A DNA stretch of 59,794 nucleotides, the filler included. It is 5 parts of 5 records of this genome, joined end to end, with 100 filler letters (N's around TTAATTAATTAA, not from the genome) between each part and the next. Parts side by side here need not be neighbours in the genome. Positions count along the whole stretch, not along the records: positions 1 to 25,221 come from SRR31147125_5432; 4 more parts are not named here. The stretch is one strand, 5' to 3'. The position numbers and the translations under genes were made by a program. Positions 1 to 59,794 of the stretch are shown here, piece after piece; within the stretch, counting starts at the first letter, position 1, and every line of letters starts with the position of its first letter. Below the pieces are notes generated by a model, which did not search any database, was not told where the DNA came from, and saw only the letters and a program-made list of their open reading frames with translations.

Positions 1-87
1 AAAAAGAAAAATGTGATCGCGGGATATCCGCATATTCATTTTTATTCTAATTTTGAGTTTTTAAGAAAGGTATTGATAAATGACTAA
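1..87 (+). CDS. cbiA: Cobyrinate a,c-diamide synthase, 3' end only
   Basis: Frame 1 reads KKKNVIAGYPHIHFYSNFEFLRKVLIND*, matching the CbiA/CobB C-terminal YxHxHF motif; it overlaps the cbiC start. Confidence 0.75.
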   Translation, partial: KKKNVIAGYPHIHFYSNFEFLRKVLIND

Positions 88-712
88 GTACTTAAACGAC
101 CCTATGGGGATAGAAAACAAGAGTTTTGAGATTATTGCAAGTGAAATGGGAGACCATGAATTTTGTGACAGAAAGCTTGCTATATTAAAGAGGATTATTC
201 ATACAACTGCGGATTTTGAGTATGCTGATTTAATTATATTTAAAGGAGAAGCTATTGATAGGGCTTTAAACGCTATAAAAAGTGGATGTAAAATATATAC
301 TGACACCAACATGATAAAGGCTGGAGTTAATAAGCGAAAATTAAGTCAGTTTGGATGTGAGCTTGTTAACTTTGTTGCTGATGATGATGTAAGAGAAGAG
401 GCGAAAAAAAGAGGCGTTACAAGATCTACAGTTTCTATGGAAAAAGCGTGTAATGATAGTGATATTAAGATATTTGCAATAGGTAATGCGCCTACCGCAC
501 TTTTTACCTTGTTGGAATTAATAGAAAAAGGACAAGCAAGCCCTGATGTAATAATCGGCGTTCCTGTTGGTTTTGTTGGAGCAAAAGAGAGCAAGCAGGA
601 GCTGTTGAGAAGTGATATGGATAGCATTTTGATCAACGGCAGAAAGGGAGGATCTACTGTTGCTGTTGCTATTATAAATGCACTGTTTTATATGTTGGAT
701 AACGAAAGATAA
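80..712 (+). CDS. cbiC: Cobalt-precorrin-8 methylmutase
   Basis: RIIHTTADF, AIGNAPTAL, GVPVGFVGAKESK and GRKGGS motifs. Confidence 0.95.
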   Translation: MTKYLNDPMGIENKSFEIIASEMGDHEFCDRKLAILKRIIHTTADFEYADLIIFKGEAIDRALNAIKSGCKIYTDTNMIKAGVNKRKLSQFGCELVNFVADDDVREEAKKRGVTRSTVSMEKACNDSDIKIFAIGNAPTALFTLLELIEKGQASPDVIIGVPVGFVGAKESKQELLRSDMDSILINGRKGGSTVAVAIINALFYMLDNER

Positions 713-758
713 TGAAAATTGATTTTAATCTATGATTAACTTTTGGGATTGAGAGACG

Positions 759-1880
759 ATGGAAAAATCTATTTTAGTAGGGGATAAAAATTTAAGATAC
801 GGATATACAACTGGGTCTTGCGCGGCTGCAGCTACTAAGGCTTCGCTTAATATGCTTTTTACAAAAAAAGAGATTCCATATATAGGCCTTTCTACGCCAA
901 AGGGATTTGATATAAAACTTGAAGTTTTAGATATTGAGATAACAGATGATTATGCTGTTTGCAGTATAAAAAAAGACAGCGGTGATGATCCTGATATCAC
1001 TAATGGTATGCTTATTTATTCTAAAGTAAAAAAAATTGATAGCGGTATCGAGATATTTGGTGGAATTGGGATTGGTAAGGTTACTAAAAAAGGGCTCAGC
1101 GTTGAAGTTGGGAAATCTGCTATTAACCCTGTGCCGTATAAAATGATTGAATCGGAAGTTTTGGAAGTATGCAGAGTTTTTGGTTATAAAGGTGGGGTGA
1201 GCGTAGAGATTTTTGCACCGCAAGGGGTGGAGCTTGCTAAAAAAACTTTTAACGAAAAACTTGGTATTGTTGGAGGTTTATCAATACTTGGAACTACGGG
1301 TATTGTTGAACCTATGAGCGAGAAGGCGCTTTTGGATACGCTTTATTTAGAGCTTGATGTAATAAAGGCTAAAGGTAAAACGGATGTTATGTTTTGCCCT
1401 GGTAATTATGCTACCAGATTTGCAAAAGAAGAACTAAACCTTGATACAAGTAATTATATAAAGATAAGCAACTATGTTGGTGATATGTTTTTAGCGGCAA
1501 AGGCGAATGGGTTTAAAAGAGTTTTATTTATATCACATATAGGAAAAGCGGTTAAACTAGCAGGCGGCATGATGAATACTCATTCTAAATATGGAGATTG
1601 TCGAAAAGAAATTTTTGCTAGCTGTGCAGTTACATGTGGCTGCGATATTGATTTAGTAAAGAGTATTTTGGATTGTAATACTACTGATGAGATAATAGAT
1701 ATTATAAAGAAGGATAGTAAGTATCAAGATATATTGGATAATCTATTGAATAAAATATATAGTGAGCTTACAAGAAGGATACATGGTGCTTTGAAAATAT
1801 CGATTGTGGTTTTTTCAAATTTGCATGGTGTGCTTTTTAAAAAAGATGAACACGGACTGGTTGAGGAGTTTTTAATATAA
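759..1880 (+). CDS. cbiD: Cobalt-precorrin-5B C1-methyltransferase
   Basis: LRYGYTTGSCAAAA, KDSGDDPDIT and GGLSILGTTGIVEPMS motifs. Confidence 0.95.
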   Translation: MEKSILVGDKNLRYGYTTGSCAAAATKASLNMLFTKKEIPYIGLSTPKGFDIKLEVLDIEITDDYAVCSIKKDSGDDPDITNGMLIYSKVKKIDSGIEIFGGIGIGKVTKKGLSVEVGKSAINPVPYKMIESEVLEVCRVFGYKGGVSVEIFAPQGVELAKKTFNEKLGIVGGLSILGTTGIVEPMSEKALLDTLYLELDVIKAKGKTDVMFCPGNYATRFAKEELNLDTSNYIKISNYVGDMFLAAKANGFKRVLFISHIGKAVKLAGGMMNTHSKYGDCRKEIFASCAVTCGCDIDLVKSILDCNTTDEIIDIIKKDSKYQDILDNLLNKIYSELTRRIHGALKISIVVFSNLHGVLFKKDEHGLVEEFLI

Positions 1881-1953
1881 GCAACATTATTTTCATTGCT
1901 ATTTGTGCGTTTAGCGCTTTGAGTAGTTTTTAGTGAAAGGAATGGATTTTGAT

Positions 1954-2589
1954 ATGGGAAGTATTAGCGTTATTGGGTTAGGCCCAGGACATACGGATTA
2001 TATTCTGCCTATAAATAAAAGAGAGATAGAAAGCTGCGACACTATAATTGGGGCGGCGAGAAATATTGAATCTATAAAGGCTATTTATATTAAAAATATT
2101 GTTTTACTGGATGCTGGACTTGAAAAGTGTATAGAGTATGTACATAAAAATTTTGAAAAAGAAAAGATTGGCGTTGTAGTTTCGGGCGATACCGGTTTTT
2201 ATAGCCTGCATAAGTATTTATGTAAAAACTTAAATGGCGTTAAAATAAAAACCTTTGCTGGGCTTAGCAGTATGTCTTTGATGTTTTCGCGGTTGAATTT
2301 TAGCTATGATGATGCGTTGTGTGTTAGCTTGCATGGCAAAAATTTTGATATTATAAGTGCAGTTGAAAATTATGATAAGGTTGGATTTTTAACCGACAAA
2401 AAACATAGCCCAAGCTATATAGCTTTGAGTTTACATGATGCTGGTATTAAAGATAGGGCTTTAGCTATTGGTGAAAGATTATCTTATAAGGACGAAAAGG
2501 TAACTAAATTGAGGATAGATGAAGCTGTCGATTTTGAAGGTGATAGTTTATGTGTGGTGGTGGTTTATGATGAAAAAATACGAGTATAA
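1954..2589 (+). CDS. cbiE: Cobalt-precorrin-7 C5-methyltransferase
   Basis: VIGLGPG, SGDTGFYS, SLHG and GERLSY motifs; ATG at 1954 preferred over the ORF-track GTG at 1933 (AAAGGA upstream). Confidence 0.9.
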   Translation: MGSISVIGLGPGHTDYILPINKREIESCDTIIGAARNIESIKAIYIKNIVLLDAGLEKCIEYVHKNFEKEKIGVVVSGDTGFYSLHKYLCKNLNGVKIKTFAGLSSMSLMFSRLNFSYDDALCVSLHGKNFDIISAVENYDKVGFLTDKKHSPSYIALSLHDAGIKDRALAIGERLSYKDEKVTKLRIDEAVDFEGDSLCVVVVYDEKIRV

Positions 2590-3148
2590 GGGTATTGGTA
2601 TTTGTGATGATGAGTTTATAAGAGGACAAGCACCTATGACGAAACAGGAGGTAAGGGTATTATCCTTATCAAAGCTTCATGTGCAAAAAGATGATATATG
2701 CATGGATATTGGTGCTGGAACTGGGTCTTGTACTATTGAGTTAGCATACCTTTGTAAAAAGGTTTTTGCAGTAGAAGTTAATAAGGATGCTATAAAATCT
2801 ATTAATGAAAACATAGATAAATTTGATTGTGATAATATTGATGTGATATCTGGCACTGCACCAGATGTTATTAAAGACATTGGGAATATTGATAAGGTTT
2901 TTATTGGAGGAAGCAAAGGGAATCTTACTGAGATATTTAAATGGTTATCAGGATTTAAACAAATTAAAGTTGTTTGTAACTTTATAACGTTAGAAAATGC
3001 AACCAAATGTATTGGGCTATTTAGAGAATACGGATATAAGGAACTTGACGTATGCCAAGTTATGATAAGTAAAGGTAAATTTGCTGGTGATATTACTATG
3101 ATGGTGGCTAATAATCCTGTTTATATTATAAGCGGCAGTAAGTTTTGA
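2567..3148 (+). CDS. cbiT: Cobalt-precorrin-6B C15-methyltransferase (decarboxylating)
   Basis: PMTKQEVR, DIGAGTGS SAM motif, VFIGGS, NPVYII; start at 2567 or 2570. Confidence 0.9.
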   Translation: MMKKYEYKGIGICDDEFIRGQAPMTKQEVRVLSLSKLHVQKDDICMDIGAGTGSCTIELAYLCKKVFAVEVNKDAIKSINENIDKFDCDNIDVISGTAPDVIKDIGNIDKVFIGGSKGNLTEIFKWLSGFKQIKVVCNFITLENATKCIGLFREYGYKELDVCQVMISKGKFAGDITMMVANNPVYIISGSKF

Positions 3149-3161
3149 AGGGATAAGGGAT

Positions 3162-4235
3162 TTGAATAAGTTTGAGCATGGTGGACAAGTTTGGCAAGGA
3201 GATAAAAATAGTTGGATAGATTTTTCATCCAATATGAACTTGCTTGGTACACCAGAATTTGTGCATAAAGCGATAGATGAAGCAAAGCATGATATTGGGT
3301 TTTATCCTGATGTTAGTATGCAAAAAGCAAAACTTGGGCTTTGTGAGTTTTTGGGTATTGGCTATGAAAATGTATTGCCTACTAATGGCGGTATAGGGGC
3401 TCTTGATCTTGTTATTGGGAGAAAAAGCCCAAAGCGAATTGTTTGTTTTACACCTTGTTTTGTGGAATATGAGCGGATATCGAATATAAACAAAATTCCT
3501 TTTGTGCCAATTAGCGTATTATCTGATGGCAAGGTTGTTGTGGATTTTGAAAAGCTTGAAAGCACCTTGCAAAAAGGCGATATGCTTATTGCTTGTAACC
3601 CAATAAATCCTATTGGCTATGCTTTTTTGAAAAAAGATATTGAAAGGATGATATCAGTAGCCAAAAACGTAGGTGCGGATATTTTGATTGACCAAGCTTT
3701 TACTTGGTTTTGTAACGAGTTTTCTGCTGTAAAAAGCATTTATGATTATGAGCATGTTATGATTGTAGGATCGCTTACTAAGATATTATGTATACCAGGC
3801 ATTAGGATTGGGTATGTTGTGGCATGCGAAAAAGAGATATCGAAGATTTCATATTATCAAACACCTTGGGCTATATCCTGTTATGCTTCGAAGGTATGTG
3901 AGAGCTTAGGCCATAAAGGAGCCGGAGACTTTGTATTAAAGAGCGAGAAACAAAACAATAAAGCTAGAAAACAGATGGAAAAAAAGCTGGATAAGATGGG
4001 CGTTAAAAGATATGCATCTAACGCTAACTTTATTCTATTGGATATTGAAAGCTTTGATATTAGTGTAGTAAAAGTGCAAGAGTTGTTAAAAGATAAAGGT
4101 ATTTTGGTTAGAAATTGTGAAAATTACATAGGTTTAAACGAATATCATATGAGAATAGCTATAAAAAACGAAGAGATCAATAGGTTGATGCTTGATGCTT
4201 TGGATAAGATTTTGAAAGGTGAAAATAATGAGTAA
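3162..4235 (+). CDS. cobD: L-threonine-O-3-phosphate decarboxylase (PLP class I/II)
   Basis: HGG...DFSSNMN N-terminus, CNPINPIG, SLTK...PGIRIGY PLP lysine; located in the cob operon. Confidence 0.85.
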   Translation: MNKFEHGGQVWQGDKNSWIDFSSNMNLLGTPEFVHKAIDEAKHDIGFYPDVSMQKAKLGLCEFLGIGYENVLPTNGGIGALDLVIGRKSPKRIVCFTPCFVEYERISNINKIPFVPISVLSDGKVVVDFEKLESTLQKGDMLIACNPINPIGYAFLKKDIERMISVAKNVGADILIDQAFTWFCNEFSAVKSIYDYEHVMIVGSLTKILCIPGIRIGYVVACEKEISKISYYQTPWAISCYASKVCESLGHKGAGDFVLKSEKQNNKARKQMEKKLDKMGVKRYASNANFILLDIESFDISVVKVQELLKDKGILVRNCENYIGLNEYHMRIAIKNEEINRLMLDALDKILKGENNE

Positions 4236-4986
4236 GGTTTATTTTATTGGTGCTGGCCCTGGTGACCCAGAACTGTTGACACTAAAGGGTAAAAGGATTA
4301 TTGACCAGGCGGATTTGATTATATATGCAGGATCGCTTGTTCCAAGAATGGTAATTGAAAGCTGTAAGAAAGAAGCTAAAGTTTTAAATAGTGCATCTAT
4401 GAATTTAGATGAGGTTTTGGACGAGATGATTGCAGCGGTAAGCCAAGAAAAAATTGTTGCTAGGGTTCATACTGGTGATCCTTCTATCTATGGTGCTATA
4501 AGAGAGCAGATAGATAGGCTGAAAGAAAAGAATATTGATTTTGAGGTTGTTCCTGGGGTTTCTTCTTTTGTTGCAAGTGCTGCTGCGATTGGTGCGGAGT
4601 TTACTTTGCCGGCCGTTTCTCAAACGGTTATTTTAACCCGTATGGCAGGGAGAACGCCTGTGCCTGATAAAGAGAACCTTGCTAGTTTGGCAACACATAA
4701 AGCGTCTATGGCGATATTTTTATCGGTAGGTATGATTGATAAAGTTGTGGATGAACTTTTGACATCTTATGATAAATCTACACCAGTTGCTGTTGTACAA
4801 AGAGCATCGTGGGATGACCAAAAAGTAGTTTTTGGGACGCTTGATGATATTGAGCAAAAAGTTAAGGGTGCTAATATAACAAAGACAGCACAGATACTTG
4901 TTGGTGATTTTTTGGGTGAGGATTATGAGCTTTCTAAGCTTTATGATAAAAGCTTTACGCATGAATATAGAAAAGGTAGCAAGTAA
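4228..4986 (+). CDS. cbiF: Cobalt-precorrin-4 C11-methyltransferase
   Basis: GAGPGDPELLTLKG, RVHTGDPSIYGAIREQ, SQTVILTR and LYDKSFTHEYR motifs. Confidence 0.95.
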   Translation: MSKVYFIGAGPGDPELLTLKGKRIIDQADLIIYAGSLVPRMVIESCKKEAKVLNSASMNLDEVLDEMIAAVSQEKIVARVHTGDPSIYGAIREQIDRLKEKNIDFEVVPGVSSFVASAAAIGAEFTLPAVSQTVILTRMAGRTPVPDKENLASLATHKASMAIFLSVGMIDKVVDELLTSYDKSTPVAVVQRASWDDQKVVFGTLDDIEQKVKGANITKTAQILVGDFLGEDYELSKLYDKSFTHEYRKGSK

Positions 4987-4989
4987 AAT

Positions 4990-6021
4990 ATGAGAAGTTG
5001 TGAGTGGGTATTTGTATCATTAACTAAAAAAGGTCTTTTGCTTTGTAAAGAGTTGAATGAGGCTTTGGGCGTTGATGCGCAAATTTTGACGACCCAAAAA
5101 CGAAAGCAGGAGTATACTTACAACTTTGATAAGTTTTTGGACATAATTGATTATGCTTTTGAAAAGAGTAAGACCATTGTTTTTGTTATGGCGACTGGTA
5201 TTGTTGTTAGAGCTATTAAGGACAAAATAATTGACAAGACAAAAGACCCAGCTATACTTGTTTTGGATGAAAAAGGTGAATATGTTATACCGCTTCTTTC
5301 TGGTCATATTGGAGGAGCTAATGAAAAGGCAAGATTTGTAGAGAAGGTTTTTGGCGCAAGAGCTGTTATTACCACCGCTTCTGATGTTTGCGGTAAATGG
5401 GCTGTAGATGAGATAGCGAATAAGCTTGGGTGCAATATAGATGATATGACCAAGGCTAAGGATGTTATGGCTATGATTGTAAATGGCGATAGGGTTATGA
5501 TTAACTACGAGCAGTGCGATTTTGGGCTTATATATGATACTGTCGATAATATTGCACAGTATGATGGAGCCGTTATTGTAGGGGAAGATAATTTTGATAA
5601 TAAGTATTTAAATGTAGTAAAGCTTACACCTAAGAAAATTGTTATTGGAATGGGGTGTAAAAGAGGAACGAGTTATGACAAGATAATAACGATTATTGAT
5701 AAAAAGCTTGAAAACTTAGGGCTTACATATAAAGACGTTTTGGCGTTAGCTTCTATAGATATTAAGCTTGATGAAGTAGGGCTTATAAAAGCTTGCGATA
5801 GGATTGGTTGTCAATTTATTGGCTTTTCGGCTGATGATATATCTGAGGTTGAGCATGAATTCTCTGGTTCTAGTTTTGTTAAAAAAACAGTTGGGGTTAG
5901 CTGTGTATCTGAGCCTTGCGGGTATTTAGCATCAAGCTATGGTGAGCGAATCTGTGATTTAGAAAAAAAGGATGGAGTGACTATTTCGGTATGGAAAAGA
6001 AGATTAGTGATAAAAAAATAG
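4990..6021 (+). CDS. cbiG: Cobalt-precorrin-5A hydrolase
   Basis: MATGIVVR, DPAILVLDE, LLSGHIGGANE, GMGCKRG and VGVSCVSEP motifs. Confidence 0.93.
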   Translation: MRSCEWVFVSLTKKGLLLCKELNEALGVDAQILTTQKRKQEYTYNFDKFLDIIDYAFEKSKTIVFVMATGIVVRAIKDKIIDKTKDPAILVLDEKGEYVIPLLSGHIGGANEKARFVEKVFGARAVITTASDVCGKWAVDEIANKLGCNIDDMTKAKDVMAMIVNGDRVMINYEQCDFGLIYDTVDNIAQYDGAVIVGEDNFDNKYLNVVKLTPKKIVIGMGCKRGTSYDKIITIIDKKLENLGLTYKDVLALASIDIKLDEVGLIKACDRIGCQFIGFSADDISEVEHEFSGSSFVKKTVGVSCVSEPCGYLASSYGERICDLEKKDGVTISVWKRRLVIKK

Positions 6022-6740
6022 TGGTTGTGGGTACTGGACCTGGTAAAAAAGAGCATATGACGCTTGCGAGTATTGAGGCGATTGAGCAAGCAGATATTAT
6101 TGTTGGGTATACTAGATATTTAAAGCAAATTGAGCATTTGACTGATGGTAAGGAGCTTGTTTCGAATGGCATGCATGGCGAGGTTGAAAGATGCAAAAAG
6201 GCTGTTGAGCTTGCTGATAGTGGAAAGAAAGTTGCGCTTGTTTCTGGCGGTGATGCTGGTGTTTATGGTATGGCTGGGCTTGTTTTTGAGATTGTAAAAA
6301 AAGACAACTTTGACGTGGAAGTTGAGGTTGTACCTGGTGTTACATCGGCAACGGCAACTGCTTCAATTTTAGGAGCACCGCTTATGCATGATTTTGTAAC
6401 CATTTCGCTTTCAAACTGGCTTACTGATATTGAGCTTATAGAAAAAAGGATTGATTGTGCTGGCATGTGTGATTTGGTTGTTGTTATATATAACCCAAAA
6501 AGCAAAGCGAGACCAGATATAATAGATAAAGCAAGGGATATACTTTTAAAATATAAAGATAAGGATACTCCTGTTGGTATAGTTAAAAATGCATGTCGCG
6601 ATGGACAAAAGGTTCAGCTGACTACATTAGCAGATATGTGTGAGTGTGAGATAGATATGAGTACTACTGTGATTGTGGGTAATGGTTCAACCTTTGTGGT
6701 TGATGGGTCTATGATTACGCCAAGAGGCTATAAGGTATGA
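5991..6740 (+). CDS. cbiH: Cobalt-factor III / precorrin-3B C17-methyltransferase
   Basis: SGGDAGVYGMAG, GAPLMHDF, YNPKS, DMSTTVIVGN and TPRGY motifs. Confidence 0.95.
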   Translation: MEKKISDKKIVVVGTGPGKKEHMTLASIEAIEQADIIVGYTRYLKQIEHLTDGKELVSNGMHGEVERCKKAVELADSGKKVALVSGGDAGVYGMAGLVFEIVKKDNFDVEVEVVPGVTSATATASILGAPLMHDFVTISLSNWLTDIELIEKRIDCAGMCDLVVVIYNPKSKARPDIIDKARDILLKYKDKDTPVGIVKNACRDGQKVQLTTLADMCECEIDMSTTVIVGNGSTFVVDGSMITPRGYKV

Positions 6741-7429
6741 TAATTGTATTTGCAGGGACATCTGATGCTAGACAATATGCATATGATCTTTTAAAGGAAT
6801 ATGATGAAGTTTTGGTATGCGTTGTAACTGAATATGCTAAAAGTTTGTATAAAGATTATCCTGGCTTAAGTGTTTTGGCAAAAAAACAGGATAAGCAGGG
6901 TATTATAGGTTTAATTAATAAACATAATCCTGAAAAAATTTTTGATGCAACTCACCCTTATGCGAGTGAGATATCCTGTAATTTAAAGCAAGTTTGTGAG
7001 AGCCTTGATGTTGCATATATTCAAAAAACAAGAGAGAGCTATTTTGATTTTGAAGATAGTGCTGTTAGTTTTTTTGATGGATATGAGGAGTGCGCAAATT
7101 ATTTAGCTAGAAAAGAAGGGAACATTTTATTGACCATAGGGAGTAGAAGGCTTAGATACTTTGTTGGTAAAATTGATATCAATAGGATGACGGTTAGAAT
7201 TTTGAGCAGCTCCAAGGTTTTATCTGAATGTGAACAGCTTGGATTTTTACCTAAAAACATAATTGCGGCACAGGGTCCTTTTTCTAAAGCAAACAATGCA
7301 GCTTGTATTGTCGACAATGATATTAAATATCTTGTTACCAAGGATAGCGGTGTTATTGGAGGCGTTCATGAAAAATTTTTGGCTGCAAAAGAATGTGGTA
7401 TAGAAATCTTGGTTATTAAGAAAGGGTAG
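6737..7429 (+). CDS. cbiJ: Cobalt-precorrin-6A reductase
   Basis: FAGTSDAR, DATHPYA, QGPFS and LVTKDSG motifs. Confidence 0.92.
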   Translation: MIIVFAGTSDARQYAYDLLKEYDEVLVCVVTEYAKSLYKDYPGLSVLAKKQDKQGIIGLINKHNPEKIFDATHPYASEISCNLKQVCESLDVAYIQKTRESYFDFEDSAVSFFDGYEECANYLARKEGNILLTIGSRRLRYFVGKIDINRMTVRILSSSKVLSECEQLGFLPKNIIAAQGPFSKANNAACIVDNDIKYLVTKDSGVIGGVHEKFLAAKECGIEILVIKKG

Positions 7430-7432
7430 CGA

Positions 7433-8971
7433 ATGGGTAAAGATAAAAAAACGAATTCTGTTATGATGCAAGGCTGTGCATCTTCCGTTGGGAAGTCTGT
7501 TTTAGCGGCGGCACTTTGTAGGATTATAAAACAGGATGGATACAGCGTTGCCCCTTTTAAGTCTCAAAATATGGCGCTTAATTCTTTTATTACAGAAAAA
7601 GGTCATGAGATGGGTAGGGCACAGGTTGTTCAAGCAGAGGCAGGTGGGGTTTTGCCTGATGTCAGCATGAATCCAATACTTTTAAAGCCTACTAGCGATA
7701 AAAAGAGCCAGATTATTGTAAACGGTAAGGTTTATGCTAATATGGATTTTATTGAGTACCACGCAATTAAACCCAAGCTTAAAGGTATGATATTAGATAC
7801 GTATAAAAAACTATCTGAAAGCTATGACTATATAGTGCTTGAGGGGGCTGGTTCTCCTGCTGAAATCAATTTGGCCGAGGGCGATATTGTAAATATGGGT
7901 ATGGCGGATATGGCTGATTGTCCAGTTATCTTGATTGGTGATATTGACAAGGGTGGTGTTTTTGCTTTTATTGCTGGTACATTACAACTTTTAGATGAGC
8001 GACATAAAAAGCGTGTGAAGGGAGTTATTATCAATAAATTTAGGGGCGATAAAGATATTTTACAGCCTGGCATTGACATGCTTGAAGATATTATAGGCAT
8101 TCCTGTTTTGGGCGTTGTTCCTTACACGGATGTGGATATTGAGGATGAAGATTCTGTTTCTGAAAGGTTTGATAGGGTCGTAAATAGTGGTGATATTGAT
8201 GTATGCGTTATTAAACTTCCTCATTTAGCTAACTACACTGATTTCAATGTTTTTTCGTTGGAGAAAAATATCAACTTTCGATATGTAGACAGTTTGGATA
8301 AGATTGGAAACCCAGATTTAATTATAATACCTGGGACTAAAAACACTATTGAGGATTTATTATACTTAAAATCAGTAGGGTTTGACGAATATATTATAAG
8401 ACATGCGAGAGCCGGAAAGCATGTTGTGGGTATATGTGGTGGGTATCAAATGCTTGCTAATAGTCTTTGTGACCCGCATCATACAGAATCGCGTGTGGAA
8501 AGTATAGCTGGGCTTGGGCTTTTGGATATGGATGTTGTTTTTGAAAAAGAAAAAATAACCACAAGAGTTGAGGCGAAGGTTTTGGATGATATGAGCGGAA
8601 TGCTTTCGGGGTTATCTGGTTCTATTTTGGAAGGCTATGAGATTCATATGGGGATAAGCACTTTTGGCGAAGATGTTAAAAAGGCTATTAACATTGTTGA
8701 ATCTAACAAGGAGAATGTATGCCATTTAGATGGCGTTTCTAATTTGAGTGGCAATGTTTTTGGGACGTATATTCATGGCGTGTTTGATAATTCGGCTTTT
8801 CTTCGAGGTATAGTTAATAATATAAGAGCCTTTAAGGGATATAGCGCAGATGATTCAAAGACTATATCTTTTGATGAATATAAACAAAGAGAGTATGATA
8901 GGTTAGCTGATATTGTTAGGAATTCTTTGGATATGGATATGGTTTATAAGATTATGCGAGGTGAAGTTTGA
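7433..8971 (+). CDS. cbiP: Adenosylcobyric acid synthase
   Basis: VGKS P-loop, PFKSQNMALNS, EGAGSPAEIN, GICGGYQML, GYEIH and GTYIHG motifs. Confidence 0.96.
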   Translation: MGKDKKTNSVMMQGCASSVGKSVLAAALCRIIKQDGYSVAPFKSQNMALNSFITEKGHEMGRAQVVQAEAGGVLPDVSMNPILLKPTSDKKSQIIVNGKVYANMDFIEYHAIKPKLKGMILDTYKKLSESYDYIVLEGAGSPAEINLAEGDIVNMGMADMADCPVILIGDIDKGGVFAFIAGTLQLLDERHKKRVKGVIINKFRGDKDILQPGIDMLEDIIGIPVLGVVPYTDVDIEDEDSVSERFDRVVNSGDIDVCVIKLPHLANYTDFNVFSLEKNINFRYVDSLDKIGNPDLIIIPGTKNTIEDLLYLKSVGFDEYIIRHARAGKHVVGICGGYQMLANSLCDPHHTESRVESIAGLGLLDMDVVFEKEKITTRVEAKVLDDMSGMLSGLSGSILEGYEIHMGISTFGEDVKKAINIVESNKENVCHLDGVSNLSGNVFGTYIHGVFDNSAFLRGIVNNIRAFKGYSADDSKTISFDEYKQREYDRLADIVRNSLDMDMVYKIMRGEV

Positions 8972-9927
8972 GTTTAGTATACTTATATATAATAGGCTTT
9001 GTTTTGGATATAATCTTTGGTGATCCATATTTTATGCCGCATCCAGTTAAAATGATGGGGAAGTTTATTTCTCTTAATGAAAAATGGATTAGAAGCAAGG
9101 CTACAAATGAAAAACAAATGAAGCTTTTTGGACTTTTGCTATTGGTTTTAACTGTTTTGTGTTCTATGGCTGCTTGCTTTTTGATGTTATATGTATTAAA
9201 ACAGATTGGTAATATTGCTTATTATCTGGGTGTGATATATTTTTCTTACGCATGTTTAAGCACTACTTGCCTTGCAAGTGAGGCTAAAAAGGTTGCAGTA
9301 AAATTAGATGAATCGCTTGAGAAAGCGAGGGTGCAAGTTGGGTTTATTGTAGGCAGAGATACTAAAAACCTAACTGAAAAGCAGATTGTGAAGGCTACAG
9401 TTGAGACTGTTGCTGAAAACACTACAGATGGAATTGTCGCGCCGCTTATATATCTTTTTATCGGCGGACCTATTTTGGCTATTGGGTTTAAGGCGGTGAG
9501 TACTTTGGATTCTATGGTTGGGTATAAAAACGAAAAATATAAGGATTTAGGATATTTTTCGGCTAAGCTGGATGATGTTTTAAACTTCTTGCCGGCAAGA
9601 ATCTCTGGTTTTTTAATGTGCGCTTCGTCCATTTTGGTGGGGCTCGATTTTAAATCTGCATTTAGAATAATGAAGCGAGACCATGCGAATCATCTAAGCC
9701 CTAATTGCGCATGGACAGAAAGTGCAGCTGCTGGGGCTCTTGGGATAATGCTTGGCGGAAGCCATGACTATTTTGGGGAAATTGTAGAAAAGCCTACTAT
9801 TGGTGATGATATTCATTTGCCAAAAAAAGAGCACGTATATAAGATGAATATTTTAATGTATGTAACTTCATTTATTGCACTTGGAATGAATGTATTGATC
9901 TTTTTTGGGGTGAGTAAGTTTATATGA
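8968..9927 (+). CDS. cbiB: Adenosylcobinamide-phosphate synthase
   Basis: GDP...HPV, IVGRDT, ETVAEN, TLDSMVGYKN and HLSPN motifs; membrane helices. Confidence 0.95.
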   Translation: MSLVYLYIIGFVLDIIFGDPYFMPHPVKMMGKFISLNEKWIRSKATNEKQMKLFGLLLLVLTVLCSMAACFLMLYVLKQIGNIAYYLGVIYFSYACLSTTCLASEAKKVAVKLDESLEKARVQVGFIVGRDTKNLTEKQIVKATVETVAENTTDGIVAPLIYLFIGGPILAIGFKAVSTLDSMVGYKNEKYKDLGYFSAKLDDVLNFLPARISGFLMCASSILVGLDFKSAFRIMKRDHANHLSPNCAWTESAAAGALGIMLGGSHDYFGEIVEKPTIGDDIHLPKKEHVYKMNILMYVTSFIALGMNVLIFFGVSKFI

Positions 9928-11180
9928 AAATAGGTGTTGTTGGAATAAGCTATAGGAATGCTTCTTTGGATATTAGGCAAAGGATTAGTTTTACGAAATC
10001 TAGAAGTGCCAAGTTTTGTGATGCTCTAAAAGAGCTTGGAGCTAGCGAAGCTATGGTTTTGAATACTTGTAACAGAACAGAGGTTTATTATGCTTATGAT
10101 GGTGAATGCGATATTGAAGCGATAATTGAAAAATATATCGCCGAGACATTTGGAAAAGACATATGCGATTACCTTTATTATAAAAGAGAAACTCACGCTA
10201 TTGCGCATATTTATATTGTAGCTTGCGGGCTTGATTCTATGGTTATTGGTGAAGATCAAATTTTGGGACAAGTTAAAGATGCTTTGGATGAAGCCAACGA
10301 AAATAAATCTTGCGGTAAGATATTAAATAAAGTAGTTTTGGGAGCAATCACTTTTGCTAAAAGTACAAAGGCAAAATACAAGATAAGCGAAAATCCACTG
10401 AGTCTTGCCTCTATTGCTATTAAGTTTTTGAGCCCTAAAATAAATGGGTTTGACAACAAAGACATTATGCTGATTGGCATGGGTAGTTTTGGTAAGCTGA
10501 TACTTAATTATATATATGATAAGTCCAATATTTATATAGCGACAAGAAGACACGATAAAGAGGACGCAGTATCAGAAATAAAAAGTGAGTATCCTAAAAT
10601 AAATATTGTACCATTTGATAAACGGTATGAGCATATAGTTGATATGGATGTTGTGTTTGGGGTAACTGCTTCTCCGCATATAGTTGTTGCTGCTGATAAA
10701 ATATCCAAACCTAATAAAAGCCAAGTTTTTATGGATGCTGCTGTTCCAAGAGATATTGATGTTGGGGTTAGAAGATTTGATGATGTTACGCTTTATGACG
10801 TTGATGACTTAAAAGCAATATCGGAAAAAAACATCATATATAGAAAAGAAGTTTCGGCATTGATTTCTGATGAAATCAGATGTGAAGCTGAAAAGATGGA
10901 AGATTGGATTGTTAAAACGTATTTTGATGAGACCATTAAAAGTCTCAATGTTTTTGGCGAGTCTGTGTATGAATCTGCTATGCATATGGTAGATAAAAAC
11001 ACGAAAATTTGCGGTAAAGATTATGAGAATATAGACAAGATAATAAAATCTAGCATAAAAAAAATAATAGGTATTCCAATAAAAAATATGAAGAGTGTTT
11101 CTGATTATAGTAGAGTTTTAGAAGTGGACGATAATATGAAATTTTTGTTTGGGCTTTGTGAAGAAGAGGGAGAAAAATGA
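9924..11180 (+). CDS. hemA: Glutamyl-tRNA reductase
   Basis: TCNRTE catalytic motif, GLDSMVIGEDQILGQVK, DAAVPRDID. Confidence 0.93.
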   Translation: MKIGVVGISYRNASLDIRQRISFTKSRSAKFCDALKELGASEAMVLNTCNRTEVYYAYDGECDIEAIIEKYIAETFGKDICDYLYYKRETHAIAHIYIVACGLDSMVIGEDQILGQVKDALDEANENKSCGKILNKVVLGAITFAKSTKAKYKISENPLSLASIAIKFLSPKINGFDNKDIMLIGMGSFGKLILNYIYDKSNIYIATRRHDKEDAVSEIKSEYPKINIVPFDKRYEHIVDMDVVFGVTASPHIVVAADKISKPNKSQVFMDAAVPRDIDVGVRRFDDVTLYDVDDLKAISEKNIIYRKEVSALISDEIRCEAEKMEDWIVKTYFDETIKSLNVFGESVYESAMHMVDKNTKICGKDYENIDKIIKSSIKKIIGIPIKNMKSVSDYSRVLEVDDNMKFLFGLCEEEGEK

Positions 11181-11746
11181 TTATATCATTAAACACAGAA
11201 GGGAAAAAGGCATTAATTATTGGTGGGGGAAAATCTGCCTTGATTAAAGCAAAAAAACTTTATAAAAAAGGGTGCAGGATTACAGTTGTTGCTGATTATG
11301 TTTGCGATGAAGTTAAGGGATTTTGTGACGAAATAATTGAACGGAAATATATAGATGGCGATGAGAATGGATATTTTATTGTAGTTTGTGCGACTGATAA
11401 TGAAGAATTAAACACACAAATTGCCGAAAAGTGTGACAAACAAAAGACGCTTTATTTAAATGTATCTGGGGAATCTAACTTTAGCATGGTTATGTCTAAG
11501 AAAATAGAGGATATAGAGGTTTGTGTTTCTAGTGGTGGTAAGAATGCCGGTTTTTCTAAGTATTTGTGTGAAAAGATTGTAGAAGAATTGAATGATGATA
11601 TTATAAAAAAATTTGAGATGCATACTGCTTTGCGTGAAAAAGTTATTAAGCAGGATATGGACAGAAGTATATTAAAAAGGGCACTTACAATGTCTGCTGA
11701 TGAGATATACGAAAAGTTTTTGAAAGAAGATAAAGCTTTTAGATAA
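11177..11746 (+). CDS. sirC: Precorrin-2 dehydrogenase (CysG N-terminal / SirC / Met8 type)
   Basis: IIGGGKSA Rossmann motif, ATDNEELN, VSSGGKN. Confidence 0.8.
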   Translation: MIISLNTEGKKALIIGGGKSALIKAKKLYKKGCRITVVADYVCDEVKGFCDEIIERKYIDGDENGYFIVVCATDNEELNTQIAEKCDKQKTLYLNVSGESNFSMVMSKKIEDIEVCVSSGGKNAGFSKYLCEKIVEELNDDIIKKFEMHTALREKVIKQDMDRSILKRALTMSADEIYEKFLKEDKAFR

Positions 11747-11784
11747 GTAAAGATATACTTGCTTTTAGAAAGGAACGGTTTTGG

Positions 11785-12681
11785 ATGAAAGTTGTTATAG
11801 GGACTAGAGGCAGCAGGCTTGCGCTTATTCAAACCAATTGGGTTGCGGATAGACTAAAAGAGATATATAGTGATCTGCAAGTTGAGGTTAAGGTTATTAG
11901 CACAAAGGGTGATAGGGTTTTGGACGTTGCTCTTGATAAAATTGGTGATAAGGGTCTTTTTACTAAAGAAATTGAGGATGCTATTTTGGCAAGAGAGGTT
12001 GATTTTTCTGTTAACAGCATGAAAGATATGCCTTCTGTTTTGCCAGGTGGACTTTGTATTACTGCCTGTAAGTCTTTTCAGGATGCAAGGGATGCTCTTG
12101 TAACAAGACATAGTATAGATGATTTTGAGGATTTGCCTAAAAATTCTGTTATTGCAACTGGTAGTAAAAGAAGACTGATGCAGATTAAAGCCATTAGACC
12201 TGATGTTGATATTTGTGGGATTCGTGGCAATGTTGAAACTAGGATAAACAGGATGATAGAAAACGATTATGATGGTGTTATTTTAGCCATGGCTGGGCTG
12301 AATAGACTTGGAATAAATAGAAAAGGTATAAACATTGTGCCGCTTTCTTTTGAGCAAATGGTGCCAGCGCCATGTCAAGGGATTTTGGCTTTAGAGATGA
12401 GGCAAGGAGATGGGCGAGTAATAGATTTGCTTAAGCCATTGCAGGATGATATTACTAATTTGCGAAGTGAAGTTGAAAGAGATTTTTTGAAAGAGATTGA
12501 TGGTGGATGTCATTCTCCTACTGGATGTTACGCTGATGTATTAGATTCCGAAATTATTGTGACAGGGCTTTTTGGAAACTCCGATAGGGTTGTTAGAAAA
12601 ACAAAGAAATGTAAAATAAGCGAAAGAAATGGACTTGCAAAATTGATTGCTAGTGAAATTGTAGAGGAGCTAGGTTTATAA
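11785..12681 (+). CDS. hemC: Hydroxymethylbilane synthase
   Basis: GTRGSRLALIQ, KGLFTKEIE, SMKDMP, RGNVETR and GGCHSP motifs. Confidence 0.96.
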   Translation: MKVVIGTRGSRLALIQTNWVADRLKEIYSDLQVEVKVISTKGDRVLDVALDKIGDKGLFTKEIEDAILAREVDFSVNSMKDMPSVLPGGLCITACKSFQDARDALVTRHSIDDFEDLPKNSVIATGSKRRLMQIKAIRPDVDICGIRGNVETRINRMIENDYDGVILAMAGLNRLGINRKGINIVPLSFEQMVPAPCQGILALEMRQGDGRVIDLLKPLQDDITNLRSEVERDFLKEIDGGCHSPTGCYADVLDSEIIVTGLFGNSDRVVRKTKKCKISERNGLAKLIASEIVEELGL

Positions 12682-12682
12682 T

Positions 12683-14185
12683 ATGGGTAAGGTATATTTA
12701 GTTGGAGCTGGTTGTGGAGATGTTAAGCTTTTGACGCTTAAAGGTAAAGAGGCAATTGAGCGAGCTGATGTTATTATTTATGATTATTTGGCTAATGAGA
12801 AATTGCTTGATTTTAATAAAAATAATGCTGAGCTTATTTATGTTGGAAAAATGGCGAATAACCATGCTATGAAACAAGAGGATATAAATAAATTATTGGT
12901 TAAAAAAGCTAAGGAATGTGATATTGTAGTTAGGCTAAAAGGTGGCGATCCTTATGTTTTTGGAAGGGGCGGAGAAGAAGGACAGGAGCTTTTTGATTCT
13001 GAAATAGATTTTGAAGTTGTTCCTGGTATTAGCTCTACAATTGGGGGAGTAGCTTATGCTGGTATACCGATAACGCATAGAGGCATTGCTACTAGTTTTC
13101 ATATTATTACTGGACACAGAAAAGAGGGCAGCGAGGGCTTGGATTTTTCAGTATATGCTAAGCTTTCTGGTACGCTTGTGTTTGTTATGGGGATTGAGAA
13201 TCTTGATATGATTGTAACGGGATTGCGCGAAAACGGTATGGATAAGGATATGCCTGTTGCTATTGTCGAAAATGCAAGCAAACCTTTTCAAAGAACAATT
13301 GTTGGTAGGCTTTGTGATATTGTAAGTAAGGCTAAAAATATGAACGTTAAACCGCCAGGACTTATTGTTGTGGGTAAAGTTATTGATAAAAGGGATGCGT
13401 TGAATTTTTTTGAACAAAAGCCTCTGTTTGGTAAAAAGGTTTTGATAACAAGAGCAAGAGCGCAGTCGTCTGATTTGGTTAGTAAGCTTTCTGAGCTTGG
13501 AGCGCAGGCTATTGAGGTCCCTTTGATTAAGACTGTTAAGATAAATGATGAATTGCTTGAAAAAGAGATTAATAATATTGGAAGCTTTAATTATGTAATA
13601 TTTACTAGTGTTAACGCTGTTAAAATTGTATTTGAAAAGATGAATTCGTTAAATATTGATTCTAGGTGGTTTTCGGGTATAAAAGTTGTTGCGATTGGTA
13701 GTGCTACAACAAAAGAATTAAAAAAACATGGAATAATTTCAGATATTGTGCCAGAAAAGTTTTGTGGTAAAAGTGTATTTGAGACTATTAAACCTATTCT
13801 TTGCAAGGTTGATAATGTGCTGATACCTTGCTCGAAAATTGCTAAGCCGTATCTTGAAAAAGAGATTGGTAACATTTGCAGTGTTAAAAGGCTAGAAATA
13901 TATGATTCTGTTTTTGATGATATGGATTATAGTGATGTAATTAACAGCATTGAGAAAAGTAGTGTTGATTATATTACATTTACATCTAGCTCTACTGTTA
14001 AAAACTTTGTGAGGGTATTGGTTGACAACAGTATTAGCCATCCGAAAGATATTAAAATTATATCTATTGGACCTATGACGAGTGAGACTGTTCGTGAACT
14101 TGGACTTACTGTTTATAAAGAGGCAAAGATGCATACTATTGATGGTCTGGTAAAGGAGATTTTGGATGATAAGTTTGAAGAATAG
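12683..14185 (+). CDS. cobA: Fused uroporphyrinogen-III C-methyltransferase / uroporphyrinogen-III synthase (CobA-HemD)
   Basis: RLKGGDPYVFGRGGEE and GIPITHR, then PLFGKKVLITR, FTSVNAV and FTSSSTV (HemD domain). Confidence 0.93.
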   Translation: MGKVYLVGAGCGDVKLLTLKGKEAIERADVIIYDYLANEKLLDFNKNNAELIYVGKMANNHAMKQEDINKLLVKKAKECDIVVRLKGGDPYVFGRGGEEGQELFDSEIDFEVVPGISSTIGGVAYAGIPITHRGIATSFHIITGHRKEGSEGLDFSVYAKLSGTLVFVMGIENLDMIVTGLRENGMDKDMPVAIVENASKPFQRTIVGRLCDIVSKAKNMNVKPPGLIVVGKVIDKRDALNFFEQKPLFGKKVLITRARAQSSDLVSKLSELGAQAIEVPLIKTVKINDELLEKEINNIGSFNYVIFTSVNAVKIVFEKMNSLNIDSRWFSGIKVVAIGSATTKELKKHGIISDIVPEKFCGKSVFETIKPILCKVDNVLIPCSKIAKPYLEKEIGNICSVKRLEIYDSVFDDMDYSDVINSIEKSSVDYITFTSSSTVKNFVRVLVDNSISHPKDIKIISIGPMTSETVRELGLTVYKEAKMHTIDGLVKEILDDKFEE

Positions 14186-15149
14186 CCCTATGAGGCTTAG
14201 AAGAAAGGCATATATACGGGATTTAGTGCGAGAAAACGAAATTACTATGAATGATATCATGTATCCTATATTTTTGGCTGAAGGAGAAAATATTCGATGC
14301 GAGATTTCATCTATGAAAGACCAGTTTCATGTATCTGTTGATAAGTTGGAAAAGGAAATTGAGCTTTTGAAGCAAAAGGGTATAAAAGCTCTTCTTGTTT
14401 TTGGTGAGCCAAAAAACAAAGATGAACTTGGAGCATGTGCTTTTTCTGATGATGGGATTATACAAAAGGGAATAAGAAAGATAAAAAGCGTAGCGCCTGA
14501 AATGTTTGTAGCTTCTGATGCGTGTCTTTGTCCTTTTAAAACCGATGGACATTGCGGGTATTTTGATGAAGACGGTGAGATTGAGCTTAAAAAGACTCTG
14601 GATGCACTTTGTGAGATTGCTATTAGTCATGCTAAAGCTGGAAGCGATATGATAGCACCTTCTGATATGATGGACAGTAGAATAGGTGCTATTAGAGGGG
14701 CTTTGGATGATACGGGTTTTTCTCATATTGGTATTATGTCTTATAGTGCTAAGTTTGCTTCTAACTATTATGGACCTTTTAGAGATGCTGTGGATTCTGC
14801 ACCTAGGTTTGGAGATAGAAAAGCTTACCAGATGGATTTTTGTAATAAACGTGAGGCTATGAAAGAGATGGAGCTTGATGTTTTGCAGGGCGCCGATATT
14901 GTAATGGTAAAACCTGCTGGGGCTTATCTTGATATTATTGATAATGCAAAGCAAAGATTTGATTTGCCTATTGCTGCTTATCAAGTTAGTGGTGAATATG
15001 CTATGCTTTATAACGGCGTTAAGCAAGGCGTTGTTGGTAAAGCGGCAATTTATGAAAGTCTTATGGCGATAAAGAGAAGTGGGGCAGATATTATTATCAC
15101 ATATTTTGCAAAAGAGATAGAGGAACTGATTGGAGAGATTAATGGATAG
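14166..15149 (+). CDS. hemB: Porphobilinogen synthase
   Basis: DACLCP...GHCG zinc site, APSDMMD, SYSAKFAS, MVKP and AYQVSGEY motifs. Confidence 0.96.
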   Translation: MISLKNSPMRLRRKAYIRDLVRENEITMNDIMYPIFLAEGENIRCEISSMKDQFHVSVDKLEKEIELLKQKGIKALLVFGEPKNKDELGACAFSDDGIIQKGIRKIKSVAPEMFVASDACLCPFKTDGHCGYFDEDGEIELKKTLDALCEIAISHAKAGSDMIAPSDMMDSRIGAIRGALDDTGFSHIGIMSYSAKFASNYYGPFRDAVDSAPRFGDRKAYQMDFCNKREAMKEMELDVLQGADIVMVKPAGAYLDIIDNAKQRFDLPIAAYQVSGEYAMLYNGVKQGVVGKAAIYESLMAIKRSGADIIITYFAKEIEELIGEING

Positions 15150-16431
15150 ACAAAAATCGCAAGCGATATTTAATGAAGCAAAGCAATATATTCCTGGTGG
15201 TGTTAATAGTCCTGTAAGAGCATTTGGTTCGGTTGGACTATCACCTGTTTTTATAGATTCGGCTAAGGGCAGCAAAATATACGATGTAGATGGTAACGAA
15301 TATATAGATTATATTGGCTCTTGGGGACCTATGATATTGGGGCATTCTTCTGATATTGCTTTAAAAGGTATTGATGATGTTATGAAAAAAAGCACCAGTT
15401 TTGGCTTTGCTAGTGAAATTGAGGTTAAGATGGCAAAGCTTATTTGTGAGGCTCATCCATCTATTGATAGAGTGCGTATGGTGAGTTCTGGTACTGAGGC
15501 TACTATGAGTGCGCTTCGTGTTGCTAGAGGATATACTGGAAGAGATAAGATATTAAAGTTTGAGGGCTGTTATCATGGTCATAGTGATAGTTTGCTTGTG
15601 AAGTCTGGTTCAGGAACGCTTACTTTTGGTGTTCCAACTAGCCCTGGTGTTCCAAGTGATGTAGTGAAAAATACTATTGTTGGCGATTATAATGATGTAA
15701 ATAGTTTAAAAGAAGTTTTTGAAGCCAATAAGAATGAGATTGCAGCTGTTATTTTGGAACCTGTTGCTGGGAATATGGGGGTTGTTGCTCCTACAAAAGA
15801 GTTTTTAAAAGCTTTAAGAGATTTGACCGAGAAGAGTGAAACGGTTTTAATATTTGACGAGGTTATAACTGGTTTTAGACTAGCATATGGTGGCGCTGAA
15901 AAGTATTTTGGTATAACGCCTGATATGGTTTGTCTTGGAAAGATCATTGGTGGAGGCTTGCCTGTTGGTGCTTATGGTGGGAAAGCCGAGATTATGGACT
16001 TTGTTTCACCTGTTGGTGGCGTTTATCAAGCAGGTACGTTATCTGGGAACCCTGTTGCTATGAATATGGGGTATAATGTGCTCTGCTATTTAAGGGATAA
16101 TGCTGATGTTTATACGAGAATTGAAGATATGGCAAAGAAAATGGAAGCTGGTTTTAACGAAAACATCAAAAAAACTGGTGCTAAAGCCAAAGTTGTAAGG
16201 GTAGGCGGAATGCTCTGTTTGTTTTTTACTGATTGTGAGATAGTGAGTTTTTCTGATGTTATGACTTGTGATACTGATAATTACGCTAAATATTTTAAAA
16301 GCATGTTAGATGCCGGAGTGCTTTTAGCGCCTGCACAATTTGAGGGTATATTTATATCGGCGGCACATAGTATGGATGATATTGAAAAGACAATTGAAGC
16401 AAATTATAAAGCATTAAAGGAGATAGTATAA
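15142..16431 (+). CDS. hemL: Glutamate-1-semialdehyde 2,1-aminomutase
   Basis: PGGVNSPVRAF, SGTEATMSA, FDEVITGFR, GKIIGGGLPVGA and QAGTLSGNP motifs. Confidence 0.97.
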   Translation: MDRQKSQAIFNEAKQYIPGGVNSPVRAFGSVGLSPVFIDSAKGSKIYDVDGNEYIDYIGSWGPMILGHSSDIALKGIDDVMKKSTSFGFASEIEVKMAKLICEAHPSIDRVRMVSSGTEATMSALRVARGYTGRDKILKFEGCYHGHSDSLLVKSGSGTLTFGVPTSPGVPSDVVKNTIVGDYNDVNSLKEVFEANKNEIAAVILEPVAGNMGVVAPTKEFLKALRDLTEKSETVLIFDEVITGFRLAYGGAEKYFGITPDMVCLGKIIGGGLPVGAYGGKAEIMDFVSPVGGVYQAGTLSGNPVAMNMGYNVLCYLRDNADVYTRIEDMAKKMEAGFNENIKKTGAKAKVVRVGGMLCLFFTDCEIVSFSDVMTCDTDNYAKYFKSMLDAGVLLAPAQFEGIFISAAHSMDDIEKTIEANYKALKEIV

Positions 16432-17120
16432 TGGCGAAATTTTATGGGATTGGTGTTGGTCCTGGTGATGAAAAACTATTAACGCTTAAGGCGGTTGAGG
16501 TTTTAGAAAAAATTGATGTTTTGCTTATTCCTGAAACAAAATCTGGTAAAAAGGGTGTTGCTCATACTATTGCTGATAAATACCTTAGAGAAGATTTAAT
16601 AATAGAGTATATTTCTTTTCCTATGGTTACCGACGAGGCTGTTTTTGACGAGGCTGGAAAAAAAGCTTGTGAGATAATAGAGAAATATATAATACAAGAA
16701 AAAAATGTAGGGTTCATAACTCTTGGTGACCCAAGTGTTTACAGCACTTATGGATACATAGCAAAACAGGCCAAGGGTAAAGTTGATGTTGAAACTATTC
16801 CTGGTATAACTTCTTTTTGCGCGGCTGCGGCTATGGATAACAGACCATTGGTGCAAAAGGATGAGGTTTTGTGTATTGTGCCCATGAATGCTAGTGACGA
16901 CAAAATTGATAAAGTTTTAAAAGTGGCTGATGCTTTTATGTTTATGAAAGTATATAAAAGAGAGAAAAGATTGTTTGATCTTTTAAAGAAAAACAAACTT
17001 ATAAAAAACGCTATGATGGCTTTAAGGTGCGGATTTAAAGATGCTAGTGTAGCTAAGGATTTTGAAAAACAGCTTTTAGATAATAAGGAATATTTATCGG
17101 TTGTTCATACTAGAAAATAG
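16431..17120 (+). CDS. cbiL: Cobalt-factor II / precorrin-2 C20-methyltransferase
   Basis: YGIGVGPGDEKLLTLKA, FPM, LGDPSVYST, PGITS and FMK motifs. Confidence 0.92.
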   Translation: MAKFYGIGVGPGDEKLLTLKAVEVLEKIDVLLIPETKSGKKGVAHTIADKYLREDLIIEYISFPMVTDEAVFDEAGKKACEIIEKYIIQEKNVGFITLGDPSVYSTYGYIAKQAKGKVDVETIPGITSFCAAAAMDNRPLVQKDEVLCIVPMNASDDKIDKVLKVADAFMFMKVYKREKRLFDLLKKNKLIKNAMMALRCGFKDASVAKDFEKQLLDNKEYLSVVHTRK

Positions 17121-17258
17121 AACTGCTATAGTTTATGCACTAGGTTGTTCATCCACTTTTTAGACGCAATGCGGTTTTTTAGCAAGAATAGTTTGAAAAC
17201 TTCTTGGCTTAAAATTGCGGTTAATACCCATTCGGCAGAGAATTTTATATACTATTGT

Positions 17259-17798
17259 TTAAAACAAAAATATGGCAACATACGAGACTGTGTTTTTTCC
17301 GTTAATATAGGGTATATCACATGTTTTACAAAGTTCTACAACATTTATGCAATAGGCTTCTATAGATGGTTTTGCTTTGTTTGGTAAACGGCAAGGTTTG
17401 TCTGGATATGTGCAATTTTCGCATAAGCTGCACGAGCCTGCTTTTAGCGAATAGTGTTTGTTTTTGCAAGTATTATCAATATATTCGTCAAGTTCGTAAA
17501 ATAAAGACTCGAAATTATCACCAGCACTAAGCATACCCTCGATGTCGAATGAATCTTCTATGGAATAGATTTTTTGAATAACAACGACATCATCATATGC
17601 TAATATTTTTTGTTTTAAATCTTCATATTCTCCGCACGCTGGAGGGCAATGCCAATTTGTATTGTACTTTCCACAGGTGTTTGCGCTACAATATTCTCTT
17701 AAAACAGGATCAAAGGTTAAATTAGATGTTTTGGTGGCTGCAATATTGTCATACTCCATTAGTCTTGCTTTTTCACATACTTTTGAAATTATATCCAT
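17259..17798 (-). CDS. Cys-rich predicted metal-binding protein (DUF2284-like)
   Basis: CxxNxCGKY...CPP and GSCSLCENCTYPDKPCRLP...PSIEAYCINV pattern. Confidence 0.75.
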   Translation of the reverse strand: MDIISKVCEKARLMEYDNIAATKTSNLTFDPVLREYCSANTCGKYNTNWHCPPACGEYEDLKQKILAYDDVVVIQKIYSIEDSFDIEGMLSAGDNFESLFYELDEYIDNTCKNKHYSLKAGSCSLCENCTYPDKPCRLPNKAKPSIEAYCINVVELCKTCDIPYINGKNTVSYVAIFLF

Positions 17799-17897
17799 AG
17801 CTATCTCCGTTTGTAGTCTGTATTGCTTTTCTGATTTTATGTAATACTATCATAATGAATTTAATAATTAAAGCAAATGAGCATGAACACGCTGAAA

Positions 17898-17962
17898 AAA
17901 GCATATATGTGCAGTTTTTTGCTATTTAGAACATTTTAATTAGGTTAATGTTTAGATACAAT
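17898..17962 (+). promoter_or_regulatory. Putative AraC-type tandem operator and -10 element of the methyltransferase gene
   Basis: GCATATATGTGCA and GCTATTTAGAACA half-sites 20 bp apart, TACAAT at 17957; similar arrangement at 21772. Confidence 0.55.
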
Positions 17963-18006
17963 ATTTATAAAATTAGAGATAATACAATTTATTGGAGGCG
18001 AAAAAA

Positions 18007-19371
18007 ATGACGGGTAAAGAAAGAATTTTCAATATACTTAATAAGCAAGAAACGGATAGAATTCCATGGATTCCTTTTGCTGGTATTCATGCAGGTAAGC
18101 TTACTGGTGCAAAGCCTAAGGATATACTAACGGATTCGGATACATTGATTAAGGCCTTAGATGAGGTTAAAAAAGTTTATAATGCGGATGCTATTCCTGT
18201 TCACTTTGACTTACAGATTGAAGCTGAAATTTTGGGATGTGAATTGGTTTGGTCAGAAAACTCACCACCGAGTGTTAAAACACATCCTCTTGATGGAATG
18301 GATCCTGTAGAATATGAAAAGGTAATGCCTAAAAAGAGTGATGGAAGGTTGCAGGTATTTTTAGATGCTATGGAGCAAACTAAGAAAAACCATGGAGATG
18401 ATACTGCTTTAATCGGGCTTATATGCGGACCTTTTACGTTAGCTTCTCACTTAAGAGGGCAAAATATTTTTATGGACATGATATTGAATGCTGATTATGT
18501 TCATGGTCTAATTGAATATTGCGCGGAAGTTGCGAAAGTAGTTTCTGACATGTATATTGAAGCTGGTATGGATATTATTGCTGCGGTCGACCCATTGGTA
18601 TCTCAGATTTCACCAGATCATTTTGAGGAATTTATTACAAAACCATTCTCGGATTTATTTGATCATATTCATAAGCAAGACAAGTTTGCTTCTTTCTTTG
18701 TTTGTGGTAATGCAACTAATAATATAGAAAAAATGTGTCAAACTAAGCCTGATATGGTTGCTGTTGATGAAAACGTAGATATGAAGTCTGCTAAAGAGAT
18801 TACTGATAAATATGATATTGTGCTTTCTGGTAATATTCCGCTAGCTACATTGATGCTAAATGGAACACAACAAGAAAATATGATTTATGTACTTGATATG
18901 ATGGACAACCTTACGCACAATAATTTAGTTATTTCTCCTGGGTGTGATATGCCGTATGATGTTCCGCCAGAAAATACAGCGGCAGTTCAACAGGCTATTG
19001 CAGACCCTGAAAAAGCTAGAGAAATTGTTAAAAACTACACTGCTAAGAGCTATGAAGGTATTGATGCGGAGCTACCAGATTATGATAGTTTAGAAAAACC
19101 GTTTATCGAAGTTTATACGTTAGATTCTGAAAGCTGTGCTGCTTGTACTTATATGCTTGGTGCTGCTATGGATGCTAAAGAAAAGTATGGCGATAAAATT
19201 GATGTTGTTGAATATAAGATGCTAGATGAGAAGACGGTCCCTATGATGATGAAAATGGGTGTTAAGAATCTTCCTACTATGGTTATTGACGGAAAAATAG
19301 AATATATTTCAATTATTCCGCCAAAAAGTGAGCTTTATGCAAAAATTGATGAATCATTGAAGGGATTCTAA
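18007..19371 (+). CDS. URO-D/MtaA-CmuA family methyltransferase with a C-terminal thioredoxin-like domain
   Basis: EAEILGC, GPFTLA, VCG and SPGCD motifs, then SCAAC and NLPTMVIDG (thioredoxin fold); GGAGG before ATG 18007. Confidence 0.85.
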   Translation: MTGKERIFNILNKQETDRIPWIPFAGIHAGKLTGAKPKDILTDSDTLIKALDEVKKVYNADAIPVHFDLQIEAEILGCELVWSENSPPSVKTHPLDGMDPVEYEKVMPKKSDGRLQVFLDAMEQTKKNHGDDTALIGLICGPFTLASHLRGQNIFMDMILNADYVHGLIEYCAEVAKVVSDMYIEAGMDIIAAVDPLVSQISPDHFEEFITKPFSDLFDHIHKQDKFASFFVCGNATNNIEKMCQTKPDMVAVDENVDMKSAKEITDKYDIVLSGNIPLATLMLNGTQQENMIYVLDMMDNLTHNNLVISPGCDMPYDVPPENTAAVQQAIADPEKAREIVKNYTAKSYEGIDAELPDYDSLEKPFIEVYTLDSESCAACTYMLGAAMDAKEKYGDKIDVVEYKMLDEKTVPMMMKMGVKNLPTMVIDGKIEYISIIPPKSELYAKIDESLKGF

Positions 19372-19393
19372 TATATAATATTTAAATGTATTT

Positions 19394-19429
19394 TAGCATC
19401 CACTACACTGTATTTGTGGATGCTATTTT
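19394..19429 (+). terminator. Hairpin / probable intrinsic terminator between the methyltransferase and cobW
   Basis: TAGCATCCAC...GTGGATGCTA followed by TTTT. Confidence 0.5.
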
Positions 19430-19446
19430 AAAAGGAGCAAAAACTT

Positions 19447-20376
19447 ATGGTTGATTTAATAATAGTTATGGGATTTTTGGGTTCTGGAAAAACTACTTTT
19501 TTGGAGGACGTGTTAAAAGATAATAGCGAAAGAGTAGGCGTTGTTGTTAACGAGTTTGGTGCTGTGTCTGTTGATGGCGAAAGGCTTAAGCTTGGTAACA
19601 ATATTGATGTTTTAGAAGTTAACTCTGGATCTATCTTTTGCGCGTGTAAAGTTGACTTTTTTATCCAGTCAATTTTTGCATTGATAGACCAAGGTATTGA
19701 TAAGATTTATGTTGAGTCTAGTGGGCTTTCTAACCCTACAAGCATTGAAAAAATTATGAATGATTTAAATACACTTAAAAAGAGCAAAGAGGATGTAAGA
19801 GTCAGGAGTTTTGTTAGTATTGCTGATGCCGAAAGGATTGATAAATTGCTTTTGTCATCTGTCGCGGCTATTTCTCAAATTCAAAGAGCAGATATTGTAC
19901 TGCTTAATAAAATTGATATTGTAGACAATAAGCAGAAAAAAATTGCAATTGATGCTATAAAAAAAGTCAATGATGGCGCTAATATATATCCTTGTGTTAA
20001 CTGTAAGGTTGATAAAAGCATATTGGATAAAGTGTTTGATGATGATAAAAGATTAGAGTGTATAGAGCCAAAGCCAATATCCGAAAGAAGCTTTACTATT
20101 GAAGATGATAAGCAAATACCAAAGCAAAAGTTGGATGCATTTATAGATGATATTGCCCCTATTTGTGTTAGGATAAAGGGTTTTTTGAATATTGATGGAA
20201 CAAAGAAATATATTGACGTTGTAGAAAAGCATGTAAAAATAAGCGATTGCGATATAGATAAGCCTTGCGAGTTAGTAATAATTGTTTTTGAAGATGAAAA
20301 AGAGAATGCTATGAATGTACTTTTGAAAAAGTGGGAAAACTGTATTGGAAGTGTGCCAAATCGAATATATGAGTAG
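19447..20376 (+). CDS. CobW/COG0523 family G3E GTPase (metallochaperone)
   Basis: GFLGSGKTT, NEFG, GSIFCAC, ESSG, NKID motifs and a CobW_C RIKG motif. Confidence 0.88.
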   Translation: MVDLIIVMGFLGSGKTTFLEDVLKDNSERVGVVVNEFGAVSVDGERLKLGNNIDVLEVNSGSIFCACKVDFFIQSIFALIDQGIDKIYVESSGLSNPTSIEKIMNDLNTLKKSKEDVRVRSFVSIADAERIDKLLLSSVAAISQIQRADIVLLNKIDIVDNKQKKIAIDAIKKVNDGANIYPCVNCKVDKSILDKVFDDDKRLECIEPKPISERSFTIEDDKQIPKQKLDAFIDDIAPICVRIKGFLNIDGTKKYIDVVEKHVKISDCDIDKPCELVIIVFEDEKENAMNVLLKKWENCIGSVPNRIYE

Positions 20377-20426
20377 TATCCTTCGTTTTATGATATAATA
20401 TATAAAAAAGTTGAAGGGTAGAAGTT

Positions 20427-21773
20427 TTGATAAACGAAACATTATCAAAAGAATTAAAGCACATAATAAAGGGTGATAAATATTTAAAGTCATTTACACT
20501 AGCGACTGGTGTGGATGCTTCTATTTATAGGTATGGCGATATCAGTGATTTTGAGGGTGAAGAGGATATATCTTCTACGGTGTCGGTTGATTCGTGCTGT
20601 CAAAATAAGTGTAGGAGCTCTGCTTTTTGCTCTGTTGTGCATAGGTCTGAAAAAGGAAGTGCTGCTTGTGCTAAGTTTAGACAAGATGCTTCGCTTCAAT
20701 GCATTAGCTTGGGAGAAAGTTATATAACAAGATGTCATGCTGGGCTTACCCTTTGTTTTGCACCGCTTTTATATGAGGATAGATGCATTGGAGCTATTAC
20801 TTGTGGTCCTTTTATAATGTGGGATTTTGATGATTTTGCTAAAGAAGAGGCAAAAGCTTTAGCAAAAAAACTTGAAGTGGATGAAGCTAACTTGCTGATA
20901 GCTGGAGAACTTTTGGCAAAGAAAACATCAGCAGAGGTTGGCGCTTTGGCAGATGTTTTGTTTAGTTTGGCGGAACAACTAGCTGGTAAAAGGTCGCATT
21001 TGCTTTCTAAAAACCTTAACATAAACTATCAACAAGCTAGAATTGCAGAACTTTTACACAAGATGAAGCAGACAGAAAATATGATTGAAGTTTTGGAAGA
21101 TACAGAAAAGACATCGAGTTATCCGCTTAGTAAAGAAAATGAACTTATTGGACTTGTAAAGACTGGTGATAGGGCTAGTGCTAAAGAGATTTTGAATGAG
21201 ATATTAGTTCATGTTTTTTATCACGATTCTGGTAAATTGGATGTGTTAAAGGCTAGAGTTTTGGAGCTTGTTGTTGTTATATCGAGAGCTGCTGTTGAAT
21301 CTGGTGCTGGGCTTAAACATATGCTGGGTATAAATTTTGAAATGATTAGTAATTTTGCAAAAATAGATGAGTTTACTGAGATTTGCAACTGGGTTACAAA
21401 GACGCTTGATGAGATGATGGATGAGATTTATAACAGCAGAAATGTTAAGTGCTCTGCACTACTATCTAAAGCTATGGAATATATTAGAGATCATTATAAT
21501 GAAGATATATCGTTAGAAGATGTTGCAAGACAGGTTGTTGTTAGTGAATCGTACGTTAGTCATTTGTTTGGTAGAGAGTTAGGTGTTACTTTTTCTGGGT
21601 ATTTGACTAAGGTTAGAATAGAAAAAGCTAAACAATTGCTAAAAACTACGGACCTTTCCGTTTTTATGATATCTGAGATGGTAGGATATGATCAAGCTGG
21701 TTATTTTAGCAAAGTATTCAAGAAGCACGTGGGGACTACTCCTGGTAAGTTTAGAAGAGGAGATATAGTTTAA
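20427..21773 (+). CDS. PocR-sensor domain AraC-family transcriptional regulator
   Basis: N-terminal FC...C...CHAGL...AP PocR pattern; C-terminal AraC HTH (ISEMVGYDQAGYFSKVFKKHVGTTPGKFR). Confidence 0.88.
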   Translation: MINETLSKELKHIIKGDKYLKSFTLATGVDASIYRYGDISDFEGEEDISSTVSVDSCCQNKCRSSAFCSVVHRSEKGSAACAKFRQDASLQCISLGESYITRCHAGLTLCFAPLLYEDRCIGAITCGPFIMWDFDDFAKEEAKALAKKLEVDEANLLIAGELLAKKTSAEVGALADVLFSLAEQLAGKRSHLLSKNLNINYQQARIAELLHKMKQTENMIEVLEDTEKTSSYPLSKENELIGLVKTGDRASAKEILNEILVHVFYHDSGKLDVLKARVLELVVVISRAAVESGAGLKHMLGINFEMISNFAKIDEFTEICNWVTKTLDEMMDEIYNSRNVKCSALLSKAMEYIRDHYNEDISLEDVARQVVVSESYVSHLFGRELGVTFSGYLTKVRIEKAKQLLKTTDLSVFMISEMVGYDQAGYFSKVFKKHVGTTPGKFRRGDIV

Positions 21774-21835
21774 AGCATAATAGTACAATTTTGTGCTGGA
21801 AAGTGCATTTATATGTAGTTTATTTGATTTATAAT
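21772..21835 (+). promoter_or_regulatory. Putative AraC-type tandem operator and -10 element of the corrinoid protein gene
   Basis: GCATAATAGTACA and GCTGGAAAGTGCA half-sites 20 bp apart, TATAAT at 21830. Confidence 0.55.
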
Positions 21836-21866
21836 ATAAATAACAAAGCGTGGAGGATAGTATATT

Positions 21867-22493
21867 ATGTTTACTGAATTAAGTTTAGCGGTTAAAGGTG
21901 GTAATGCGCCGAAAGTTAAGGAACTAACAGATGGTTTTATAGCTCAAGGTATTGAACCAGAAGATATCTTAAACAAGGGTCTTATTGATGGTATGATGGA
22001 AATTGGTGTTTTGTTTAAAAACAACCAAGTATATGTGCCAGAAGTTTTGATTGCTGCAAGAGCTATGTATGCTGGTTTAGATATCATTAAACCACTACTT
22101 GCACAAAAAGACTTTAAAGCAAAAGGTAAAGTTGCTATTGGAACAGTTAAAGGCGATTTGCATGATATCGGCAAAAACCTTGTTTCTATGATGATGGAAG
22201 GTTCTGGTCTTGAGGTTATTGATCTTGGAACTGATGTTGGGGCTGATAAGTTTATTGCTGCTGTTAAAGAAGAAGGGGCGCAAATTGTTGCAATGAGCGC
22301 GTTGCTTACTACAACAATGCCGGAAATGAAAAACATTATTGAAGCTTTGACTAAAGAAGGTTTGCGTAATGATGTTAAGGTTATGATTGGTGGAGCACCA
22401 GTTACTGAATCTTTTGCAGAGCAAATTGGAGCTGATTTTTATACTGATGATGCGGCTTCTGCTGCTAATACAGCTATTCAAGCTTTAGCTTAG
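21867..22493 (+). CDS. Corrinoid (B12-binding) methyl-carrier protein, MtaC/MttC-like
   Basis: Cap domain YVPEVLIAARAM, DxHxxG motif GDLHDIGKNLV, SALLTTT and IGGAP. Confidence 0.93.
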   Translation: MFTELSLAVKGGNAPKVKELTDGFIAQGIEPEDILNKGLIDGMMEIGVLFKNNQVYVPEVLIAARAMYAGLDIIKPLLAQKDFKAKGKVAIGTVKGDLHDIGKNLVSMMMEGSGLEVIDLGTDVGADKFIAAVKEEGAQIVAMSALLTTTMPEMKNIIEALTKEGLRNDVKVMIGGAPVTESFAEQIGADFYTDDAASAANTAIQALA

Positions 22494-22517
22494 TATTTAA
22501 AAAGAGATGATCAAATT

Positions 22518-22546
22518 GCACTGTTGAAGTTTTTGACAGTGCTTTT
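22518..22546 (+). terminator. Intrinsic terminator after the corrinoid protein gene
   Basis: GCACTGTTGAA...TTTGACAGTGC followed by TTTT. Confidence 0.6.
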
Positions 22547-22677
22547 ATTATTACAATATTAAGTGTTATAAAAGTTAATAATTATCATTTAGGAGTTCAA
22601 TATCAATGACTTTATTTTCAGGATTATTTGTTCCTTAAATGTTTCGGATAGTAGCTTTGAAAGGAATGGATTTTTTT

Positions 22678-24249
22678 ATGCTAAATATTACAATTAGAAA
22701 TACTGAAAGCACCAAAACAATACAAGCAAAAAAAGGACAAAACCTATATGAGGTTTTAGCTGAGCAAGGTTATATTGAAAATGCTCCGTGTGGTGGCAAA
22801 GGGCTTTGCGGCAAATGCAAAGTTAAAATTATTGATAAGAGTATTTTGCCTACAAAGGAGGATAAGGATTTATTATCCGACAAAGAGCTTGGAGATGGTG
22901 TTAGGCTTTCGTGTAAAATTGTTATTGAACAGGATATAGAGATTGAAGTTAATAATTCATTAAAATCATTTGGTGGACTTACTGTCTTAAACGATAAAAT
23001 TAAGCCTGATGAGTTGCTGTTTGCCTTGGATATTGGAACGACTACTTTGGATGGGGTTTTATTGGATAAGCAAACTCAAACGCAGCTTTTAAGACTGACC
23101 AAGATGAATTCTCAGAAAAAGTATGGTGCTGATGTTTTTACTAGAATGAATTACTCGCTGGACAGTGAACAAAATAGGCAAAATCTTATGGATACTATTA
23201 TGGATGATATTAATGAGATGGCGAGAAAGATGACGGATGCCTTGGGGGTTGAAGTATCTTGTATTAAAGGTTTTACTGTTTCTGGCAATACCACTATGAT
23301 TCATATGCTTTTATGCAAAGATGTAAGGAAACTAGCATTTGCACCTTTTGTAACCGATTACTTAGCGCCAAAGGATATTACAGCTTCGGATATTGGGTTT
23401 GTATCTAATGATTCTGTTATCAACATAATGCCAGCTTCATCTTCGTTTATCGGTGGTGACATAACTTCTGGCGCGGCTTTTATGGGAGTTGATAAGGCGC
23501 ATGAAAACAGTTTGTTTATTGACCTTGGAACTAACGGTGAGATGATACTTACGAACGGGGATAGTGTTGTTGGGTGCTCTGTTGCGGCGGGACCTGCTTT
23601 TGAAGGTGCGGAGATTATCTGCGGTATGAGTGCACTTAAGGGTGCGATATCGGTTGTTATTTATGATGAAGATAAAAAGGATATTGTATATAAGACTATT
23701 GATGATGCGGAAGCTTGTGGAATATGTGGCTCGGGGCTTATTGATGTCGTTGCATTGTTTAAAAAATATTCTATTATTGATGAAACTGGCAGGATAGTGG
23801 ACGAGCATGAGGTTCCTGCCTTTAATAAAAGAATATTTAAAATTGACGATGAAAATTGTTTTATGCTATATGAATCTGATGGAAATAGGGTATATATAAG
23901 TCAGCGTGATATCAGGAACTTTCAGCTTGCGAAAGCAGCGATAAAGACAGGGATTGTTATGCTTTTAGAAAAAGAAGACCTTAAACCTGAACAACTGGAT
24001 ACTATTTTTATTGCTGGTGGCTTTGGAAAACACATATCTAATGAAAGTATATATGATAGCGGTATAATGCCGTTTAAGCATGGAAGTATTAAGGTTGTAG
24101 GCAATACATCGCTAAAAGGCGCGATTGAAGCTTCTTGTGATAATGAATTTAAACAAAGAGTTTATGCTTTTAGTGAAAAGGTTGAAGTGTTCTTGTTGTC
24201 AAAACATCCGAATTTTCAGATGATGTTTGTAGACAATATGATGTTTTAG
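22678..24249 (+). CDS. ASKHA-domain reductive activator of corrinoid proteins (RACE/RACo, DUF4445) with an N-terminal 2Fe-2S ferredoxin
   Basis: CGGKGLCGKC...RLSC, DIGTTT, DLGTNGE, AGPAFEG, GICGSG and QLAKAAI motifs. Confidence 0.9.
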   Translation: MLNITIRNTESTKTIQAKKGQNLYEVLAEQGYIENAPCGGKGLCGKCKVKIIDKSILPTKEDKDLLSDKELGDGVRLSCKIVIEQDIEIEVNNSLKSFGGLTVLNDKIKPDELLFALDIGTTTLDGVLLDKQTQTQLLRLTKMNSQKKYGADVFTRMNYSLDSEQNRQNLMDTIMDDINEMARKMTDALGVEVSCIKGFTVSGNTTMIHMLLCKDVRKLAFAPFVTDYLAPKDITASDIGFVSNDSVINIMPASSSFIGGDITSGAAFMGVDKAHENSLFIDLGTNGEMILTNGDSVVGCSVAAGPAFEGAEIICGMSALKGAISVVIYDEDKKDIVYKTIDDAEACGICGSGLIDVVALFKKYSIIDETGRIVDEHEVPAFNKRIFKIDDENCFMLYESDGNRVYISQRDIRNFQLAKAAIKTGIVMLLEKEDLKPEQLDTIFIAGGFGKHISNESIYDSGIMPFKHGSIKVVGNTSLKGAIEASCDNEFKQRVYAFSEKVEVFLLSKHPNFQMMFVDNMMF

Positions 24250-24322
24250 TAATATCTTTTACATTGCTTAATTGAATTTTTATGCTATAATCCTACTAGA
24301 TAATTTTTAGGAGATTATAGCA

Positions 24323-25090
24323 TTGTTAGTATATTTTTTTATTGCATTATTTGCTACAGTAATTGGCTCTACCGCAGGCATGGGTGGAGGATTTATTATA
24401 AAACCACTTATTGATTTGATTAGTGATTATAATATTGCAACTATTTCTATATTATCGTCTATAACTGTTCTTAGTATGTCTGTTGTCTCGACGATTAAGC
24501 AGATAGAAAACGGTTTTAAAATTTCTAAAAACGTCGTTTATTCAACTATAGGTGCGATTGTTGGTGGGATTGTTGGTAGCTTGGTTTTCTCATTTTTAAA
24601 AGATTCGATGGATGAGGGATTTGTTACTGTTATTCAATCTATAGTTTTGATAGTGCTTTTGATATTTTGTCTTGCTTATGAAAAATTTAAAATTAGGAAA
24701 AAGAAAACCGGTATTGCAGTAATGGTTTTTGGTTTTTTCCTCGGGCTGGTTAGTTCTTTTATAGGTATTGGTGGCGGGCCTATTAATGTTGCTGTGCTTT
24801 GTATATTTTTAGGATTAGAATTAAGAGTCGCGGCTAGAATTTCTGTTTTTATTGTCTTGTTTTCTCAAATGACGGGGCTTATAACGAAGGGTATTAATGG
24901 GATGTTTTTGCAAGTTGAAGACTACAGAGTGCTTTTGGTTATGATTCCTACAGCGATTATTGGCGGACTTATTGGATCTAGCTTAAATATTAAATTATCT
25001 GATAAAGCTATAAGAACCACTTATATGGCTTCTGTTATAATTGTTATATTTATATGTATTGTTAATATATATAAGATAGTAATGATATAA
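24323..25090 (+). CDS. Sulfite exporter TauE/SafE family membrane protein
   Basis: Two GxGGG repeats (GMGGGFIIKP, GIGGGPIN) and about eight hydrophobic helices. Confidence 0.85.
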   Translation: MLVYFFIALFATVIGSTAGMGGGFIIKPLIDLISDYNIATISILSSITVLSMSVVSTIKQIENGFKISKNVVYSTIGAIVGGIVGSLVFSFLKDSMDEGFVTVIQSIVLIVLLIFCLAYEKFKIRKKKTGIAVMVFGFFLGLVSSFIGIGGGPINVAVLCIFLGLELRVAARISVFIVLFSQMTGLITKGINGMFLQVEDYRVLLVMIPTAIIGGLIGSSLNIKLSDKAIRTTYMASVIIVIFICIVNIYKIVMI

Positions 25091-25221
25091 AGATATTAAG
25101 CCAAGTATATAAAACACAACAGCAGTTGAAAGTTTGTAAATACAAACTTATCATCATATTTTAGAGAAACAATTGAATACTTTATACATCATTATTTTTT
25201 CGTGCTTTAATTTCCTTTTTT

Positions 25222-25321
25222 NNNNNNNNNNNNNNNNNNNNNNNNNNNNNNNNNNNNNNNNNNNNTTAATTAATTAANNNNNNNNNNNNNNNNNNNNNNN
25301 NNNNNNNNNNNNNNNNNNNNN
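25222..25321. other. Artificial contig-joining spacer
   Basis: N-run + TTAATTAATTAA (stops in six frames) + N-run, 100 nt. Confidence 0.98.
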
Positions 25322-26481
25322 GGGAATTGATTGACTTCAGTACCGGCATCCCACAAATAAACCTGCGAAGTTATGTCACCACTCACAGGGATATCACCAT
25401 TAAACAAATTGATGCCATTATCATCTGGCGCAAAAAACAAATCATTGGTATGAACCAACATGCTTGCAAAACTTAGGTAATCTCCAGCTTGTGCCTGAAA
25501 TGAGAAACTATATTTTTCACCGGGAAGAAGTGGTCCCGGACCTGACGCACCATCGGGTGTATTAAACACAGCACTGTATGCCCCTAAATAGGCATTTAAG
25601 CCTGATGGATCTCCGTCCTCAGCCAAAGATTCCAGCCCATAACCATAATCAGCCTGTCCGTCGGTAAATAAAGGCATTGAATTTCCACCATGCAGCACAA
25701 ATACGCCCGGGGCAAGTGGTGAATAATATCCACTTTTCATCATATAATAATCGCCTAAAGGACCAGCAGCCCCATCCTCAGCAACACCTTCCAAACCATA
25801 GCCATAATCTGCCTGCCCTTCCTCAAATAAGGCATTTGGCATATCATGGACTACCCAAGTTCCGGGAGCAAGTGGCGTTGTGCTTGCTGCCACATTCTCA
25901 ATGGTAACCGTGAACATGCTTGTCCCATCGTAGTCAAGCATAACTTTTATGGTTTGATCAACCGCCGGATAAGTAAAGCCATCGTCTACGTTCATTATAT
26001 TCCGGACTGTTCCATTTTCATCAGCACCCATATTTGCTCCGCTTTGCCTTGGAGCCTGATTTGCTCCAACTCCCGGCTCTTCATTTACTTCTGTTCCGGC
26101 ATCCCAAAGTTTAATCATCGCTGTAATATCTCCGGTTTTTGGGGTATCACCGTCAAACAAATCAAAGCCATCATCATCGGGGCTAAAGAATAAATCGTTG
26201 GATTGAACATACATGGTTGCAAACGAAAGTTTATGCCCTTTACTTGCATAAAATGAGAAGCTATATGAATTACCTGGCATTAACGGACCAGGATCGGATG
26301 CACCAACAGGAGTATTAAAAACCCCGGACTGGAAATAATCAAACACTTCAGAAACATTTTCAATTGTAACTGTGAATGTTCCAGAAACAGGAACTGGCGT
26401 ATCATCATCATTTAAATCACACTGAACAAATAAAAATGTGAATAGTGCTATACCTAAAACTAAACTTAATACTTTTTTCAT
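25322..26481 (-). CDS. Spondin_N repeat lipoprotein, 3' end truncated by the contig end
   Basis: MKKVLS...FVQC lipobox-like signal with acidic DLNDDD; two SNDLF/TNDLF...WDAGTEVN and two GLExxAEDG spondin motifs. Confidence 0.8.
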
Positions 26482-26528
26482 AACGATAATTTTTAGTGAA
26501 TAACTTAAAACCAAATTTCCTGTTTAAG

Positions 26529-26550
26529 TATCACAGCATCGTCACAAAGC
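26529..26550 (-). promoter_or_regulatory. Putative OmpR-family response regulator box upstream of the spondin gene
   Basis: TATCACAGCATCGTCACAAAGC (TCACA direct repeat, 11-bp period); 18/22 identical to 28806-28827. Confidence 0.6.
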
Positions 26551-26570
26551 ATTCAAGTTTCTATAAACTT

Positions 26571-28047
26571 TTAGGCAATAGATGCGATTGGCAGATCAAA
26601 ACTAAAAGTGGTTCCTTTCCCAAACTGACTAAAAACCTGAACTTTTGAATGATGTAGTTCAACAATTTTCTGAACAATTGCAAGTCCAAGTCCGGTGCTT
26701 TGATGATCATTTCGCCCTTTATAATACCGTTGAAAAACATTGGGTAAATCTTCCTGTTTAATTCCTTGCCCTGAGTCGGCAACACGAACCTCCACCTTCC
26801 CCGGCTCTTTTTTATCAATTTCAATATTAATGGAATCTCCTTCCTTACAAAACTTCACAGCATTATCTATCAGATTCTGTAGAACACGATCAATCATAGA
26901 AAGATCAGCTTCAACCAAAGGAACATCTTTGCCAATTACGGTATTAAAACCAATCCCTTTCTTCTGAGAAATGATTCGATATTTATTCGCAATATCATAA
27001 ACCAACTCCGAAATTGAGAACGGTTCGGCATTTGGCTTCACTTGATTTGCCTGAAGTTTTGAAAGTTCAAAAAGCTCCTCTACTAATTTCTTTAACCGAC
27101 CACAACTTTTATAGATAATATTGAGATATTTACCCTGTTCTTCTTTGGTAATATTATCTTGTTTTAGCAGTAGCGTTTCTGAATATCCCTGAATTGATGC
27201 TACCGGGGTTCGGAGGTCATGAGAAACATTACTAATTAATTCCCTGCGCAGATTATCAACTCCTTTTAATTCCTGAATATTTTGCTGAATGGTATCTGCC
27301 ATTTGGTTAAACACCAGCCCGATTCTGTCCAATTCATTCTCACTTTTAACTTCAATTCGTGTATCAAGTTGTCCTTCTCTAAATTGATTAATCCCATTAA
27401 TTATTGGGTTCAACTTTTGTAATAAACCAAATCGCAAGCAAGCCTACCAATAAGGAAATCAAAAGAATAATAATTACTGAACGGATTGAAATCCCTAAAA
27501 TATAACTACCTACCAACGTTTCTGCAGCTGAAACATATTGCTGACTGGCAAGCACTACATAGATATAACCAATTAACTCACCCTCAATATGAATTGGAGC
27601 AGCTGAAAACGTTTTGTATTCGCCCGGATTTCTTGGATCATCGCCATGTATAATACGATGATCTGAGTCTGATAAAAATTCTGCTATTGGCTTTAGGTTA
27701 ACATGTTCAAGCTTAACATCTTTTTTAGGCACCACATAATTCATAATTTTCCCATTGGGGTCCAAAAGATACACCTCAACAATCGGATTAATAACCATCA
27801 TGGAATGCATGATATCCTGAATTACCTCTTCACCAATAACCCCGTCTACAATAAGGGGCTTAAGTCCTTCTACCGAACTTGCAGCCAGCCCACGATTAAG
27901 TCGTTGATTTACCTCTACTGAATAATTGCTGGCCGATTCAACAGAAATATATAAGGTTATAGCCGTGAATAAAATCAGCACCAACAAAAATATTGCAGAA
28001 ACCTGCAAGTATAGTCTATTAACAATTTTTGGTTTGATCATTTGCAT
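26571..28047 (-). pseudogene. Sensor histidine kinase (TM-sensor-TM-HAMP-HisKA-HATPase) split by a frameshift near 27415
   Basis: ORF 27397-28068 has the two TM helices and sensor domain; overlapping ORF 26571-27437 has HAMP, SHDLRTP, NLIDNAVKF and GLGLAIV; the frame changes at ACA AAA G TTG. Confidence 0.8.
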
Positions 28048-28064
28048 TTTTTGCTCCTTTCCTT

Positions 28065-28760
28065 TCAAATTTCCCTAAACTTATATCCTACTCCCCAAGT
28101 GGTTAGAATGTATTCCGGCTCACCCATATTCTTTTCAATTTTCGATCGTAAACGATTGATGTGTGAGTTTACCGTATGCTCAAATCCTTCGAACTCATAG
28201 CCCCAAACTTTATTGAGCAATTGCATGCGTGAATAGGTTTTTCCTGGACGGTTTGCAAGATAAACCAGCAGGTCAAATTCTTTAGGAGAAAGCTCAATTC
28301 GGGCTCCATCTACCTCAACAATTCGCATACCTACATTAATGTAAAGCTGATCAAAGCGAAGTTCAATTTCTTTTTCCTGTTCTGGTTGCGATCCCATATC
28401 TGCTCGACGAAGGACTGCCTTCACTCGCGCTAATAACTCTCTAATTCCAAAAGGTTTTGATATATAATCATCAGCCCCCATCTCAAGGCCAAGAACTTTA
28501 TCTATTTCTTCGGATTTAGAGGTAATCATTAATATTGGGGTATTTACTTTTTCCATTCGAAGCCGTTTACAAACTTCAAATCCATCAAGTAAAGGAAGCC
28601 GAATATCCAGCAAAATAAATCGATAGTTATTGTTTAAAGCTTTCATCAGACCATCTTTGCCATCAAAAGCTTTATCAACTTCCATATTCATATCCGAAAG
28701 ATGAATAGAGATCAATTCAGAAATGTCTTTATCGTCTTCAATAATGAGTGCCCTTTCCAT
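28065..28760 (-). CDS. OmpR/PhoB-family response regulator
   Basis: IIEDD, LLDIRLP, GADDYISKPF and winged helix HINRLRSKIE...TTWGVGYKF; ATG at 28760. Confidence 0.93.
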   Translation of the reverse strand: MERALIIEDDKDISELISIHLSDMNMEVDKAFDGKDGLMKALNNNYRFILLDIRLPLLDGFEVCKRLRMEKVNTPILMITSKSEEIDKVLGLEMGADDYISKPFGIRELLARVKAVLRRADMGSQPEQEKEIELRFDQLYINVGMRIVEVDGARIELSPKEFDLLVYLANRPGKTYSRMQLLNKVWGYEFEGFEHTVNSHINRLRSKIEKNMGEPEYILTTWGVGYKFREI

Positions 28761-28805
28761 AATGTATTGTTTTTCAAAAGAAACACCCGAAAGGTAGAAT
28801 GTGTT

Positions 28806-28827
28806 TATCACAGAAGTATCACAAAGC
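28806..28827 (-). promoter_or_regulatory. Putative autoregulatory response regulator box
   Basis: TATCACAGAAGTATCACAAAGC, matching the box at 26529-26550. Confidence 0.6.
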
Positions 28828-28866
28828 CATAAATTTATGTGAACCTTTGTTTTTTTTGCTTTCAGC

Positions 28867-28896
28867 AAAAAAAGAGGGACTCTAAAAGCCCCTCTC
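28867..28896 (-). terminator. Intrinsic terminator after transaldolase
   Basis: Minus strand GAGAGGGGC-loop-GTCCCTCTTTTTTT. Confidence 0.65.
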
Positions 28897-28917
28897 ATCA
28901 TCTTTCATTCTATACTC

Positions 28918-29583
28918 TTAAAAAGCGATATCATACAAATCTTTACCATCTTCGGTAAAAGTATTAACACTAATATCGGTCATTGGATGCTTAATTAACT
29001 GCATCAAGAGCTCTGGGCTAATGGTTGCAGAGTGCGACCGTCCCATACTCACACGATGAATCTGATCGACAGTTTTAAAGCTTGCTGCCAACACTTTGGT
29101 GTCCAGATTAAAATCAATCATGTTTTGAACAATATCTCGAACTACCTCAATTCCATGTGATGATATATTATCCAAACGGCTTACATAAGGAGCCACATAA
29201 TCAGCACCAGCCTTAGCAGCAACTAGCGCTTGTTGTTGCGTGAAAATCGCTGTTGCCGTTACATTAATTCCTTTGTCTTTTAAAATCTGCATTGCCTTAT
29301 AACCTTCTGGAGTTACCGGAATTTTTGAGTAATAATTATCCCCCAGATTAAAATGTGACTTATAAGCTATTGCTTCCTTCACCATTTCGTCTGCAGTATT
29401 GCTCATTACCTGCACATGCATCATTCCATCTCCAATAATTCTCACAACCTCTTCAATAGCTTTTGAAAGCTTCATTCCCGATTGTTTAAGAATTGTAGGA
29501 TTGGTTGTTACACCTTCCAACGGAAAAAAATCATACAACTCTTTCAAAGCCTTCAAATCGGCTGTGTCTGCCATGTAAATCAT
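28918..29583 (-). CDS. Transaldolase / fructose-6-phosphate aldolase family protein
   Basis: ADTAD, GVTTNPTI, KIP Schiff-base lysine, APYVSRLD and LAASFK motifs. Confidence 0.9.
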   Translation of the reverse strand: MIYMADTADLKALKELYDFFPLEGVTTNPTILKQSGMKLSKAIEEVVRIIGDGMMHVQVMSNTADEMVKEAIAYKSHFNLGDNYYSKIPVTPEGYKAMQILKDKGINVTATAIFTQQQALVAAKAGADYVAPYVSRLDNISSHGIEVVRDIVQNMIDFNLDTKVLAASFKTVDQIHRVSMGRSHSATISPELLMQLIKHPMTDISVNTFTEDGKDLYDIAF

Positions 29584-29595
29584 ACCTATTCTCTT

Positions 29596-30870
29596 TTAAA
29601 TATCCTTAGCATTTGCAAGCAGATATTCTTCTGCCTCTACGGACCAAAGATCATTATTTCGTTCGCAAATTTCAGCTAATGCTGCAAAGAAAGGATCAGA
29701 TTTACCTTTTTCTTCAAATTCACTAATAGCGGTTAATGGAATATCCTTATGGGTATAAACAAGTTTTTTGCCTCCTGGAATATTTGGCAAATCCAATGTT
29801 GTATCAATAACAGAGTTCAATCCTCCAACGTGTGTTACCAAACCAGCTGGATCTAAACCTTTTCCAAACATCTCCAACGATTCTACCATATCGTCATTGT
29901 TACCTCCAGATGTTCCCACAATGTGAGTTGAAGCATAATGAACATTGTAGAAATTCATTTTTGCAGTAAACTCAGTATTTGAAGGTCCTGCAAAGAAATT
30001 TAAACAACCATCATTCGCCAAAATAGCATCACCCTGTTCGATTACCGGGGCAACAGGTGCAAAAACAAATACATCATCATAGCCAGTTCCACCGGAAACT
30101 TCTTTCAATTTTGCAACAGGATCATTAACATTACCTGTATTTAGGTAAATCAATTCAATCCCATTTTCTTTTGCCCACTCAGGCGAATAAATTGATGCTG
30201 CACGATCAAGACGACTTTGATCAATATCCGTAACGACCATCAATGAAGGTTTGCGGTCTTCACGACGAATTACATAGTTGATAGCTGCTAGTCCCATTGG
30301 TCCAACACCAGCTAGAATAGCCATTTTACCTCCTTCAACAATCTCCATGTCATGCACATAAGAACCAGGAGTTGTATGATAGTTCGCATGCATCGCTCCA
30401 ATCACACATGACAAAGGTTCAGCCAGCGAAGCCGGATAATAACCAGGTCCATCATAGGCAAGCAAACAATCTTGATCCAACACATCTTTAGGTATAATCA
30501 CATAGGTAGCATCACCACCAATGTGCTTATACGAATAACCGGGAGCACTTAAAACCCCAACAGGTCCATCTTTATAATAAATTGCAGGTTGAATTGAAAA
30601 TTTTTGCCCGGCTTTAAATTTATCTTTCCACTTCGCTCCAACCTCAACGAGTTCACCAGCAAATTCATGACCAATTATAATTGGATTTTCAGCTACATCA
30701 TCTGGGACACGTTTATGATCCGTGCCTTGTGTTGCAGCTTTATATGATGACATGCAAATACTGTCTGAAACAACTTTTGCTAAAATCTCATCTTCTTTAA
30801 TTGCAGGAAGTTCAAACTCTTCCAGTCTTAAATCTTTTTTATCGTATAATCTAACTGCTTTTGTTTTCAT
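29596..30870 (-). CDS. L-sorbose-1-phosphate reductase-like zinc-binding dehydrogenase (SorE-like)
   Basis: AVRLYDKKDLRLEEFELP, SDSICMS, NPIIIGHEF, AEPLSC, GVGPMG and GGKKLVY motifs typical of SorE. Confidence 0.8.
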   Translation of the reverse strand: MKTKAVRLYDKKDLRLEEFELPAIKEDEILAKVVSDSICMSSYKAATQGTDHKRVPDDVAENPIIIGHEFAGELVEVGAKWKDKFKAGQKFSIQPAIYYKDGPVGVLSAPGYSYKHIGGDATYVIIPKDVLDQDCLLAYDGPGYYPASLAEPLSCVIGAMHANYHTTPGSYVHDMEIVEGGKMAILAGVGPMGLAAINYVIRREDRKPSLMVVTDIDQSRLDRAASIYSPEWAKENGIELIYLNTGNVNDPVAKLKEVSGGTGYDDVFVFAPVAPVIEQGDAILANDGCLNFFAGPSNTEFTAKMNFYNVHYASTHIVGTSGGNNDDMVESLEMFGKGLDPAGLVTHVGGLNSVIDTTLDLPNIPGGKKLVYTHKDIPLTAISEFEEKGKSDPFFAALAEICERNNDLWSVEAEEYLLANAKDI

Positions 30871-30898
30871 ATCTATTATTTTTAATTAAACTATAATT

Positions 30899-30967
30899 TC
30901 ATTCCGTCTCATCAAGATGTTTCGGAATATCTGATATCAATAGACCCTGAAATTAGTTCAGGATGAC
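30899..30967. repeat. Degenerate REP-like palindromic element
   Basis: TCATTCCG...TTCGGAAT followed by AGACCCTGAAATTAGTTCAGGATGAC: a double hairpin with TCA/TGAC ends. Confidence 0.45.
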
Positions 30968-30993
30968 TTACTTTAAAAGCTAAGTCAATTTCT

Positions 30994-32961
30994 CTACTTC
31001 AACATATTTTGCCCACCAGTAACAGGAATAGCCTGACCAGTTTCATAGTTCTGTTCAATCACGTAATATACAGCTTTCATTACATCAGCAGGAGTACAAC
31101 CACGCCCGGCAGGCACTTGTGCTTCGTAAAATTTCTTCACATCTTCAATGGATTCCGCTCCCGGCACTTTACCTGCACGTAGGTATTGAACAAACAATCC
31201 ATTTTCAGGATCGGCCCAAAGTGGTCCATCAAAAAAGTTACCCGGACAAATAGAATTCACCTTAATATTTGAAGGCATTAATTCCAATGCAAATGATTGA
31301 GTTAAACCAATTCCTCCAAATTTTCCTCCGGCATACGCAAAGTTTTTATTACTTCCTTTTAATCCAGATTTTGAATTGATTTGGATGATATCCATGTAAT
31401 GATCAGCCTTAAACTGATTTTGCAGTTTCATTATTGCTGATGCATATTTAGAGCAAAGGAAATAGGCAGAATAGTTCACCTTAGTCATTAATTCAAAAGT
31501 TTCAGGTGTCATTTCATCCAGTCCTCCTGCTCTTAAGATTCCCGCATTGCTAATAAAAGTATCCAGTCCGCCAAAGTGAGCAACCGTTTCAAAAACCAAC
31601 TTCTGTACAGATTCAGCATTAGATACATCTGCCTGAACAAAGTATGCTTTATTCTTACGCTTAACCGAGTTTAACTGATTAGCAAATTCTTTTCCTTTCT
31701 CTGCATTTAAATCGGCAATTACAACATTGGCACCTTCTGTCATTAATTCTTCAACAATCCCAGCACCAAACCCCTGAGCACCTCCGGTAACAATCATCAC
31801 CCTGCCATCTACCCGACCAGCAGATGCACCAATGGATATTTTGGCCCGATATTGCTCAACTTCCCAGCTTTCAATAAAATCAATCCATTTTTGCTCCATT
31901 GGGTGTTGTCCGCCAAATGAATCAGCGAACTGAGCAATACGACAGTGATCGGTAACAACATCAACTAAAATTTCAGCACCCTCAGCATGGTCAGCAATAA
32001 CCATCACTCCTAAACCTGAAGCAAAAATTACTTTTGGAAGTTTGCCTTTTTCTAGTTTATATGCATTAATGCTTTCTTGTGCATTTTTTAGGAACTCATC
32101 AACATCTCCTGAAAAATCAACAAATAAAAATGCTGAATTTGAATAAACGATTCCATCAGGCGTAAACGGATTCGCAATTGCGCTCTGATTATCTTTTCCC
32201 AGATATTTATCAAGGATGGTACTGTTAGCTAATCGAACAACTTTTAAACCTTCTTCAGAAACCATCATTCGAACTGCTGGCACAATCTTATCAGCTAAAG
32301 GATTAAAATCAAGCATTTCGGTTGCTGGTTCTACACCATACACAACATCAAGTTTTTGTTCAATAAACTGGTAGTTAGCCTGAATTTCTTCAACAGAATT
32401 TCCTCCTACAAAAACACCGTGGTTTTGTAGAAAAATTATCGCAGGCTCTTTTGACTTTTCTTTGCGATATTTTAAAATGGCTTTCTCAACAACCTTGAAA
32501 AGAACATAACCAGGATCTTCGTATGAAATGTAAATAACTTCATCTCCAAAAAGCTCATTCGTTTTTTCAGCTACCTGCTTACTACACATCAAACCATTCA
32601 CTTTTGTTGAATGAGTGTGTACAACAAGTGGAAAATCAATTAAATTGTGCAACGAAGTTTCTACAGACGGACGCTGACCTTTTTCAGGCTCAACCCTACT
32701 TTTGAGTAAATCATTTTTAATTTCTTCCTCACGAAGTAAGGCATCTTCAGAATAGCTTTTGGTATTTATTTCATTAAGCATTTCGCGATCCAACTTGGCA
32801 AACCCATCTTCTCCAATTGTAGCAAGACTGTGTCCACTAGCTTTAACCCACAAATGTGCTTCATTTTTAAAAGAAGTATTTCCTCCACCGGCAATAACAA
32901 AATCATTTTGTTTGCCATAAAATTGAGACACTTCAATTAAGTCTTTTATTCCTTTATCCAT
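30994..32961 (-). CDS. Fusion of a class II aldolase/epimerase domain and a sorbitol-6-phosphate dehydrogenase-like SDR
   Basis: N-terminal GGGNTS, RPSVETSLH, HTH, NHG; C-terminal TGGAQGFG, IIQINSKSG, YAGGKFGGIGLTQS and TGQAIPVTGGQ (SrlD-like). Confidence 0.85.
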   Translation of the reverse strand: MDKGIKDLIEVSQFYGKQNDFVIAGGGNTSFKNEAHLWVKASGHSLATIGEDGFAKLDREMLNEINTKSYSEDALLREEEIKNDLLKSRVEPEKGQRPSVETSLHNLIDFPLVVHTHSTKVNGLMCSKQVAEKTNELFGDEVIYISYEDPGYVLFKVVEKAILKYRKEKSKEPAIIFLQNHGVFVGGNSVEEIQANYQFIEQKLDVVYGVEPATEMLDFNPLADKIVPAVRMMVSEEGLKVVRLANSTILDKYLGKDNQSAIANPFTPDGIVYSNSAFLFVDFSGDVDEFLKNAQESINAYKLEKGKLPKVIFASGLGVMVIADHAEGAEILVDVVTDHCRIAQFADSFGGQHPMEQKWIDFIESWEVEQYRAKISIGASAGRVDGRVMIVTGGAQGFGAGIVEELMTEGANVVIADLNAEKGKEFANQLNSVKRKNKAYFVQADVSNAESVQKLVFETVAHFGGLDTFISNAGILRAGGLDEMTPETFELMTKVNYSAYFLCSKYASAIMKLQNQFKADHYMDIIQINSKSGLKGSNKNFAYAGGKFGGIGLTQSFALELMPSNIKVNSICPGNFFDGPLWADPENGLFVQYLRAGKVPGAESIEDVKKFYEAQVPAGRGCTPADVMKAVYYVIEQNYETGQAIPVTGGQNMLK

Positions 32962-32966
32962 CCTGT

Positions 32967-34148
32967 TTATTTTTTTACAAAGTTCTTAATTACCTCATCG
33001 CCTAGCTCAATAAACTGAGCCCTTTCACTAATTTTCGCTTTTCCTGAATTATCAAGATAACCTTCTTTATCATTGCTAATCAAATCCTGATGAGCTGCAA
33101 CAACACAAGCCCCTTCATAAGCAATCTGTTTCATTTCATCAGAAAGCTCACTTCCTTCTCCATCAAACACAGTAATTGGGTCAAGCTTCGGCGTATTGTG
33201 TTCTGTACCTAGTGTAATTACAAACCCTTTGTTATTAAAGAAACGCACAAAGTCTTCCAAAATTGATGGTTTATTTCTACCCGGGATAAGCTCAATTGAA
33301 TAAACATTTTTCGCTACCAGACTATCATGTAACTTTTCAAAGTCACCCTCAAAATCGGTGAAATTTCCTTTCGGATCATCTAATAAAACCGGGTAACATG
33401 GAATTCCTCCAGCCTGAATAATTAACTCTGTAACTTGCTCCAGGCTCAAAAAAGCTTTGTCGTCTTCAGGAACAAATGCACGTCCACCCGATTTTAGCAG
33501 GTTGCCACGTATTTCATTTTCAAGCCCTGAAACATCATCCATTGACGATTTCACGTCTTTCCCTAAAAACAGCTTTTGAAAGAATTCTTTTTGATCATTC
33601 TCATCTGAGAAAACATCAACAATTTTTTCACGAAGCGCTTTTGCAATGTGTCGTTCCCGCAATATATTTTTAGCGTATTTATTTATCATTGAATCAAAAC
33701 TGAATTGAAATCCGGCTTCTAATTCAACCAAAAATTCATTCAATTTTTCAATCATCTGCGCAGTCTGACGATTGCTTTCTTCCTGCACTTTAAAAAGACG
33801 ATCCAACATCTCAGCATTAATTTGTAATGGATACTTCAAACCTTTGCCACTGAAATAGGTTCTTCCCGGATTGTTTGGATCGTTTACCCGAACACCCTTA
33901 GCCTGCAAATCTTTTTGCAACGCCATAAATTCAATATTGAATAACGGATAAATTTTATATTTACGAGCAAGCTTATCAAACTCCTCATAACCATCGGTAG
34001 TATAAAAGTCGTTAATACCCAGCACCTGAACATTCTCCTTTTCTGCCATTTCAAAAACCTGTTCGATTTTTGAAAAAGCACTAAATGAATATGGCGTATG
34101 GAAGTGTCCATTTACCGAAACTGAAGTTATCTTTGTTTTCGTTTCCAT
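32967..34148 (-). CDS. PHP-domain protein
   Basis: HFHTPYSF, GINDF, ERH and GTEHN metal-ligand motifs. Confidence 0.75.
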   Translation of the reverse strand: METKTKITSVSVNGHFHTPYSFSAFSKIEQVFEMAEKENVQVLGINDFYTTDGYEEFDKLARKYKIYPLFNIEFMALQKDLQAKGVRVNDPNNPGRTYFSGKGLKYPLQINAEMLDRLFKVQEESNRQTAQMIEKLNEFLVELEAGFQFSFDSMINKYAKNILRERHIAKALREKIVDVFSDENDQKEFFQKLFLGKDVKSSMDDVSGLENEIRGNLLKSGGRAFVPEDDKAFLSLEQVTELIIQAGGIPCYPVLLDDPKGNFTDFEGDFEKLHDSLVAKNVYSIELIPGRNKPSILEDFVRFFNNKGFVITLGTEHNTPKLDPITVFDGEGSELSDEMKQIAYEGACVVAAHQDLISNDKEGYLDNSGKAKISERAQFIELGDEVIKNFVKK

Positions 34149-34272
34149 CTTTTTTGAGATTTATTAAATTCTATACAAATGAATACAAAAAGGCAATATC
34201 TCCCATCCTTTGGTATCCTGTTATTTACACCTCCTTCAGCAAGTCCCAAACTTCATAGTAATTCTTTAAGCA

Positions 34273-35289
34273 TCAGGTAATATTCTGGCTATATTCATCA
34301 ATTTTCTTTATCCATATTAACTTCTCTTTGTTGCTCAACAAACTGGCTCTGAATGAATTTTTGGCAAGAACGAGAACCTCCTCTTTTGATAATTGAAGTG
34401 CCTTTGCAATTTCAATGAAATTTTCATTAATATACCCACCGAAGTATGCCGGGTCATCAGAATTCACAGTAACGAGCAACCCCAAATCCATCATTTTTTT
34501 TAATGGATGATTTTTAAGATCATCAACCACTTTCAACGCCAGATTTGAAAGTGGACAAATGGTTAACGGAATTTGCTTCTCCCTTAGTTGGGTTACCAAA
34601 TCATTATCTTTTATTGCCGCATTACCATGATCAAGCCGAAATACATGAAGTATATCAAGCGTGTCCCTAACATTCTGAGCAGTTCCTTCTTCCCCTGCAT
34701 GTGCCACCGTAAGGAAGCCTTCACGAATAGCCTTCTCAAAAACTCGTTTGAATTTCAATGGAGGATTGCCCTTCTCAGATGAATCCAATCCCACACCAAC
34801 AATCAAGCGTTTATATCGCAATGCTTCATCAAGCGTTTTAAAAGCTGCCTCTTCATCAAGGTGACGGAGAAAACACATAATAAGCTTGTTGGATATCCCT
34901 AACTTAGTTTCTCCATCTTTTAATGCACGTGTTACGCCATTAATTACAGCCTCAAATGAAACACCTCTTGAAGTATGCGTTTGTGGATCAAAAAAGATCT
35001 CAGCATGCGTAACATACTGCTCATGAATCTTTTCCAGATAAGCCCAGGTCAAATCATAAAAATCCTGTTCCTGCTGAAGTACATTTGCCCCTTGATAATA
35101 AATGTCCAAAAAATCCTGCAAACTTGAGAATTGATAAGCCATTTTCAATTCTTCAACTGATGAATACCCCAGTTGAATATGATTACGTTTTGCAAGTCTA
35201 AAAAGCAACTCGGGCTCCAGAGTGCCTTCAATATGCAAATGCAATTCTGCCTTTGGGATGGTTTTTATAAAATCATCTATTACTATCAT
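34273..35289 (-). CDS. add: Adenosine/adenine deaminase
   Basis: PKAELHLHIEG, AHAGEE, RLDHG, CPLSN and NSDDPAYF motifs. Confidence 0.92.
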   Translation of the reverse strand: MIVIDDFIKTIPKAELHLHIEGTLEPELLFRLAKRNHIQLGYSSVEELKMAYQFSSLQDFLDIYYQGANVLQQEQDFYDLTWAYLEKIHEQYVTHAEIFFDPQTHTSRGVSFEAVINGVTRALKDGETKLGISNKLIMCFLRHLDEEAAFKTLDEALRYKRLIVGVGLDSSEKGNPPLKFKRVFEKAIREGFLTVAHAGEEGTAQNVRDTLDILHVFRLDHGNAAIKDNDLVTQLREKQIPLTICPLSNLALKVVDDLKNHPLKKMMDLGLLVTVNSDDPAYFGGYINENFIEIAKALQLSKEEVLVLAKNSFRASLLSNKEKLIWIKKIDEYSQNIT

Positions 35290-35425
35290 AAGTCCAATTT
35301 TAAATCAATGTACATATCCTGCAAGAAGAACTCTTCAATAGATAAAAAGTTTTTGAGTGAACTGGTTTTCAGAACTTGTTTATGAATACATTCCGCAAGA
35401 CTTCCAAAGGTGGAGGATAGATGAT

Positions 35426-35458
35426 TAAAATAAAAAGGCAGTCCTCTGACTGCCTTTT
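35426..35458 (-). terminator. Intrinsic terminator, probably the 3' end of the candidate sRNA
   Basis: Minus strand AAAAGGCAGTC-AGAG-GACTGCCTTTTTATTTT. Confidence 0.75.
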
Positions 35459-35504
35459 CCGCCCCGATCTCTCGGGGAACTAACCTAAACCAACTAAACC
35501 TAAT
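35426..35504 (-). ncRNA. 3' half of a candidate sRNA (GGTTTAG repeats, CCCCG/CGGGG hairpin, terminator)
   Basis: Minus strand ATTAGGTTTAGTTGGTTTAGGTTAGTT-CCCCG-AGAGAT-CGGGG-terminator; the first 24 nt are identical to 54586-54609. Confidence 0.45.
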
Positions 35505-35604
35505 NNNNNNNNNNNNNNNNNNNNNNNNNNNNNNNNNNNNNNNNNNNNTTAATTAATTAANNNNNNNNNNNNNNNNNNNNNNNNNNNNNNNNNNNNNNNN
35601 NNNN
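35505..35604. other. Artificial contig-joining spacer
   Basis: N-run + TTAATTAATTAA + N-run. Confidence 0.98.
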
Positions 35605-36882
35605 GAGGACGCGTGCAACAAGGAGCTTGGCGGCAAGGTCACGCTGGACCTGCGCCACAATATCAACGACAAGGGACAAATCGCTGTGGAGCAGGGCGTT
35701 ATCGTCGGCTGCTCGGGCGGTATGTATGAAAATATCTCCGAGGCGACCGATATCCTTGACGGCCAATCCGTCGGCAACGGCTACTTCTCACTGTCGGTTT
35801 ATCCGTCCTCCGCGCCCATTGGGCTGGCGATGACGAAGGACGGCATTTCCGCCACGCTTATGGAAGCCGGCGCACTAATCAAATCGGCGTTCTGCGGCCC
35901 CTGCTTCGGCGCGGGTGATACGCCGGCTAACAACTCGCTGTCCATCCGCCATGCCACACGCAACTTCGCAAACCGCGAGGGCTCCAAGCCCGGAAACGGC
36001 CAAATTGCCGGCGTCGCACTCATGGACGCACGGTCCATCGCTGCCACAGCCATCAATGGCGGTATCCTAACGGCCGCGACCGATATCGACTATAAAATTA
36101 CGCCCAGAGAATACAAGTACGACCCGGGTGTATACGAAAAACGCGTTTACAACGGCTGGGGTAAGGCGGACCCGTCCGTCGAGCTGCGGTTCGGTCCCAA
36201 CATTACGGACTGGCCGACAATGCCCAAAATGGAGGATGATCTGCTCGTGAGGCTTGCCGCTGTTATTCGAGACGAGGTCACGACGACAGACGAGCTGATT
36301 CCGTCGGGTGAAACGTCCTCCTACCGCTCCAATCCCATTGCGCTGTCAGAATTTACGCTGTCGCGCCGCGTCCCGGAATACGTCGGACGCAGCAAGGCCG
36401 TCCGTGCGCTGGAAGAGGAGCGCCGGGGCGGGGAAGCACCGGCTGAAATCAAGGACGTACTGGAAAAGGTCGGCGGAGACAGCCGGAAAACGACGGTGGG
36501 TTCCTGCGTGTTTGCCAAAAAGCCCGGAGACGGCAGCGCCCGCGAGCAGGCGGCATCGTGCCAGAAGGTTTTGGGCGGCTGGGCCAACATCTGTTACGAA
36601 TACGCTACAAAGCGGTACCGCTCCAACTGCATCAACTGGGGTATCGTGCCCTTTACCATCGATCAAAACGAAACTTTTGATTATGAGGACGGCGACTGGG
36701 TATACGTTCCCGGAATCCGTCAACAGATACTGGACGGCGCGGATACGTTTGCGGCCAAAGCCGTCACCAAAGACGGCGTAAAGGACATCACGCTGTACTG
36801 CAAGGGCCTCAGTGACGACGACAAGCTGATTCTCACGGAAGGCTGCCTGATGAATTATTACGCCGCCGGTTACGGGAAATAA
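35605..36882 (+). CDS. Aconitase-family hydratase (YbhJ-like), 5' truncated
   Basis: Frame open from the contig start; GCSGG, FCGPCFG, RHATRNF, TTTDELIPSG and GDGSAREQAA motifs. Confidence 0.88.
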   Translation, partial: EDACNKELGGKVTLDLRHNINDKGQIAVEQGVIVGCSGGMYENISEATDILDGQSVGNGYFSLSVYPSSAPIGLAMTKDGISATLMEAGALIKSAFCGPCFGAGDTPANNSLSIRHATRNFANREGSKPGNGQIAGVALMDARSIAATAINGGILTAATDIDYKITPREYKYDPGVYEKRVYNGWGKADPSVELRFGPNITDWPTMPKMEDDLLVRLAAVIRDEVTTTDELIPSGETSSYRSNPIALSEFTLSRRVPEYVGRSKAVRALEEERRGGEAPAEIKDVLEKVGGDSRKTTVGSCVFAKKPGDGSAREQAASCQKVLGGWANICYEYATKRYRSNCINWGIVPFTIDQNETFDYEDGDWVYVPGIRQQILDGADTFAAKAVTKDGVKDITLYCKGLSDDDKLILTEGCLMNYYAAGYGK

Positions 36883-36939
36883 TATTCGGTTTCATTTGTC
36901 CAGTTTAAATAGGCTGGGGCTCCAGCTGAGGAGACAGAA

Positions 36940-37623
36940 ATGATAAAAGACATCTCGGGATGGATGACATCACTTGTACAAAAGCTATCGGCCGTTTTCA
37001 ACCGCCGGGTTATATTTATTGGTTTGCAGGGGAGCTATGCGCGAGGCGAAGCAACGGAGCAAAGCGACATCGATGTGGTTTTTATCCTGGATGAGCTGAC
37101 AATAAACGATTTGGCAACGTATAAGGATATCGTCCGTACAATGCCCTTCTCTGAAAAAGCCTGCGGCTTTATATGCGGCAAACAGGAATTATTGGCTTGG
37201 GCAAAAAGTGATCTGCTTCAGCTGGTTTATGATACAGTGCCGTATTCCGGCGATCTGAATGCCCTGGTCGGCCCCATCGACAGGCGCTATTGGATTGACG
37301 CTATAAAAATCGGTGTGGGTAATATATATCATGAAATTTGCCACCGCTTCACATTTGACGGTACGGCATCTGAGCAGGTTGAAGATTTAAAAACAGCTTA
37401 TAAAGCAGTGTTTTTCATACTGCGCATGTGCGTTTTTCTTGAGACAGGGAAATATATCGCGAAAAGAGACGAGCTTCAAGAACACCTATCGGATACCGAT
37501 CTGCAGATGCTGCGCGTGAATAGTAATTGGCCGCTTTTAAAAAGCGACAGGGAAGAGCGGCCGGATTTTTATTTTGAGCAGCTGCTGAACTGGTGCCGTA
37601 AAAAACTGATTCAATACGAATAA
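36940..37623 (+). CDS. Pol-beta-like nucleotidyltransferase domain protein
   Basis: GSYARGEATEQSDIDV motif followed by a helical C-terminal region. Confidence 0.75.
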   Translation: MIKDISGWMTSLVQKLSAVFNRRVIFIGLQGSYARGEATEQSDIDVVFILDELTINDLATYKDIVRTMPFSEKACGFICGKQELLAWAKSDLLQLVYDTVPYSGDLNALVGPIDRRYWIDAIKIGVGNIYHEICHRFTFDGTASEQVEDLKTAYKAVFFILRMCVFLETGKYIAKRDELQEHLSDTDLQMLRVNSNWPLLKSDREERPDFYFEQLLNWCRKKLIQYE

Positions 37624-37664
37624 TCACTTAAAGCACACATAAATCATTTCCGGAGGTACTAAGC

Positions 37665-38867
37665 ATGCCAAAAATCCAGATGACGACGCCGCTCGTGGAG
37701 ATGGACGGCGACGAAATGACCCGCGTTTTGTGGCGCATGATCAAGGACCGGCTGATTTTGCCGTACGTCGACCTGAAAACCGAATACTATGACCTGGGCC
37801 TTTTAAGCCGAAACGCGACAAAGGATCAAATTACCGTCGACGCGGCTGTAGCCACGAAGAAATATGGCGTCGGCGTCAAATGCGCGACGATTACGCCCAA
37901 TAAGCAGCGTATGGAGGAATATCCTGAGCTGACGGAGATGTGGAAATCGCCCAACGCGACGATCCGCTCTGTGTTAAACGGTACAATCTTCCGCGCGCCT
38001 ATTACGCTGGAGTGCATCAAGCCCGTCGTGAAAAACTGGAAGAAGCCCATCACGATTGCCCGTCATGCCTATGGCGACGTGTACGCAGCTGTTGAGATGC
38101 AAGCCGACGAGCCGGGCGAGTGCACGCTGACCTTCAAGGGAGAAAGCGGTGCTGAAAAGACGCTGACAGTGCGGAAAACAAACGGACCCGCTGTGTGGCA
38201 GGGGATGCATAATACCGACGAAAGCATCCGGTATTTTGCCAGAGCGTGCTTTAAGTATGCCGTCGATACGAAGCAAGACCTGTGGTTTTCCACGAAAGAC
38301 ACCATTTCTAAGATTTATGACGGCCGGTTTAAAGCCATCTATGAGGAAGAGTATGAAGCGTTTAAGGCTGATTTTGAAAAGCTCGGCATCGAGTATTTCT
38401 ACACGCTCATTGACGATGCGGTGGCGCGTGTCATGCGGTCACAGGGTGGCTTTATCTGGGCGCTTAAGAATTATGACGGCGACGTCATGAGCGATATGGT
38501 CTCAACGGCATTCGGATCTCTGGCAATGATGACGAGCGTGCTTGTCTCGCCGGACGGCATCTATGAATTTGAGGCTGCCCACGGCACGGTGACAAAGCAC
38601 TACTACCGGTATCAAAACGGTGAGAAAACGTCGACGAATCCGATGGCGACCATTTTTGCCTGGACAGGCGCGCTGCGCAAAAGGGGAGAGCTGGATGGCT
38701 TAGAAGATCTCGCAGCGTTTGCCGAGAAGCTGGAAAAGGCCTGTTACGATACGCTCAGCGCCGGGACAATGCCCAAGGAACTGGCTGCTCTTGTGGACGA
38801 CGGTTTTGAAACAACGGTTGTTAACACGGAGGAATTCATTGACGCCATTGCGTCCAGATTGGGCTAA
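37665..38867 (+). CDS. icd: NADP-dependent isocitrate dehydrogenase
   Basis: EMDGDEMTR, KCATITP, SPNATIR, NYDGDVMSD and EAAHGTVTKHY motifs. Confidence 0.96.
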   Translation: MPKIQMTTPLVEMDGDEMTRVLWRMIKDRLILPYVDLKTEYYDLGLLSRNATKDQITVDAAVATKKYGVGVKCATITPNKQRMEEYPELTEMWKSPNATIRSVLNGTIFRAPITLECIKPVVKNWKKPITIARHAYGDVYAAVEMQADEPGECTLTFKGESGAEKTLTVRKTNGPAVWQGMHNTDESIRYFARACFKYAVDTKQDLWFSTKDTISKIYDGRFKAIYEEEYEAFKADFEKLGIEYFYTLIDDAVARVMRSQGGFIWALKNYDGDVMSDMVSTAFGSLAMMTSVLVSPDGIYEFEAAHGTVTKHYYRYQNGEKTSTNPMATIFAWTGALRKRGELDGLEDLAAFAEKLEKACYDTLSAGTMPKELAALVDDGFETTVVNTEEFIDAIASRLG

Positions 38868-38892
38868 CGCTCGTTTAAAATTTGAGAGAGAG

Positions 38893-38932
38893 GGTCAGCG
38901 CTTGTTCTTCGTGAAAAGCGCTGACCTTTTTT
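38893..38932 (+). terminator. Intrinsic terminator after icd
   Basis: GGTCAGCGCTT...AAGCGCTGACC followed by TTTTTT. Confidence 0.8.
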
Positions 38933-39018
38933 ATTCAGAAGGGTTATTTTTTTGTCTTACTGTCCGAAAGTGTCAGTTGAGCGATAAAACATTGTGATGA
39001 TTTAATTCGCAAATCGTT

Positions 39019-39047
39019 CTGACAAACTCTTAGTACAGGTGTATAAT
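39019..39047 (+). promoter_or_regulatory. Putative sigma-A promoter for ptb1-buk1
   Basis: CTGACA-17 bp-TATAAT. Confidence 0.55.
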
Positions 39048-39189
39048 TAAATGAAAACAAGTATTTTTATACCACTAAGGTCTAAGATTAATTATTAAGT
39101 TCATTATGAGAAAAGCAGATGTCGTACGTCCTGTATGACGTACGACATCTTCATAATAATCACGCCAATGTGACGCGTAGGAGGTCAGA

Positions 39190-40095
39190 ATGTTAAAATC
39201 ATTTGACGAGATCAAAGAGCAGCTGGGGCAGCATGAGAAGAAAAAGCGGATCGGCGTTATTGCAGCGCATGAAGAGCATACGCTGGATGCCGTTGTCCTG
39301 GCCGCAAAAGACGGGCTGGTGGAGCCGGTCCTTATCGGTAAAAAAGCAGAAATCACCGTTTTACTGGAGCACCTGGACCAAAGGCCGGACGAGCTTGAGA
39401 TTATTGACGAAGCTGAGCCGGAGGCGTGTGCTAAAACCGCGTCGCTGCTGGTTCGTGACGGTAAGCTGGACTGTCTCATCAAGGGCAAAATTGAAACCGG
39501 TACGATGATGAAAGCGCTCGTGAATAAGGAATACGGCATCCGGGACAGCGACGTCATGTCCCATATTTCTTTTTATGAATCGCCGTATTATCATAAGCTT
39601 TTTGCTTCAACCGACGGGGCTTTGCTGGTGTATCCGACGCTGGAGCAGAAAAAAGGCGAAATTGAAAATGCCGTCAAGGTCTTTCATAAGCTGGGAGTTG
39701 AAAACCCGAAGGTCGGCGTCCTGGCTGCTGTGGATTCCGTCAATCCCAAGATGAAGGAATCTGTCGAGGCCGCCGAGCTGATGGCCATGTGGCAGGATGG
39801 AAAAATTACCGGCTGTACCGTGGAGGGCCCCATAACGTATGACATTGCACTCTCAAAGGAAGCTGCCGAAATCAAGGGCTTCGACAGCCCTGTGGCGGGG
39901 GATGCTGATATTCTGGTGTTCCCGGATATCATGTCGGGAAATCTGCTGCTGAAGGCTTTATCCCTTACAGGCGATGCGAAATTTGCCGGCACGGTCATCG
40001 GCGCGAAGGTGCCGATTGTTATAACCTCGCGCTCTATGCCGATGCGAGATAAATACCTGTCTATTGTCTTAAACGCCGTCATTGGAAAACTATAA
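39190..40095 (+). CDS. ptb: Phosphate butyryl/acyltransferase (copy 1)
   Basis: LIKG, VNPKM, VEGP, IKGFDSPVAGDADIL and GAKVPIVITSR motifs; upstream of buk. Confidence 0.88.
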   Translation: MLKSFDEIKEQLGQHEKKKRIGVIAAHEEHTLDAVVLAAKDGLVEPVLIGKKAEITVLLEHLDQRPDELEIIDEAEPEACAKTASLLVRDGKLDCLIKGKIETGTMMKALVNKEYGIRDSDVMSHISFYESPYYHKLFASTDGALLVYPTLEQKKGEIENAVKVFHKLGVENPKVGVLAAVDSVNPKMKESVEAAELMAMWQDGKITGCTVEGPITYDIALSKEAAEIKGFDSPVAGDADILVFPDIMSGNLLLKALSLTGDAKFAGTVIGAKVPIVITSRSMPMRDKYLSIVLNAVIGKL

Positions 40096-40114
40096 AATCA
40101 AGAGGTAATTAGCG

Positions 40115-41233
40115 TTGAAAATATACAGAATTCTAGCCATCAATCCAGGCTCCACAACTACAAAAATCGCCGTTTTTGATAACGATCAGGAAATCTTCAA
40201 AATCACGCTGGAGCATGACGCCGTTGAGCTCAACAAGTTTAAGGATTTATCCGAGCAAAAGCCCTACCGTCTGGAGAAAATAAAAGAAGTCTTGAAAGAG
40301 CGGAATATCCCCCTGGAATCCATCGACGCCTTTGTAGGCCGCGGCGGCGGACAGGAGGCCATGGTGGGCGGTACATATACGGTGAATGACCTGGCTTACG
40401 AGCATGCCCGCATCGGTTACCGCGCCGTTCACCCCTGCATCCTCGGGTCCCAGACAGCCCGCGACCTGGGTGATGCTTACGGCAAACCGTCCTTTTTCGT
40501 CAATCCCCCCTGCGTAGACGAGATGATTGACGAAGCCCGTGTCTCCGGCATGAAGGAAATATTAAACAGGAATCATGTCCACGCGCTGAATCAGAAGGAA
40601 GTGGGAAACCGTTACGCCGAGTCTGTGGGTAAGAAATATCAGGAGCTGAATCTTGTTATCGCCCATATCGGCGGCGGACTGTCCATCACAGCGCACAGAA
40701 AAGGCCGGATGATCGACACGAACGACTGTCTTGGCAGCTCCGGCGCGTTCGCACCGACCCGCAGCGGCAGCGTATCGGCCATCGGGATCATGCGCATGTG
40801 CTTTTCCGGAAAGTATACGGAACAGGAAATCTACAACAAGATCACAAAGAATGGCGGTTTGGTGGATTATCTCGGTACCAATGACGTGCGCGAGGTTCGT
40901 CAACGGATTGCCGAGGGCGACAAGTACGCTGAAATGATCTTAAACGCCATGATCCATCAGATTAAAAAAGAGATTGGCGCGATGTGTGCCGTTCTGGACG
41001 GAGAGGTGGACGCTATTATCCTCACAGCTGGCGTCAGCCATGACAAGGAGCTGGTTGAAAGCATCCGGAAATCTCTCAGCTTTGCAGCGCCTGTTGTGGC
41101 TATGCCCGGCGAATTTGAGATGGAAGCGCTGGTGCGCGGCGCGCTTAATGTCCTCAACGGTGTTGAAGATGTTCGTGAATACACCGGCGTATCGCCCGTT
41201 AAGCCCGAGTGGTTCGGCGACGCGATCTATTAA
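40115..41233 (+). CDS. buk: Butyrate kinase family acyl kinase (copy 1)
   Basis: INPGSTTTK, GRGG, HALNQK, AHIGGG and PGEFEMEAL motifs. Confidence 0.9.
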   Translation: MKIYRILAINPGSTTTKIAVFDNDQEIFKITLEHDAVELNKFKDLSEQKPYRLEKIKEVLKERNIPLESIDAFVGRGGGQEAMVGGTYTVNDLAYEHARIGYRAVHPCILGSQTARDLGDAYGKPSFFVNPPCVDEMIDEARVSGMKEILNRNHVHALNQKEVGNRYAESVGKKYQELNLVIAHIGGGLSITAHRKGRMIDTNDCLGSSGAFAPTRSGSVSAIGIMRMCFSGKYTEQEIYNKITKNGGLVDYLGTNDVREVRQRIAEGDKYAEMILNAMIHQIKKEIGAMCAVLDGEVDAIILTAGVSHDKELVESIRKSLSFAAPVVAMPGEFEMEALVRGALNVLNGVEDVREYTGVSPVKPEWFGDAIY

Positions 41234-41238
41234 TAAAC

Positions 41239-41266
41239 AAAAAAAGCCGCGCCTGCGGCTTTTTTT
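41239..41266 (+). terminator. Bidirectional-type intrinsic terminator after buk1
   Basis: AAAAAAGCCGC-GCCT-GCGGCTTTTTTT. Confidence 0.8.
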
Positions 41267-41272
41267 GACAGT

Positions 41273-41302
41273 AAAAAGCCCGCGCCAATGGCGCGGGCTT
41301 TT
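41273..41302 (-). terminator. Intrinsic terminator after rplL
   Basis: AAAAAGCCCGCGCC-AAT-GGCGCGGGCTTTT. Confidence 0.8.
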
Positions 41303-41315
41303 GTGTTTGCGTTAC

Positions 41316-41699
41316 TTATTTAACTTCGACAGTTGCGCCGACATCAGACAGCTGCTTGGACAGGGCCTCAGCCTCGTCCTTGTTGATGCCTTCCTTGATC
41401 TTGGCGGGGACGCCTTCGACAAGGGCCTTCGCCTCGGCCAGGCCGAGACCGGTGATGGCGCGGACTTCCTTGATGACCTTGATCTTCTCGGCGCCGAAGC
41501 TTGTCATAACGACGTCAAACTCGGTCTTCTCTTCGGCAGCGGGAGCGGCAGCGCCGGGAGCGGCGGCAACAGCAACAGCGGCGGGAGCAGCGGCGGAAAC
41601 GCCGAACTCATCCTCGAGAGCATGTACGAGCTCGGAAAGCTCGAGAACTGTCATATTCTTGACTTCTTCAATTAAAGCAGTAACTTTTTCACTGGCCAT
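41316..41699 (-). CDS. rplL: 50S ribosomal protein L7/L12
   Basis: [28 protein letters not shown] and [20 protein letters not shown]. Confidence 0.98.
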
Positions 41700-41777
41700 T
41701 TTTATAATCCTCCAAATAATAATCAATCAAATAATTTTATTATGCGGCGAAACGCGCCGCGTCGTGCGGGGGAGAGC

Positions 41778-42308
41778 TTATGCGGATTTCTGGTCGGCAA
41801 TTGCCTGCAGAGCAACAGCCAGGCCGCGGATGTTGGCGTTGAGCACATTCGCCAGGCCGCTGACAGGCGCCATCATGGTGCCGAGCACCTGGGCAACCAG
41901 AGCTTCCTTTGACGGCAGCTCGGCCAGAGCCTTGATTTCGTCGGGCGTGATCAGCTTGCCGTCTAAGAATCCGGCTTTGATGGTAATCTTGCTGTTGGGC
42001 TTCTTGGCATATTCGCTCAGGATTTTCGCCGGTGCGACGGGGTCTTCAGCTGAAACGGCCAGCGCTGTCGTGCCGTTTAAATGCTCGTCAAGCGCTTCAA
42101 AACCGACGTTGGCGGCGGCAAAGCGGGTGAGCGTGTTCTTAACAACGCCGTAGTCGACGTTGGCAGCGCGCATAGCGCGGCGCATCTCCGTGTCCTCGGC
42201 GACTGTTGTGCCGGAATAATCGATGAAAACGCCGGAAACGCTTTTAAGCTTTTCGGTCAGTTCCAGGACTATGGCCTTCTTTTCGCTGAGTACCTTTTCA
42301 TTGGGCAT
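41778..42308 (-). CDS. rplJ: 50S ribosomal protein L10
   Basis: MPNEKVLSEKK, VVKNTL and LAELPSKEALVAQVLG motifs; GGAGGTG RBS before ATG 42308. Confidence 0.97.
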   Translation of the reverse strand: MPNEKVLSEKKAIVLELTEKLKSVSGVFIDYSGTTVAEDTEMRRAMRAANVDYGVVKNTLTRFAAANVGFEALDEHLNGTTALAVSAEDPVAPAKILSEYAKKPNSKITIKAGFLDGKLITPDEIKALAELPSKEALVAQVLGTMMAPVSGLANVLNANIRGLAVALQAIADQKSA

Positions 42309-42404
42309 TCGTATTTCACCTCCGGGCTTAAGATATATGGCCGCGGGCGTTTTAGCACCCACATGGCCAATTACTAATCCAACGCGATTAGTAAAATAGC
42401 GTCC

Positions 42405-42510
42405 AAATAAAAAATCCCCGAGCCAAAGGCACGGGGACATTAAGCAAACATAAACTGTCGGCTGTCCTCGGCAGGACTTACGGCTAACGCCACCTGCTGT
42501 CTTTGGAACG
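42405..42510 (-). ncRNA. L10 leader (ribosomal protein autoregulatory attenuator)
   Basis: Minus strand CCAAAGACAGCAGGTGGC...TAAGTCCTGCCGAGG followed by terminator TCCCCG...CGGGGATTTTTT, upstream of rplJ. Confidence 0.85.
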
Positions 42511-42517
42511 CCAAGAA

Positions 42518-42546
42518 ATAATATCAAATAAAAAGACTATTGTCAA
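42518..42546 (-). promoter_or_regulatory. Sigma-A promoter of rplJL
   Basis: TTGACA-17 bp-TATTAT just upstream of the L10 leader. Confidence 0.8.
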
Positions 42547-42620
42547 CCAGTAATATGAAAAATTAAAAGCTTAATAGAAAGAATATGAAGTGATGGCAAT
42601 GCCGTGCGGTAACGTGTTTT

Positions 42621-43721
42621 TCAAAAACCATTCCAGACAGGGACGCCGGTGTACATTTTGGCCTCTTCCTCGCCGCGCATGACGCGAAGCGCGCCGGCGC
42701 CCAGCGCTTCAAGCTCAAATTCGCCCGGCATGAGGACGACCTCGGCAATCCAGCTGATGTATTCCGTCATGATATCTGTAAAAGCTTTGCCGTTGCATAC
42801 GCCGCCCGTCAGGATGATGGCGTCGACCTGCCCTTTGAGCGCCACGGCCATCGCCCCGGCATATTTGGCGTTCTGATAAGCCAGCGCGCGGTAGGCAAGC
42901 GCAGCATATTCGTCACCGTCGTTGGCCATTTTCAGCACGTCACGCGTGTCGGCGGTGCCGAAATGGTCCATCAGGCCGCCGTTGACGTTAAGTCTGGCTG
43001 TCAGCTCTTTCTTAGTATACTCACCGCTGTACGCCAGATCGACGATTTTCATGTAGGCCATATCGCCGGCCCGGGTCGGCGTCATGGGGCCGGAGCCCTT
43101 GATGATGTCATTGGAGTCGATCATGCGGCCCTTTTGATGTGCCGTAATAGAGATGCCGCCACCGATGTGGCAGATGACGAGGTTGACCTCCTCGTATTTG
43201 AGGCCGCGCTCCTTGCAAAAACGCAGGGCAATTTCCTTTTGGTTGAGGGCGTGGACATGGCTTTCCCGATAGATGCCCTTAAGGCCCGAAATACGTGCGA
43301 TATCCTCGAACTCGTCCACGTCAGGCGGATTGACAATAAAGGCGCGCGCGCCGTATTGATCGGCAAACTGCCGGCAGATCTGAGATGCCAGTTGTGCCGG
43401 ATGCTGTCCGCTCATGCCCCTGGAGGCGTGCTCCACGAGCAGCGGCGTGACCTCGTAGGTGCCGCCCGTGACGGATAAAAGTCCGCCGCCGCGCCCGACA
43501 AACACGTCGACGCCGTCCAGCGTGTAACCCTTTTCCGTCATCGTCTGCGCGACGGTGTCGCGCCGGTAGGCGAGCTGATCCTGTATTTCTTTAAAATCCT
43601 TCAGCGCCTCGGGGGCGTGGCGAATCGTTTCGCTGAACACCTCGTCCTCATTATCGAACAGCGCTATTTTTGTGGAGGTTGAGCCGGGATTGATAGCCAG
43701 TATTCTATATTTCTTATCCAT
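42621..43721 (-). CDS. buk: Butyrate kinase family acyl kinase (copy 2)
   Basis: INPGSTSTK, GRGGGLL, HALNQK, CHIGGGIS and PGEFELEAL motifs. Confidence 0.9.
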   Translation of the reverse strand: MDKKYRILAINPGSTSTKIALFDNEDEVFSETIRHAPEALKDFKEIQDQLAYRRDTVAQTMTEKGYTLDGVDVFVGRGGGLLSVTGGTYEVTPLLVEHASRGMSGQHPAQLASQICRQFADQYGARAFIVNPPDVDEFEDIARISGLKGIYRESHVHALNQKEIALRFCKERGLKYEEVNLVICHIGGGISITAHQKGRMIDSNDIIKGSGPMTPTRAGDMAYMKIVDLAYSGEYTKKELTARLNVNGGLMDHFGTADTRDVLKMANDGDEYAALAYRALAYQNAKYAGAMAVALKGQVDAIILTGGVCNGKAFTDIMTEYISWIAEVVLMPGEFELEALGAGALRVMRGEEEAKMYTGVPVWNGF

Positions 43722-43730
43722 GCTGACTCC

Positions 43731-44645
43731 TTAAATGTGGTGACCGGCCGCGCAGGCGGCCAGCGCGATGGAATAGTACTTATCGCTTGCCTCAGCCGCG
43801 CGCGACGTCAGGATGACGGGAACCTTCGCGCCGAGCACATTGCCGGCCGTTATCGCGCCGCACAAGCCCGTGAGGCATTTGGCCAGAATGTTCCCGGAGA
43901 CAATATCGGGGACGAGAAGCAAATCCGCGTCGCCGGCCACAGGGCTTTCGTAGCCCTTGATGACAGCCGCTTCCGGTGATGTTGCCAGGTCAAAGGAGAT
44001 GGGACCCTCGACAATACAGCCGGTGATTTCGCCGTCCTGATTCATCTTTTTAAGCGCCTGGCCGTCAACAGTGTCGGGCATCTTGGGGTTGACCTTTTCA
44101 ACAGAGGATAAAACGGCGACCTTTGGGCGCTCAAAGCCAAGCGCATGGAAAAGCCCCACGGCGTTTTGCAAAATGGCTTTCTTGACCGCAAGGTCGGGGT
44201 ACGTGTTGAGCGCCATGTCGCTGACGGCAAAAAGCTTATGATACCGGGGCGTCTCATAAAAGCCGCAGACTGACAGCAGGCCGCCCTTCGTCATATTGTT
44301 GCGTTTGCTCACAATCGCTTTGATGAATTGGCCGGAATCAAGAATGCCCTTCATGACCGCTGTGGCAGTGCCGGCATTGACAAGCTCGACGGCTGTCTGG
44401 AGCGATTCGTCCGCGCCGCCCGACTCTACGATGTGAAAGGATGACGGGTCTGCCCCGTATTGTGATAAAATCGATGTTATTTTCTTAGTATGGCCAATCA
44501 GAACAGGGATCATGATATCCTCGCGCGCGGCCTTGACGACCGATTCGAGCGTGTGCTCATCGTGCGCCTCGACGACGGCGAGGACGGTCTTTCTTGTCAT
44601 GTTGCGCGCTTTGGCAGCCAGGTCGTCAAAACAGGTGATTTTCAA
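43731..44645 (-). CDS. ptb: Phosphate butyryl/acyltransferase (copy 2)
   Basis: VMKG, EKVNPKMP, VEGPISFDLA and GAKVPVILTSRA motifs; GGGAGG before the TTG start. Confidence 0.88.
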   Translation of the reverse strand: MKITCFDDLAAKARNMTRKTVLAVVEAHDEHTLESVVKAAREDIMIPVLIGHTKKITSILSQYGADPSSFHIVESGGADESLQTAVELVNAGTATAVMKGILDSGQFIKAIVSKRNNMTKGGLLSVCGFYETPRYHKLFAVSDMALNTYPDLAVKKAILQNAVGLFHALGFERPKVAVLSSVEKVNPKMPDTVDGQALKKMNQDGEITGCIVEGPISFDLATSPEAAVIKGYESPVAGDADLLLVPDIVSGNILAKCLTGLCGAITAGNVLGAKVPVILTSRAAEASDKYYSIALAACAAGHHI

Positions 44646-44955
44646 AGTTTTCCTCCCGGACGTGGATAATAAGGATGCGGAAAGCGGCGGTTATACCCGT
44701 CAGCGTCCGTCATCAGATGCTGTCAATCGTATCATTAATAAACGGACAATTCAACAGTTTTACGGTTGTTTCGGTCTGTATCCATTCGAATTGCGAATAG
44801 CGTCATTACCTGAAAAACATGACGTCTATGGCAGCGGGGGCCGTCTGCGGCTGTGCGGGATTTGTCCGTATTCGCGGTTCTGTCGGCGGTAAATGCAAAA
44901 TATGTTTAGACAAGGCGTAGCTATAAGGGAAGATGTCCGTTTATAAAACGGGGAA

Positions 44956-46425
44956 ATGGAGAAACGGACCGTGTTGTTTAAGCAGCTTAACGAGGCCGTC
45001 AACAGCTTTGTGTGGGGCATTCCGATGCTCACACTGATCATCGGTACCGGCTTATATCTGAGCGTGCGCACAGGGTTTATACAAATATTCAAATTTGGCT
45101 TTGCCATGAAGCACACCATTGGCAAGGCTTTAAAAAAGCAAAAAGCCGGCGCGGGGGCCGTCACGCCGTTTCAGGCAATGACGACGGCGCTGGCGGCGAC
45201 AGTCGGTACGGCCAACATTGTCGGGGTATCGTCGGCCGTAACGCTTGGCGGACCCGGCGCGCTGTTTTGGATGTGGGCCTCGGCGCTCATCGGTATGTGT
45301 ACCAAATATGCCGAGGTTGTGCTGGCCGTGCGGTTCCGCGAACGAAACAAGGCCGGGGAGTGGGCCGGCGGTCCGATGTACTACATAAAAAACGGACTCG
45401 GCAATAGGTATCGCTGGCTGGCCGATATCTTTTGTATTTTCGGAGCTATTACCGCGTTGGGCGTGGGAAATGCCATTCAGGTTGGCAATATGACCCAGTC
45501 TATCAATCAGACCATTGTTGCCTTTTCACCCGCTGCAGCCGGTAATGAGACCTCCATCAGCCTCGTAATCGGCATCATTGTCGCTGTATTGACAGCGCTG
45601 ACGCTATTCGGCGGCGTTAAGCGGATTGGCAGGGTTACGGAGATGATTGTGCCGTTTATGGCAGTGATCTATATCGTGGCGGCGCTGGCCGTCATCATCG
45701 TACATATAGACGCGGTTGGCGGCGTTTTTAGTCAGATATTCTCACAGGCCCTCTCGCCGAACGCGGCAGCCGGGGGCGCTGTAGGCATTTCGGTGCGCAC
45801 GGCTGTCAGCTGGGGCTTCCGTCGCGGCGTATTTTCAAATGAGGCCGGGCTTGGCTCCGCGCCAATTGCCCACGCGTCCTCCAGTGAAAAAAATCCCGTT
45901 ATTCAGGGGATGTACGGCATATTCGAGGTCTTTTTAGACACGATTATCATCTGCACAATAACAGGCCTGACGCTTCTCGTCAGCGGTATCGGGCTCAACT
46001 ACGGCTCGTTCGGGACGATTGAGCTGAACATCGCGGCGTTTGCCACTGTGTTCGGCGATAAAATCGCCGGGCTGATCCTATCCGTCGGAATGACGATGTT
46101 CGCGTTGGCAACTGTTTTTGGCTGGTCTCTTTACGGGATGCGCTGTGTGGAGTTTTTGTTTGGAAGCAGGAGCATACCCGTTTATAAGGTGCTCTATGTT
46201 ATTTTTGCCGTTATCGGCGCGACGGTTGAGCTGGAGGCCATCTGGCAGGTGGCTGATACGCTTAACGGCCTGATGGCGATTCCGAACCTCATTGCCGTGC
46301 TGGCACTGTCCGGCGTCGTCGTGAAGCTGACACAGGCGCAATTTTACCCGGACGAAAGGCTGCCGGACAGACCGGCCCGGACTAAAGCACCGCAGCGTTA
46401 TGGAAAATCCGCAAGCAGATATTGA
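44956..46425 (+). CDS. Alanine/glycine:cation symporter (AGCS family)
   Basis: LAATVGTANIVG, GGPGALFWMW, GGPMYYI, FSNEAGLGS and NGLMAIPNL motifs. Confidence 0.93.
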   Translation: MEKRTVLFKQLNEAVNSFVWGIPMLTLIIGTGLYLSVRTGFIQIFKFGFAMKHTIGKALKKQKAGAGAVTPFQAMTTALAATVGTANIVGVSSAVTLGGPGALFWMWASALIGMCTKYAEVVLAVRFRERNKAGEWAGGPMYYIKNGLGNRYRWLADIFCIFGAITALGVGNAIQVGNMTQSINQTIVAFSPAAAGNETSISLVIGIIVAVLTALTLFGGVKRIGRVTEMIVPFMAVIYIVAALAVIIVHIDAVGGVFSQIFSQALSPNAAAGGAVGISVRTAVSWGFRRGVFSNEAGLGSAPIAHASSSEKNPVIQGMYGIFEVFLDTIIICTITGLTLLVSGIGLNYGSFGTIELNIAAFATVFGDKIAGLILSVGMTMFALATVFGWSLYGMRCVEFLFGSRSIPVYKVLYVIFAVIGATVELEAIWQVADTLNGLMAIPNLIAVLALSGVVVKLTQAQFYPDERLPDRPARTKAPQRYGKSASRY

Positions 46426-46437
46426 TGAGGATAGCCT

Positions 46438-46476
46438 AAAAAAGAGCCCCAGCTCCCCCTCAGGGGAGCTGGGGCT
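46438..46476. terminator. Strong 14-bp hairpin after the symporter
   Basis: AGCCCCAGCTCCCC-CTCA-GGGGAGCTGGGGCT; A-tract on the 5' side, so a U-tract on the minus strand. Confidence 0.6.
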
Positions 46477-46574
46477 GCTGACTAAGCACTACGGGCCTTG
46501 CTGACAAAAAGATTACAGGACGGCTGCTTCGCCGTGCGCGGAAACTCTGCGAGGCTTTTTTAGAAATATATTTT

Positions 46575-46674
46575 NNNNNNNNNNNNNNNNNNNNNNNNNN
46601 NNNNNNNNNNNNNNNNNNTTAATTAATTAANNNNNNNNNNNNNNNNNNNNNNNNNNNNNNNNNNNNNNNNNNNN
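46575..46674. other. Artificial contig-joining spacer
   Basis: N-run + TTAATTAATTAA + N-run. Confidence 0.98.
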
Positions 46675-46766
46675 TTGTGTCATTTTTTTATATTCATTTG
46701 CCATTTCTTCTAGCTGGTTTGCCTTCTCTTCTACCGAAGTTGGGAGAGTGCCGGTAAAATTGTGTC

Positions 46767-48041
46767 TTATTTCTCTTTGGTTCCAAATTTAGGATCGATT
46801 CTTAGAAAATTAACAATAATAAAACCGGGAATGGTACAGATCATGACCCAAACAAAGAAAAGTTTATAGCCAATTAACTCTTGCAGCCATCCGCTAATCA
46901 TTCCTGGTATCATCATTCCTAGTGCCATAAAACCTGTACAAAGAGCATAGTGTGCTGTTTGGTATTTACCTTGCGAAATATAAAGCATATACATAACATA
47001 GGCTGTAAATCCGAAACCATAACCAAATTGCTCAACAACAACAGATGCTGTTATAATACTAAGATTTTCGGGTTGAACAAAAGAAAGAAATACATACACC
47101 AAGTTTGGCAAATTCATGGCTAAAACCATTGGCCAAAGCCATTTCTTTATTCCTGATTTTGAAACTAGAATTCCTCCAATAATTCCACCGAGTGTTAACG
47201 CAATTACTCCCGCAGTGCCATAAATAAAACCAATATTACTGGTTGTTAATGAAAGCCCACCAACAGCAGCTTTGTCAAGCAAGAATGGAGATGCAAGTTT
47301 TACAAGTTGAGCTTCACCCAATCTAAAGATTAGAAGGAAAGCAATGCCAGTTAAGATTCCATCTTTTTTTATAAATGAGATTAATGTTTCCCAGAATTCC
47401 TTCATTAATTGATTTATACTTTTTGTTTCGCGTTTTTTATCTGCTTTTGGGTGAGGCAGAAAAATGAAATGCCAAATGAAGAAAGCTGAAAATAATGCAG
47501 CAAAAATGAAAAAAGTGATGCTCCATGCCCAAGAGGTTTTATCAGCGATTTTTTCCATATGACCAGCAAGGATTATAAGTGGGCCTTGTCCGGCAAGCAT
47601 GGCAAAACGATAAAATGTATTTCGAATTCCTACAAAAAAAGCCTGGTCATGTTTCGATAACCCAAGCATATAAAAACCATCAGCGGCGATATCGTGTGTG
47701 GCCGAGCTAAAAGCCATGAGCCATAAAAAAGCGAGACTATACTGAAAAAAACTACTTGTATTTAGAGTGAATGCAACGCCAGCTAAAGCAGCTCCAACAA
47801 TTAATTGCATGCAAATTATCCAAAATCGTTTGGTGCGCAGGTTATCTACAATTGGACTCCAAATAGGTTTGATTACCCATGGCAAATACAACCAGCTTGT
47901 GTATAAGGCAATGTCGGTATTTGAAATCTCCAACCGCTTGTACATGATTACTGAAACAGTCATTACAATTACATAAGGTAGCCCTTCTGCAAAATATAGG
48001 GATGGAATCCAGTTCCATGGATTGCGAGTTGCATTCTTCAT
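46767..48041 (-). CDS. ampG: AmpG-like MFS muropeptide transporter
   Basis: YFAEGLPY, LPWVIKPIWSPIVD and SATHDIAADG motifs; about 12 TM helices. Confidence 0.8.
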   Translation of the reverse strand: MKNATRNPWNWIPSLYFAEGLPYVIVMTVSVIMYKRLEISNTDIALYTSWLYLPWVIKPIWSPIVDNLRTKRFWIICMQLIVGAALAGVAFTLNTSSFFQYSLAFLWLMAFSSATHDIAADGFYMLGLSKHDQAFFVGIRNTFYRFAMLAGQGPLIILAGHMEKIADKTSWAWSITFFIFAALFSAFFIWHFIFLPHPKADKKRETKSINQLMKEFWETLISFIKKDGILTGIAFLLIFRLGEAQLVKLASPFLLDKAAVGGLSLTTSNIGFIYGTAGVIALTLGGIIGGILVSKSGIKKWLWPMVLAMNLPNLVYVFLSFVQPENLSIITASVVVEQFGYGFGFTAYVMYMLYISQGKYQTAHYALCTGFMALGMMIPGMISGWLQELIGYKLFFVWVMICTIPGFIIVNFLRIDPKFGTKEK

Positions 48042-48042
48042 T

Positions 48043-49380
48043 TTAGTAGATATTTTCTAATTCAGCACCGTTAAAGTAGTGTTTTAGAATGGCTTTGTAC
48101 GAGTAGCCTTTTTCTCCCATTACAGCAGCTCCAATCTGACAAAGGCCGACTCCATGCCCCCAGCCAGCACCACTTAAAACAAATTTTTGTGGAATTTCAT
48201 CAACTTTGTCTATATGATCTACAACAAATGCAGAACTGTATAAATGGGATTCAGAGAGAGCACGTCGTATTTCCAATTCCTTACCAATGGTTAGGATTTT
48301 TTTTGTTCCGGTAATTTTAAGTTTGATTATCCGAGATGAATGACCTCTTTCAACTGCCTCCAGTTTGATGATCTGACCAAAATCGATACCGATTTTTTTA
48401 AAGATTAAGCTTGATAGTTCCTCTTGTGAATAGCTGACTTTCCAGCGATAGAAATCAGATGTTGCCTGATCAAAATCAGGTAATACCTGTGAAAGAACTT
48501 GTTTATTGTTTGTATTACAAAATGCCGGAGGGGTGCTCTTAATCCATTCTTCTGCTTCATCTTCCTGGCGAAGGTCGACACAGGTGGTGGCAGCAAGTTC
48601 AGAATCGACTATTTTGGTGAGGTAGCTATACCGTGTAGGTTCCCATGTTTTCTCGAAGTTTTCGGAAATTCCACCACAACATTTTGAAAAACGGGTATCA
48701 CATATTTGATCATCAGACACCATTACCTGTCCCAAAGTTGAGTCAATAGCTTCCAGTGCTTTTGTATTAATAATTTTTGTGATTCCCTGGTAACGCTGAC
48801 AATGATCATCTGCACATACATCAAAGTGTTCATGATCTTCCCGGTCGTACCACCGGATTAACTCTTCTTCTATTTGTATGGTTGACTGATATCCGTCTGA
48901 CTTATTTGCTAATCGTTTATTTTTTTCAATTTGAGCCAATAACCAACTTCGTGATATTACAGCATGTGCCTTTAAAAGTTCGGGTGAGCTAGTAGCACTC
49001 ATTTCGGAAGATATTACCGAACGCAAATATTCTTCTAGATGAACAATGTTTATAGCCCTAATTTTATCATTTTCAATAATAAACTTCAACCCGCCCTTGA
49101 ATGATTGATTTTCTTTTTGTTCCCAGTGAAAGTCAATTCCAATGGTTACATCTTTCAATAAAAATGAAGAATCACTTTCATTGCTTGTGAATAAAAGTTC
49201 ACGCTTCTGAGATATCTGTTTATCGTTTAAAAACAGACAAATAGAGTCCTTCTTTAATTTGACTCTATATTTCAGGTGGGATGATAGCCTCTTTTCTTCT
49301 AGAAAGTATGTTCCTGAAAACTCAAAATCGATTTCATTATCGATCATTATGCCGACAAGTATTTCAGGCTCCTGTTTCAT
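48043..49380 (-). CDS. SpoIID/LytB domain lytic transglycosylase
   Basis: LEEYLRSVISSEM...LKAHAVISRS, DVCADDHCQRYQG and GWGHGVGLCQIGA...ILKHYF. Confidence 0.88.
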   Translation of the reverse strand: MKQEPEILVGIMIDNEIDFEFSGTYFLEEKRLSSHLKYRVKLKKDSICLFLNDKQISQKRELLFTSNESDSSFLLKDVTIGIDFHWEQKENQSFKGGLKFIIENDKIRAINIVHLEEYLRSVISSEMSATSSPELLKAHAVISRSWLLAQIEKNKRLANKSDGYQSTIQIEEELIRWYDREDHEHFDVCADDHCQRYQGITKIINTKALEAIDSTLGQVMVSDDQICDTRFSKCCGGISENFEKTWEPTRYSYLTKIVDSELAATTCVDLRQEDEAEEWIKSTPPAFCNTNNKQVLSQVLPDFDQATSDFYRWKVSYSQEELSSLIFKKIGIDFGQIIKLEAVERGHSSRIIKLKITGTKKILTIGKELEIRRALSESHLYSSAFVVDHIDKVDEIPQKFVLSGAGWGHGVGLCQIGAAVMGEKGYSYKAILKHYFNGAELENIY

Positions 49381-50368
49381 AAATTTCTTTTAAATCTGAT
49401 TTCAGCTTCTCAAAAGCTTTGTCATTTAAGGTTACTTGATTGTATATGCTAATGAGATCACTGTTTGAAATTTCTTGAAAATCTTTTTCACGAGGAAGAA
49501 TTCCAAGCCCCCCCATTTCAGCAGCTGCAGGGCTAATTAAAATTTGATCATCTCCTTCTTCGTAATACTGAGTTGGGCGTAGCTTCTCTCGCGGAAAAAT
49601 GATAACCTTCCACCCATTTTTGTAATAACATAGAATATTCATCATTGGCTCGGTTTCATTTTCAGGGAGTATGCGATGAATAAATTTGAACTGCTTTTGA
49701 AGTTCTTCCTGATTATCAGACTCCAGTATGAAAAATTTTCGTAGGTAAGGTTCTCCAACTGCTGAAAGTTTTAACTCGTCACTTTGAAAAAGTATTTCAC
49801 CATGCTTTTCAGCAATTTGTGTTGCTTCAGTGTTTATAGGCATAAGCCCTTTCAACCCTGCCTGAAAGTGAAAATGATCGGGTGCAGATGCTCCACATTT
49901 TGGACCGTTATAAAATATGGTGAACTCTTCAAGTGCTTTGCTAAGAGTTAACATATCTCCAAATTTGCCTTCAATTTTCTGTGAGGAATGTTCATTTAAA
50001 GTAATGGTGAGGTGAATAGGGAAAATAGGATATGGATTAATCAAGATCGAATATTTTCCTTTGTAATCAATCCCTTTTTGTTGAACAGGTAAGTTTTTGT
50101 CACACAAGAAACAAGCTCGCTTTTTAATTGATTCATGATCAACTTTTGCTGCAGAAGAGCGAATTCGTTCCGGATTGTATTGAACACGAATTTTAAAATC
50201 ACTGAAATGGAGTAAGCGAACGTTTACCTTCTCTAGACCTTTGTAGTTTGACTTTACCAAATTCCAGTTCTCCTTCTGGTGAAGAAAAAGCGCTTTTGCC
50301 AAATCAGACAAGCTAGTGGTTGGACCAAACGGTTTTAGTTCTTCTATTTCAATAATATGATCGTGCAT
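49364..50368 (-). CDS. DUF4922-like HIT/GalT-superfamily nucleotidylyltransferase or phosphorylase
   Basis: QYNPERIRSS, CFLC, NPYPI, YNGPKCGASAPDHFHFQAG (HxHxQ) and SPAAAEMGG motifs. Confidence 0.75.
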   Translation of the reverse strand: MHDHIIEIEELKPFGPTTSLSDLAKALFLHQKENWNLVKSNYKGLEKVNVRLLHFSDFKIRVQYNPERIRSSAAKVDHESIKKRACFLCDKNLPVQQKGIDYKGKYSILINPYPIFPIHLTITLNEHSSQKIEGKFGDMLTLSKALEEFTIFYNGPKCGASAPDHFHFQAGLKGLMPINTEATQIAEKHGEILFQSDELKLSAVGEPYLRKFFILESDNQEELQKQFKFIHRILPENETEPMMNILCYYKNGWKVIIFPREKLRPTQYYEEGDDQILISPAAAEMGGLGILPREKDFQEISNSDLISIYNQVTLNDKAFEKLKSDLKEIYETGA

Positions 50369-51816
50369 TATGCTTGATTCTTTTGAATTCTAGCTTTTAA
50401 CTCAAATGTACGTAAACGATCTTTGTATACATTGTGCGCATTCATTTTATTAATATCTAAAGATGCATCTGAGTTATCCTCCCATCTTCGGCAACGGTAA
50501 ATTGCATCATATATGCGTCCAATTTTATATTCTCTTGAAATTGCTATCCCTAGTGCATAATCTTCACCATAACTGGTGTTTGGCACACGGAGTTCTTTTA
50601 TAATGGGTTTAAAAAAGGCTCGCGGTGCTCCTAGTCCGTTTATGCGCAGGGCATTATTTGGACCATTCTCGGGAGTCCACTCTTTGTGGTCTATTAATCC
50701 GGGAGGAATTTCTTCCAGATTAAAATTGCACATTTGATAGGAGCCAATAACCATGGCACATTTGTCGATATAAAATTGGTCAACTATTTTCTGAATTGTA
50801 TTTTCATCGAAGTATAAATCATCGCTATCCAGTTGAATGGCAAAACGGCCACATTGTTTATGATCAATTGCTTCATTCCAACAACCGCCAATCCCCAAAT
50901 CTTTACGTTTCGGATTTACTACAATTAACCGCTCATCATCATAAGAATCCAGAATTTCTGAAGTGCCATCAGTTGAATAATTATCAATTACAATCAAGTT
51001 GAAATTAAAGGACGTTTTTTGAGTTAAAACTGAATTAACTGCAACTTGAATTGTTTTTGCCCGATCACGAACAGGAATAATAACACTGGCTTCAACAGGA
51101 AAGTCACCAGAAAAATCGACTTCTTTAAAATCGGGTTTCAAAAAAGCACCAACTTTTTTAAGGTGAAGGGTACAGGCTTCTTCCATTTCAATTTGCTTTT
51201 CCCTTGCATTTACATTCACATAGTCAAATTGCTTTTCTCCTGTTTTGCGGGTATCCATTTCAATCATGCTAAATAGAGGTTCCGGAATACGAAGTATTTC
51301 ACCTTCACGCGATGCCTTTAAACGAAGAGCATAATAGCCAGCAGACTTCCAACTCCGGTTTATCTCCGTTTCAATATTTTCAAATACTTGTTTTTTGTAT
51401 AACTGCACAGGTCCAAAATTGAAATCGTCTCGTAAACTTCCAACTTGATAATCAATTACTGGATGATTGGATTGAGTTCCATTTTTTATTTCGTGATAAT
51501 CGCAGTAAATCATACATGCGTTACTGGAAATAGCCAATTGAGCCATTCTTTCAATTGAATACTGTCCGGTCTGTATCGGTGTGTATTGGAGTGAAGTAAG
51601 TGCAAAGTCAGCATCAAGCCTTTCAGCAATAGCAAGAATATTTTGGCTCGAATTTGGGTTTTTGGATACAATTATTTCAGCATTTTTAAACTCAATATTC
51701 TCAGGGGCAATAACAAAAATATTTTTCACCGAACCTGATAGGCAAACTTGGTCAATCGTTTTTTGGGTTTCTTCAAAACCACTATATGCTATAAAACAAT
51801 CAATACATTTAGTCAT
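50368..51816 (-). CDS. Glycosyltransferase family 2
   Basis: [24 protein letters not shown] and GED motifs; N-terminal second GT-A-like region. Confidence 0.88.
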
Positions 51817-51820
51817 TACT

Positions 51821-53323
51821 CTATAACTTAATTATTACTGATTTTGTTGGTTCACTTTCGTTATGAAGTCTGTCAAGTGCAGTTACTCTAACTTCATAAG
51901 CTTTTTTCTTTCCTTTTCCCCGCTTTAATTTAATTTTTTGCTTGGAAGTAATTTCTTCAATAAATTCTGAATTATTTGCATCGAAATTTTGACCGATACG
52001 AGTTTTGTATACAACATAGCGTACCGCACGGTTCATATAGCCAGTAGCCATTGGCTCTTCCCATTTAATTGAACGTGATCCACTTTTCTTAAACTTGATG
52101 GGTGTATCCGGACTTTGCCCATCTATCCATGGCATTTCAGGAACGATAGCCGGGGTGTTGTAAAGTTTTAGTTGAAGGCTGTCATTAAAGCCATCTAAAT
52201 GTTTGTAAAAGTGTTTAACACTAAAAAATGCACTTCCTGCAAAGTTGTCAAGTTCACGAGAGAACCTGATTTGATCGGTTAATTGTTTCGAACTTCGCCA
52301 TTCCTCAAGATTCGATTCAGGATCAAATTTATATGTTGCATGCCCGATGTAAAAGGCTTTTCCATAAGCATTATCATTCCACCAATTTGCAAGCATTTTA
52401 TAATCCACAGCGGGATGCCCGAATCTCCAGTATAGCTGGGGGAGTACATAGTCAATCCATCCTTCTTTCTGCCATTTCAAAATATCAGCATAAAGTTGAT
52501 CATAGTTTGTTGTGCCAGCTTGCGAATCAGAGCCTCTTGGGTCGTCTTTTTTATTACGCCAAACACCAAACGGACTAATTCCGAATTTCACCCATGGCTT
52601 GGTTGATTTAATTACCTTATCCAGTTGCTGAATAATGATGTCTACATTTTCTCTGCGCCAATCATCTATTTCTGCATTTGAAAAACCTCGGTTAAACTGG
52701 CGGAAAGAAGTGGTGTCAGGGAACGGTTGATTTGCAATTGGATACGGATAAAAGTAATCATCAAAATGAATGGCATCTACATCGTATCGTGAAACTACAT
52801 CATGAACAACTTTCCCTATAAACTCACGGGTTTGGGGTAAGCCAGGATCAAAGTATAGTTTTGTTCCATATTGGATAACCCAATTCGGATGTTCAAACGC
52901 TATGTGGTTAGCTGCCAGTGGCTCGTCAAATTTTTGCGCCAAGCGGAATGGATTAAACCAGGCATGAAACTCCATATTTCGATTATGACACTCTTCAATC
53001 CAAAATTTCATGGGATCATATCCGGGAGATTTCCCTGGTGTACCTGTGAGGTATCGCGACCATGGCTCAAGCTTTGAGTGATAAAAAGCATCGCTGGCCG
53101 GGCGAATCTGAAAAATGACAGCATTCAATCCATTTTTCTGCATTAAATTTAATATGTTAATGGCTTCAGCTTTTTGTTCAGCTTGATTTAAACCAGGACT
53201 GGAAGGCCAGTCTATGTTTGACACTGTGGCAACCCAGGCAGCACGAAACTCGCGTTTTGGGTTTTTTTGAGCTTTCAAACTGATTGGTATGTAGAATATT
53301 AATAGTAATATAAAGAGTCGCAT
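51821..53323 (-). CDS. Secreted glycoside hydrolase-like family 10 protein (GHL10/DUF187, YddW/DigH-like) with an FN3-like tail
   Basis: Signal peptide; [33 protein letters not shown] and PQLYW motifs. Confidence 0.88.
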
Positions 53324-53510
53324 GAATTATATTTTAATGAAAATTCTGTTTGAATATCTGGTATCTATTTGAAAGAACAAAATACCAAGTAGTAAATCAA
53401 AAAACAAGGAGGTGTTTTAAAGATCTGATGAAGATTTCAACAAGTCATTGTTCATCAAATAGTACATTGGTAAAATTAAAAGGAATGATATTGGCGCTTG
53501 AAAATAGTCC

Positions 53511-53518
53511 TATATTTG
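53511..53518 (+). promoter_or_regulatory. Bacteroidetes -7 promoter element immediately before the kinase ATG
   Basis: TATATTTG matches TAnnTTTG; ATG follows 4 nt later. Confidence 0.5.
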
Positions 53519-53522
53519 TGAG

Positions 53523-54365
53523 ATGATATTAATTGCAGACAGTGGATCTACAAAGACTTCATGGCGAATAATTAGCTCGAGTGGGGAAGTCAAATCGATT
53601 GAGACTTCTGGTATCAATCCTTTTTTTAGATCCAGCGATGATATAGAGCGTGAGCTACGAAAAGAATTGCTTCCATTTGCATTAAATATTCAGAAGATTT
53701 TCTTTTATGGAGCCGGAATTGTCAATGATGAAAAGGCATCAATTGTTATCCATGCTCTAAGGCAATTGTTTGGTGAAATTCCTGTTCATGCATATAGCGA
53801 TGTTGTTGGTGCAGCACGTTCCGTGTGTCGTAATAAACCAGGTATTGCTTGTGTTTTAGGAACAGGATCAAGTGCTTGTTTGTATGATGGAGTCAATATT
53901 ATTGATGCCATACCCCCAATGGGTTTTATACTCGGAGATGAAGGAAGCGGTGTAGCAATGGGAAAGAATCTTATTGGAGATTATTTTAAGAAGATAATGC
54001 CTGAAAAACTAAGGCATAAATTTCAACAACAATATAAAATTTCTAAGGTTGATGTACTTGAAAAGGTGTATAAAAGAGAGAAGCCAAACCAGTACCTCGC
54101 CAGTTTTACATTATTCATTTCTGAAAATATAGATGAAAAATATTGTAGCGAGCTTGTACGTCAAAATTTAAGATCGTTTATTACTCGAAATATTAAAAAT
54201 ATTGAAGGTTTTTTTGAAATGCCAGTTCACTTTGTTGGCTCTGTTGCATTTGTCTTTCAAAATTTATTGATAGAAGTAATAGAAGATGAAGGACTTATGT
54301 TTGGACAAGTCGTGAAAGACCCAGTAGATGGACTTGTTGCATACCACCAAAATCAAGAATTATAA
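53523..54365 (+). CDS. BadF/BadG/BcrA/BcrD-type ASKHA kinase (GlcNAc/MurNAc kinase-like)
   Basis: IADSGSTKT, GINP, FYGAG, LGTGS, GFILGDEGSG and FVGSVA motifs. Confidence 0.85.
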   Translation: MILIADSGSTKTSWRIISSSGEVKSIETSGINPFFRSSDDIERELRKELLPFALNIQKIFFYGAGIVNDEKASIVIHALRQLFGEIPVHAYSDVVGAARSVCRNKPGIACVLGTGSSACLYDGVNIIDAIPPMGFILGDEGSGVAMGKNLIGDYFKKIMPEKLRHKFQQQYKISKVDVLEKVYKREKPNQYLASFTLFISENIDEKYCSELVRQNLRSFITRNIKNIEGFFEMPVHFVGSVAFVFQNLLIEVIEDEGLMFGQVVKDPVDGLVAYHQNQEL

Positions 54366-54455
54366 ACAGCCACTAATAAATGTTTATTTCTGTTTGTTTG
54401 TGTAAGGTGCTTTAAATTAATAGACTGAAGCATTCAAAATAAATCTGCAAAGCGA

Positions 54456-54488
54456 ATTGTGTAACTCCTGATTTTTTTAATATCTTTG
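54456..54488 (+). promoter_or_regulatory. Bacteroidetes sigma-A promoter driving the candidate sRNA
   Basis: ATTG (-33)-21 bp-TATCTTTG (-7). Confidence 0.6.
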
Positions 54489-54493
54489 ACCCG

Positions 54494-54609
54494 AAATCGA
54501 GTATACGGTTTTCCGTGTACGATAACGATGGCATGACGGAAATTCCCTTTTAAGGGATACTACATTTCCGGAATGCTCATGGTTTATTAGGTTTAGTTGG
54601 TTTAGGTTA
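54494..54609 (+). ncRNA. 5' part of a candidate structured sRNA with GGTTTAG repeats
   Basis: Hairpin GTATACGG/CCGTGTAC; nested stem GCAT-CGGAAAT-TCCCTT/AAGGGA-ATTTCCG-ATGC; then GGTTTATTAGGTTTAGTTGGTTTAGGTTA; no long ORF. Confidence 0.5.
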
Positions 54610-54709
54610 NNNNNNNNNNNNNNNNNNNNNNNNNNNNNNNNNNNNNNNNNNNNTTAATTAATTAANNNNNNNNNNNNNNNNNNNNNNNNNNNNNNNNNNN
54701 NNNNNNNNN
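54610..54709. other. Artificial contig-joining spacer
   Basis: N-run + TTAATTAATTAA + N-run. Confidence 0.98.
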
Positions 54710-55627
54710 GCAGAACCGCCGCTTATTCTGGTCGGGCTGGGAGCCAAGGAACCCTTTCATGCATCCCCTGAAGTATACCTCAAAGGTCAGGAACAGCTGA
54801 TGGCCTACGGCCTGAAGGTGCTTGACCGGCTTGCGCCCGGCAAGGTTCGGGTCTTTGCAGATGAGGCCGAAAAAGGACTCAGCCAAAAAGCAGACCAGTG
54901 GCTGACGCACACCATTGCCGGCAACTACCCCAGCGACGATCCGGGAACGGTGCTTTACTATCTTAAGACGGAAGCGTCGCAAAACCGGGCCTGGTATGTG
55001 GCCGGCCAGGATCTGTTGCTGCTGGCCCATCTGCTGCGCGAAGGGCGTTATCCCACCCAGCGGGTGGTGGCCGTGGGAGGCAGCGCGGCCCCCGAGCGCC
55101 GACACTACCTGACCCGAATGGGCGAACCACTGGCTGGGTTGTTCGATTCCGACCGCCTAAACGGAGACGAGCGTTTTGTGGTTGGTGGCCTGTTCCGGGG
55201 CTACGCGAGCAGTAAAGACAGCTTCATGGGGCTCTATGAAACGGCACTGAACGTGGTGCCCGAAGGTGGCGAAGCGGAGTTTCTGGCCCTGTTCAACCCC
55301 GGCATCTCCCGGCATAGCTATTCGCGCACCTTTCTCTCCAAGCTCAATCCCAAAAACCTGGTGTACAACTGTAACATCCATGGAGACGAAAGGGCCTGCA
55401 TCGCCTGCATGCACTGCGCAGACGTCTGCCCGGTGGATCTGCTGCCGCAACTGATTTATAAAGCCATCCTCGTCGATGAGGTCGAAGAGTACCTTGAACA
55501 CGGATTGCTCGATTGCGTAGAGTGTGGGTTGTGCTCTTACGTCTGTCCGTCAAAAATAGAGCTCAGCCGGACGCTTGTAGCGGCAAAGGGGAGTTATGCC
55601 AAAGAGCGGACCGAAAAGAGCGAATAG
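54710..55627 (+). CDS. nqrA: Na+-NQR subunit A, 5' truncated, with an intact 2x[4Fe-4S] domain
   Basis: Frame open from the contig start; first gene of nqrBCDEF; CIACMHCADVCP and CVECGLCSYVCP motifs. Confidence 0.82.
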   Translation, partial: AEPPLILVGLGAKEPFHASPEVYLKGQEQLMAYGLKVLDRLAPGKVRVFADEAEKGLSQKADQWLTHTIAGNYPSDDPGTVLYYLKTEASQNRAWYVAGQDLLLLAHLLREGRYPTQRVVAVGGSAAPERRHYLTRMGEPLAGLFDSDRLNGDERFVVGGLFRGYASSKDSFMGLYETALNVVPEGGEAEFLALFNPGISRHSYSRTFLSKLNPKNLVYNCNIHGDERACIACMHCADVCPVDLLPQLIYKAILVDEVEEYLEHGLLDCVECGLCSYVCPSKIELSRTLVAAKGSYAKERTEKSE

Positions 55628-55697
55628 CAATCCAGGCGGAGTGGAAACAACGATAGCTCATATTGCAGCCTCCTCTAACTGATGGTGTCCAACAAAG

Positions 55698-56882
55698 ATG
55701 AATATCCTTCGCAAGTTTATTGAAAACCAGCGCAAGCATTTTCAAGGGGAAGGCACTTTGGCGCGCCTGGAACCTTTTTACGAAGCCATGGAGCGGGTCT
55801 TTTTCGGCACCGGCGAGGTGACCCGACAAGCGCCGCATGCACGCGACAGCCTCACGGTGCAGCGCTATATGATGCTGGTCATAGTGATGCTGCTGCCGTG
55901 CCTTTTTTTCGGTATGTACAATGTGGGGCTACAGTCGTTCAAGGCCGCTGGGCAGCCCCTTGATTTCTGGCCCATGCTCCTGTTCGGTGCTAAAGTGGTT
56001 CTGCCGCTGGTCATCATCTCGTACCTGTTCGGATTCGGATGGGAAATCGTCTTTTCCACCATTCGACGTCATCCGATCAGCGAGGGCGTGTTTGTAACGG
56101 CCATGCTATTCCCGCTCACCCTGCCCCCCACAACCCCCTGGTGGCAGGCTGCATTGGGAATCTCTTTCGGTGTCATCATCGGCAAGGAGGTGTTCGGCGG
56201 CACCGGCCGCAACTTTCTCAATCCTGCATTGACAGGCCGGGCTTTTCTCTACTTCGCCTATCCGGTTCAAATGTCGGGTGACGCAGTATGGACCGCCCTA
56301 TTCAATAGCGGTAACCAAGCGGTGGATGCGGTGTCAGCCGCCACACCGCTGGCGGTGGCCGCCACTGCACCGGCTTCTCAATCGGTCACGCAAACCCTCA
56401 ATTCATCCGGCTATGATTTCAGCACCCTCTTTCTCGGCCTCTACCCGGACAGCATCGGTGCCTCCTCGGCCCTTTTGTGCCTGATCGGCGCCGCGGTTCT
56501 GATCTTTATCGGCGTGGCCAGCTACCGTATTATTATCGGAGATATTCTGGGTGTGCTGGCCGTAGGCTATGCGCTCAACTTGATGGCAGGCGACGCATCG
56601 GCACCCTACTGGAGCATGAATCCGCTCTATCACCTGTTGATCGGTGGCACGGCCTTCGGGATCGCCTATATGAGCACCGATCCGGTATCGGCACCCGACA
56701 CCCATGCCGCCAGATGGATCTACGGTTTCCTCATCGGCGCATTGACGGTGCTGATCCGGGTCTTCAATCCCGCTTTTCCGGAAGGGATCATGCTGGCCAT
56801 TTTGTTCATGAATGTATTTGCCCCCTTACTGGACCACATGGTGATCCGGTTGAGGATTCGCAGAAGGATACCCAACACGTAG
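55698..56882 (+). CDS. nqrB: Na+-NQR subunit B
   Basis: HARDS, KEVFGGTGRNFLNPAL, SAATPL FMN threonine, TDPVS and PEGIMLAIL motifs. Confidence 0.93.
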   Translation: MNILRKFIENQRKHFQGEGTLARLEPFYEAMERVFFGTGEVTRQAPHARDSLTVQRYMMLVIVMLLPCLFFGMYNVGLQSFKAAGQPLDFWPMLLFGAKVVLPLVIISYLFGFGWEIVFSTIRRHPISEGVFVTAMLFPLTLPPTTPWWQAALGISFGVIIGKEVFGGTGRNFLNPALTGRAFLYFAYPVQMSGDAVWTALFNSGNQAVDAVSAATPLAVAATAPASQSVTQTLNSSGYDFSTLFLGLYPDSIGASSALLCLIGAAVLIFIGVASYRIIIGDILGVLAVGYALNLMAGDASAPYWSMNPLYHLLIGGTAFGIAYMSTDPVSAPDTHAARWIYGFLIGALTVLIRVFNPAFPEGIMLAILFMNVFAPLLDHMVIRLRIRRRIPNT

Positions 56883-56923
56883 TCAGAAGCAGTGCCGTCT
56901 CCACGGCGGTCAGGAACAGACAG

Positions 56924-57637
56924 ATGCCCAATGCATTAAAATCACTTATTTTCGCAACAATACTGTGCGTGGTTTGCAGCCTGTTGCTCACGGCGGCCAG
57001 CACCGGCCTGCAATCGTATCAGCAGAAAAATGCCGAAGTGGATCGACAAAAAAATATTCTGCTCGCTTTCGGCATTATCTCCGATGGCCAGGCGGTGGGT
57101 TCCGACGAGATCCAAAAGCTTTACCAGAGCAAAGTCAAAAGCCTGGTGATTGACGAGAGTGGACGCATCGTACCGGAAAATGAACGCACCCCTCAAGATC
57201 TTCCCCTTTATACCTACGTTGAGAACGATACGCTGCAAGCCTATGTGGTTCCCATCGACTCAAGGGGGTTGTGGGGCAAAATCCACGGCTATATGGCCAT
57301 TGAGAACGACGGCGCTACCATAAGGGGCTTTACCGTCTACAAACACCAGGAAACCCCGGGCCTGGGCGGTGAAATCGAAAGTCGCTGGTTCCGTAAGAAT
57401 TTCAAGGGCAAAAAAATCGTCGACACAAACGGCGATTTCGTATCCGTCAAGATTGCCAAGGGTAGCGCAGAAGGGGCTGTGGCCGCAAAACGGCGGATTA
57501 ACTACGTAGACGGCATTAGTGGTGCCACGATGACCGGTAAATTCTTGTCCGAAGGGATGAAACAGGTTCTCAAGGAGTACGAGCCGGTTGCCGTGCAGTT
57601 CCGGCAGAAAAACAAACGCTACCTGAGGACTCAGTAG
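56924..57637 (+). CDS. nqrC: Na+-NQR subunit C
   Basis: GLWGKIHGY, HQETPGLGGEI and DGISGATMT FMN site; ATG 56924 preferred over the long ORF-track extension. Confidence 0.92.
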   Translation: MPNALKSLIFATILCVVCSLLLTAASTGLQSYQQKNAEVDRQKNILLAFGIISDGQAVGSDEIQKLYQSKVKSLVIDESGRIVPENERTPQDLPLYTYVENDTLQAYVVPIDSRGLWGKIHGYMAIENDGATIRGFTVYKHQETPGLGGEIESRWFRKNFKGKKIVDTNGDFVSVKIAKGSAEGAVAAKRRINYVDGISGATMTGKFLSEGMKQVLKEYEPVAVQFRQKNKRYLRTQ

Positions 57638-57689
57638 CTTTGAAATAACTTAAAAAGATTAACGGATCAATCCGAACGACGGTCAAACC

Positions 57690-58313
57690 ATGTCAAAGTT
57701 AACAAAAAGCCAAACATACAAAGCGATCTCCGAAGCGTTATGGCAATCCAACCCCATCTCAAAACAGATTCTGGGGATCTGTTCAGCCCTGGCTGTCACG
57801 GTGCAGCTGAAAACCGCCGTGGTCATGGGGCTGGCGCTCACCTTTGTGGTGGCCTTCTCCAACTTGTTCATCTCGCTGCTCAGACGCCGGATACCGAGGA
57901 ATATACGCATCATCGTCGAGGTGGCGGTGATTGCTACACTGGTCATCATCGCCGATGAGTTTTTGCGGGCCTTCATGTACGACATCAGCAAGCAGCTCTC
58001 GGTCTTCGTGGGTCTCATTATCACCAACTGCATTGTCATGGGGCGCGCTGAGACCTTTGCCATGGGTAATCCTCCCGGACGCAGCTTCGTGGACGGTGCC
58101 GCCAACGGCATCGGCTACGCCTCGATCCTGTGCGGCGTCGCTTTCTTCCGCGAGTTGCTGGGATCGGGAAAACTCTTCGGTTTTCAGGTGATCCCCGACA
58201 GCTTCTATGCGGCCGGATATCACAACATGGGCCTGATGCTTCTGGCACCCGGCGCATTTATCACCATCGGCCTGTTCGTCTGGCTGGAGCACACGCTGTT
58301 GAAGGACAAGTAA
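57690..58313 (+). CDS. nqrD: Na+-NQR subunit D
   Basis: [36 protein letters not shown] and RELLGSG motifs. Confidence 0.95.
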
Positions 58314-58921
58314 TGGAAAACATGGTCAGCCTTTTCGTCAATTCAGTCTTTGTGGGCAATATCTTATTGGCCTATTTCCTCGGGATGTGCTCTTACCTGT
58401 CGGTCTCCAAAAACCTGCGGACCAGCTTAGGTCTTGGGCTGGCCGTCACCTTCGTCATGACCATCACCACACCGGCCAACTGGCTGCTCTATCACTATCT
58501 ACTGGCACCGGGCGCACTCTCCTGGGCCGGCTTGCCGAATGTGGATCTGGGTTTTTTGAAACTGGTGCTCTTCATCGCCACCATTGCCGGGATCGTTCAG
58601 GTGGTCGAGATGGTGATCGACCGATATTCCCAGGGGCTCTACAACGCATTGGGTGTCTTCCTGCCATTGATCACGGTCAACTGCGCCATACTGGGCGCAT
58701 CCCTCTTTATGGTCGAACGGCGCTACACCTTTGCCGAAACCATGGTCTACGGACTGGGATCGGGGCTCGGCTGGATGCTGGCCATCGTGGCCATGGCAAC
58801 GATCATGCAAAAGATCCGCTATGCGGATGTTCCCGAAGGTCTGCAGGGGTTCGGCATCCGCATGATCGTAACCGGATTGATGGCAATGGCCTTCATGCTC
58901 TTTTCGGGCATCACCTTGTAG
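58313..58921 (+). CDS. nqrE: Na+-NQR subunit E
   Basis: [28 protein letters not shown] and [12 protein letters not shown] motifs; ATG overlaps the nqrD stop. Confidence 0.95.
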
Positions 58922-58956
58922 ATCCCTTTGATCCAAAGAAGGAGGCAACTTCCGAC

Positions 58957-59794
58957 ATGCCTGCAATATATCTGATAAGCCTGGCGGTTTTCCTGGGCGT
59001 GGTCCTGACACTCGTGGGAATCCTCCTGCTGGTGGAATCCCAGTTGACGGTCAAAGGCGATCAGCGCATCGTTATCAACGGAGACGAAAGCAAGAGCGTC
59101 GCCACCCCAGGTGGTAAAACATTGCTCAGCGCCTTGATCGAGAACCAGATCTATCTGCCCAGTGCCTGCGGCGGCAAAGGCACCTGCGGTACGTGCAAAT
59201 GCAAGGTGATTGACGGCGGCGGCGACATTCTGCCTACCGAGCTGTCACTGGTCAGCCGCAAAGAACGCGCCGAGCAGATTCGACTGGCATGCCAGGTCAA
59301 GGTCAAGCAGGAGATGGCGATCCGCATACCCGATGAGATCTTCAATATCCAAAAGTACACTGCTACCGTGGTCTCCAATGACAATGTCGCCACCTTTATA
59401 AAAGAGCTTGCCATCAAACTCGACGACGGCCAAACCATCGACTTCAAAGCCGGCGCCTACATGCAGATCGACATCCCGGAATACGAAGCCGACTTCAAAA
59501 ATTTCAGTGTAGCCGAGCAGTACAAGGCGGCCTGGAAACAGTTCAACCTTTTGACCCTTAAATCCAAATCGGACACGCCGGCAAATCGGGCCTACTCCCT
59601 GGCCAACCCGCCCATCGAGACCGACCTGCTGAAGTTCACCATCCGCATCGCCACGCCGCCGCCAGGCGTTGAAGCGGCCCCTCCAGGCGTGGGCAGCTCC
59701 TACGTGTTCAACCTCAAACCCGGCGATCGGGTGACGATCAGCGGTCCCTATGGAGATTTTTTCGCCAAAAAGACCGAGCGGGAGATGTGCTTTT
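58957..59794 (+). CDS. nqrF: Na+-NQR subunit F, 3' truncated (absent from the ORF track)
   Basis: GGAGG RBS; N-terminal TM helix, SACGGKGTCGTC 2Fe-2S motif, RLACQVKV, RAYSLAN FAD motif, RIATPP and SGPYGDF. Confidence 0.93.
   Translation, partial: MPAIYLISLAVFLGVVLTLVGILLLVESQLTVKGDQRIVINGDESKSVATPGGKTLLSALIENQIYLPSACGGKGTCGTCKCKVIDGGGDILPTELSLVSRKERAEQIRLACQVKVKQEMAIRIPDEIFNIQKYTATVVSNDNVATFIKELAIKLDDGQTIDFKAGAYMQIDIPEYEADFKNFSVAEQYKAAWKQFNLLTLKSKSDTPANRAYSLANPPIETDLLKFTIRIATPPPGVEAAPPGVGSSYVFNLKPGDRVTISGPYGDFFAKKTEREMCF

Follow-up and report, generated by a model that had tools for sequence, protein, structure and literature searches.

A widespread putative corrinoid-dependent methyl-transfer module in anaerobic bacteria, centred on a URO-D barrel–thioredoxin fusion

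Directly behind an operon for anaerobic B12 synthesis, a cluster of seven genes combines a single methyltransferase with a corrinoid protein, its activase and several accessory proteins, which raises the question of what kind of methyl transfer this system carries out and at which end of the reaction its one catalytic protein acts. In this study, we explored this locus in a window of 59.8 kb, the whole stretch of DNA analysed, which consists of several contigs joined via N runs and a TTAATTAATTAA linker. All seven genes named in the original prediction could be confirmed from Pfam and NCBIfam matches, the cluster starting directly 3' of the cbi/hem operon. The features are the following, the fusion protein being referred to as the hub.

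80..17120, + strand: cbi/hem operon, anaerobic B12 and sirohaem-branch synthesis (Pfam); context only
17259..17798, − strand: DUF2284 protein (Pfam PF10050, 145.5 bits)
18007..19371, + strand: hub, MtaA-like URO-D barrel with thioredoxin-fold domain (Pfam, NCBIfam, alignments, AF2, Foldseek)
19447..20376, + strand: COG0523/CobW-type GTPase (Pfam cobW 115 bits, CobW_C 27.5 bits)
20427..21773, + strand: PocR-sensor AraC-type regulator (Pfam PocR 86 bits, HTH_18 77 bits)
21867..22493, + strand: corrinoid (B12-binding) methyl-carrier protein (Pfam B12-binding_2, B12-binding)
22518..22552, + strand: terminator-like hairpin with T run, 3' of the corrinoid gene (consensus scan)
22639..24249, + strand: RACo/RACE-type ATP-dependent reductive activase (Pfam RACo_C_ter 234, Raco_middle 136, Fer2 36 bits)
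24323..25090, + strand: TauE/SafE-family membrane transporter (Pfam TauE 112 bits)
25222..25321, no strand: assembly junction, N runs around TTAATTAATTAA, end of the cluster-bearing contig

The upstream operon contains cbiC, cbiD, several tetrapyrrole methylases, cbiG, cbiJ, a cobQ-type gene, cobD and hemA/C/D/B/L-type genes (Pfam). At its other side, the cluster ends only 131 bases before the contig does. In phmmer searches of the whole window with ten queries for such enzymes, neither an MttB, MtaB, pterin-binding or Hcy-pterin gene nor another URO-D gene was found. Because the contig breaks off so soon behind the cluster, the lack of an MT1 or MT2, which the original prediction had pointed out, can be claimed for the window but not for the whole organism. 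Within the cluster, the hairpin at 22518..22552 may divide the block into two transcripts, though it is weak evidence, since five terminator-like sites were observed in the region by the consensus scan, with 3.3 expected.

The hub gene, starting at ATG 18007 according to homologue alignment and ending at 19371, encodes a barrel (about residues 1–340) followed by a thioredoxin fold (about residues 362–454). The URO-D match is strong at 188 bits, while the thioredoxin-fold match is weak and under the cut-off (Thioredoxin_3, 21.4 bits), with its CAAC motif being invariant. The best NCBIfam family, TIGR01463, is matched with 162 bits against a cut-off of 235, and the MtaA, MtbA and CmuA family scores all lie under their cut-offs. 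From the predicted structure (AF2 pLDDT 91.8, pTM 0.88), Foldseek identified MtaA (PDB 4AY7) as the closest fold, with a TM score of 0.88 at 22% identity. The earlier assignment to an uncharacterised corrinoid methyl-transfer system is supported. In alignments of 20 and 66 sequences, Cys233, Asp254-Glu255-Asn256 and Cys313 (in PGCDMPY) are invariant, the two cysteines aligning with both zinc cysteines of MtaA, and the mean column identity of about 70% indicates strong constraint. In contrast, the position of the histidine in the MtaA H-x-C motif is taken by an invariant Phe (FFVCG) in the alignment to 4AY7. The site is therefore not a canonical His-Cys-Cys site, and its metal and chemistry could differ. 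As with MtaA and MtbA of methanogens, the hub is accompanied by a DxHxxG corrinoid protein and an activase; it departs from them in its low identity, its sub-cut-off family scores, the replaced ligand histidine and the fused thioredoxin domain. Its carriers are moreover bacteria, and ComA, required for coenzyme M synthesis, was found in none of five hub-bearing genomes, whereas the methanogen enzymes use coenzyme M.

The GTPase gene, which lies directly 3' of the hub gene in most of the genome loci listed, has the P-loop GFLGSGKTT and a CobW_C domain, as well as a cysteine motif at the same place as in the COG0523 metallochaperones (CobW, ZigA, YeiR). However, the CxCC motif of the family is shortened to FCAC (Cys65, Cys67), with F64, C65 and C67 invariant in 41 sequences, while the C-terminal part is weakly conserved and the identity among hub-partner CobWs amounts to 25–32%. 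Clustering of COG0523 genes with corrinoid methyltransferases is described for Methanosarcina in PMC2770081. Modelling of the hub–CobW complex gave scores of 0.62, 0.66 and 0.66, compared to 0.00 for the best of three controls, where the score is the model's own confidence rather than a measurement and was obtained independently of the alignments described here. The mark set for this score is passed by 51 of 78 solved complexes and by 2 of 108 mismatched pairs. At least 78% of the contacts agreed between runs, with a partner pLDDT of at least 72, and the interface joins hub residues 233–235, 254, 256 and 313–316 to CobW residues 64–71, so that the Cys-x-Cys motif sits on both hub cysteines. 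The complex model thus suggests that CobW is the metallochaperone of the hub, docking onto its metal ligands; such a predicted specific client is rare for the COG0523 family.

Several of the remaining genes resemble the head of the acetogen methanol operon. The regulator is a full-length homologue of MtaR, with 29% identity over 430 residues to the gene at the MtaR position in Acetobacterium bakii, and the corrinoid protein, in which the DxHxxG motif reads GDLHDIG and which matches the NCBIfam MtgC/MtbC-like families under their cut-offs, shares 51% identity with MtaC2 and 46% with MtaC1 of the same organism. Together with the CobW-type GTPase they form an accessory set homologous to that of the methanol operon, where MtaW retains the full CxCC instead of the CxC found here. 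The catalytic genes differ altogether, being MtaB and a pterin-binding MtaA in the acetogens and only the hub in this cluster. The activase is composed of N-terminal 2Fe-2S, middle and ASKHA domains; its start can be placed only to within about 12 codons (relatives have 524–525 aa). The DUF2284 gene is divergently transcribed from the hub gene, the sequence itself not being divergent, and its product is rich in cysteines, arranged as C-x2-C-x2-C-x6-C and conserved in 16 aligned sequences, a motif that looks like a 4Fe-4S site.

A literature search returned no paper on this URO-D–thioredoxin/CobW module, which is widespread. Among 7999 candidates scored, 5041 were hub homologues with E ≤ 0.001, and at least 588 species genomes from several phyla carry a relative (588 of 600 matched stretches), the identity being 53–61% across Clostridia, Spirochaetes, Chloroflexi, Lentisphaerae, Fusobacteria and Desulfobacterota. 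We surveyed the neighbourhood of 151 hub loci, 75 from genomes and 76 from metagenomes. In the genome loci, CobW was observed near the hub in 65, the corrinoid protein in 49, PocR-AraC in 46 and RACo in 39 cases; the corresponding metagenome numbers were 49, 29, 18 and 18. DUF2284 was less frequent (at least 15 genome and at least 6 metagenome loci) and is an optional accessory of the module. Recurrence of this gene set beside the fusion across 151 related loci puts the arrangement far beyond chance. The conserved unit consists of the hub, CobW, PocR-AraC, the corrinoid protein and RACo, sometimes with DUF2284, and is thereby smaller than the seven-gene block originally described. TauE does not belong to this core, being found in 10 of 151 loci and lacking in L100, L101 and L104, which are the closest three long-flank relatives (75–77% identity, gene order as in the cluster). 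It does recur within 3 kb in seven loci, all of a hub–CobW–MttB-type arrangement with TauE upstream on the opposite strand. Similarly, the adjacency to the B12 operon is real in the window but not conserved elsewhere: the rows listed for the 75 genome loci contain no ORF for HemL or the last cbi gene near the hub, and for each gene no more than 2 of the 76 metagenome loci showed a cbi-like match.

That the hub is the only methyltransferase, as originally claimed, holds for the cluster and for the three closest long-flank relatives, where none other was found within 10 kb, but not for the family at large. Of the 151 loci, 48 (21 of 75 genome, 27 of 76 metagenome) have another methyltransferase-like gene no more than 10 kb from the hub, and none was found in this range in the other 103 (54 and 49, respectively). 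These additional genes are of MttB-type, divergent URO-D paralogs or URO-D–corrinoid fusions, the latter in three loci. A hub–CobW–MttB–corrinoid operon type recurs among related loci, and the fusion, which is CmuA-like, directly adjoins the hub on its upstream side in L148 and L170 and lies two genes upstream in L030. Pterin-type partners are scarce by comparison, with a stand-alone pterin MT2 beside the hub in only 1 and an Hcy-pterin protein in 3 of 151 loci. Each of five fuller hub-bearing genomes contains 4–23 URO-D matches; MtrH was found in none of the five and MttB in one, while PF00809 frames were only of FolP or MetH size, apart from one Hcy-pterin protein. The further URO-D matches come close to the case that the original prediction had itself named as contrary, an MT1 encoded elsewhere which completes a conventional system. 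Overall, its interpretation is partly supported.

Most likely, the hub acts on the acceptor side and receives its methyl groups from donor enzymes whose genes lie elsewhere. Such an MT2 role is suggested by the second methyltransferase genes near the hub, the MttB operons, the methyltransferase–corrinoid fusions, the scarcity of pterin MT2 and the further URO-D matches. Taken as a whole, the reading we place first, albeit at less than even confidence, is that of a conserved, horizontally spread corrinoid module with an acceptor-side hub metallated by CobW and first methyltransferases located elsewhere. In this mechanism, the corrinoid protein would carry the methyl group on cobalt and the activase, driven by ATP, would bring oxidised Co(II) back to Co(I) with electrons which DUF2284 may supply as an Fe-S donor, while the PocR-AraC protein would turn the genes on upon a small-molecule signal. 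As the sole catalytic methyltransferase of the module, the hub would coordinate a metal, probably zinc, through the cysteines 233 and 313 together with one acidic side chain from the DEN motif, the metal being inserted by the GTPase, whose Cys-x-Cys would dock onto these ligands. It would then perform the second half-reaction, from the methyl-Co(III) corrinoid protein to a soft nucleophile (thiol or sulfide), comparable to MtaA and MtbA, which in methanogens transfer the methyl group from the corrinoid protein to coenzyme M. The first, substrate-specific methyltransferases would belong to the MttB type or to the divergent URO-D paralogs; in this lineage, none lies beside the module. Domains, conservation, fold and residue pattern are established by the present data and the docking of CobW comes from a model, whereas we infer which way the methyl group moves, which metal is bound and what accepts the group. 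A soft acceptor is suggested by both cysteines being invariant, since according to Kountz and Balskus (PMC10418091) S-methyltransferases of the superfamily retain their Cys ligands and O-methyltransferases have exchanged at least one of the two. It should be noted that sulfur-metabolism genes were not found in the conserved neighbourhood, which, like the lack of ComA in the five genomes, speaks against this reading.

The 103 loci without a second methyltransferase within 10 kb fit equally well to a one-enzyme system. Here the hub would do both half-reactions, from a methyl-thiol or other methyl-X via the corrinoid to a second thiol, as in Methanosarcina MtsA/MtsB, with TauE moving a sulfur compound and PocR sensing the substrate. 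The MtsA/MtsB methylthiol:CoM and CmuA/CmuB chloromethane systems likewise pair a URO-D-fold methyltransferase with a corrinoid partner, although the second enzyme of CmuA systems is pterin-type rather than URO-D. The cluster may have a methyl-thiol role, and the single methyltransferase in the cluster and window, both retained Cys ligands, the fused thioredoxin domain and the recurrence of TauE in the second arrangement agree with such a scheme. Nevertheless, we regard the one-enzyme scheme as rather doubtful: TauE is missing in the closest relatives and in 141 of 151 loci, 48 loci do have a second methyltransferase-like gene, fusions directly beside the hub argue for two enzymes, all five genomes checked have further URO-D paralogs, and the contig stops after TauE. 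It is unlikely that the hub instead methylates tetrahydrofolate as a URO-D-fold substitute for the pterin-binding MT2 enzymes (MtgA, MtqA, acetogen MtaA). Desulfobacteraceae-type carriers would be expected to use folate. Next to the hub, MttB-type MT1 genes do occur but pterin-type MT2 genes hardly ever, and according to PMC10418091 the bacterial systems known have their MT2 in the gene cluster. On the other hand, URO-D-fold enzymes are not known to bind folate, and it is not obvious what a Cys-rich site with a fused thioredoxin would do in methylating folate. Two observations point to folate, an MTHFR-like gene adjoining URO-D paralogs in L092 and, in Caldicoprobacter-like loci, a split MetH-like Hcy-pterin protein close to the hub. 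As a separate protein, the latter also counts against the hub being the folate enzyme.

Quite unlikely, too, is a hub that handles oxygen as a URO-D-fold analogue of MtaB, loading methanol onto the corrinoid or, in reverse, releasing it, in which case the whole system would hydrolyse methyl ethers and need no acceptor. With Cys, Cys and a carboxylate, the hub site may resemble the zinc site of MtaB, a putative ligand set on which the reading leans, but the hub has no sequence relation to MtaB. Three accessory genes match the head of the acetogen methanol operon (MtaR 29%, MtaC1/MtaC2 46–51%, MtaW 30% to CobW), MtaR being the activator of that operon according to PMC13602510, and many carriers are sugar fermenters without a stand-alone pterin-type or MtrH-type MT2; the retention of both Cys, however, is opposite to the ligand loss of O-methyltransferases described in PMC10418091. 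A methyl-selenium or metalloid function, demethylating dimethylselenide or methylselenol for selenium or methylating selenide or arsenite, appears very unlikely. It draws on the type 1 mlp clusters which, according to Kountz and Balskus (bioRxiv 2023, PMC10418091), combine bacterial URO-D relatives of CoM methyltransferases with a corrinoid protein and RACE, have no clustered folate methyltransferase, are widespread in anaerobes and are proposed to act on a soft S/Se substrate, ClMlp2 having demethylated methylcobalamin with selenide. Weak NCBIfam matches, both under their cut-offs, go in the same direction: the thioredoxin domain hits TsoX with 19.4 bits, and CobW hits a CobW-related selenoprotein with 39.7 bits. 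Type 1 clusters, however, are defined by Mlp2 and Mlp3 as a minimum and comprise two or three Mlp genes whose sites are His-Cys-Cys, whereas the cluster studied here has one URO-D gene lacking the histidine, and its thioredoxin fusion, CobW and PocR-AraC go unmentioned in the text of PMC10418091. No selenium genes were seen in the annotated neighbourhoods. Least probable of all is a device that handles or senses B12, for instance to load or repair the cofactor or to regulate genes, in place of catabolic methyl transfer. The adjoining cbi/hem operon, the derivation of the name CobW from cobalamin synthesis and the constitutive co-expression of regulator and first corrinoid gene in the Sporomusa mta operon (PMC12456013) would suit it, but the adjacency is not conserved, the full MtaA-like active-site barrel is kept under strong constraint, and the hub occurs in operons with MttB-type and methyltransferase–corrinoid fusion genes.

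We therefore return to the acceptor-side hub as the leading, still tentative, reading of the locus. The cluster is one copy of a widespread, uncharacterised B12-dependent methyl-transfer module of anaerobic bacteria, in which methyl groups supplied by substrate-specific enzymes would converge on a CobW-metallated URO-D–thioredoxin fusion.

In this analysis, the MtaA-like URO-D barrel fused to a thioredoxin-fold domain (hereafter the hub) was followed from the window into 75 genome and 76 metagenome loci encoding related proteins. Judged by its genes, the block around the hub can be read as a self-contained module in which a carrier, an activase and a regulator accompany one methanogen-style methyltransferase and its dedicated metallochaperone. 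All genes named in the original prediction, which had proposed a one-enzyme methyl-thiol or methyl-X system beside a B12 operon, were recovered in place by Pfam and NCBIfam.

Features of the cluster and assembly junctions of the window
80-17120: cbi/hem operon, upstream of the cluster (Pfam)
17259-17798, minus strand: DUF2284 protein (Pfam and NCBIfam)
18007-19371: hub, URO-D barrel with C-terminal thioredoxin-fold domain (Pfam and NCBIfam; start from alignment)
19447-20376: CobW/COG0523 GTPase (Pfam and NCBIfam)
20427-21773: PocR-AraC regulator (Pfam and NCBIfam)
21867-22493: corrinoid protein with GDLHDIG (Pfam and NCBIfam)
22639-24249: RACo activase with 2Fe-2S domain at the N-terminus (Pfam and NCBIfam)
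24323-25090: TauE-family transporter (Pfam and NCBIfam)
25222-25321, 35505-35604, 46575-46674 and 54610-54709: junctions (N runs and TTAATTAATTAA linker)

Alignment with relatives places the start of the hub at ATG 18007 and not at TTG 17992. The corrinoid protein comprises a B12-binding_2 cap, a Rossmann B12 domain and the DxHxxG motif (Pfam), scores just under the cut-off of TIGR02370 (197 against 215 bits, NCBIfam), and its GDLHDIG is at least 90% conserved across 53 sequences. The RACo domains are complete (Fer2 35.8, Raco_middle 136 and RACo_C_ter 234 bits, Pfam), with scores below the NCBIfam cut-offs for the AcsV and RamA equivalogs. Rfam returned no B12 riboswitch or other RNA near the cluster, the sole match being an L10 leader on another contig, and a promoter and terminator scan yielded sites not above chance.

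The window consists of contigs chained by N runs around the six-frame stop linker TTAATTAATTAA, and the contig carrying the cluster ends 131 bases past TauE, at the junction 25222-25321. Since the cluster lies at a contig end, the absence of other methyltransferases has to be read here as a result for the window only. Sections of the later pieces (36-46 kb and 54-58 kb) have a G+C of 0.50-0.55, up from about 0.35, and given these jumps the pieces may not all derive from one organism. On the next contig lies a spondin-like repeat protein that is cut by the assembly gap and unrelated to the cluster (25270-26514, minus strand; NF038123, 243 bits); genes for a two-component system and a transaldolase come after it.

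The AF2 model of the hub (pLDDT 91.8, pTM 0.88) has the URO-D TIM-barrel fold of MtaA: the top Foldseek matches were 4AY7 and 4AY8 (TM 0.88-0.89 on the target, E 6e-22), the closest being MtaA of Methanosarcina mazei, 4AY7 (TM 0.88, identity 22%). Against NCBIfam, the hub scores 162.2 bits for TIGR01463, the MtaA/CmuA family (cut-off 235.4), 147 for PRK06252 (244), 143 for MtbA (600) and 136 for MtaA (400), so that the barrel is nearest to the MtaA/CmuA family yet under every cut-off, a placement by scores that is a rough stand-in for a tree with MtaA, MtbA, MtsA, CmuA, Mlp1-3 and OdmB/VdmB. The active site differs from that of MtaA. In a sequence alignment to 4AY7, the two MtaA cysteines correspond to Cys233 and Cys313, while the histidine of the H-x-C ... 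C zinc site is replaced by Phe231 in 66 of 66 hub sequences; F231, C233, C244, D254-E255-N256, C313 and the thioredoxin C377-A-A-C380 are invariant in this set. According to the accessible text of Kountz and Balskus (PMC10418091), S-methyltransferases of the URO-D superfamily use His-Cys-Cys and O-methyltransferases swap one or both cysteines; by alignment, the hub matches neither ligand pattern. Five Spirochaetia genomes (G017, G020, G023, G096 and G111) encode a longer hub variant, in open reading frames of 544-574 aa that score 470-486 bits with the hub profile; this variant may include an additional domain.

The hub is widespread. From 7999 candidates scored, 5041 homologues were obtained at E <= 0.001, the best 120 all having 447-465 residues, and at least 588 species genomes encode it (588 out of 600 stretches matched in one-genome-per-species contigs). 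Carriers are anaerobes of gut, sediment and digester, among them Clostridia, Lachnospiraceae, Oscillospiraceae, Spirochaetes, Chloroflexi, Victivallaceae, Ilyobacter and Desulfobacteraceae, at 53-61% identity. The genome set (80 loci taken, 75 with intact hub by ORF calling) contained CobW in 65 of the 75 loci, in most of them immediately 3' of the hub, the corrinoid protein in 49, PocR-AraC in 46, RACo in 39 and DUF2284 in 15. In the metagenome set (76 of 80 loci intact, many short) the counts were 49 for CobW, 29 for the corrinoid protein, 18 each for RACo and PocR and 6 for DUF2284; all these counts, obtained with single-sequence phmmer, are minimum values. The nearest relatives with long flanks, L100 (75%), L104 (75%) and L101 (77%), are arranged as in the window, from the hub through CobW, PocR-AraC and the corrinoid protein to RACo; in L100 and L104 DUF2284 lies upstream. 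None of the three has TauE, cbi/hem or a second methyltransferase within 10 kb.

The proposed tie to the de novo B12 operon did not hold, the cbi/hem neighbourhood not being conserved across related loci. TauE, which had been counted into the system, does recur but is not part of the core. Single-sequence phmmer with the window TauE matched none of the 151 hub loci, while an iterated profile recovered a TauE-family ORF in 10 of them, from which it follows that the other phmmer-based accessory counts are lower bounds as well. Seven of these ORFs, all from hub-CobW-MttB-type loci, lie within 3 kb upstream and are encoded on the strand opposite to the hub. TauE has joined the hub at least two times, in different arrangements, and its recurrence hints weakly at a connection with sulfonate or sulfite. 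Two further neighbours were observed. In 11 of the 80 genome loci (L001:12473-13474, L020:12501-13508, L063:8928-9950 and eight others), the gene next to the hub or CobW encodes a radical SAM protein resembling BioB/PylB, about 320-360 aa long and with a weak BATS domain. The second is a domain of roughly 225 aa that bears a faint resemblance to the activation domain of MetH (18 bits). It is either encoded by a gene of its own after CobW (L068:12342-13025 and six other loci) or fused to the N-terminus of RACo; the fused forms are long (686-811 aa, e.g. L020:15658-18075), and the window RACo is without this domain.

The CobW GTPase, the most frequent neighbour, has both expected domains (PF02492 115 bits; PF07683 27.5 bits, cut-off 22, Pfam) and is far less conserved than the hub (25-32% identity). 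Its P-loop is kept, and the CxCC metal-binding motif is reduced to C65-x-C67: the window protein reads FCAC, and across 41 sequences invariance is limited to C65 and C67, while Acetobacterium bakii MtaW retains CVCC. Complex prediction of hub and CobW, for which our own alignments were not used as input, gave scores of 0.62, 0.66 and 0.66, compared with 0.00 for the best of three controls; a score at or above the mark in use was obtained for 51 of the 78 solved complexes, as opposed to 2 of the 108 mismatched pairs. Between runs, at least 78% of contacts agreed, with a partner pLDDT of at least 72. The confident interface joins hub residues 233-235, 254, 256 and 313-316 with CobW residues 64-71, by which the model sets the CobW cysteines on the putative metal ligands of the hub. 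The modelled interface supports delivery of metal by CobW to the hub active site. To our knowledge, clients of COG0523 GTPases are established for very few members, and the module would offer a concrete candidate. In the accessible text of Haas et al. (PMC2770081), a COG0523 subfamily is described as co-localised with corrinoid methyltransferases.

The original prediction further held that the hub is the single methyltransferase of the system, with neither a substrate-side (MT1) nor an acceptor-side (MT2) enzyme. Within the window this stands: phmmer with MttB, MtaB, pterin, Hcy-pterin and URO-D-paralog queries matched only the hub and the corrinoid protein, and neither a canonical O-/N-demethylase MT1 (MttB, MtaB or O-demethylase type) nor a pterin-binding or MtrH-type MT2 was found there. 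A model in which the hub performs both half-reactions, as in the MtsA one-enzyme system, is compatible with the gene content of the cluster and with most loci, including L100, L101 and L104, where no second enzyme lies nearby. However, a second methyltransferase-like ORF was detected within 10 kb of the hub in 48 of the 151 loci, which argues against a single enzyme as the general rule; we consider this model rather unlikely. The 21 cases among the 75 genome loci comprise 5 loci with MttB-type and 16 with URO-D-paralog genes, the 27 among the 76 metagenome loci 10 with MttB-type genes, 12 with URO-D paralogs, 2 with URO-D-corrinoid fusions, 2 with Hcy-pterin proteins and 1 with a pterin MT2. 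A stand-alone pterin MT2 is present in 1 and an Hcy-pterin protein in 3 of the 151 related loci.

A hub-CobW-MttB-corrinoid operon recurs (L014, L113 and others). In addition, a divergent URO-D paralog fused to a corrinoid-binding domain, 651-657 aa and CmuA-like in architecture, lies directly upstream of the hub in L148 (4076-6031) and L170 (7908-9881) and two genes upstream in L030 (6698-8653, a Chloroflexi MAG). In both arrangements the other gene is expected to encode the substrate-side enzyme, and the hub, on gene content, is the sole candidate for the second step. Caldicoprobacter-like loci additionally feature, near the hub, a MetH-like protein of 533-567 aa with homocysteine S-methyltransferase and pterin-binding domains and without a B12 domain (L098:11793-13478, L022:6822-8510, L109:3407-5110 and L117:2652-4253, all minus strand; adjoining the hub in L022), which would depend on a separate corrinoid protein.

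With type 1 mlp clusters, the hub cluster has in common the superfamily, a corrinoid carrier and a bacterial-type RACE activase (Pfam). In contrast, type 1 mlp clusters hold two or three Mlp genes with His-Cys-Cys sites, at least Mlp2 and Mlp3 together, whereas cluster and whole window have one URO-D gene, and the description of the mlp clusters, in the accessible text of PMC10418091, makes no mention of a thioredoxin fusion, CobW or PocR. The methanol operon of the acetogen A. bakii (gene names after the accessible text of PMC13602510) starts with PocR-AraC, corrinoid protein and a CobW-type GTPase, homologous to those of the window at 29%, 46-51% and 30% identity; for catalysis it encodes MtaB and a pterin-binding MtaA. 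At the MtaX position of this operon (L082:8019-8492), a 157-aa protein with no Pfam match and a His-rich, Cys-bearing tail is encoded directly 3' of a short CobW-domain gene; together the two look like a split COG0523 protein. A corrinoid protein gene is linked to the hub, and transfer of a methyl group from its product is predicted. A literature search that covered few subscription journals found no paper on the URO-D-thioredoxin fusion.

Five carrier genomes (Caldicoprobacter oshimai, Wukongibacter, a Vallitaleaceae, a Spirochaetia and a Victivallaceae) were searched for methyltransferase and corrinoid protein genes. MttB occurs in just one of the five and was ruled out as an obligatory hub partner; MtaB was found in one of four other carrier genomes and in none of the 151 hub loci. 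MtrH was absent from all five, their pterin domains lie in frames of FolP or MetH size only, plus one Hcy-pterin protein, and small corrinoid proteins number one to a few. URO-D matches amounted to 10, 4, 4, 23 and 15, in the order of the genomes named. Large expansions of divergent URO-D paralogs were seen in G001, G004, G005, the Spirochaetia sample and loci L083-L099, a single genome having up to 72 candidates at first look. In two annotated genomes the paralogs sit in sugar-utilisation loci, next to GH123, apiosidase-like, GH78 rhamnosidase, sulfatase, NanE, lyxose isomerase and sugar kinase genes and LacI/AraC regulators. Their metal positions, tentatively assigned by MAFFT from very divergent sequences, read H-x-C...H/N or D-x-D...H and not Cys...Cys. 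We consider these paralogs candidate B12-dependent sugar O-demethylases. Among 121 sampled Spirochaetia genomes, at least 10 URO-D matches occur in 26 of 34 with the hub and in 9 of 87 without it, counted over at most 15 matches scored per genome in genomes that are related and confounded by lifestyle. This supports only weakly that hub presence tracks a high paralog number, and the nine hub-less genomes are paralog-rich as well.

We propose, as a reading with a real but less than even chance of being correct, that the hub unloads methyl-corrinoid onto a soft nucleophile, and that enzymes from other loci would provide the methyl donors. Judging by the retained cysteines and the thioredoxin domain, sulfur is a possible acceptor. 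Sulfide-dependent O-demethylation by anaerobes, reportedly described by Bak et al. in 1992, would constitute a physiological precedent. Coenzyme M gained no support as acceptor, ComA being absent from all five carrier genomes. An MTHFR-like gene beside URO-D paralogs and the Hcy-pterin proteins near the hub in Caldicoprobacter-like loci point instead to folate. A wider and rather improbable scheme can also be envisaged, namely a hub-and-spoke network for demethylation in anaerobes that ferment sugars and are not acetogens, with the hub as its common exit. The divergent URO-D paralogs of glycan loci, dozens in number and neighboured by apiosidase-like, rhamnosidase, GH123, sulfatase, lyxose-isomerase and sugar-kinase genes, would then act as MT1s and strip O-methyl groups from methylated sugars, all loading the single corrinoid protein encoded beside the hub. 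The CobW-metallated hub would pass the methyl group onto sulfide or a thiol, yielding methanethiol, or alternatively onto water, yielding methanol.

Corrinoid-dependent methyl transfer in bacteria is mainly understood as the interplay of substrate enzyme, carrier and folate enzyme. The module appears to have a methanogen-style second enzyme in place of the folate enzyme, and identification of its acceptor would tell where the methyl group goes in anaerobes without the usual folate enzyme. If the hub-and-spoke scheme is true, it would establish B12-dependent methyl-ether cleavage as part of polysaccharide breakdown, and the hub could be the long-missing enzyme of sulfide-dependent O-demethylation. 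Should the paralogs of the sugar loci feed the module, methyl ethers of plant and algal sugars would be removed in a B12-dependent manner, with methanethiol or methanol possibly arising from this biological source.

Follow-up and report, generated by a model that had tools for sequence, protein, structure and literature searches.

The window analysed here, a stretch of DNA of 59,794 nt, raises the question of whether two fragments lying at the ends of different contigs are the halves of a single RNA gene and, if so, what kind of RNA that gene would encode. The stretch is made up of five contigs (positions 1-25221, 25322-35504, 35605-46574, 46675-54609 and 54710-59794, contigs 1 to 5) separated by N/TTAATTAATTAA spacers, and more than one organism is represented in it, since the GC fractions of the contigs differ (0.35, 0.38, 0.53, 0.37 and 0.55, respectively). 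An overlap of exactly 24 nt links the 3' end of contig 2 to that of contig 4. A comparison of all pairs of the 10 contig ends confirmed that these 24 nt are exact reverse complements of one another, as had been claimed in the initial annotation, and established this as the sole overlap in the set. The answer favoured here, with a confidence somewhat above even, is that the split element is a genuine, independently transcribed gene for a non-coding RNA of ca. 172 nt from an uncultured marine member of the Bacteroidota, and that this RNA is a base-pairing sRNA resembling FopS and GibS.

On the plus strand of contig 4, the element begins with a Bacteroidota-type promoter box of the form TAnnTTTG (TATCTTTG, 54481-54488), located 97 nt upstream of the shared 24-mer, which is followed by a 5' leader (ACCCGAAATCG, 54489-54499), a hairpin, P1 (GTATACGG-TTTT-CCGTGTAC, 54501-54520), and a composite stem domain, P2 (54530-54577), comprising an outer GGC/GCT pairing, a middle ACGGAAATT/ATTTCCGG helix and an inner hairpin. 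Adjoining P2 is a G/U-rich tract (CATGGTTTATTAGGTTTAGTTGGTTTAGGTTA, 54578-54609) of about three 9-nt GGTTTAnnn repeats, a candidate seed or protein-binding tract whose letters (GGTTTATTAGGTTTAGTTGGTTTAGGTTA) run to the end of contig 4 at 54609. The element resumes on the minus strand of contig 2, where the reverse complement of 54586-54609 (35481-35504) forms the overlap joining the halves and is followed by a small GC hairpin (CCCCGAGAGATCGGGG, 35462-35477), which is an optional module of the sRNA family described below, and by a Rho-independent terminator with a T tail (GAAAAGGCAGTCAGAGGACTGCCTTTTT, 35424-35459), the predicted 3' end of the RNA. The terminator-like hairpin itself (35459-35432, minus strand) contains 12 pairs, 5 of them G-C, with a T run behind it. 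Re-reading of the letters placed the promoter, the P1 hairpin, the nested stem, the tract and the contig-end overlap where they had initially been annotated. Joined in silico, the two halves give an RNA of 172 nt with a folding energy of -67.5 kcal/mol (z = -6.5 relative to mononucleotide shuffles).

The conservation proposed for this motif is borne out by a search with the exact 24-mer, which is found in 105 metagenome contigs representing 95 distinct variants over the interval from -110 to +55. The invariance of the 24-mer among these members follows from ascertainment, as all were found by an exact match to it; outside the query, however, the TGGTTT preceding the 24-mer and most positions of the terminator are, one by one, either invariant or conserved at 90% or more. 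A single plan is common to all members, in which a TAnnTTTG box is followed by a 5' domain, the sequence (C/U)(A/G/U)UGGUUU and the 24-mer, an optional GC hairpin and a terminator (AAAAGGCUGUCAGAGGACAGCCUUUU). Within the interval 55-240 nt upstream of the 24-mer, a TAnnTTTG box is present in 83 of 88 family loci, compared with 52 of 626 control windows; the boxes are placed at 70-140 nt and at distances that are specific to each subtype (99-117 nt in the subtype of the window, type A, with the 97 nt of the window falling just below this range). At least 5 subtypes are represented, with 5' domains that form mutually unalignable groups of 43, 29, 8 (type A), 4, 3, 2 and 2 members, together with 5 singletons. 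The GC hairpin is present in most subtypes with differing stems (CCCG/CGGG, CCGG/CCGG, CCTG/CAGG) and is lacking in 9/36 rows of alignment A4; the terminator, in turn, hardly varies between members, type A showing a T/A swap that is compensated.

The predicted RNAs range from 121 to 205 nt (median 185). The view of the element as a promoter-to-terminator unit with no long ORF was upheld across the family, and a small-ORF reading was rejected, the longest complete ATG ORF per member having a median length of 4 aa and a maximum of 42 (80 members). Tandem repeat analysis (TRF) of an intact homologue returned a 9-nt period with 2.8 copies, and the intact type-A member L084 folds with -59.6 kcal/mol (z = -5.17), its tract being unpaired in the centroid structure. 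The pattern is far beyond chance in view of the 105 contigs that carry the 24-mer, the 9-nt periodicity and the folding z values of -5.17 and -6.5. Each of the 80 named contigs, including 14 of 52 kb to 1.13 Mb (at least 50 kb each, ca. 2.9 Mb in total when summed by hand), contains one exact copy of the 24-mer, and no second copy was detected by a covariance model of the family tract and terminator (model R1) in the whole stretch, or by an HMM applied to the complete set of 106 loci (228 kb). Of the two properties originally suggested for the motif, 'multicopy or conserved', the second therefore stands, while multiple copies within a genome are not supported on the contigs covered, although paralogues with a variant seed could lie elsewhere in the carrier genomes. 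Judged by its sequences, the group is an uncatalogued, modular sRNA family that combines an invariant tract of ca. 30 nt with a lineage-specific 5' domain, and it displays the general traits of trans-acting sRNAs, namely a predicted promoter and terminator of its own, a lack of coding capacity, conservation across species and covariation.

Model R1 finds two matches only in the window, and these are the two contig ends, with 75.7 bits (E 1.8e-15) at 35430-35518 on the minus strand and 44.1 bits at the tract end of contig 4. That the two ends belong together is indicated by the 56 nt of contig 2 that lie past the overlap, which are identical to type-A loci at 54/56 positions (four loci), 50/56 (one locus) and 48/56 (one locus), in comparison with at most 31/56 for every other subtype. 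Furthermore, the terminator variant GGC(A/G)GTC is found in 7/7 type-A loci and in 0/83 others. Since both halves thus appear to belong to type A, the joined gene is their natural reading, and the proposal that the element could be reconstructed across two contig ends is supported by the sole 24-nt overlap and by the 54/56 fit of the contig 2 flank, with the caveat that other family members co-occur in the same samples.

Structural conservation is evident in covarying stems of both type A and a short subtype. For type A, an alignment (A1) of the 5' half from the window with seven intact loci yields 57 pairs predicted by RNAalifold, with 95.6% of cells paired, and 14 of these pairs are changed on both sides, as opposed to 3.9 ± 1.5 in shuffles (0/500 reach 14) and 2-4 in slid controls. 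This support comes from the 5' hairpin and, within the second domain, from two inner helices: the helix homologous to P1 has 3 pairs changed on both sides, and of the helices that correspond to P2 (helices 3-5), helix 4 shows compensatory changes in 3/9 pairs and helix 5 in 6/6. Two further compensatory pairs occur in helix 6, the GC hairpin. Helix 1, in contrast, is a predicted long-range helix between the leader (54489-54499), which is near-invariant in type A, and the UGGUUUAGGUU segment of the tract, and 8 of its 10 pairs never vary; on the folding model, ACCCGAAATCG is a possible anti-seed against UGGUUUAGGUU. In the short subtype, an 8-bp hairpin abuts the tract (91.2% of cells paired) and carries 27 compensatory cells, compared with 7.6 ± 3.0 in shuffles (0/500). 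Exposure of the tract is not established, because its mean predicted unpaired probability (80 members) is only ca. 0.4 (0.37-0.44) in the two large subtypes, compared with ca. 0.6 (0.60-0.63) in type A.

In Rfam 15, no family matches the sRNA in the window at its gathering score, the only match in the stretch being an L10 leader on contig 3, and in 20 intact homologous loci the only match at threshold is an unrelated tRNA; no known family was therefore recovered by cmscan at threshold in either set. The initial description of the RNA as novel is accurate in this sense, but only partly so, because the tract and terminator together form a sub-threshold look-alike of FopS (RF04319). The additional label 'telomere-like' is a description of the repeats only. 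FopS is the sole recurring weak hit, scoring 15.8-29.4 bits where the gathering score is 56, with E-values of 0.1-4, and no other Rfam family gave a recurring weak match. On the contig-2 half, RF04319 is the second of 7 weak hits (15.8 bits, model positions 16-71), and in locus L004 it is listed first with 17.4 bits in a near tie with asX1 (17.3 bits, with a slightly lower E-value). It is also the top match in 6/6 short-type loci (25.4-29.4 bits), and in L004 and the short-type loci the alignments are global (model 1-71), extending over tract and terminator. With scores this far below the gathering score, the family is, on sequence, a look-alike of FopS rather than a member, and homology is not established. 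A genome search with RF04319 matched 0/151 genomes of one order and 0/2 further genomes, the Bacteroides thetaiotaomicron control alone being matched.

A layout analogy, and no more than that, is provided by processed enterobacterial sRNAs such as ArcZ and RprA, which have a conserved 3' seed and terminator and a variable 5' part; the phylum is unrelated, and there is no Hfq. Sponge RNAs of the Csr/Rsm type, such as CsrB and RsmZ, resemble the family in repeating a short motif, in a stretch that is exposed in those RNAs and putatively so here; the family differs in having only about three repeats and the motif GGUUUA instead of GGA. Bacteroides are stated to lack CsrA in the available text of PMC13370968. 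The 272-nt, genus-restricted SrcF RNA of Segatella has no stated link to the family in the text available for it. The exact tract, in either orientation, was not found in the literature searched, which also contained nothing relevant on a conserved Bacteroidota small RNA associated with murQ.

In the available text of two studies, both FopS and GibS are described as base-pairing to translation-initiation regions, those repressed by FopS being of the susC type, and as ligands of the protein RbpB (PMC11697453, PMC7366714), and FopS is a group of paralogous Bacteroides sRNAs with 12-15 dispersed copies per genome (PMC11697453). The family resembles FopS in its canonical TAnnTTTG promoter, its non-coding character and a Rho-independent terminator placed directly after the (putative) seed. 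The motifs (C)AUGGU, AUUAG, UUUA and AGGUUA occur in identical order in the two G/U-rich tracts, each of which is directly followed by a GGCUGNC...GNCAGCC terminator, and the ca. 66 nt of family tract and terminator align globally to the whole 71-nt FopS model. The differences are also considerable. The family possesses a structured, lineage-specific 5' domain of 70-140 nt, whereas the FopS seed is described, in the text available, as starting at the 5' end of the transcript; its predicted RNAs (121-205 nt) are longer than the ca. 65-71-nt FopS transcript; its tract has one extra 9-nt repeat; it occupies one syntenic locus per contig rather than the dispersed loci reported for FopS; and it is carried by uncultured environmental Bacteroidota, not by Bacteroidaceae. 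GibS, in the available description (PMC7366714), is a single-copy intergenic sRNA of comparable size (ca. 145 nt) that has internal hairpins and a terminator, shares the R1 seed with FopS and is induced by GlcNAc, an amino-sugar link that is paralleled by the position of the family RNA next to MurQ. In the same partial account, however, the GibS seed (R1 + R2) is an unstructured 5' end, in contrast to the 3'-proximal tract of the family, its promoter is a non-canonical PM2 rather than a canonical TAnnTTTG, and its neighbourhood is the glycogen operon.

By analogy with these systems, the 3' module (tract and terminator, ca. 66 nt) would be a distant relative of the 'R1-seed' sRNAs of Bacteroides, and, given its layout and its likeness to FopS, the most likely role of the tract is that of a long seed. 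It would pair in trans with A/C-rich translation-initiation regions and block ribosome loading, as proposed from the FopS/GibS analogy, and an RRM-type protein may modulate this action. Masking of the tract by the variable 5' domain is conceivable, as is processing that removes this domain to leave a FopS-sized 3' fragment; the variability of the domain, the partial masking of the tract in predicted folds and the FopS-like size of the 3' module together suggest such gating or processing. The proximity of the RNA to MurQ and the induction of GibS by GlcNAc hint at a function in the turnover of amino sugars or of the cell wall. Counting against a mechanism of the FopS type, the tract does not occupy the 5' end, as the seeds of FopS and GibS do, and is not clearly single-stranded in thermodynamic folds. 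Scans for targets with ungapped complementarity returned none above the shuffled-seed background in either 43 kb of the low-GC contigs of the window or the flanks of 95 loci, which amount to a very small share of any carrier genome.

The main rival to base pairing, which we consider unlikely, is a role as a protein sponge or decoy, in which three exposed GGUUUA(G)/UAGG repeats would titrate an RRM-1 (RbpB-type) protein and set its free level. Although the tandem 9-nt repeat (2.8 copies), the absolute conservation of a tract that is, at ca. 30 nt, longer than typical seeds and the empty target scans of the window contigs and the 95 loci are all in keeping with titration, the tract offers only about three repeats, and known sponge RNAs carry many more. 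That RbpB binds single-stranded stretches in the equivalent region of FopS and GibS is reported in the available text of PMC11697453 and would also suit a sponge, but the affinity given there for FopS is micromolar only, and no gene for a partner was seen among the neighbours of the family loci. In addition, FopS combines protein binding with base pairing, so that the two roles need not exclude one another.

In contig 4, the RNA is preceded on the same strand by a gene for a BadF/BadG-type ATPase of 280 aa (53523-54365; PF01869, E 5.5e-5, below the cut-off), which is read as MurK-like by its position, has no NCBIfam match and ends 115 nt before the promoter box. Upstream of it and divergent from the RNA lies a GHL10 (PF02638) gene (51821-53323, minus strand), the most constant neighbour of the family. 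Contig 4 also encodes an AmpG-family transporter (best NCBIfam hit, below the cut-off), a SpoIID/LytB-domain protein, a DUF4922 protein and a GT2 glycosyltransferase, a gene set that we take to resemble the Tannerella cluster for muropeptide/MurNAc salvage. An upstream flank of 700 nt or more is available for 64 distinct loci, and in 59 of these it contains GHL10 and/or MurQ/MurK-like genes, in overlapping sets (divergent GHL10 in 40/64, same-strand MurQ in 20/64 and MurK-like in 20/64), and 3 of the 5 exceptions have a GT2 gene instead. The MurQ assignment reaches the equivalog cut-off (TIGR00274, 302.8 versus 302), and MurQ is the enzyme that produces GlcNAc-6-phosphate. The RNA thus almost always holds a conserved position at the edge of a muropeptide/N-acetylmuramic-acid recycling cluster (GHL10, MurK-like, MurQ). 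On the downstream side of the joined arrangement, an adenosine deaminase gene (34273-35289, minus strand; PF00962, E 2.4e-91) would lie ca. 135 nt beyond the terminator, on the same strand; this neighbour is not conserved (0/60 loci with downstream flank).

This arrangement bears on a further reading, in which the element acts in cis as the 3'-UTR or attenuator of a murK-murQ operon or as the leader of a downstream gene. In 22/64 loci, the RNA is indeed found 140-320 nt downstream of a same-strand MurQ and/or MurK-like gene, and the conserved tract abuts the terminator directly. Even so, the divergent GHL10 gene is the sole upstream cluster gene found in 37/64 loci and accompanies MurQ/MurK-like genes in only 3 more, the element has its own TAnnTTTG box in 83/88 loci, and no alternative antiterminator pairing was seen. 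The genes downstream vary and are often on the opposite strand (TcdA-like in 13/60 loci, and none of five reference neighbour proteins in 47/60). A riboswitch or leader was rejected, and a cis-acting role as a whole is regarded as very improbable.

The question of why the gene was divided between two contigs was addressed by aligning four DNA runs from three studies to positions 52600-54609 and by examining Logan contigs. The depth of the tract is 10-30 times that of the contig body in the four metagenome runs: the body of contig 4 has a depth of 4.74 in the best-matching run, compared with summed depths of 105, 62, 139 and 60 for the last bin (54543-54609) in the four runs. The excess depth of the tract sits on Logan contigs of 34-44 nt with depths of 47.5-128. 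One loose end preceding position 54580 (TTCTGGTAAGTTTG) is the short-type hairpin of another subtype, and another, behind 54608, has a different GC hairpin and AAAAAGGCTGT and reads like another subtype. The tract is therefore a high-coverage node common to several co-occurring genomes, and the assembly broke at this point because many such genomes share it, as indicated by the excess depth and by the joins to the flanks of other members; it is in this form, as a conserved tract of high depth shared between genomes, that the earlier explanation of the break is sustained. A contig end lies no more than 1500 nt from the 24-mer in 36 loci; in 12 of these the distance is at most 250 nt, where ca. 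6 would be expected if the ends were evenly placed. For metagenome assemblers, the tract is in practical terms a recurrent breakpoint.

A feature of the DNA or an artefact (an adapter, an assembly chimera, the end of a mobile element, an attachment site or a DNA repeat to which a protein binds), for which the termination of both contigs in the 24-mer and the 12/36 nearby contig ends might be cited, is scarcely credible and largely refuted by the internal position of the 24-mer in contigs of up to 1.13 Mb from ca. 65 assembly prefixes (counted by eye among the 80 named contigs), by the promoter, stems and terminator that always accompany it, with compensatory changes of the RNA type and stable synteny, and by 0 exact 24-mer matches in viral contigs and a lack of transposase or integrase neighbours. 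The adapter reading was rejected.

The members of the family derive from marine, freshwater and reactor-type metagenomes. The runs matching contig 4 number four, all of them DNA and none RNA. A 23-nt form of the tract, with up to 2 mismatches allowed, was found in 0/401 genomes of a phylum-wide sample, 0/401 of one order and 0/281 of another (1016 distinct Bacteroidota genomes); one of the sampled orders was chosen through the HemL protein of contig 1 (best identity 58%), a contig that possibly stems from a different organism than contig 4. Model R1, applied to 151 genomes, gave matches of 26-34 bits only, which are mostly terminator look-alikes and in no case include the tract. The carriers accordingly seem poorly represented among the species genomes searched. 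Comparisons of neighbouring proteins are of interest in the same context: the GHL10 protein of the window shares 59-71% identity with its counterparts in other carriers and at most 54% with its best match in 201 sampled Bacteroidota genomes, the GT2 gene of contig 4 has no orthologue in 5 candidate genomes, and a search of genome contigs with the MurK-like protein returned a single locus (41% identical). The assignment to Bacteroidales in the initial annotation could not be maintained, as the promoter type, a T9SS sorting domain beside some members and the atlas taxa provide indications at the level of the phylum Bacteroidota only.

The functionally studied sRNAs of Bacteroidota come from few gut species, according to the available text of a 2026 review (PMC13750123). 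The present analysis adds an sRNA family from environmental members of the phylum, with an exceptionally conserved tract of ca. 30 nt, covariation and a fixed place beside cell-wall recycling genes, and the R1 covariance model can be used to annotate it. A bolder reading, which we put forward as doubtful conjecture, is that the family represents an ancestral, single-copy FopS/GibS 'R1-seed' regulator tied to a peptidoglycan/N-acetyl-amino-sugar recycling locus, whose masked tract is released by processing and of which gut Bacteroides amplified only the 3' module. If this were true, the RNA would be the counterpart in this phylum of amino-sugar-sensing sRNA circuits such as GlmY/GlmZ, and the invariance of ca. 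30 nt would imply an equally invariant partner, either a leader shared between mRNAs or a conserved protein that binds RNA. Should the link to FopS prove real, the FopS/GibS system would gain an evolutionary origin outside the gut, and the control of amino-sugar and peptidoglycan turnover by an sRNA would become a testable hypothesis.

The five contigs concatenated in the window (1-59794), which are separated by spacers of N/TTAATTAATTAA, fall into two classes of GC content, 0.35-0.38 and 0.53-0.55, and the window therefore mixes at least two organisms; contig 1 need not share its organism with contigs 2 and 4, between which the sRNA gene is probably split. On contig 1 (759-24249), genes for the anaerobic synthesis of cobalamin and tetrapyrroles are clustered; they encode CbiD, a CobQ-like protein, HemA, HemL and a CysG/HemD fusion, and are accompanied by genes for a protein of the URO-D family and for a corrinoid activator of the RACo type. 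Across the window, the only Rfam match at the gathering threshold is the ribosomal protein L10 leader (RF00557, 67.4 bits), which lies on the minus strand of the high-GC contig 3 at 42399-42524.

The genes of contig 4 (46767-54365) form a cluster of the muropeptide/N-acetylmuramic acid recycling type, the members of which are an AmpG-family MFS transporter, SpoIID/LytB, DUF4922, GT2, GHL10 and a BadF-type ATPase (MurK-like); MurQ is absent from contig 4, yet is found in the loci of relatives. In the four DNA metagenome runs that contain parts of this contig, a second high-depth node is observed within the GHL10 gene (52740-52790), where the summed depth reaches 5.8-60 versus 4.7 for the contig body and where, in all four runs, approximately 45 nt of the coding region are covered by contigs of other organisms. 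This node is a conserved coding stretch common to co-occurring genomes. Relative to the window, the contig from the run that best covers this region has one additional T after 54547, where the inner hairpin forms its loop, and its MurK-like and GHL10 genes differ by a few substitutions; these differences indicate strain-level variants.

Terminator stems of near-identical sequence (AAAAGGCUGUC...GACAGCCUUUU, or a GGCUGCC/GGCAGCC variant) recur 3' of unrelated genes in 28 of the 151 sampled Bacteroidota genomes (exemplified by loci L107-L126), which suggests that the phylum favours a particular terminator sequence. Upstream of the invariant G/U-rich tract, the sRNA loci of the short type (L003, L025, L043 and others) contain a second block that is conserved and single-stranded, (G/A)AUAUUUAAGA(C/A)AAAUCA, approximately 20-40 nt 5' of the tract, and a GUUCU loop is conserved in the adjoining hairpin. 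The long type, which differs in its 5' domain, carries a conserved block of its own, AAAAUAUAAUACAC, unlike that of the short type. These conserved elements of both types may act as extra seeds or as anti-seed partners.
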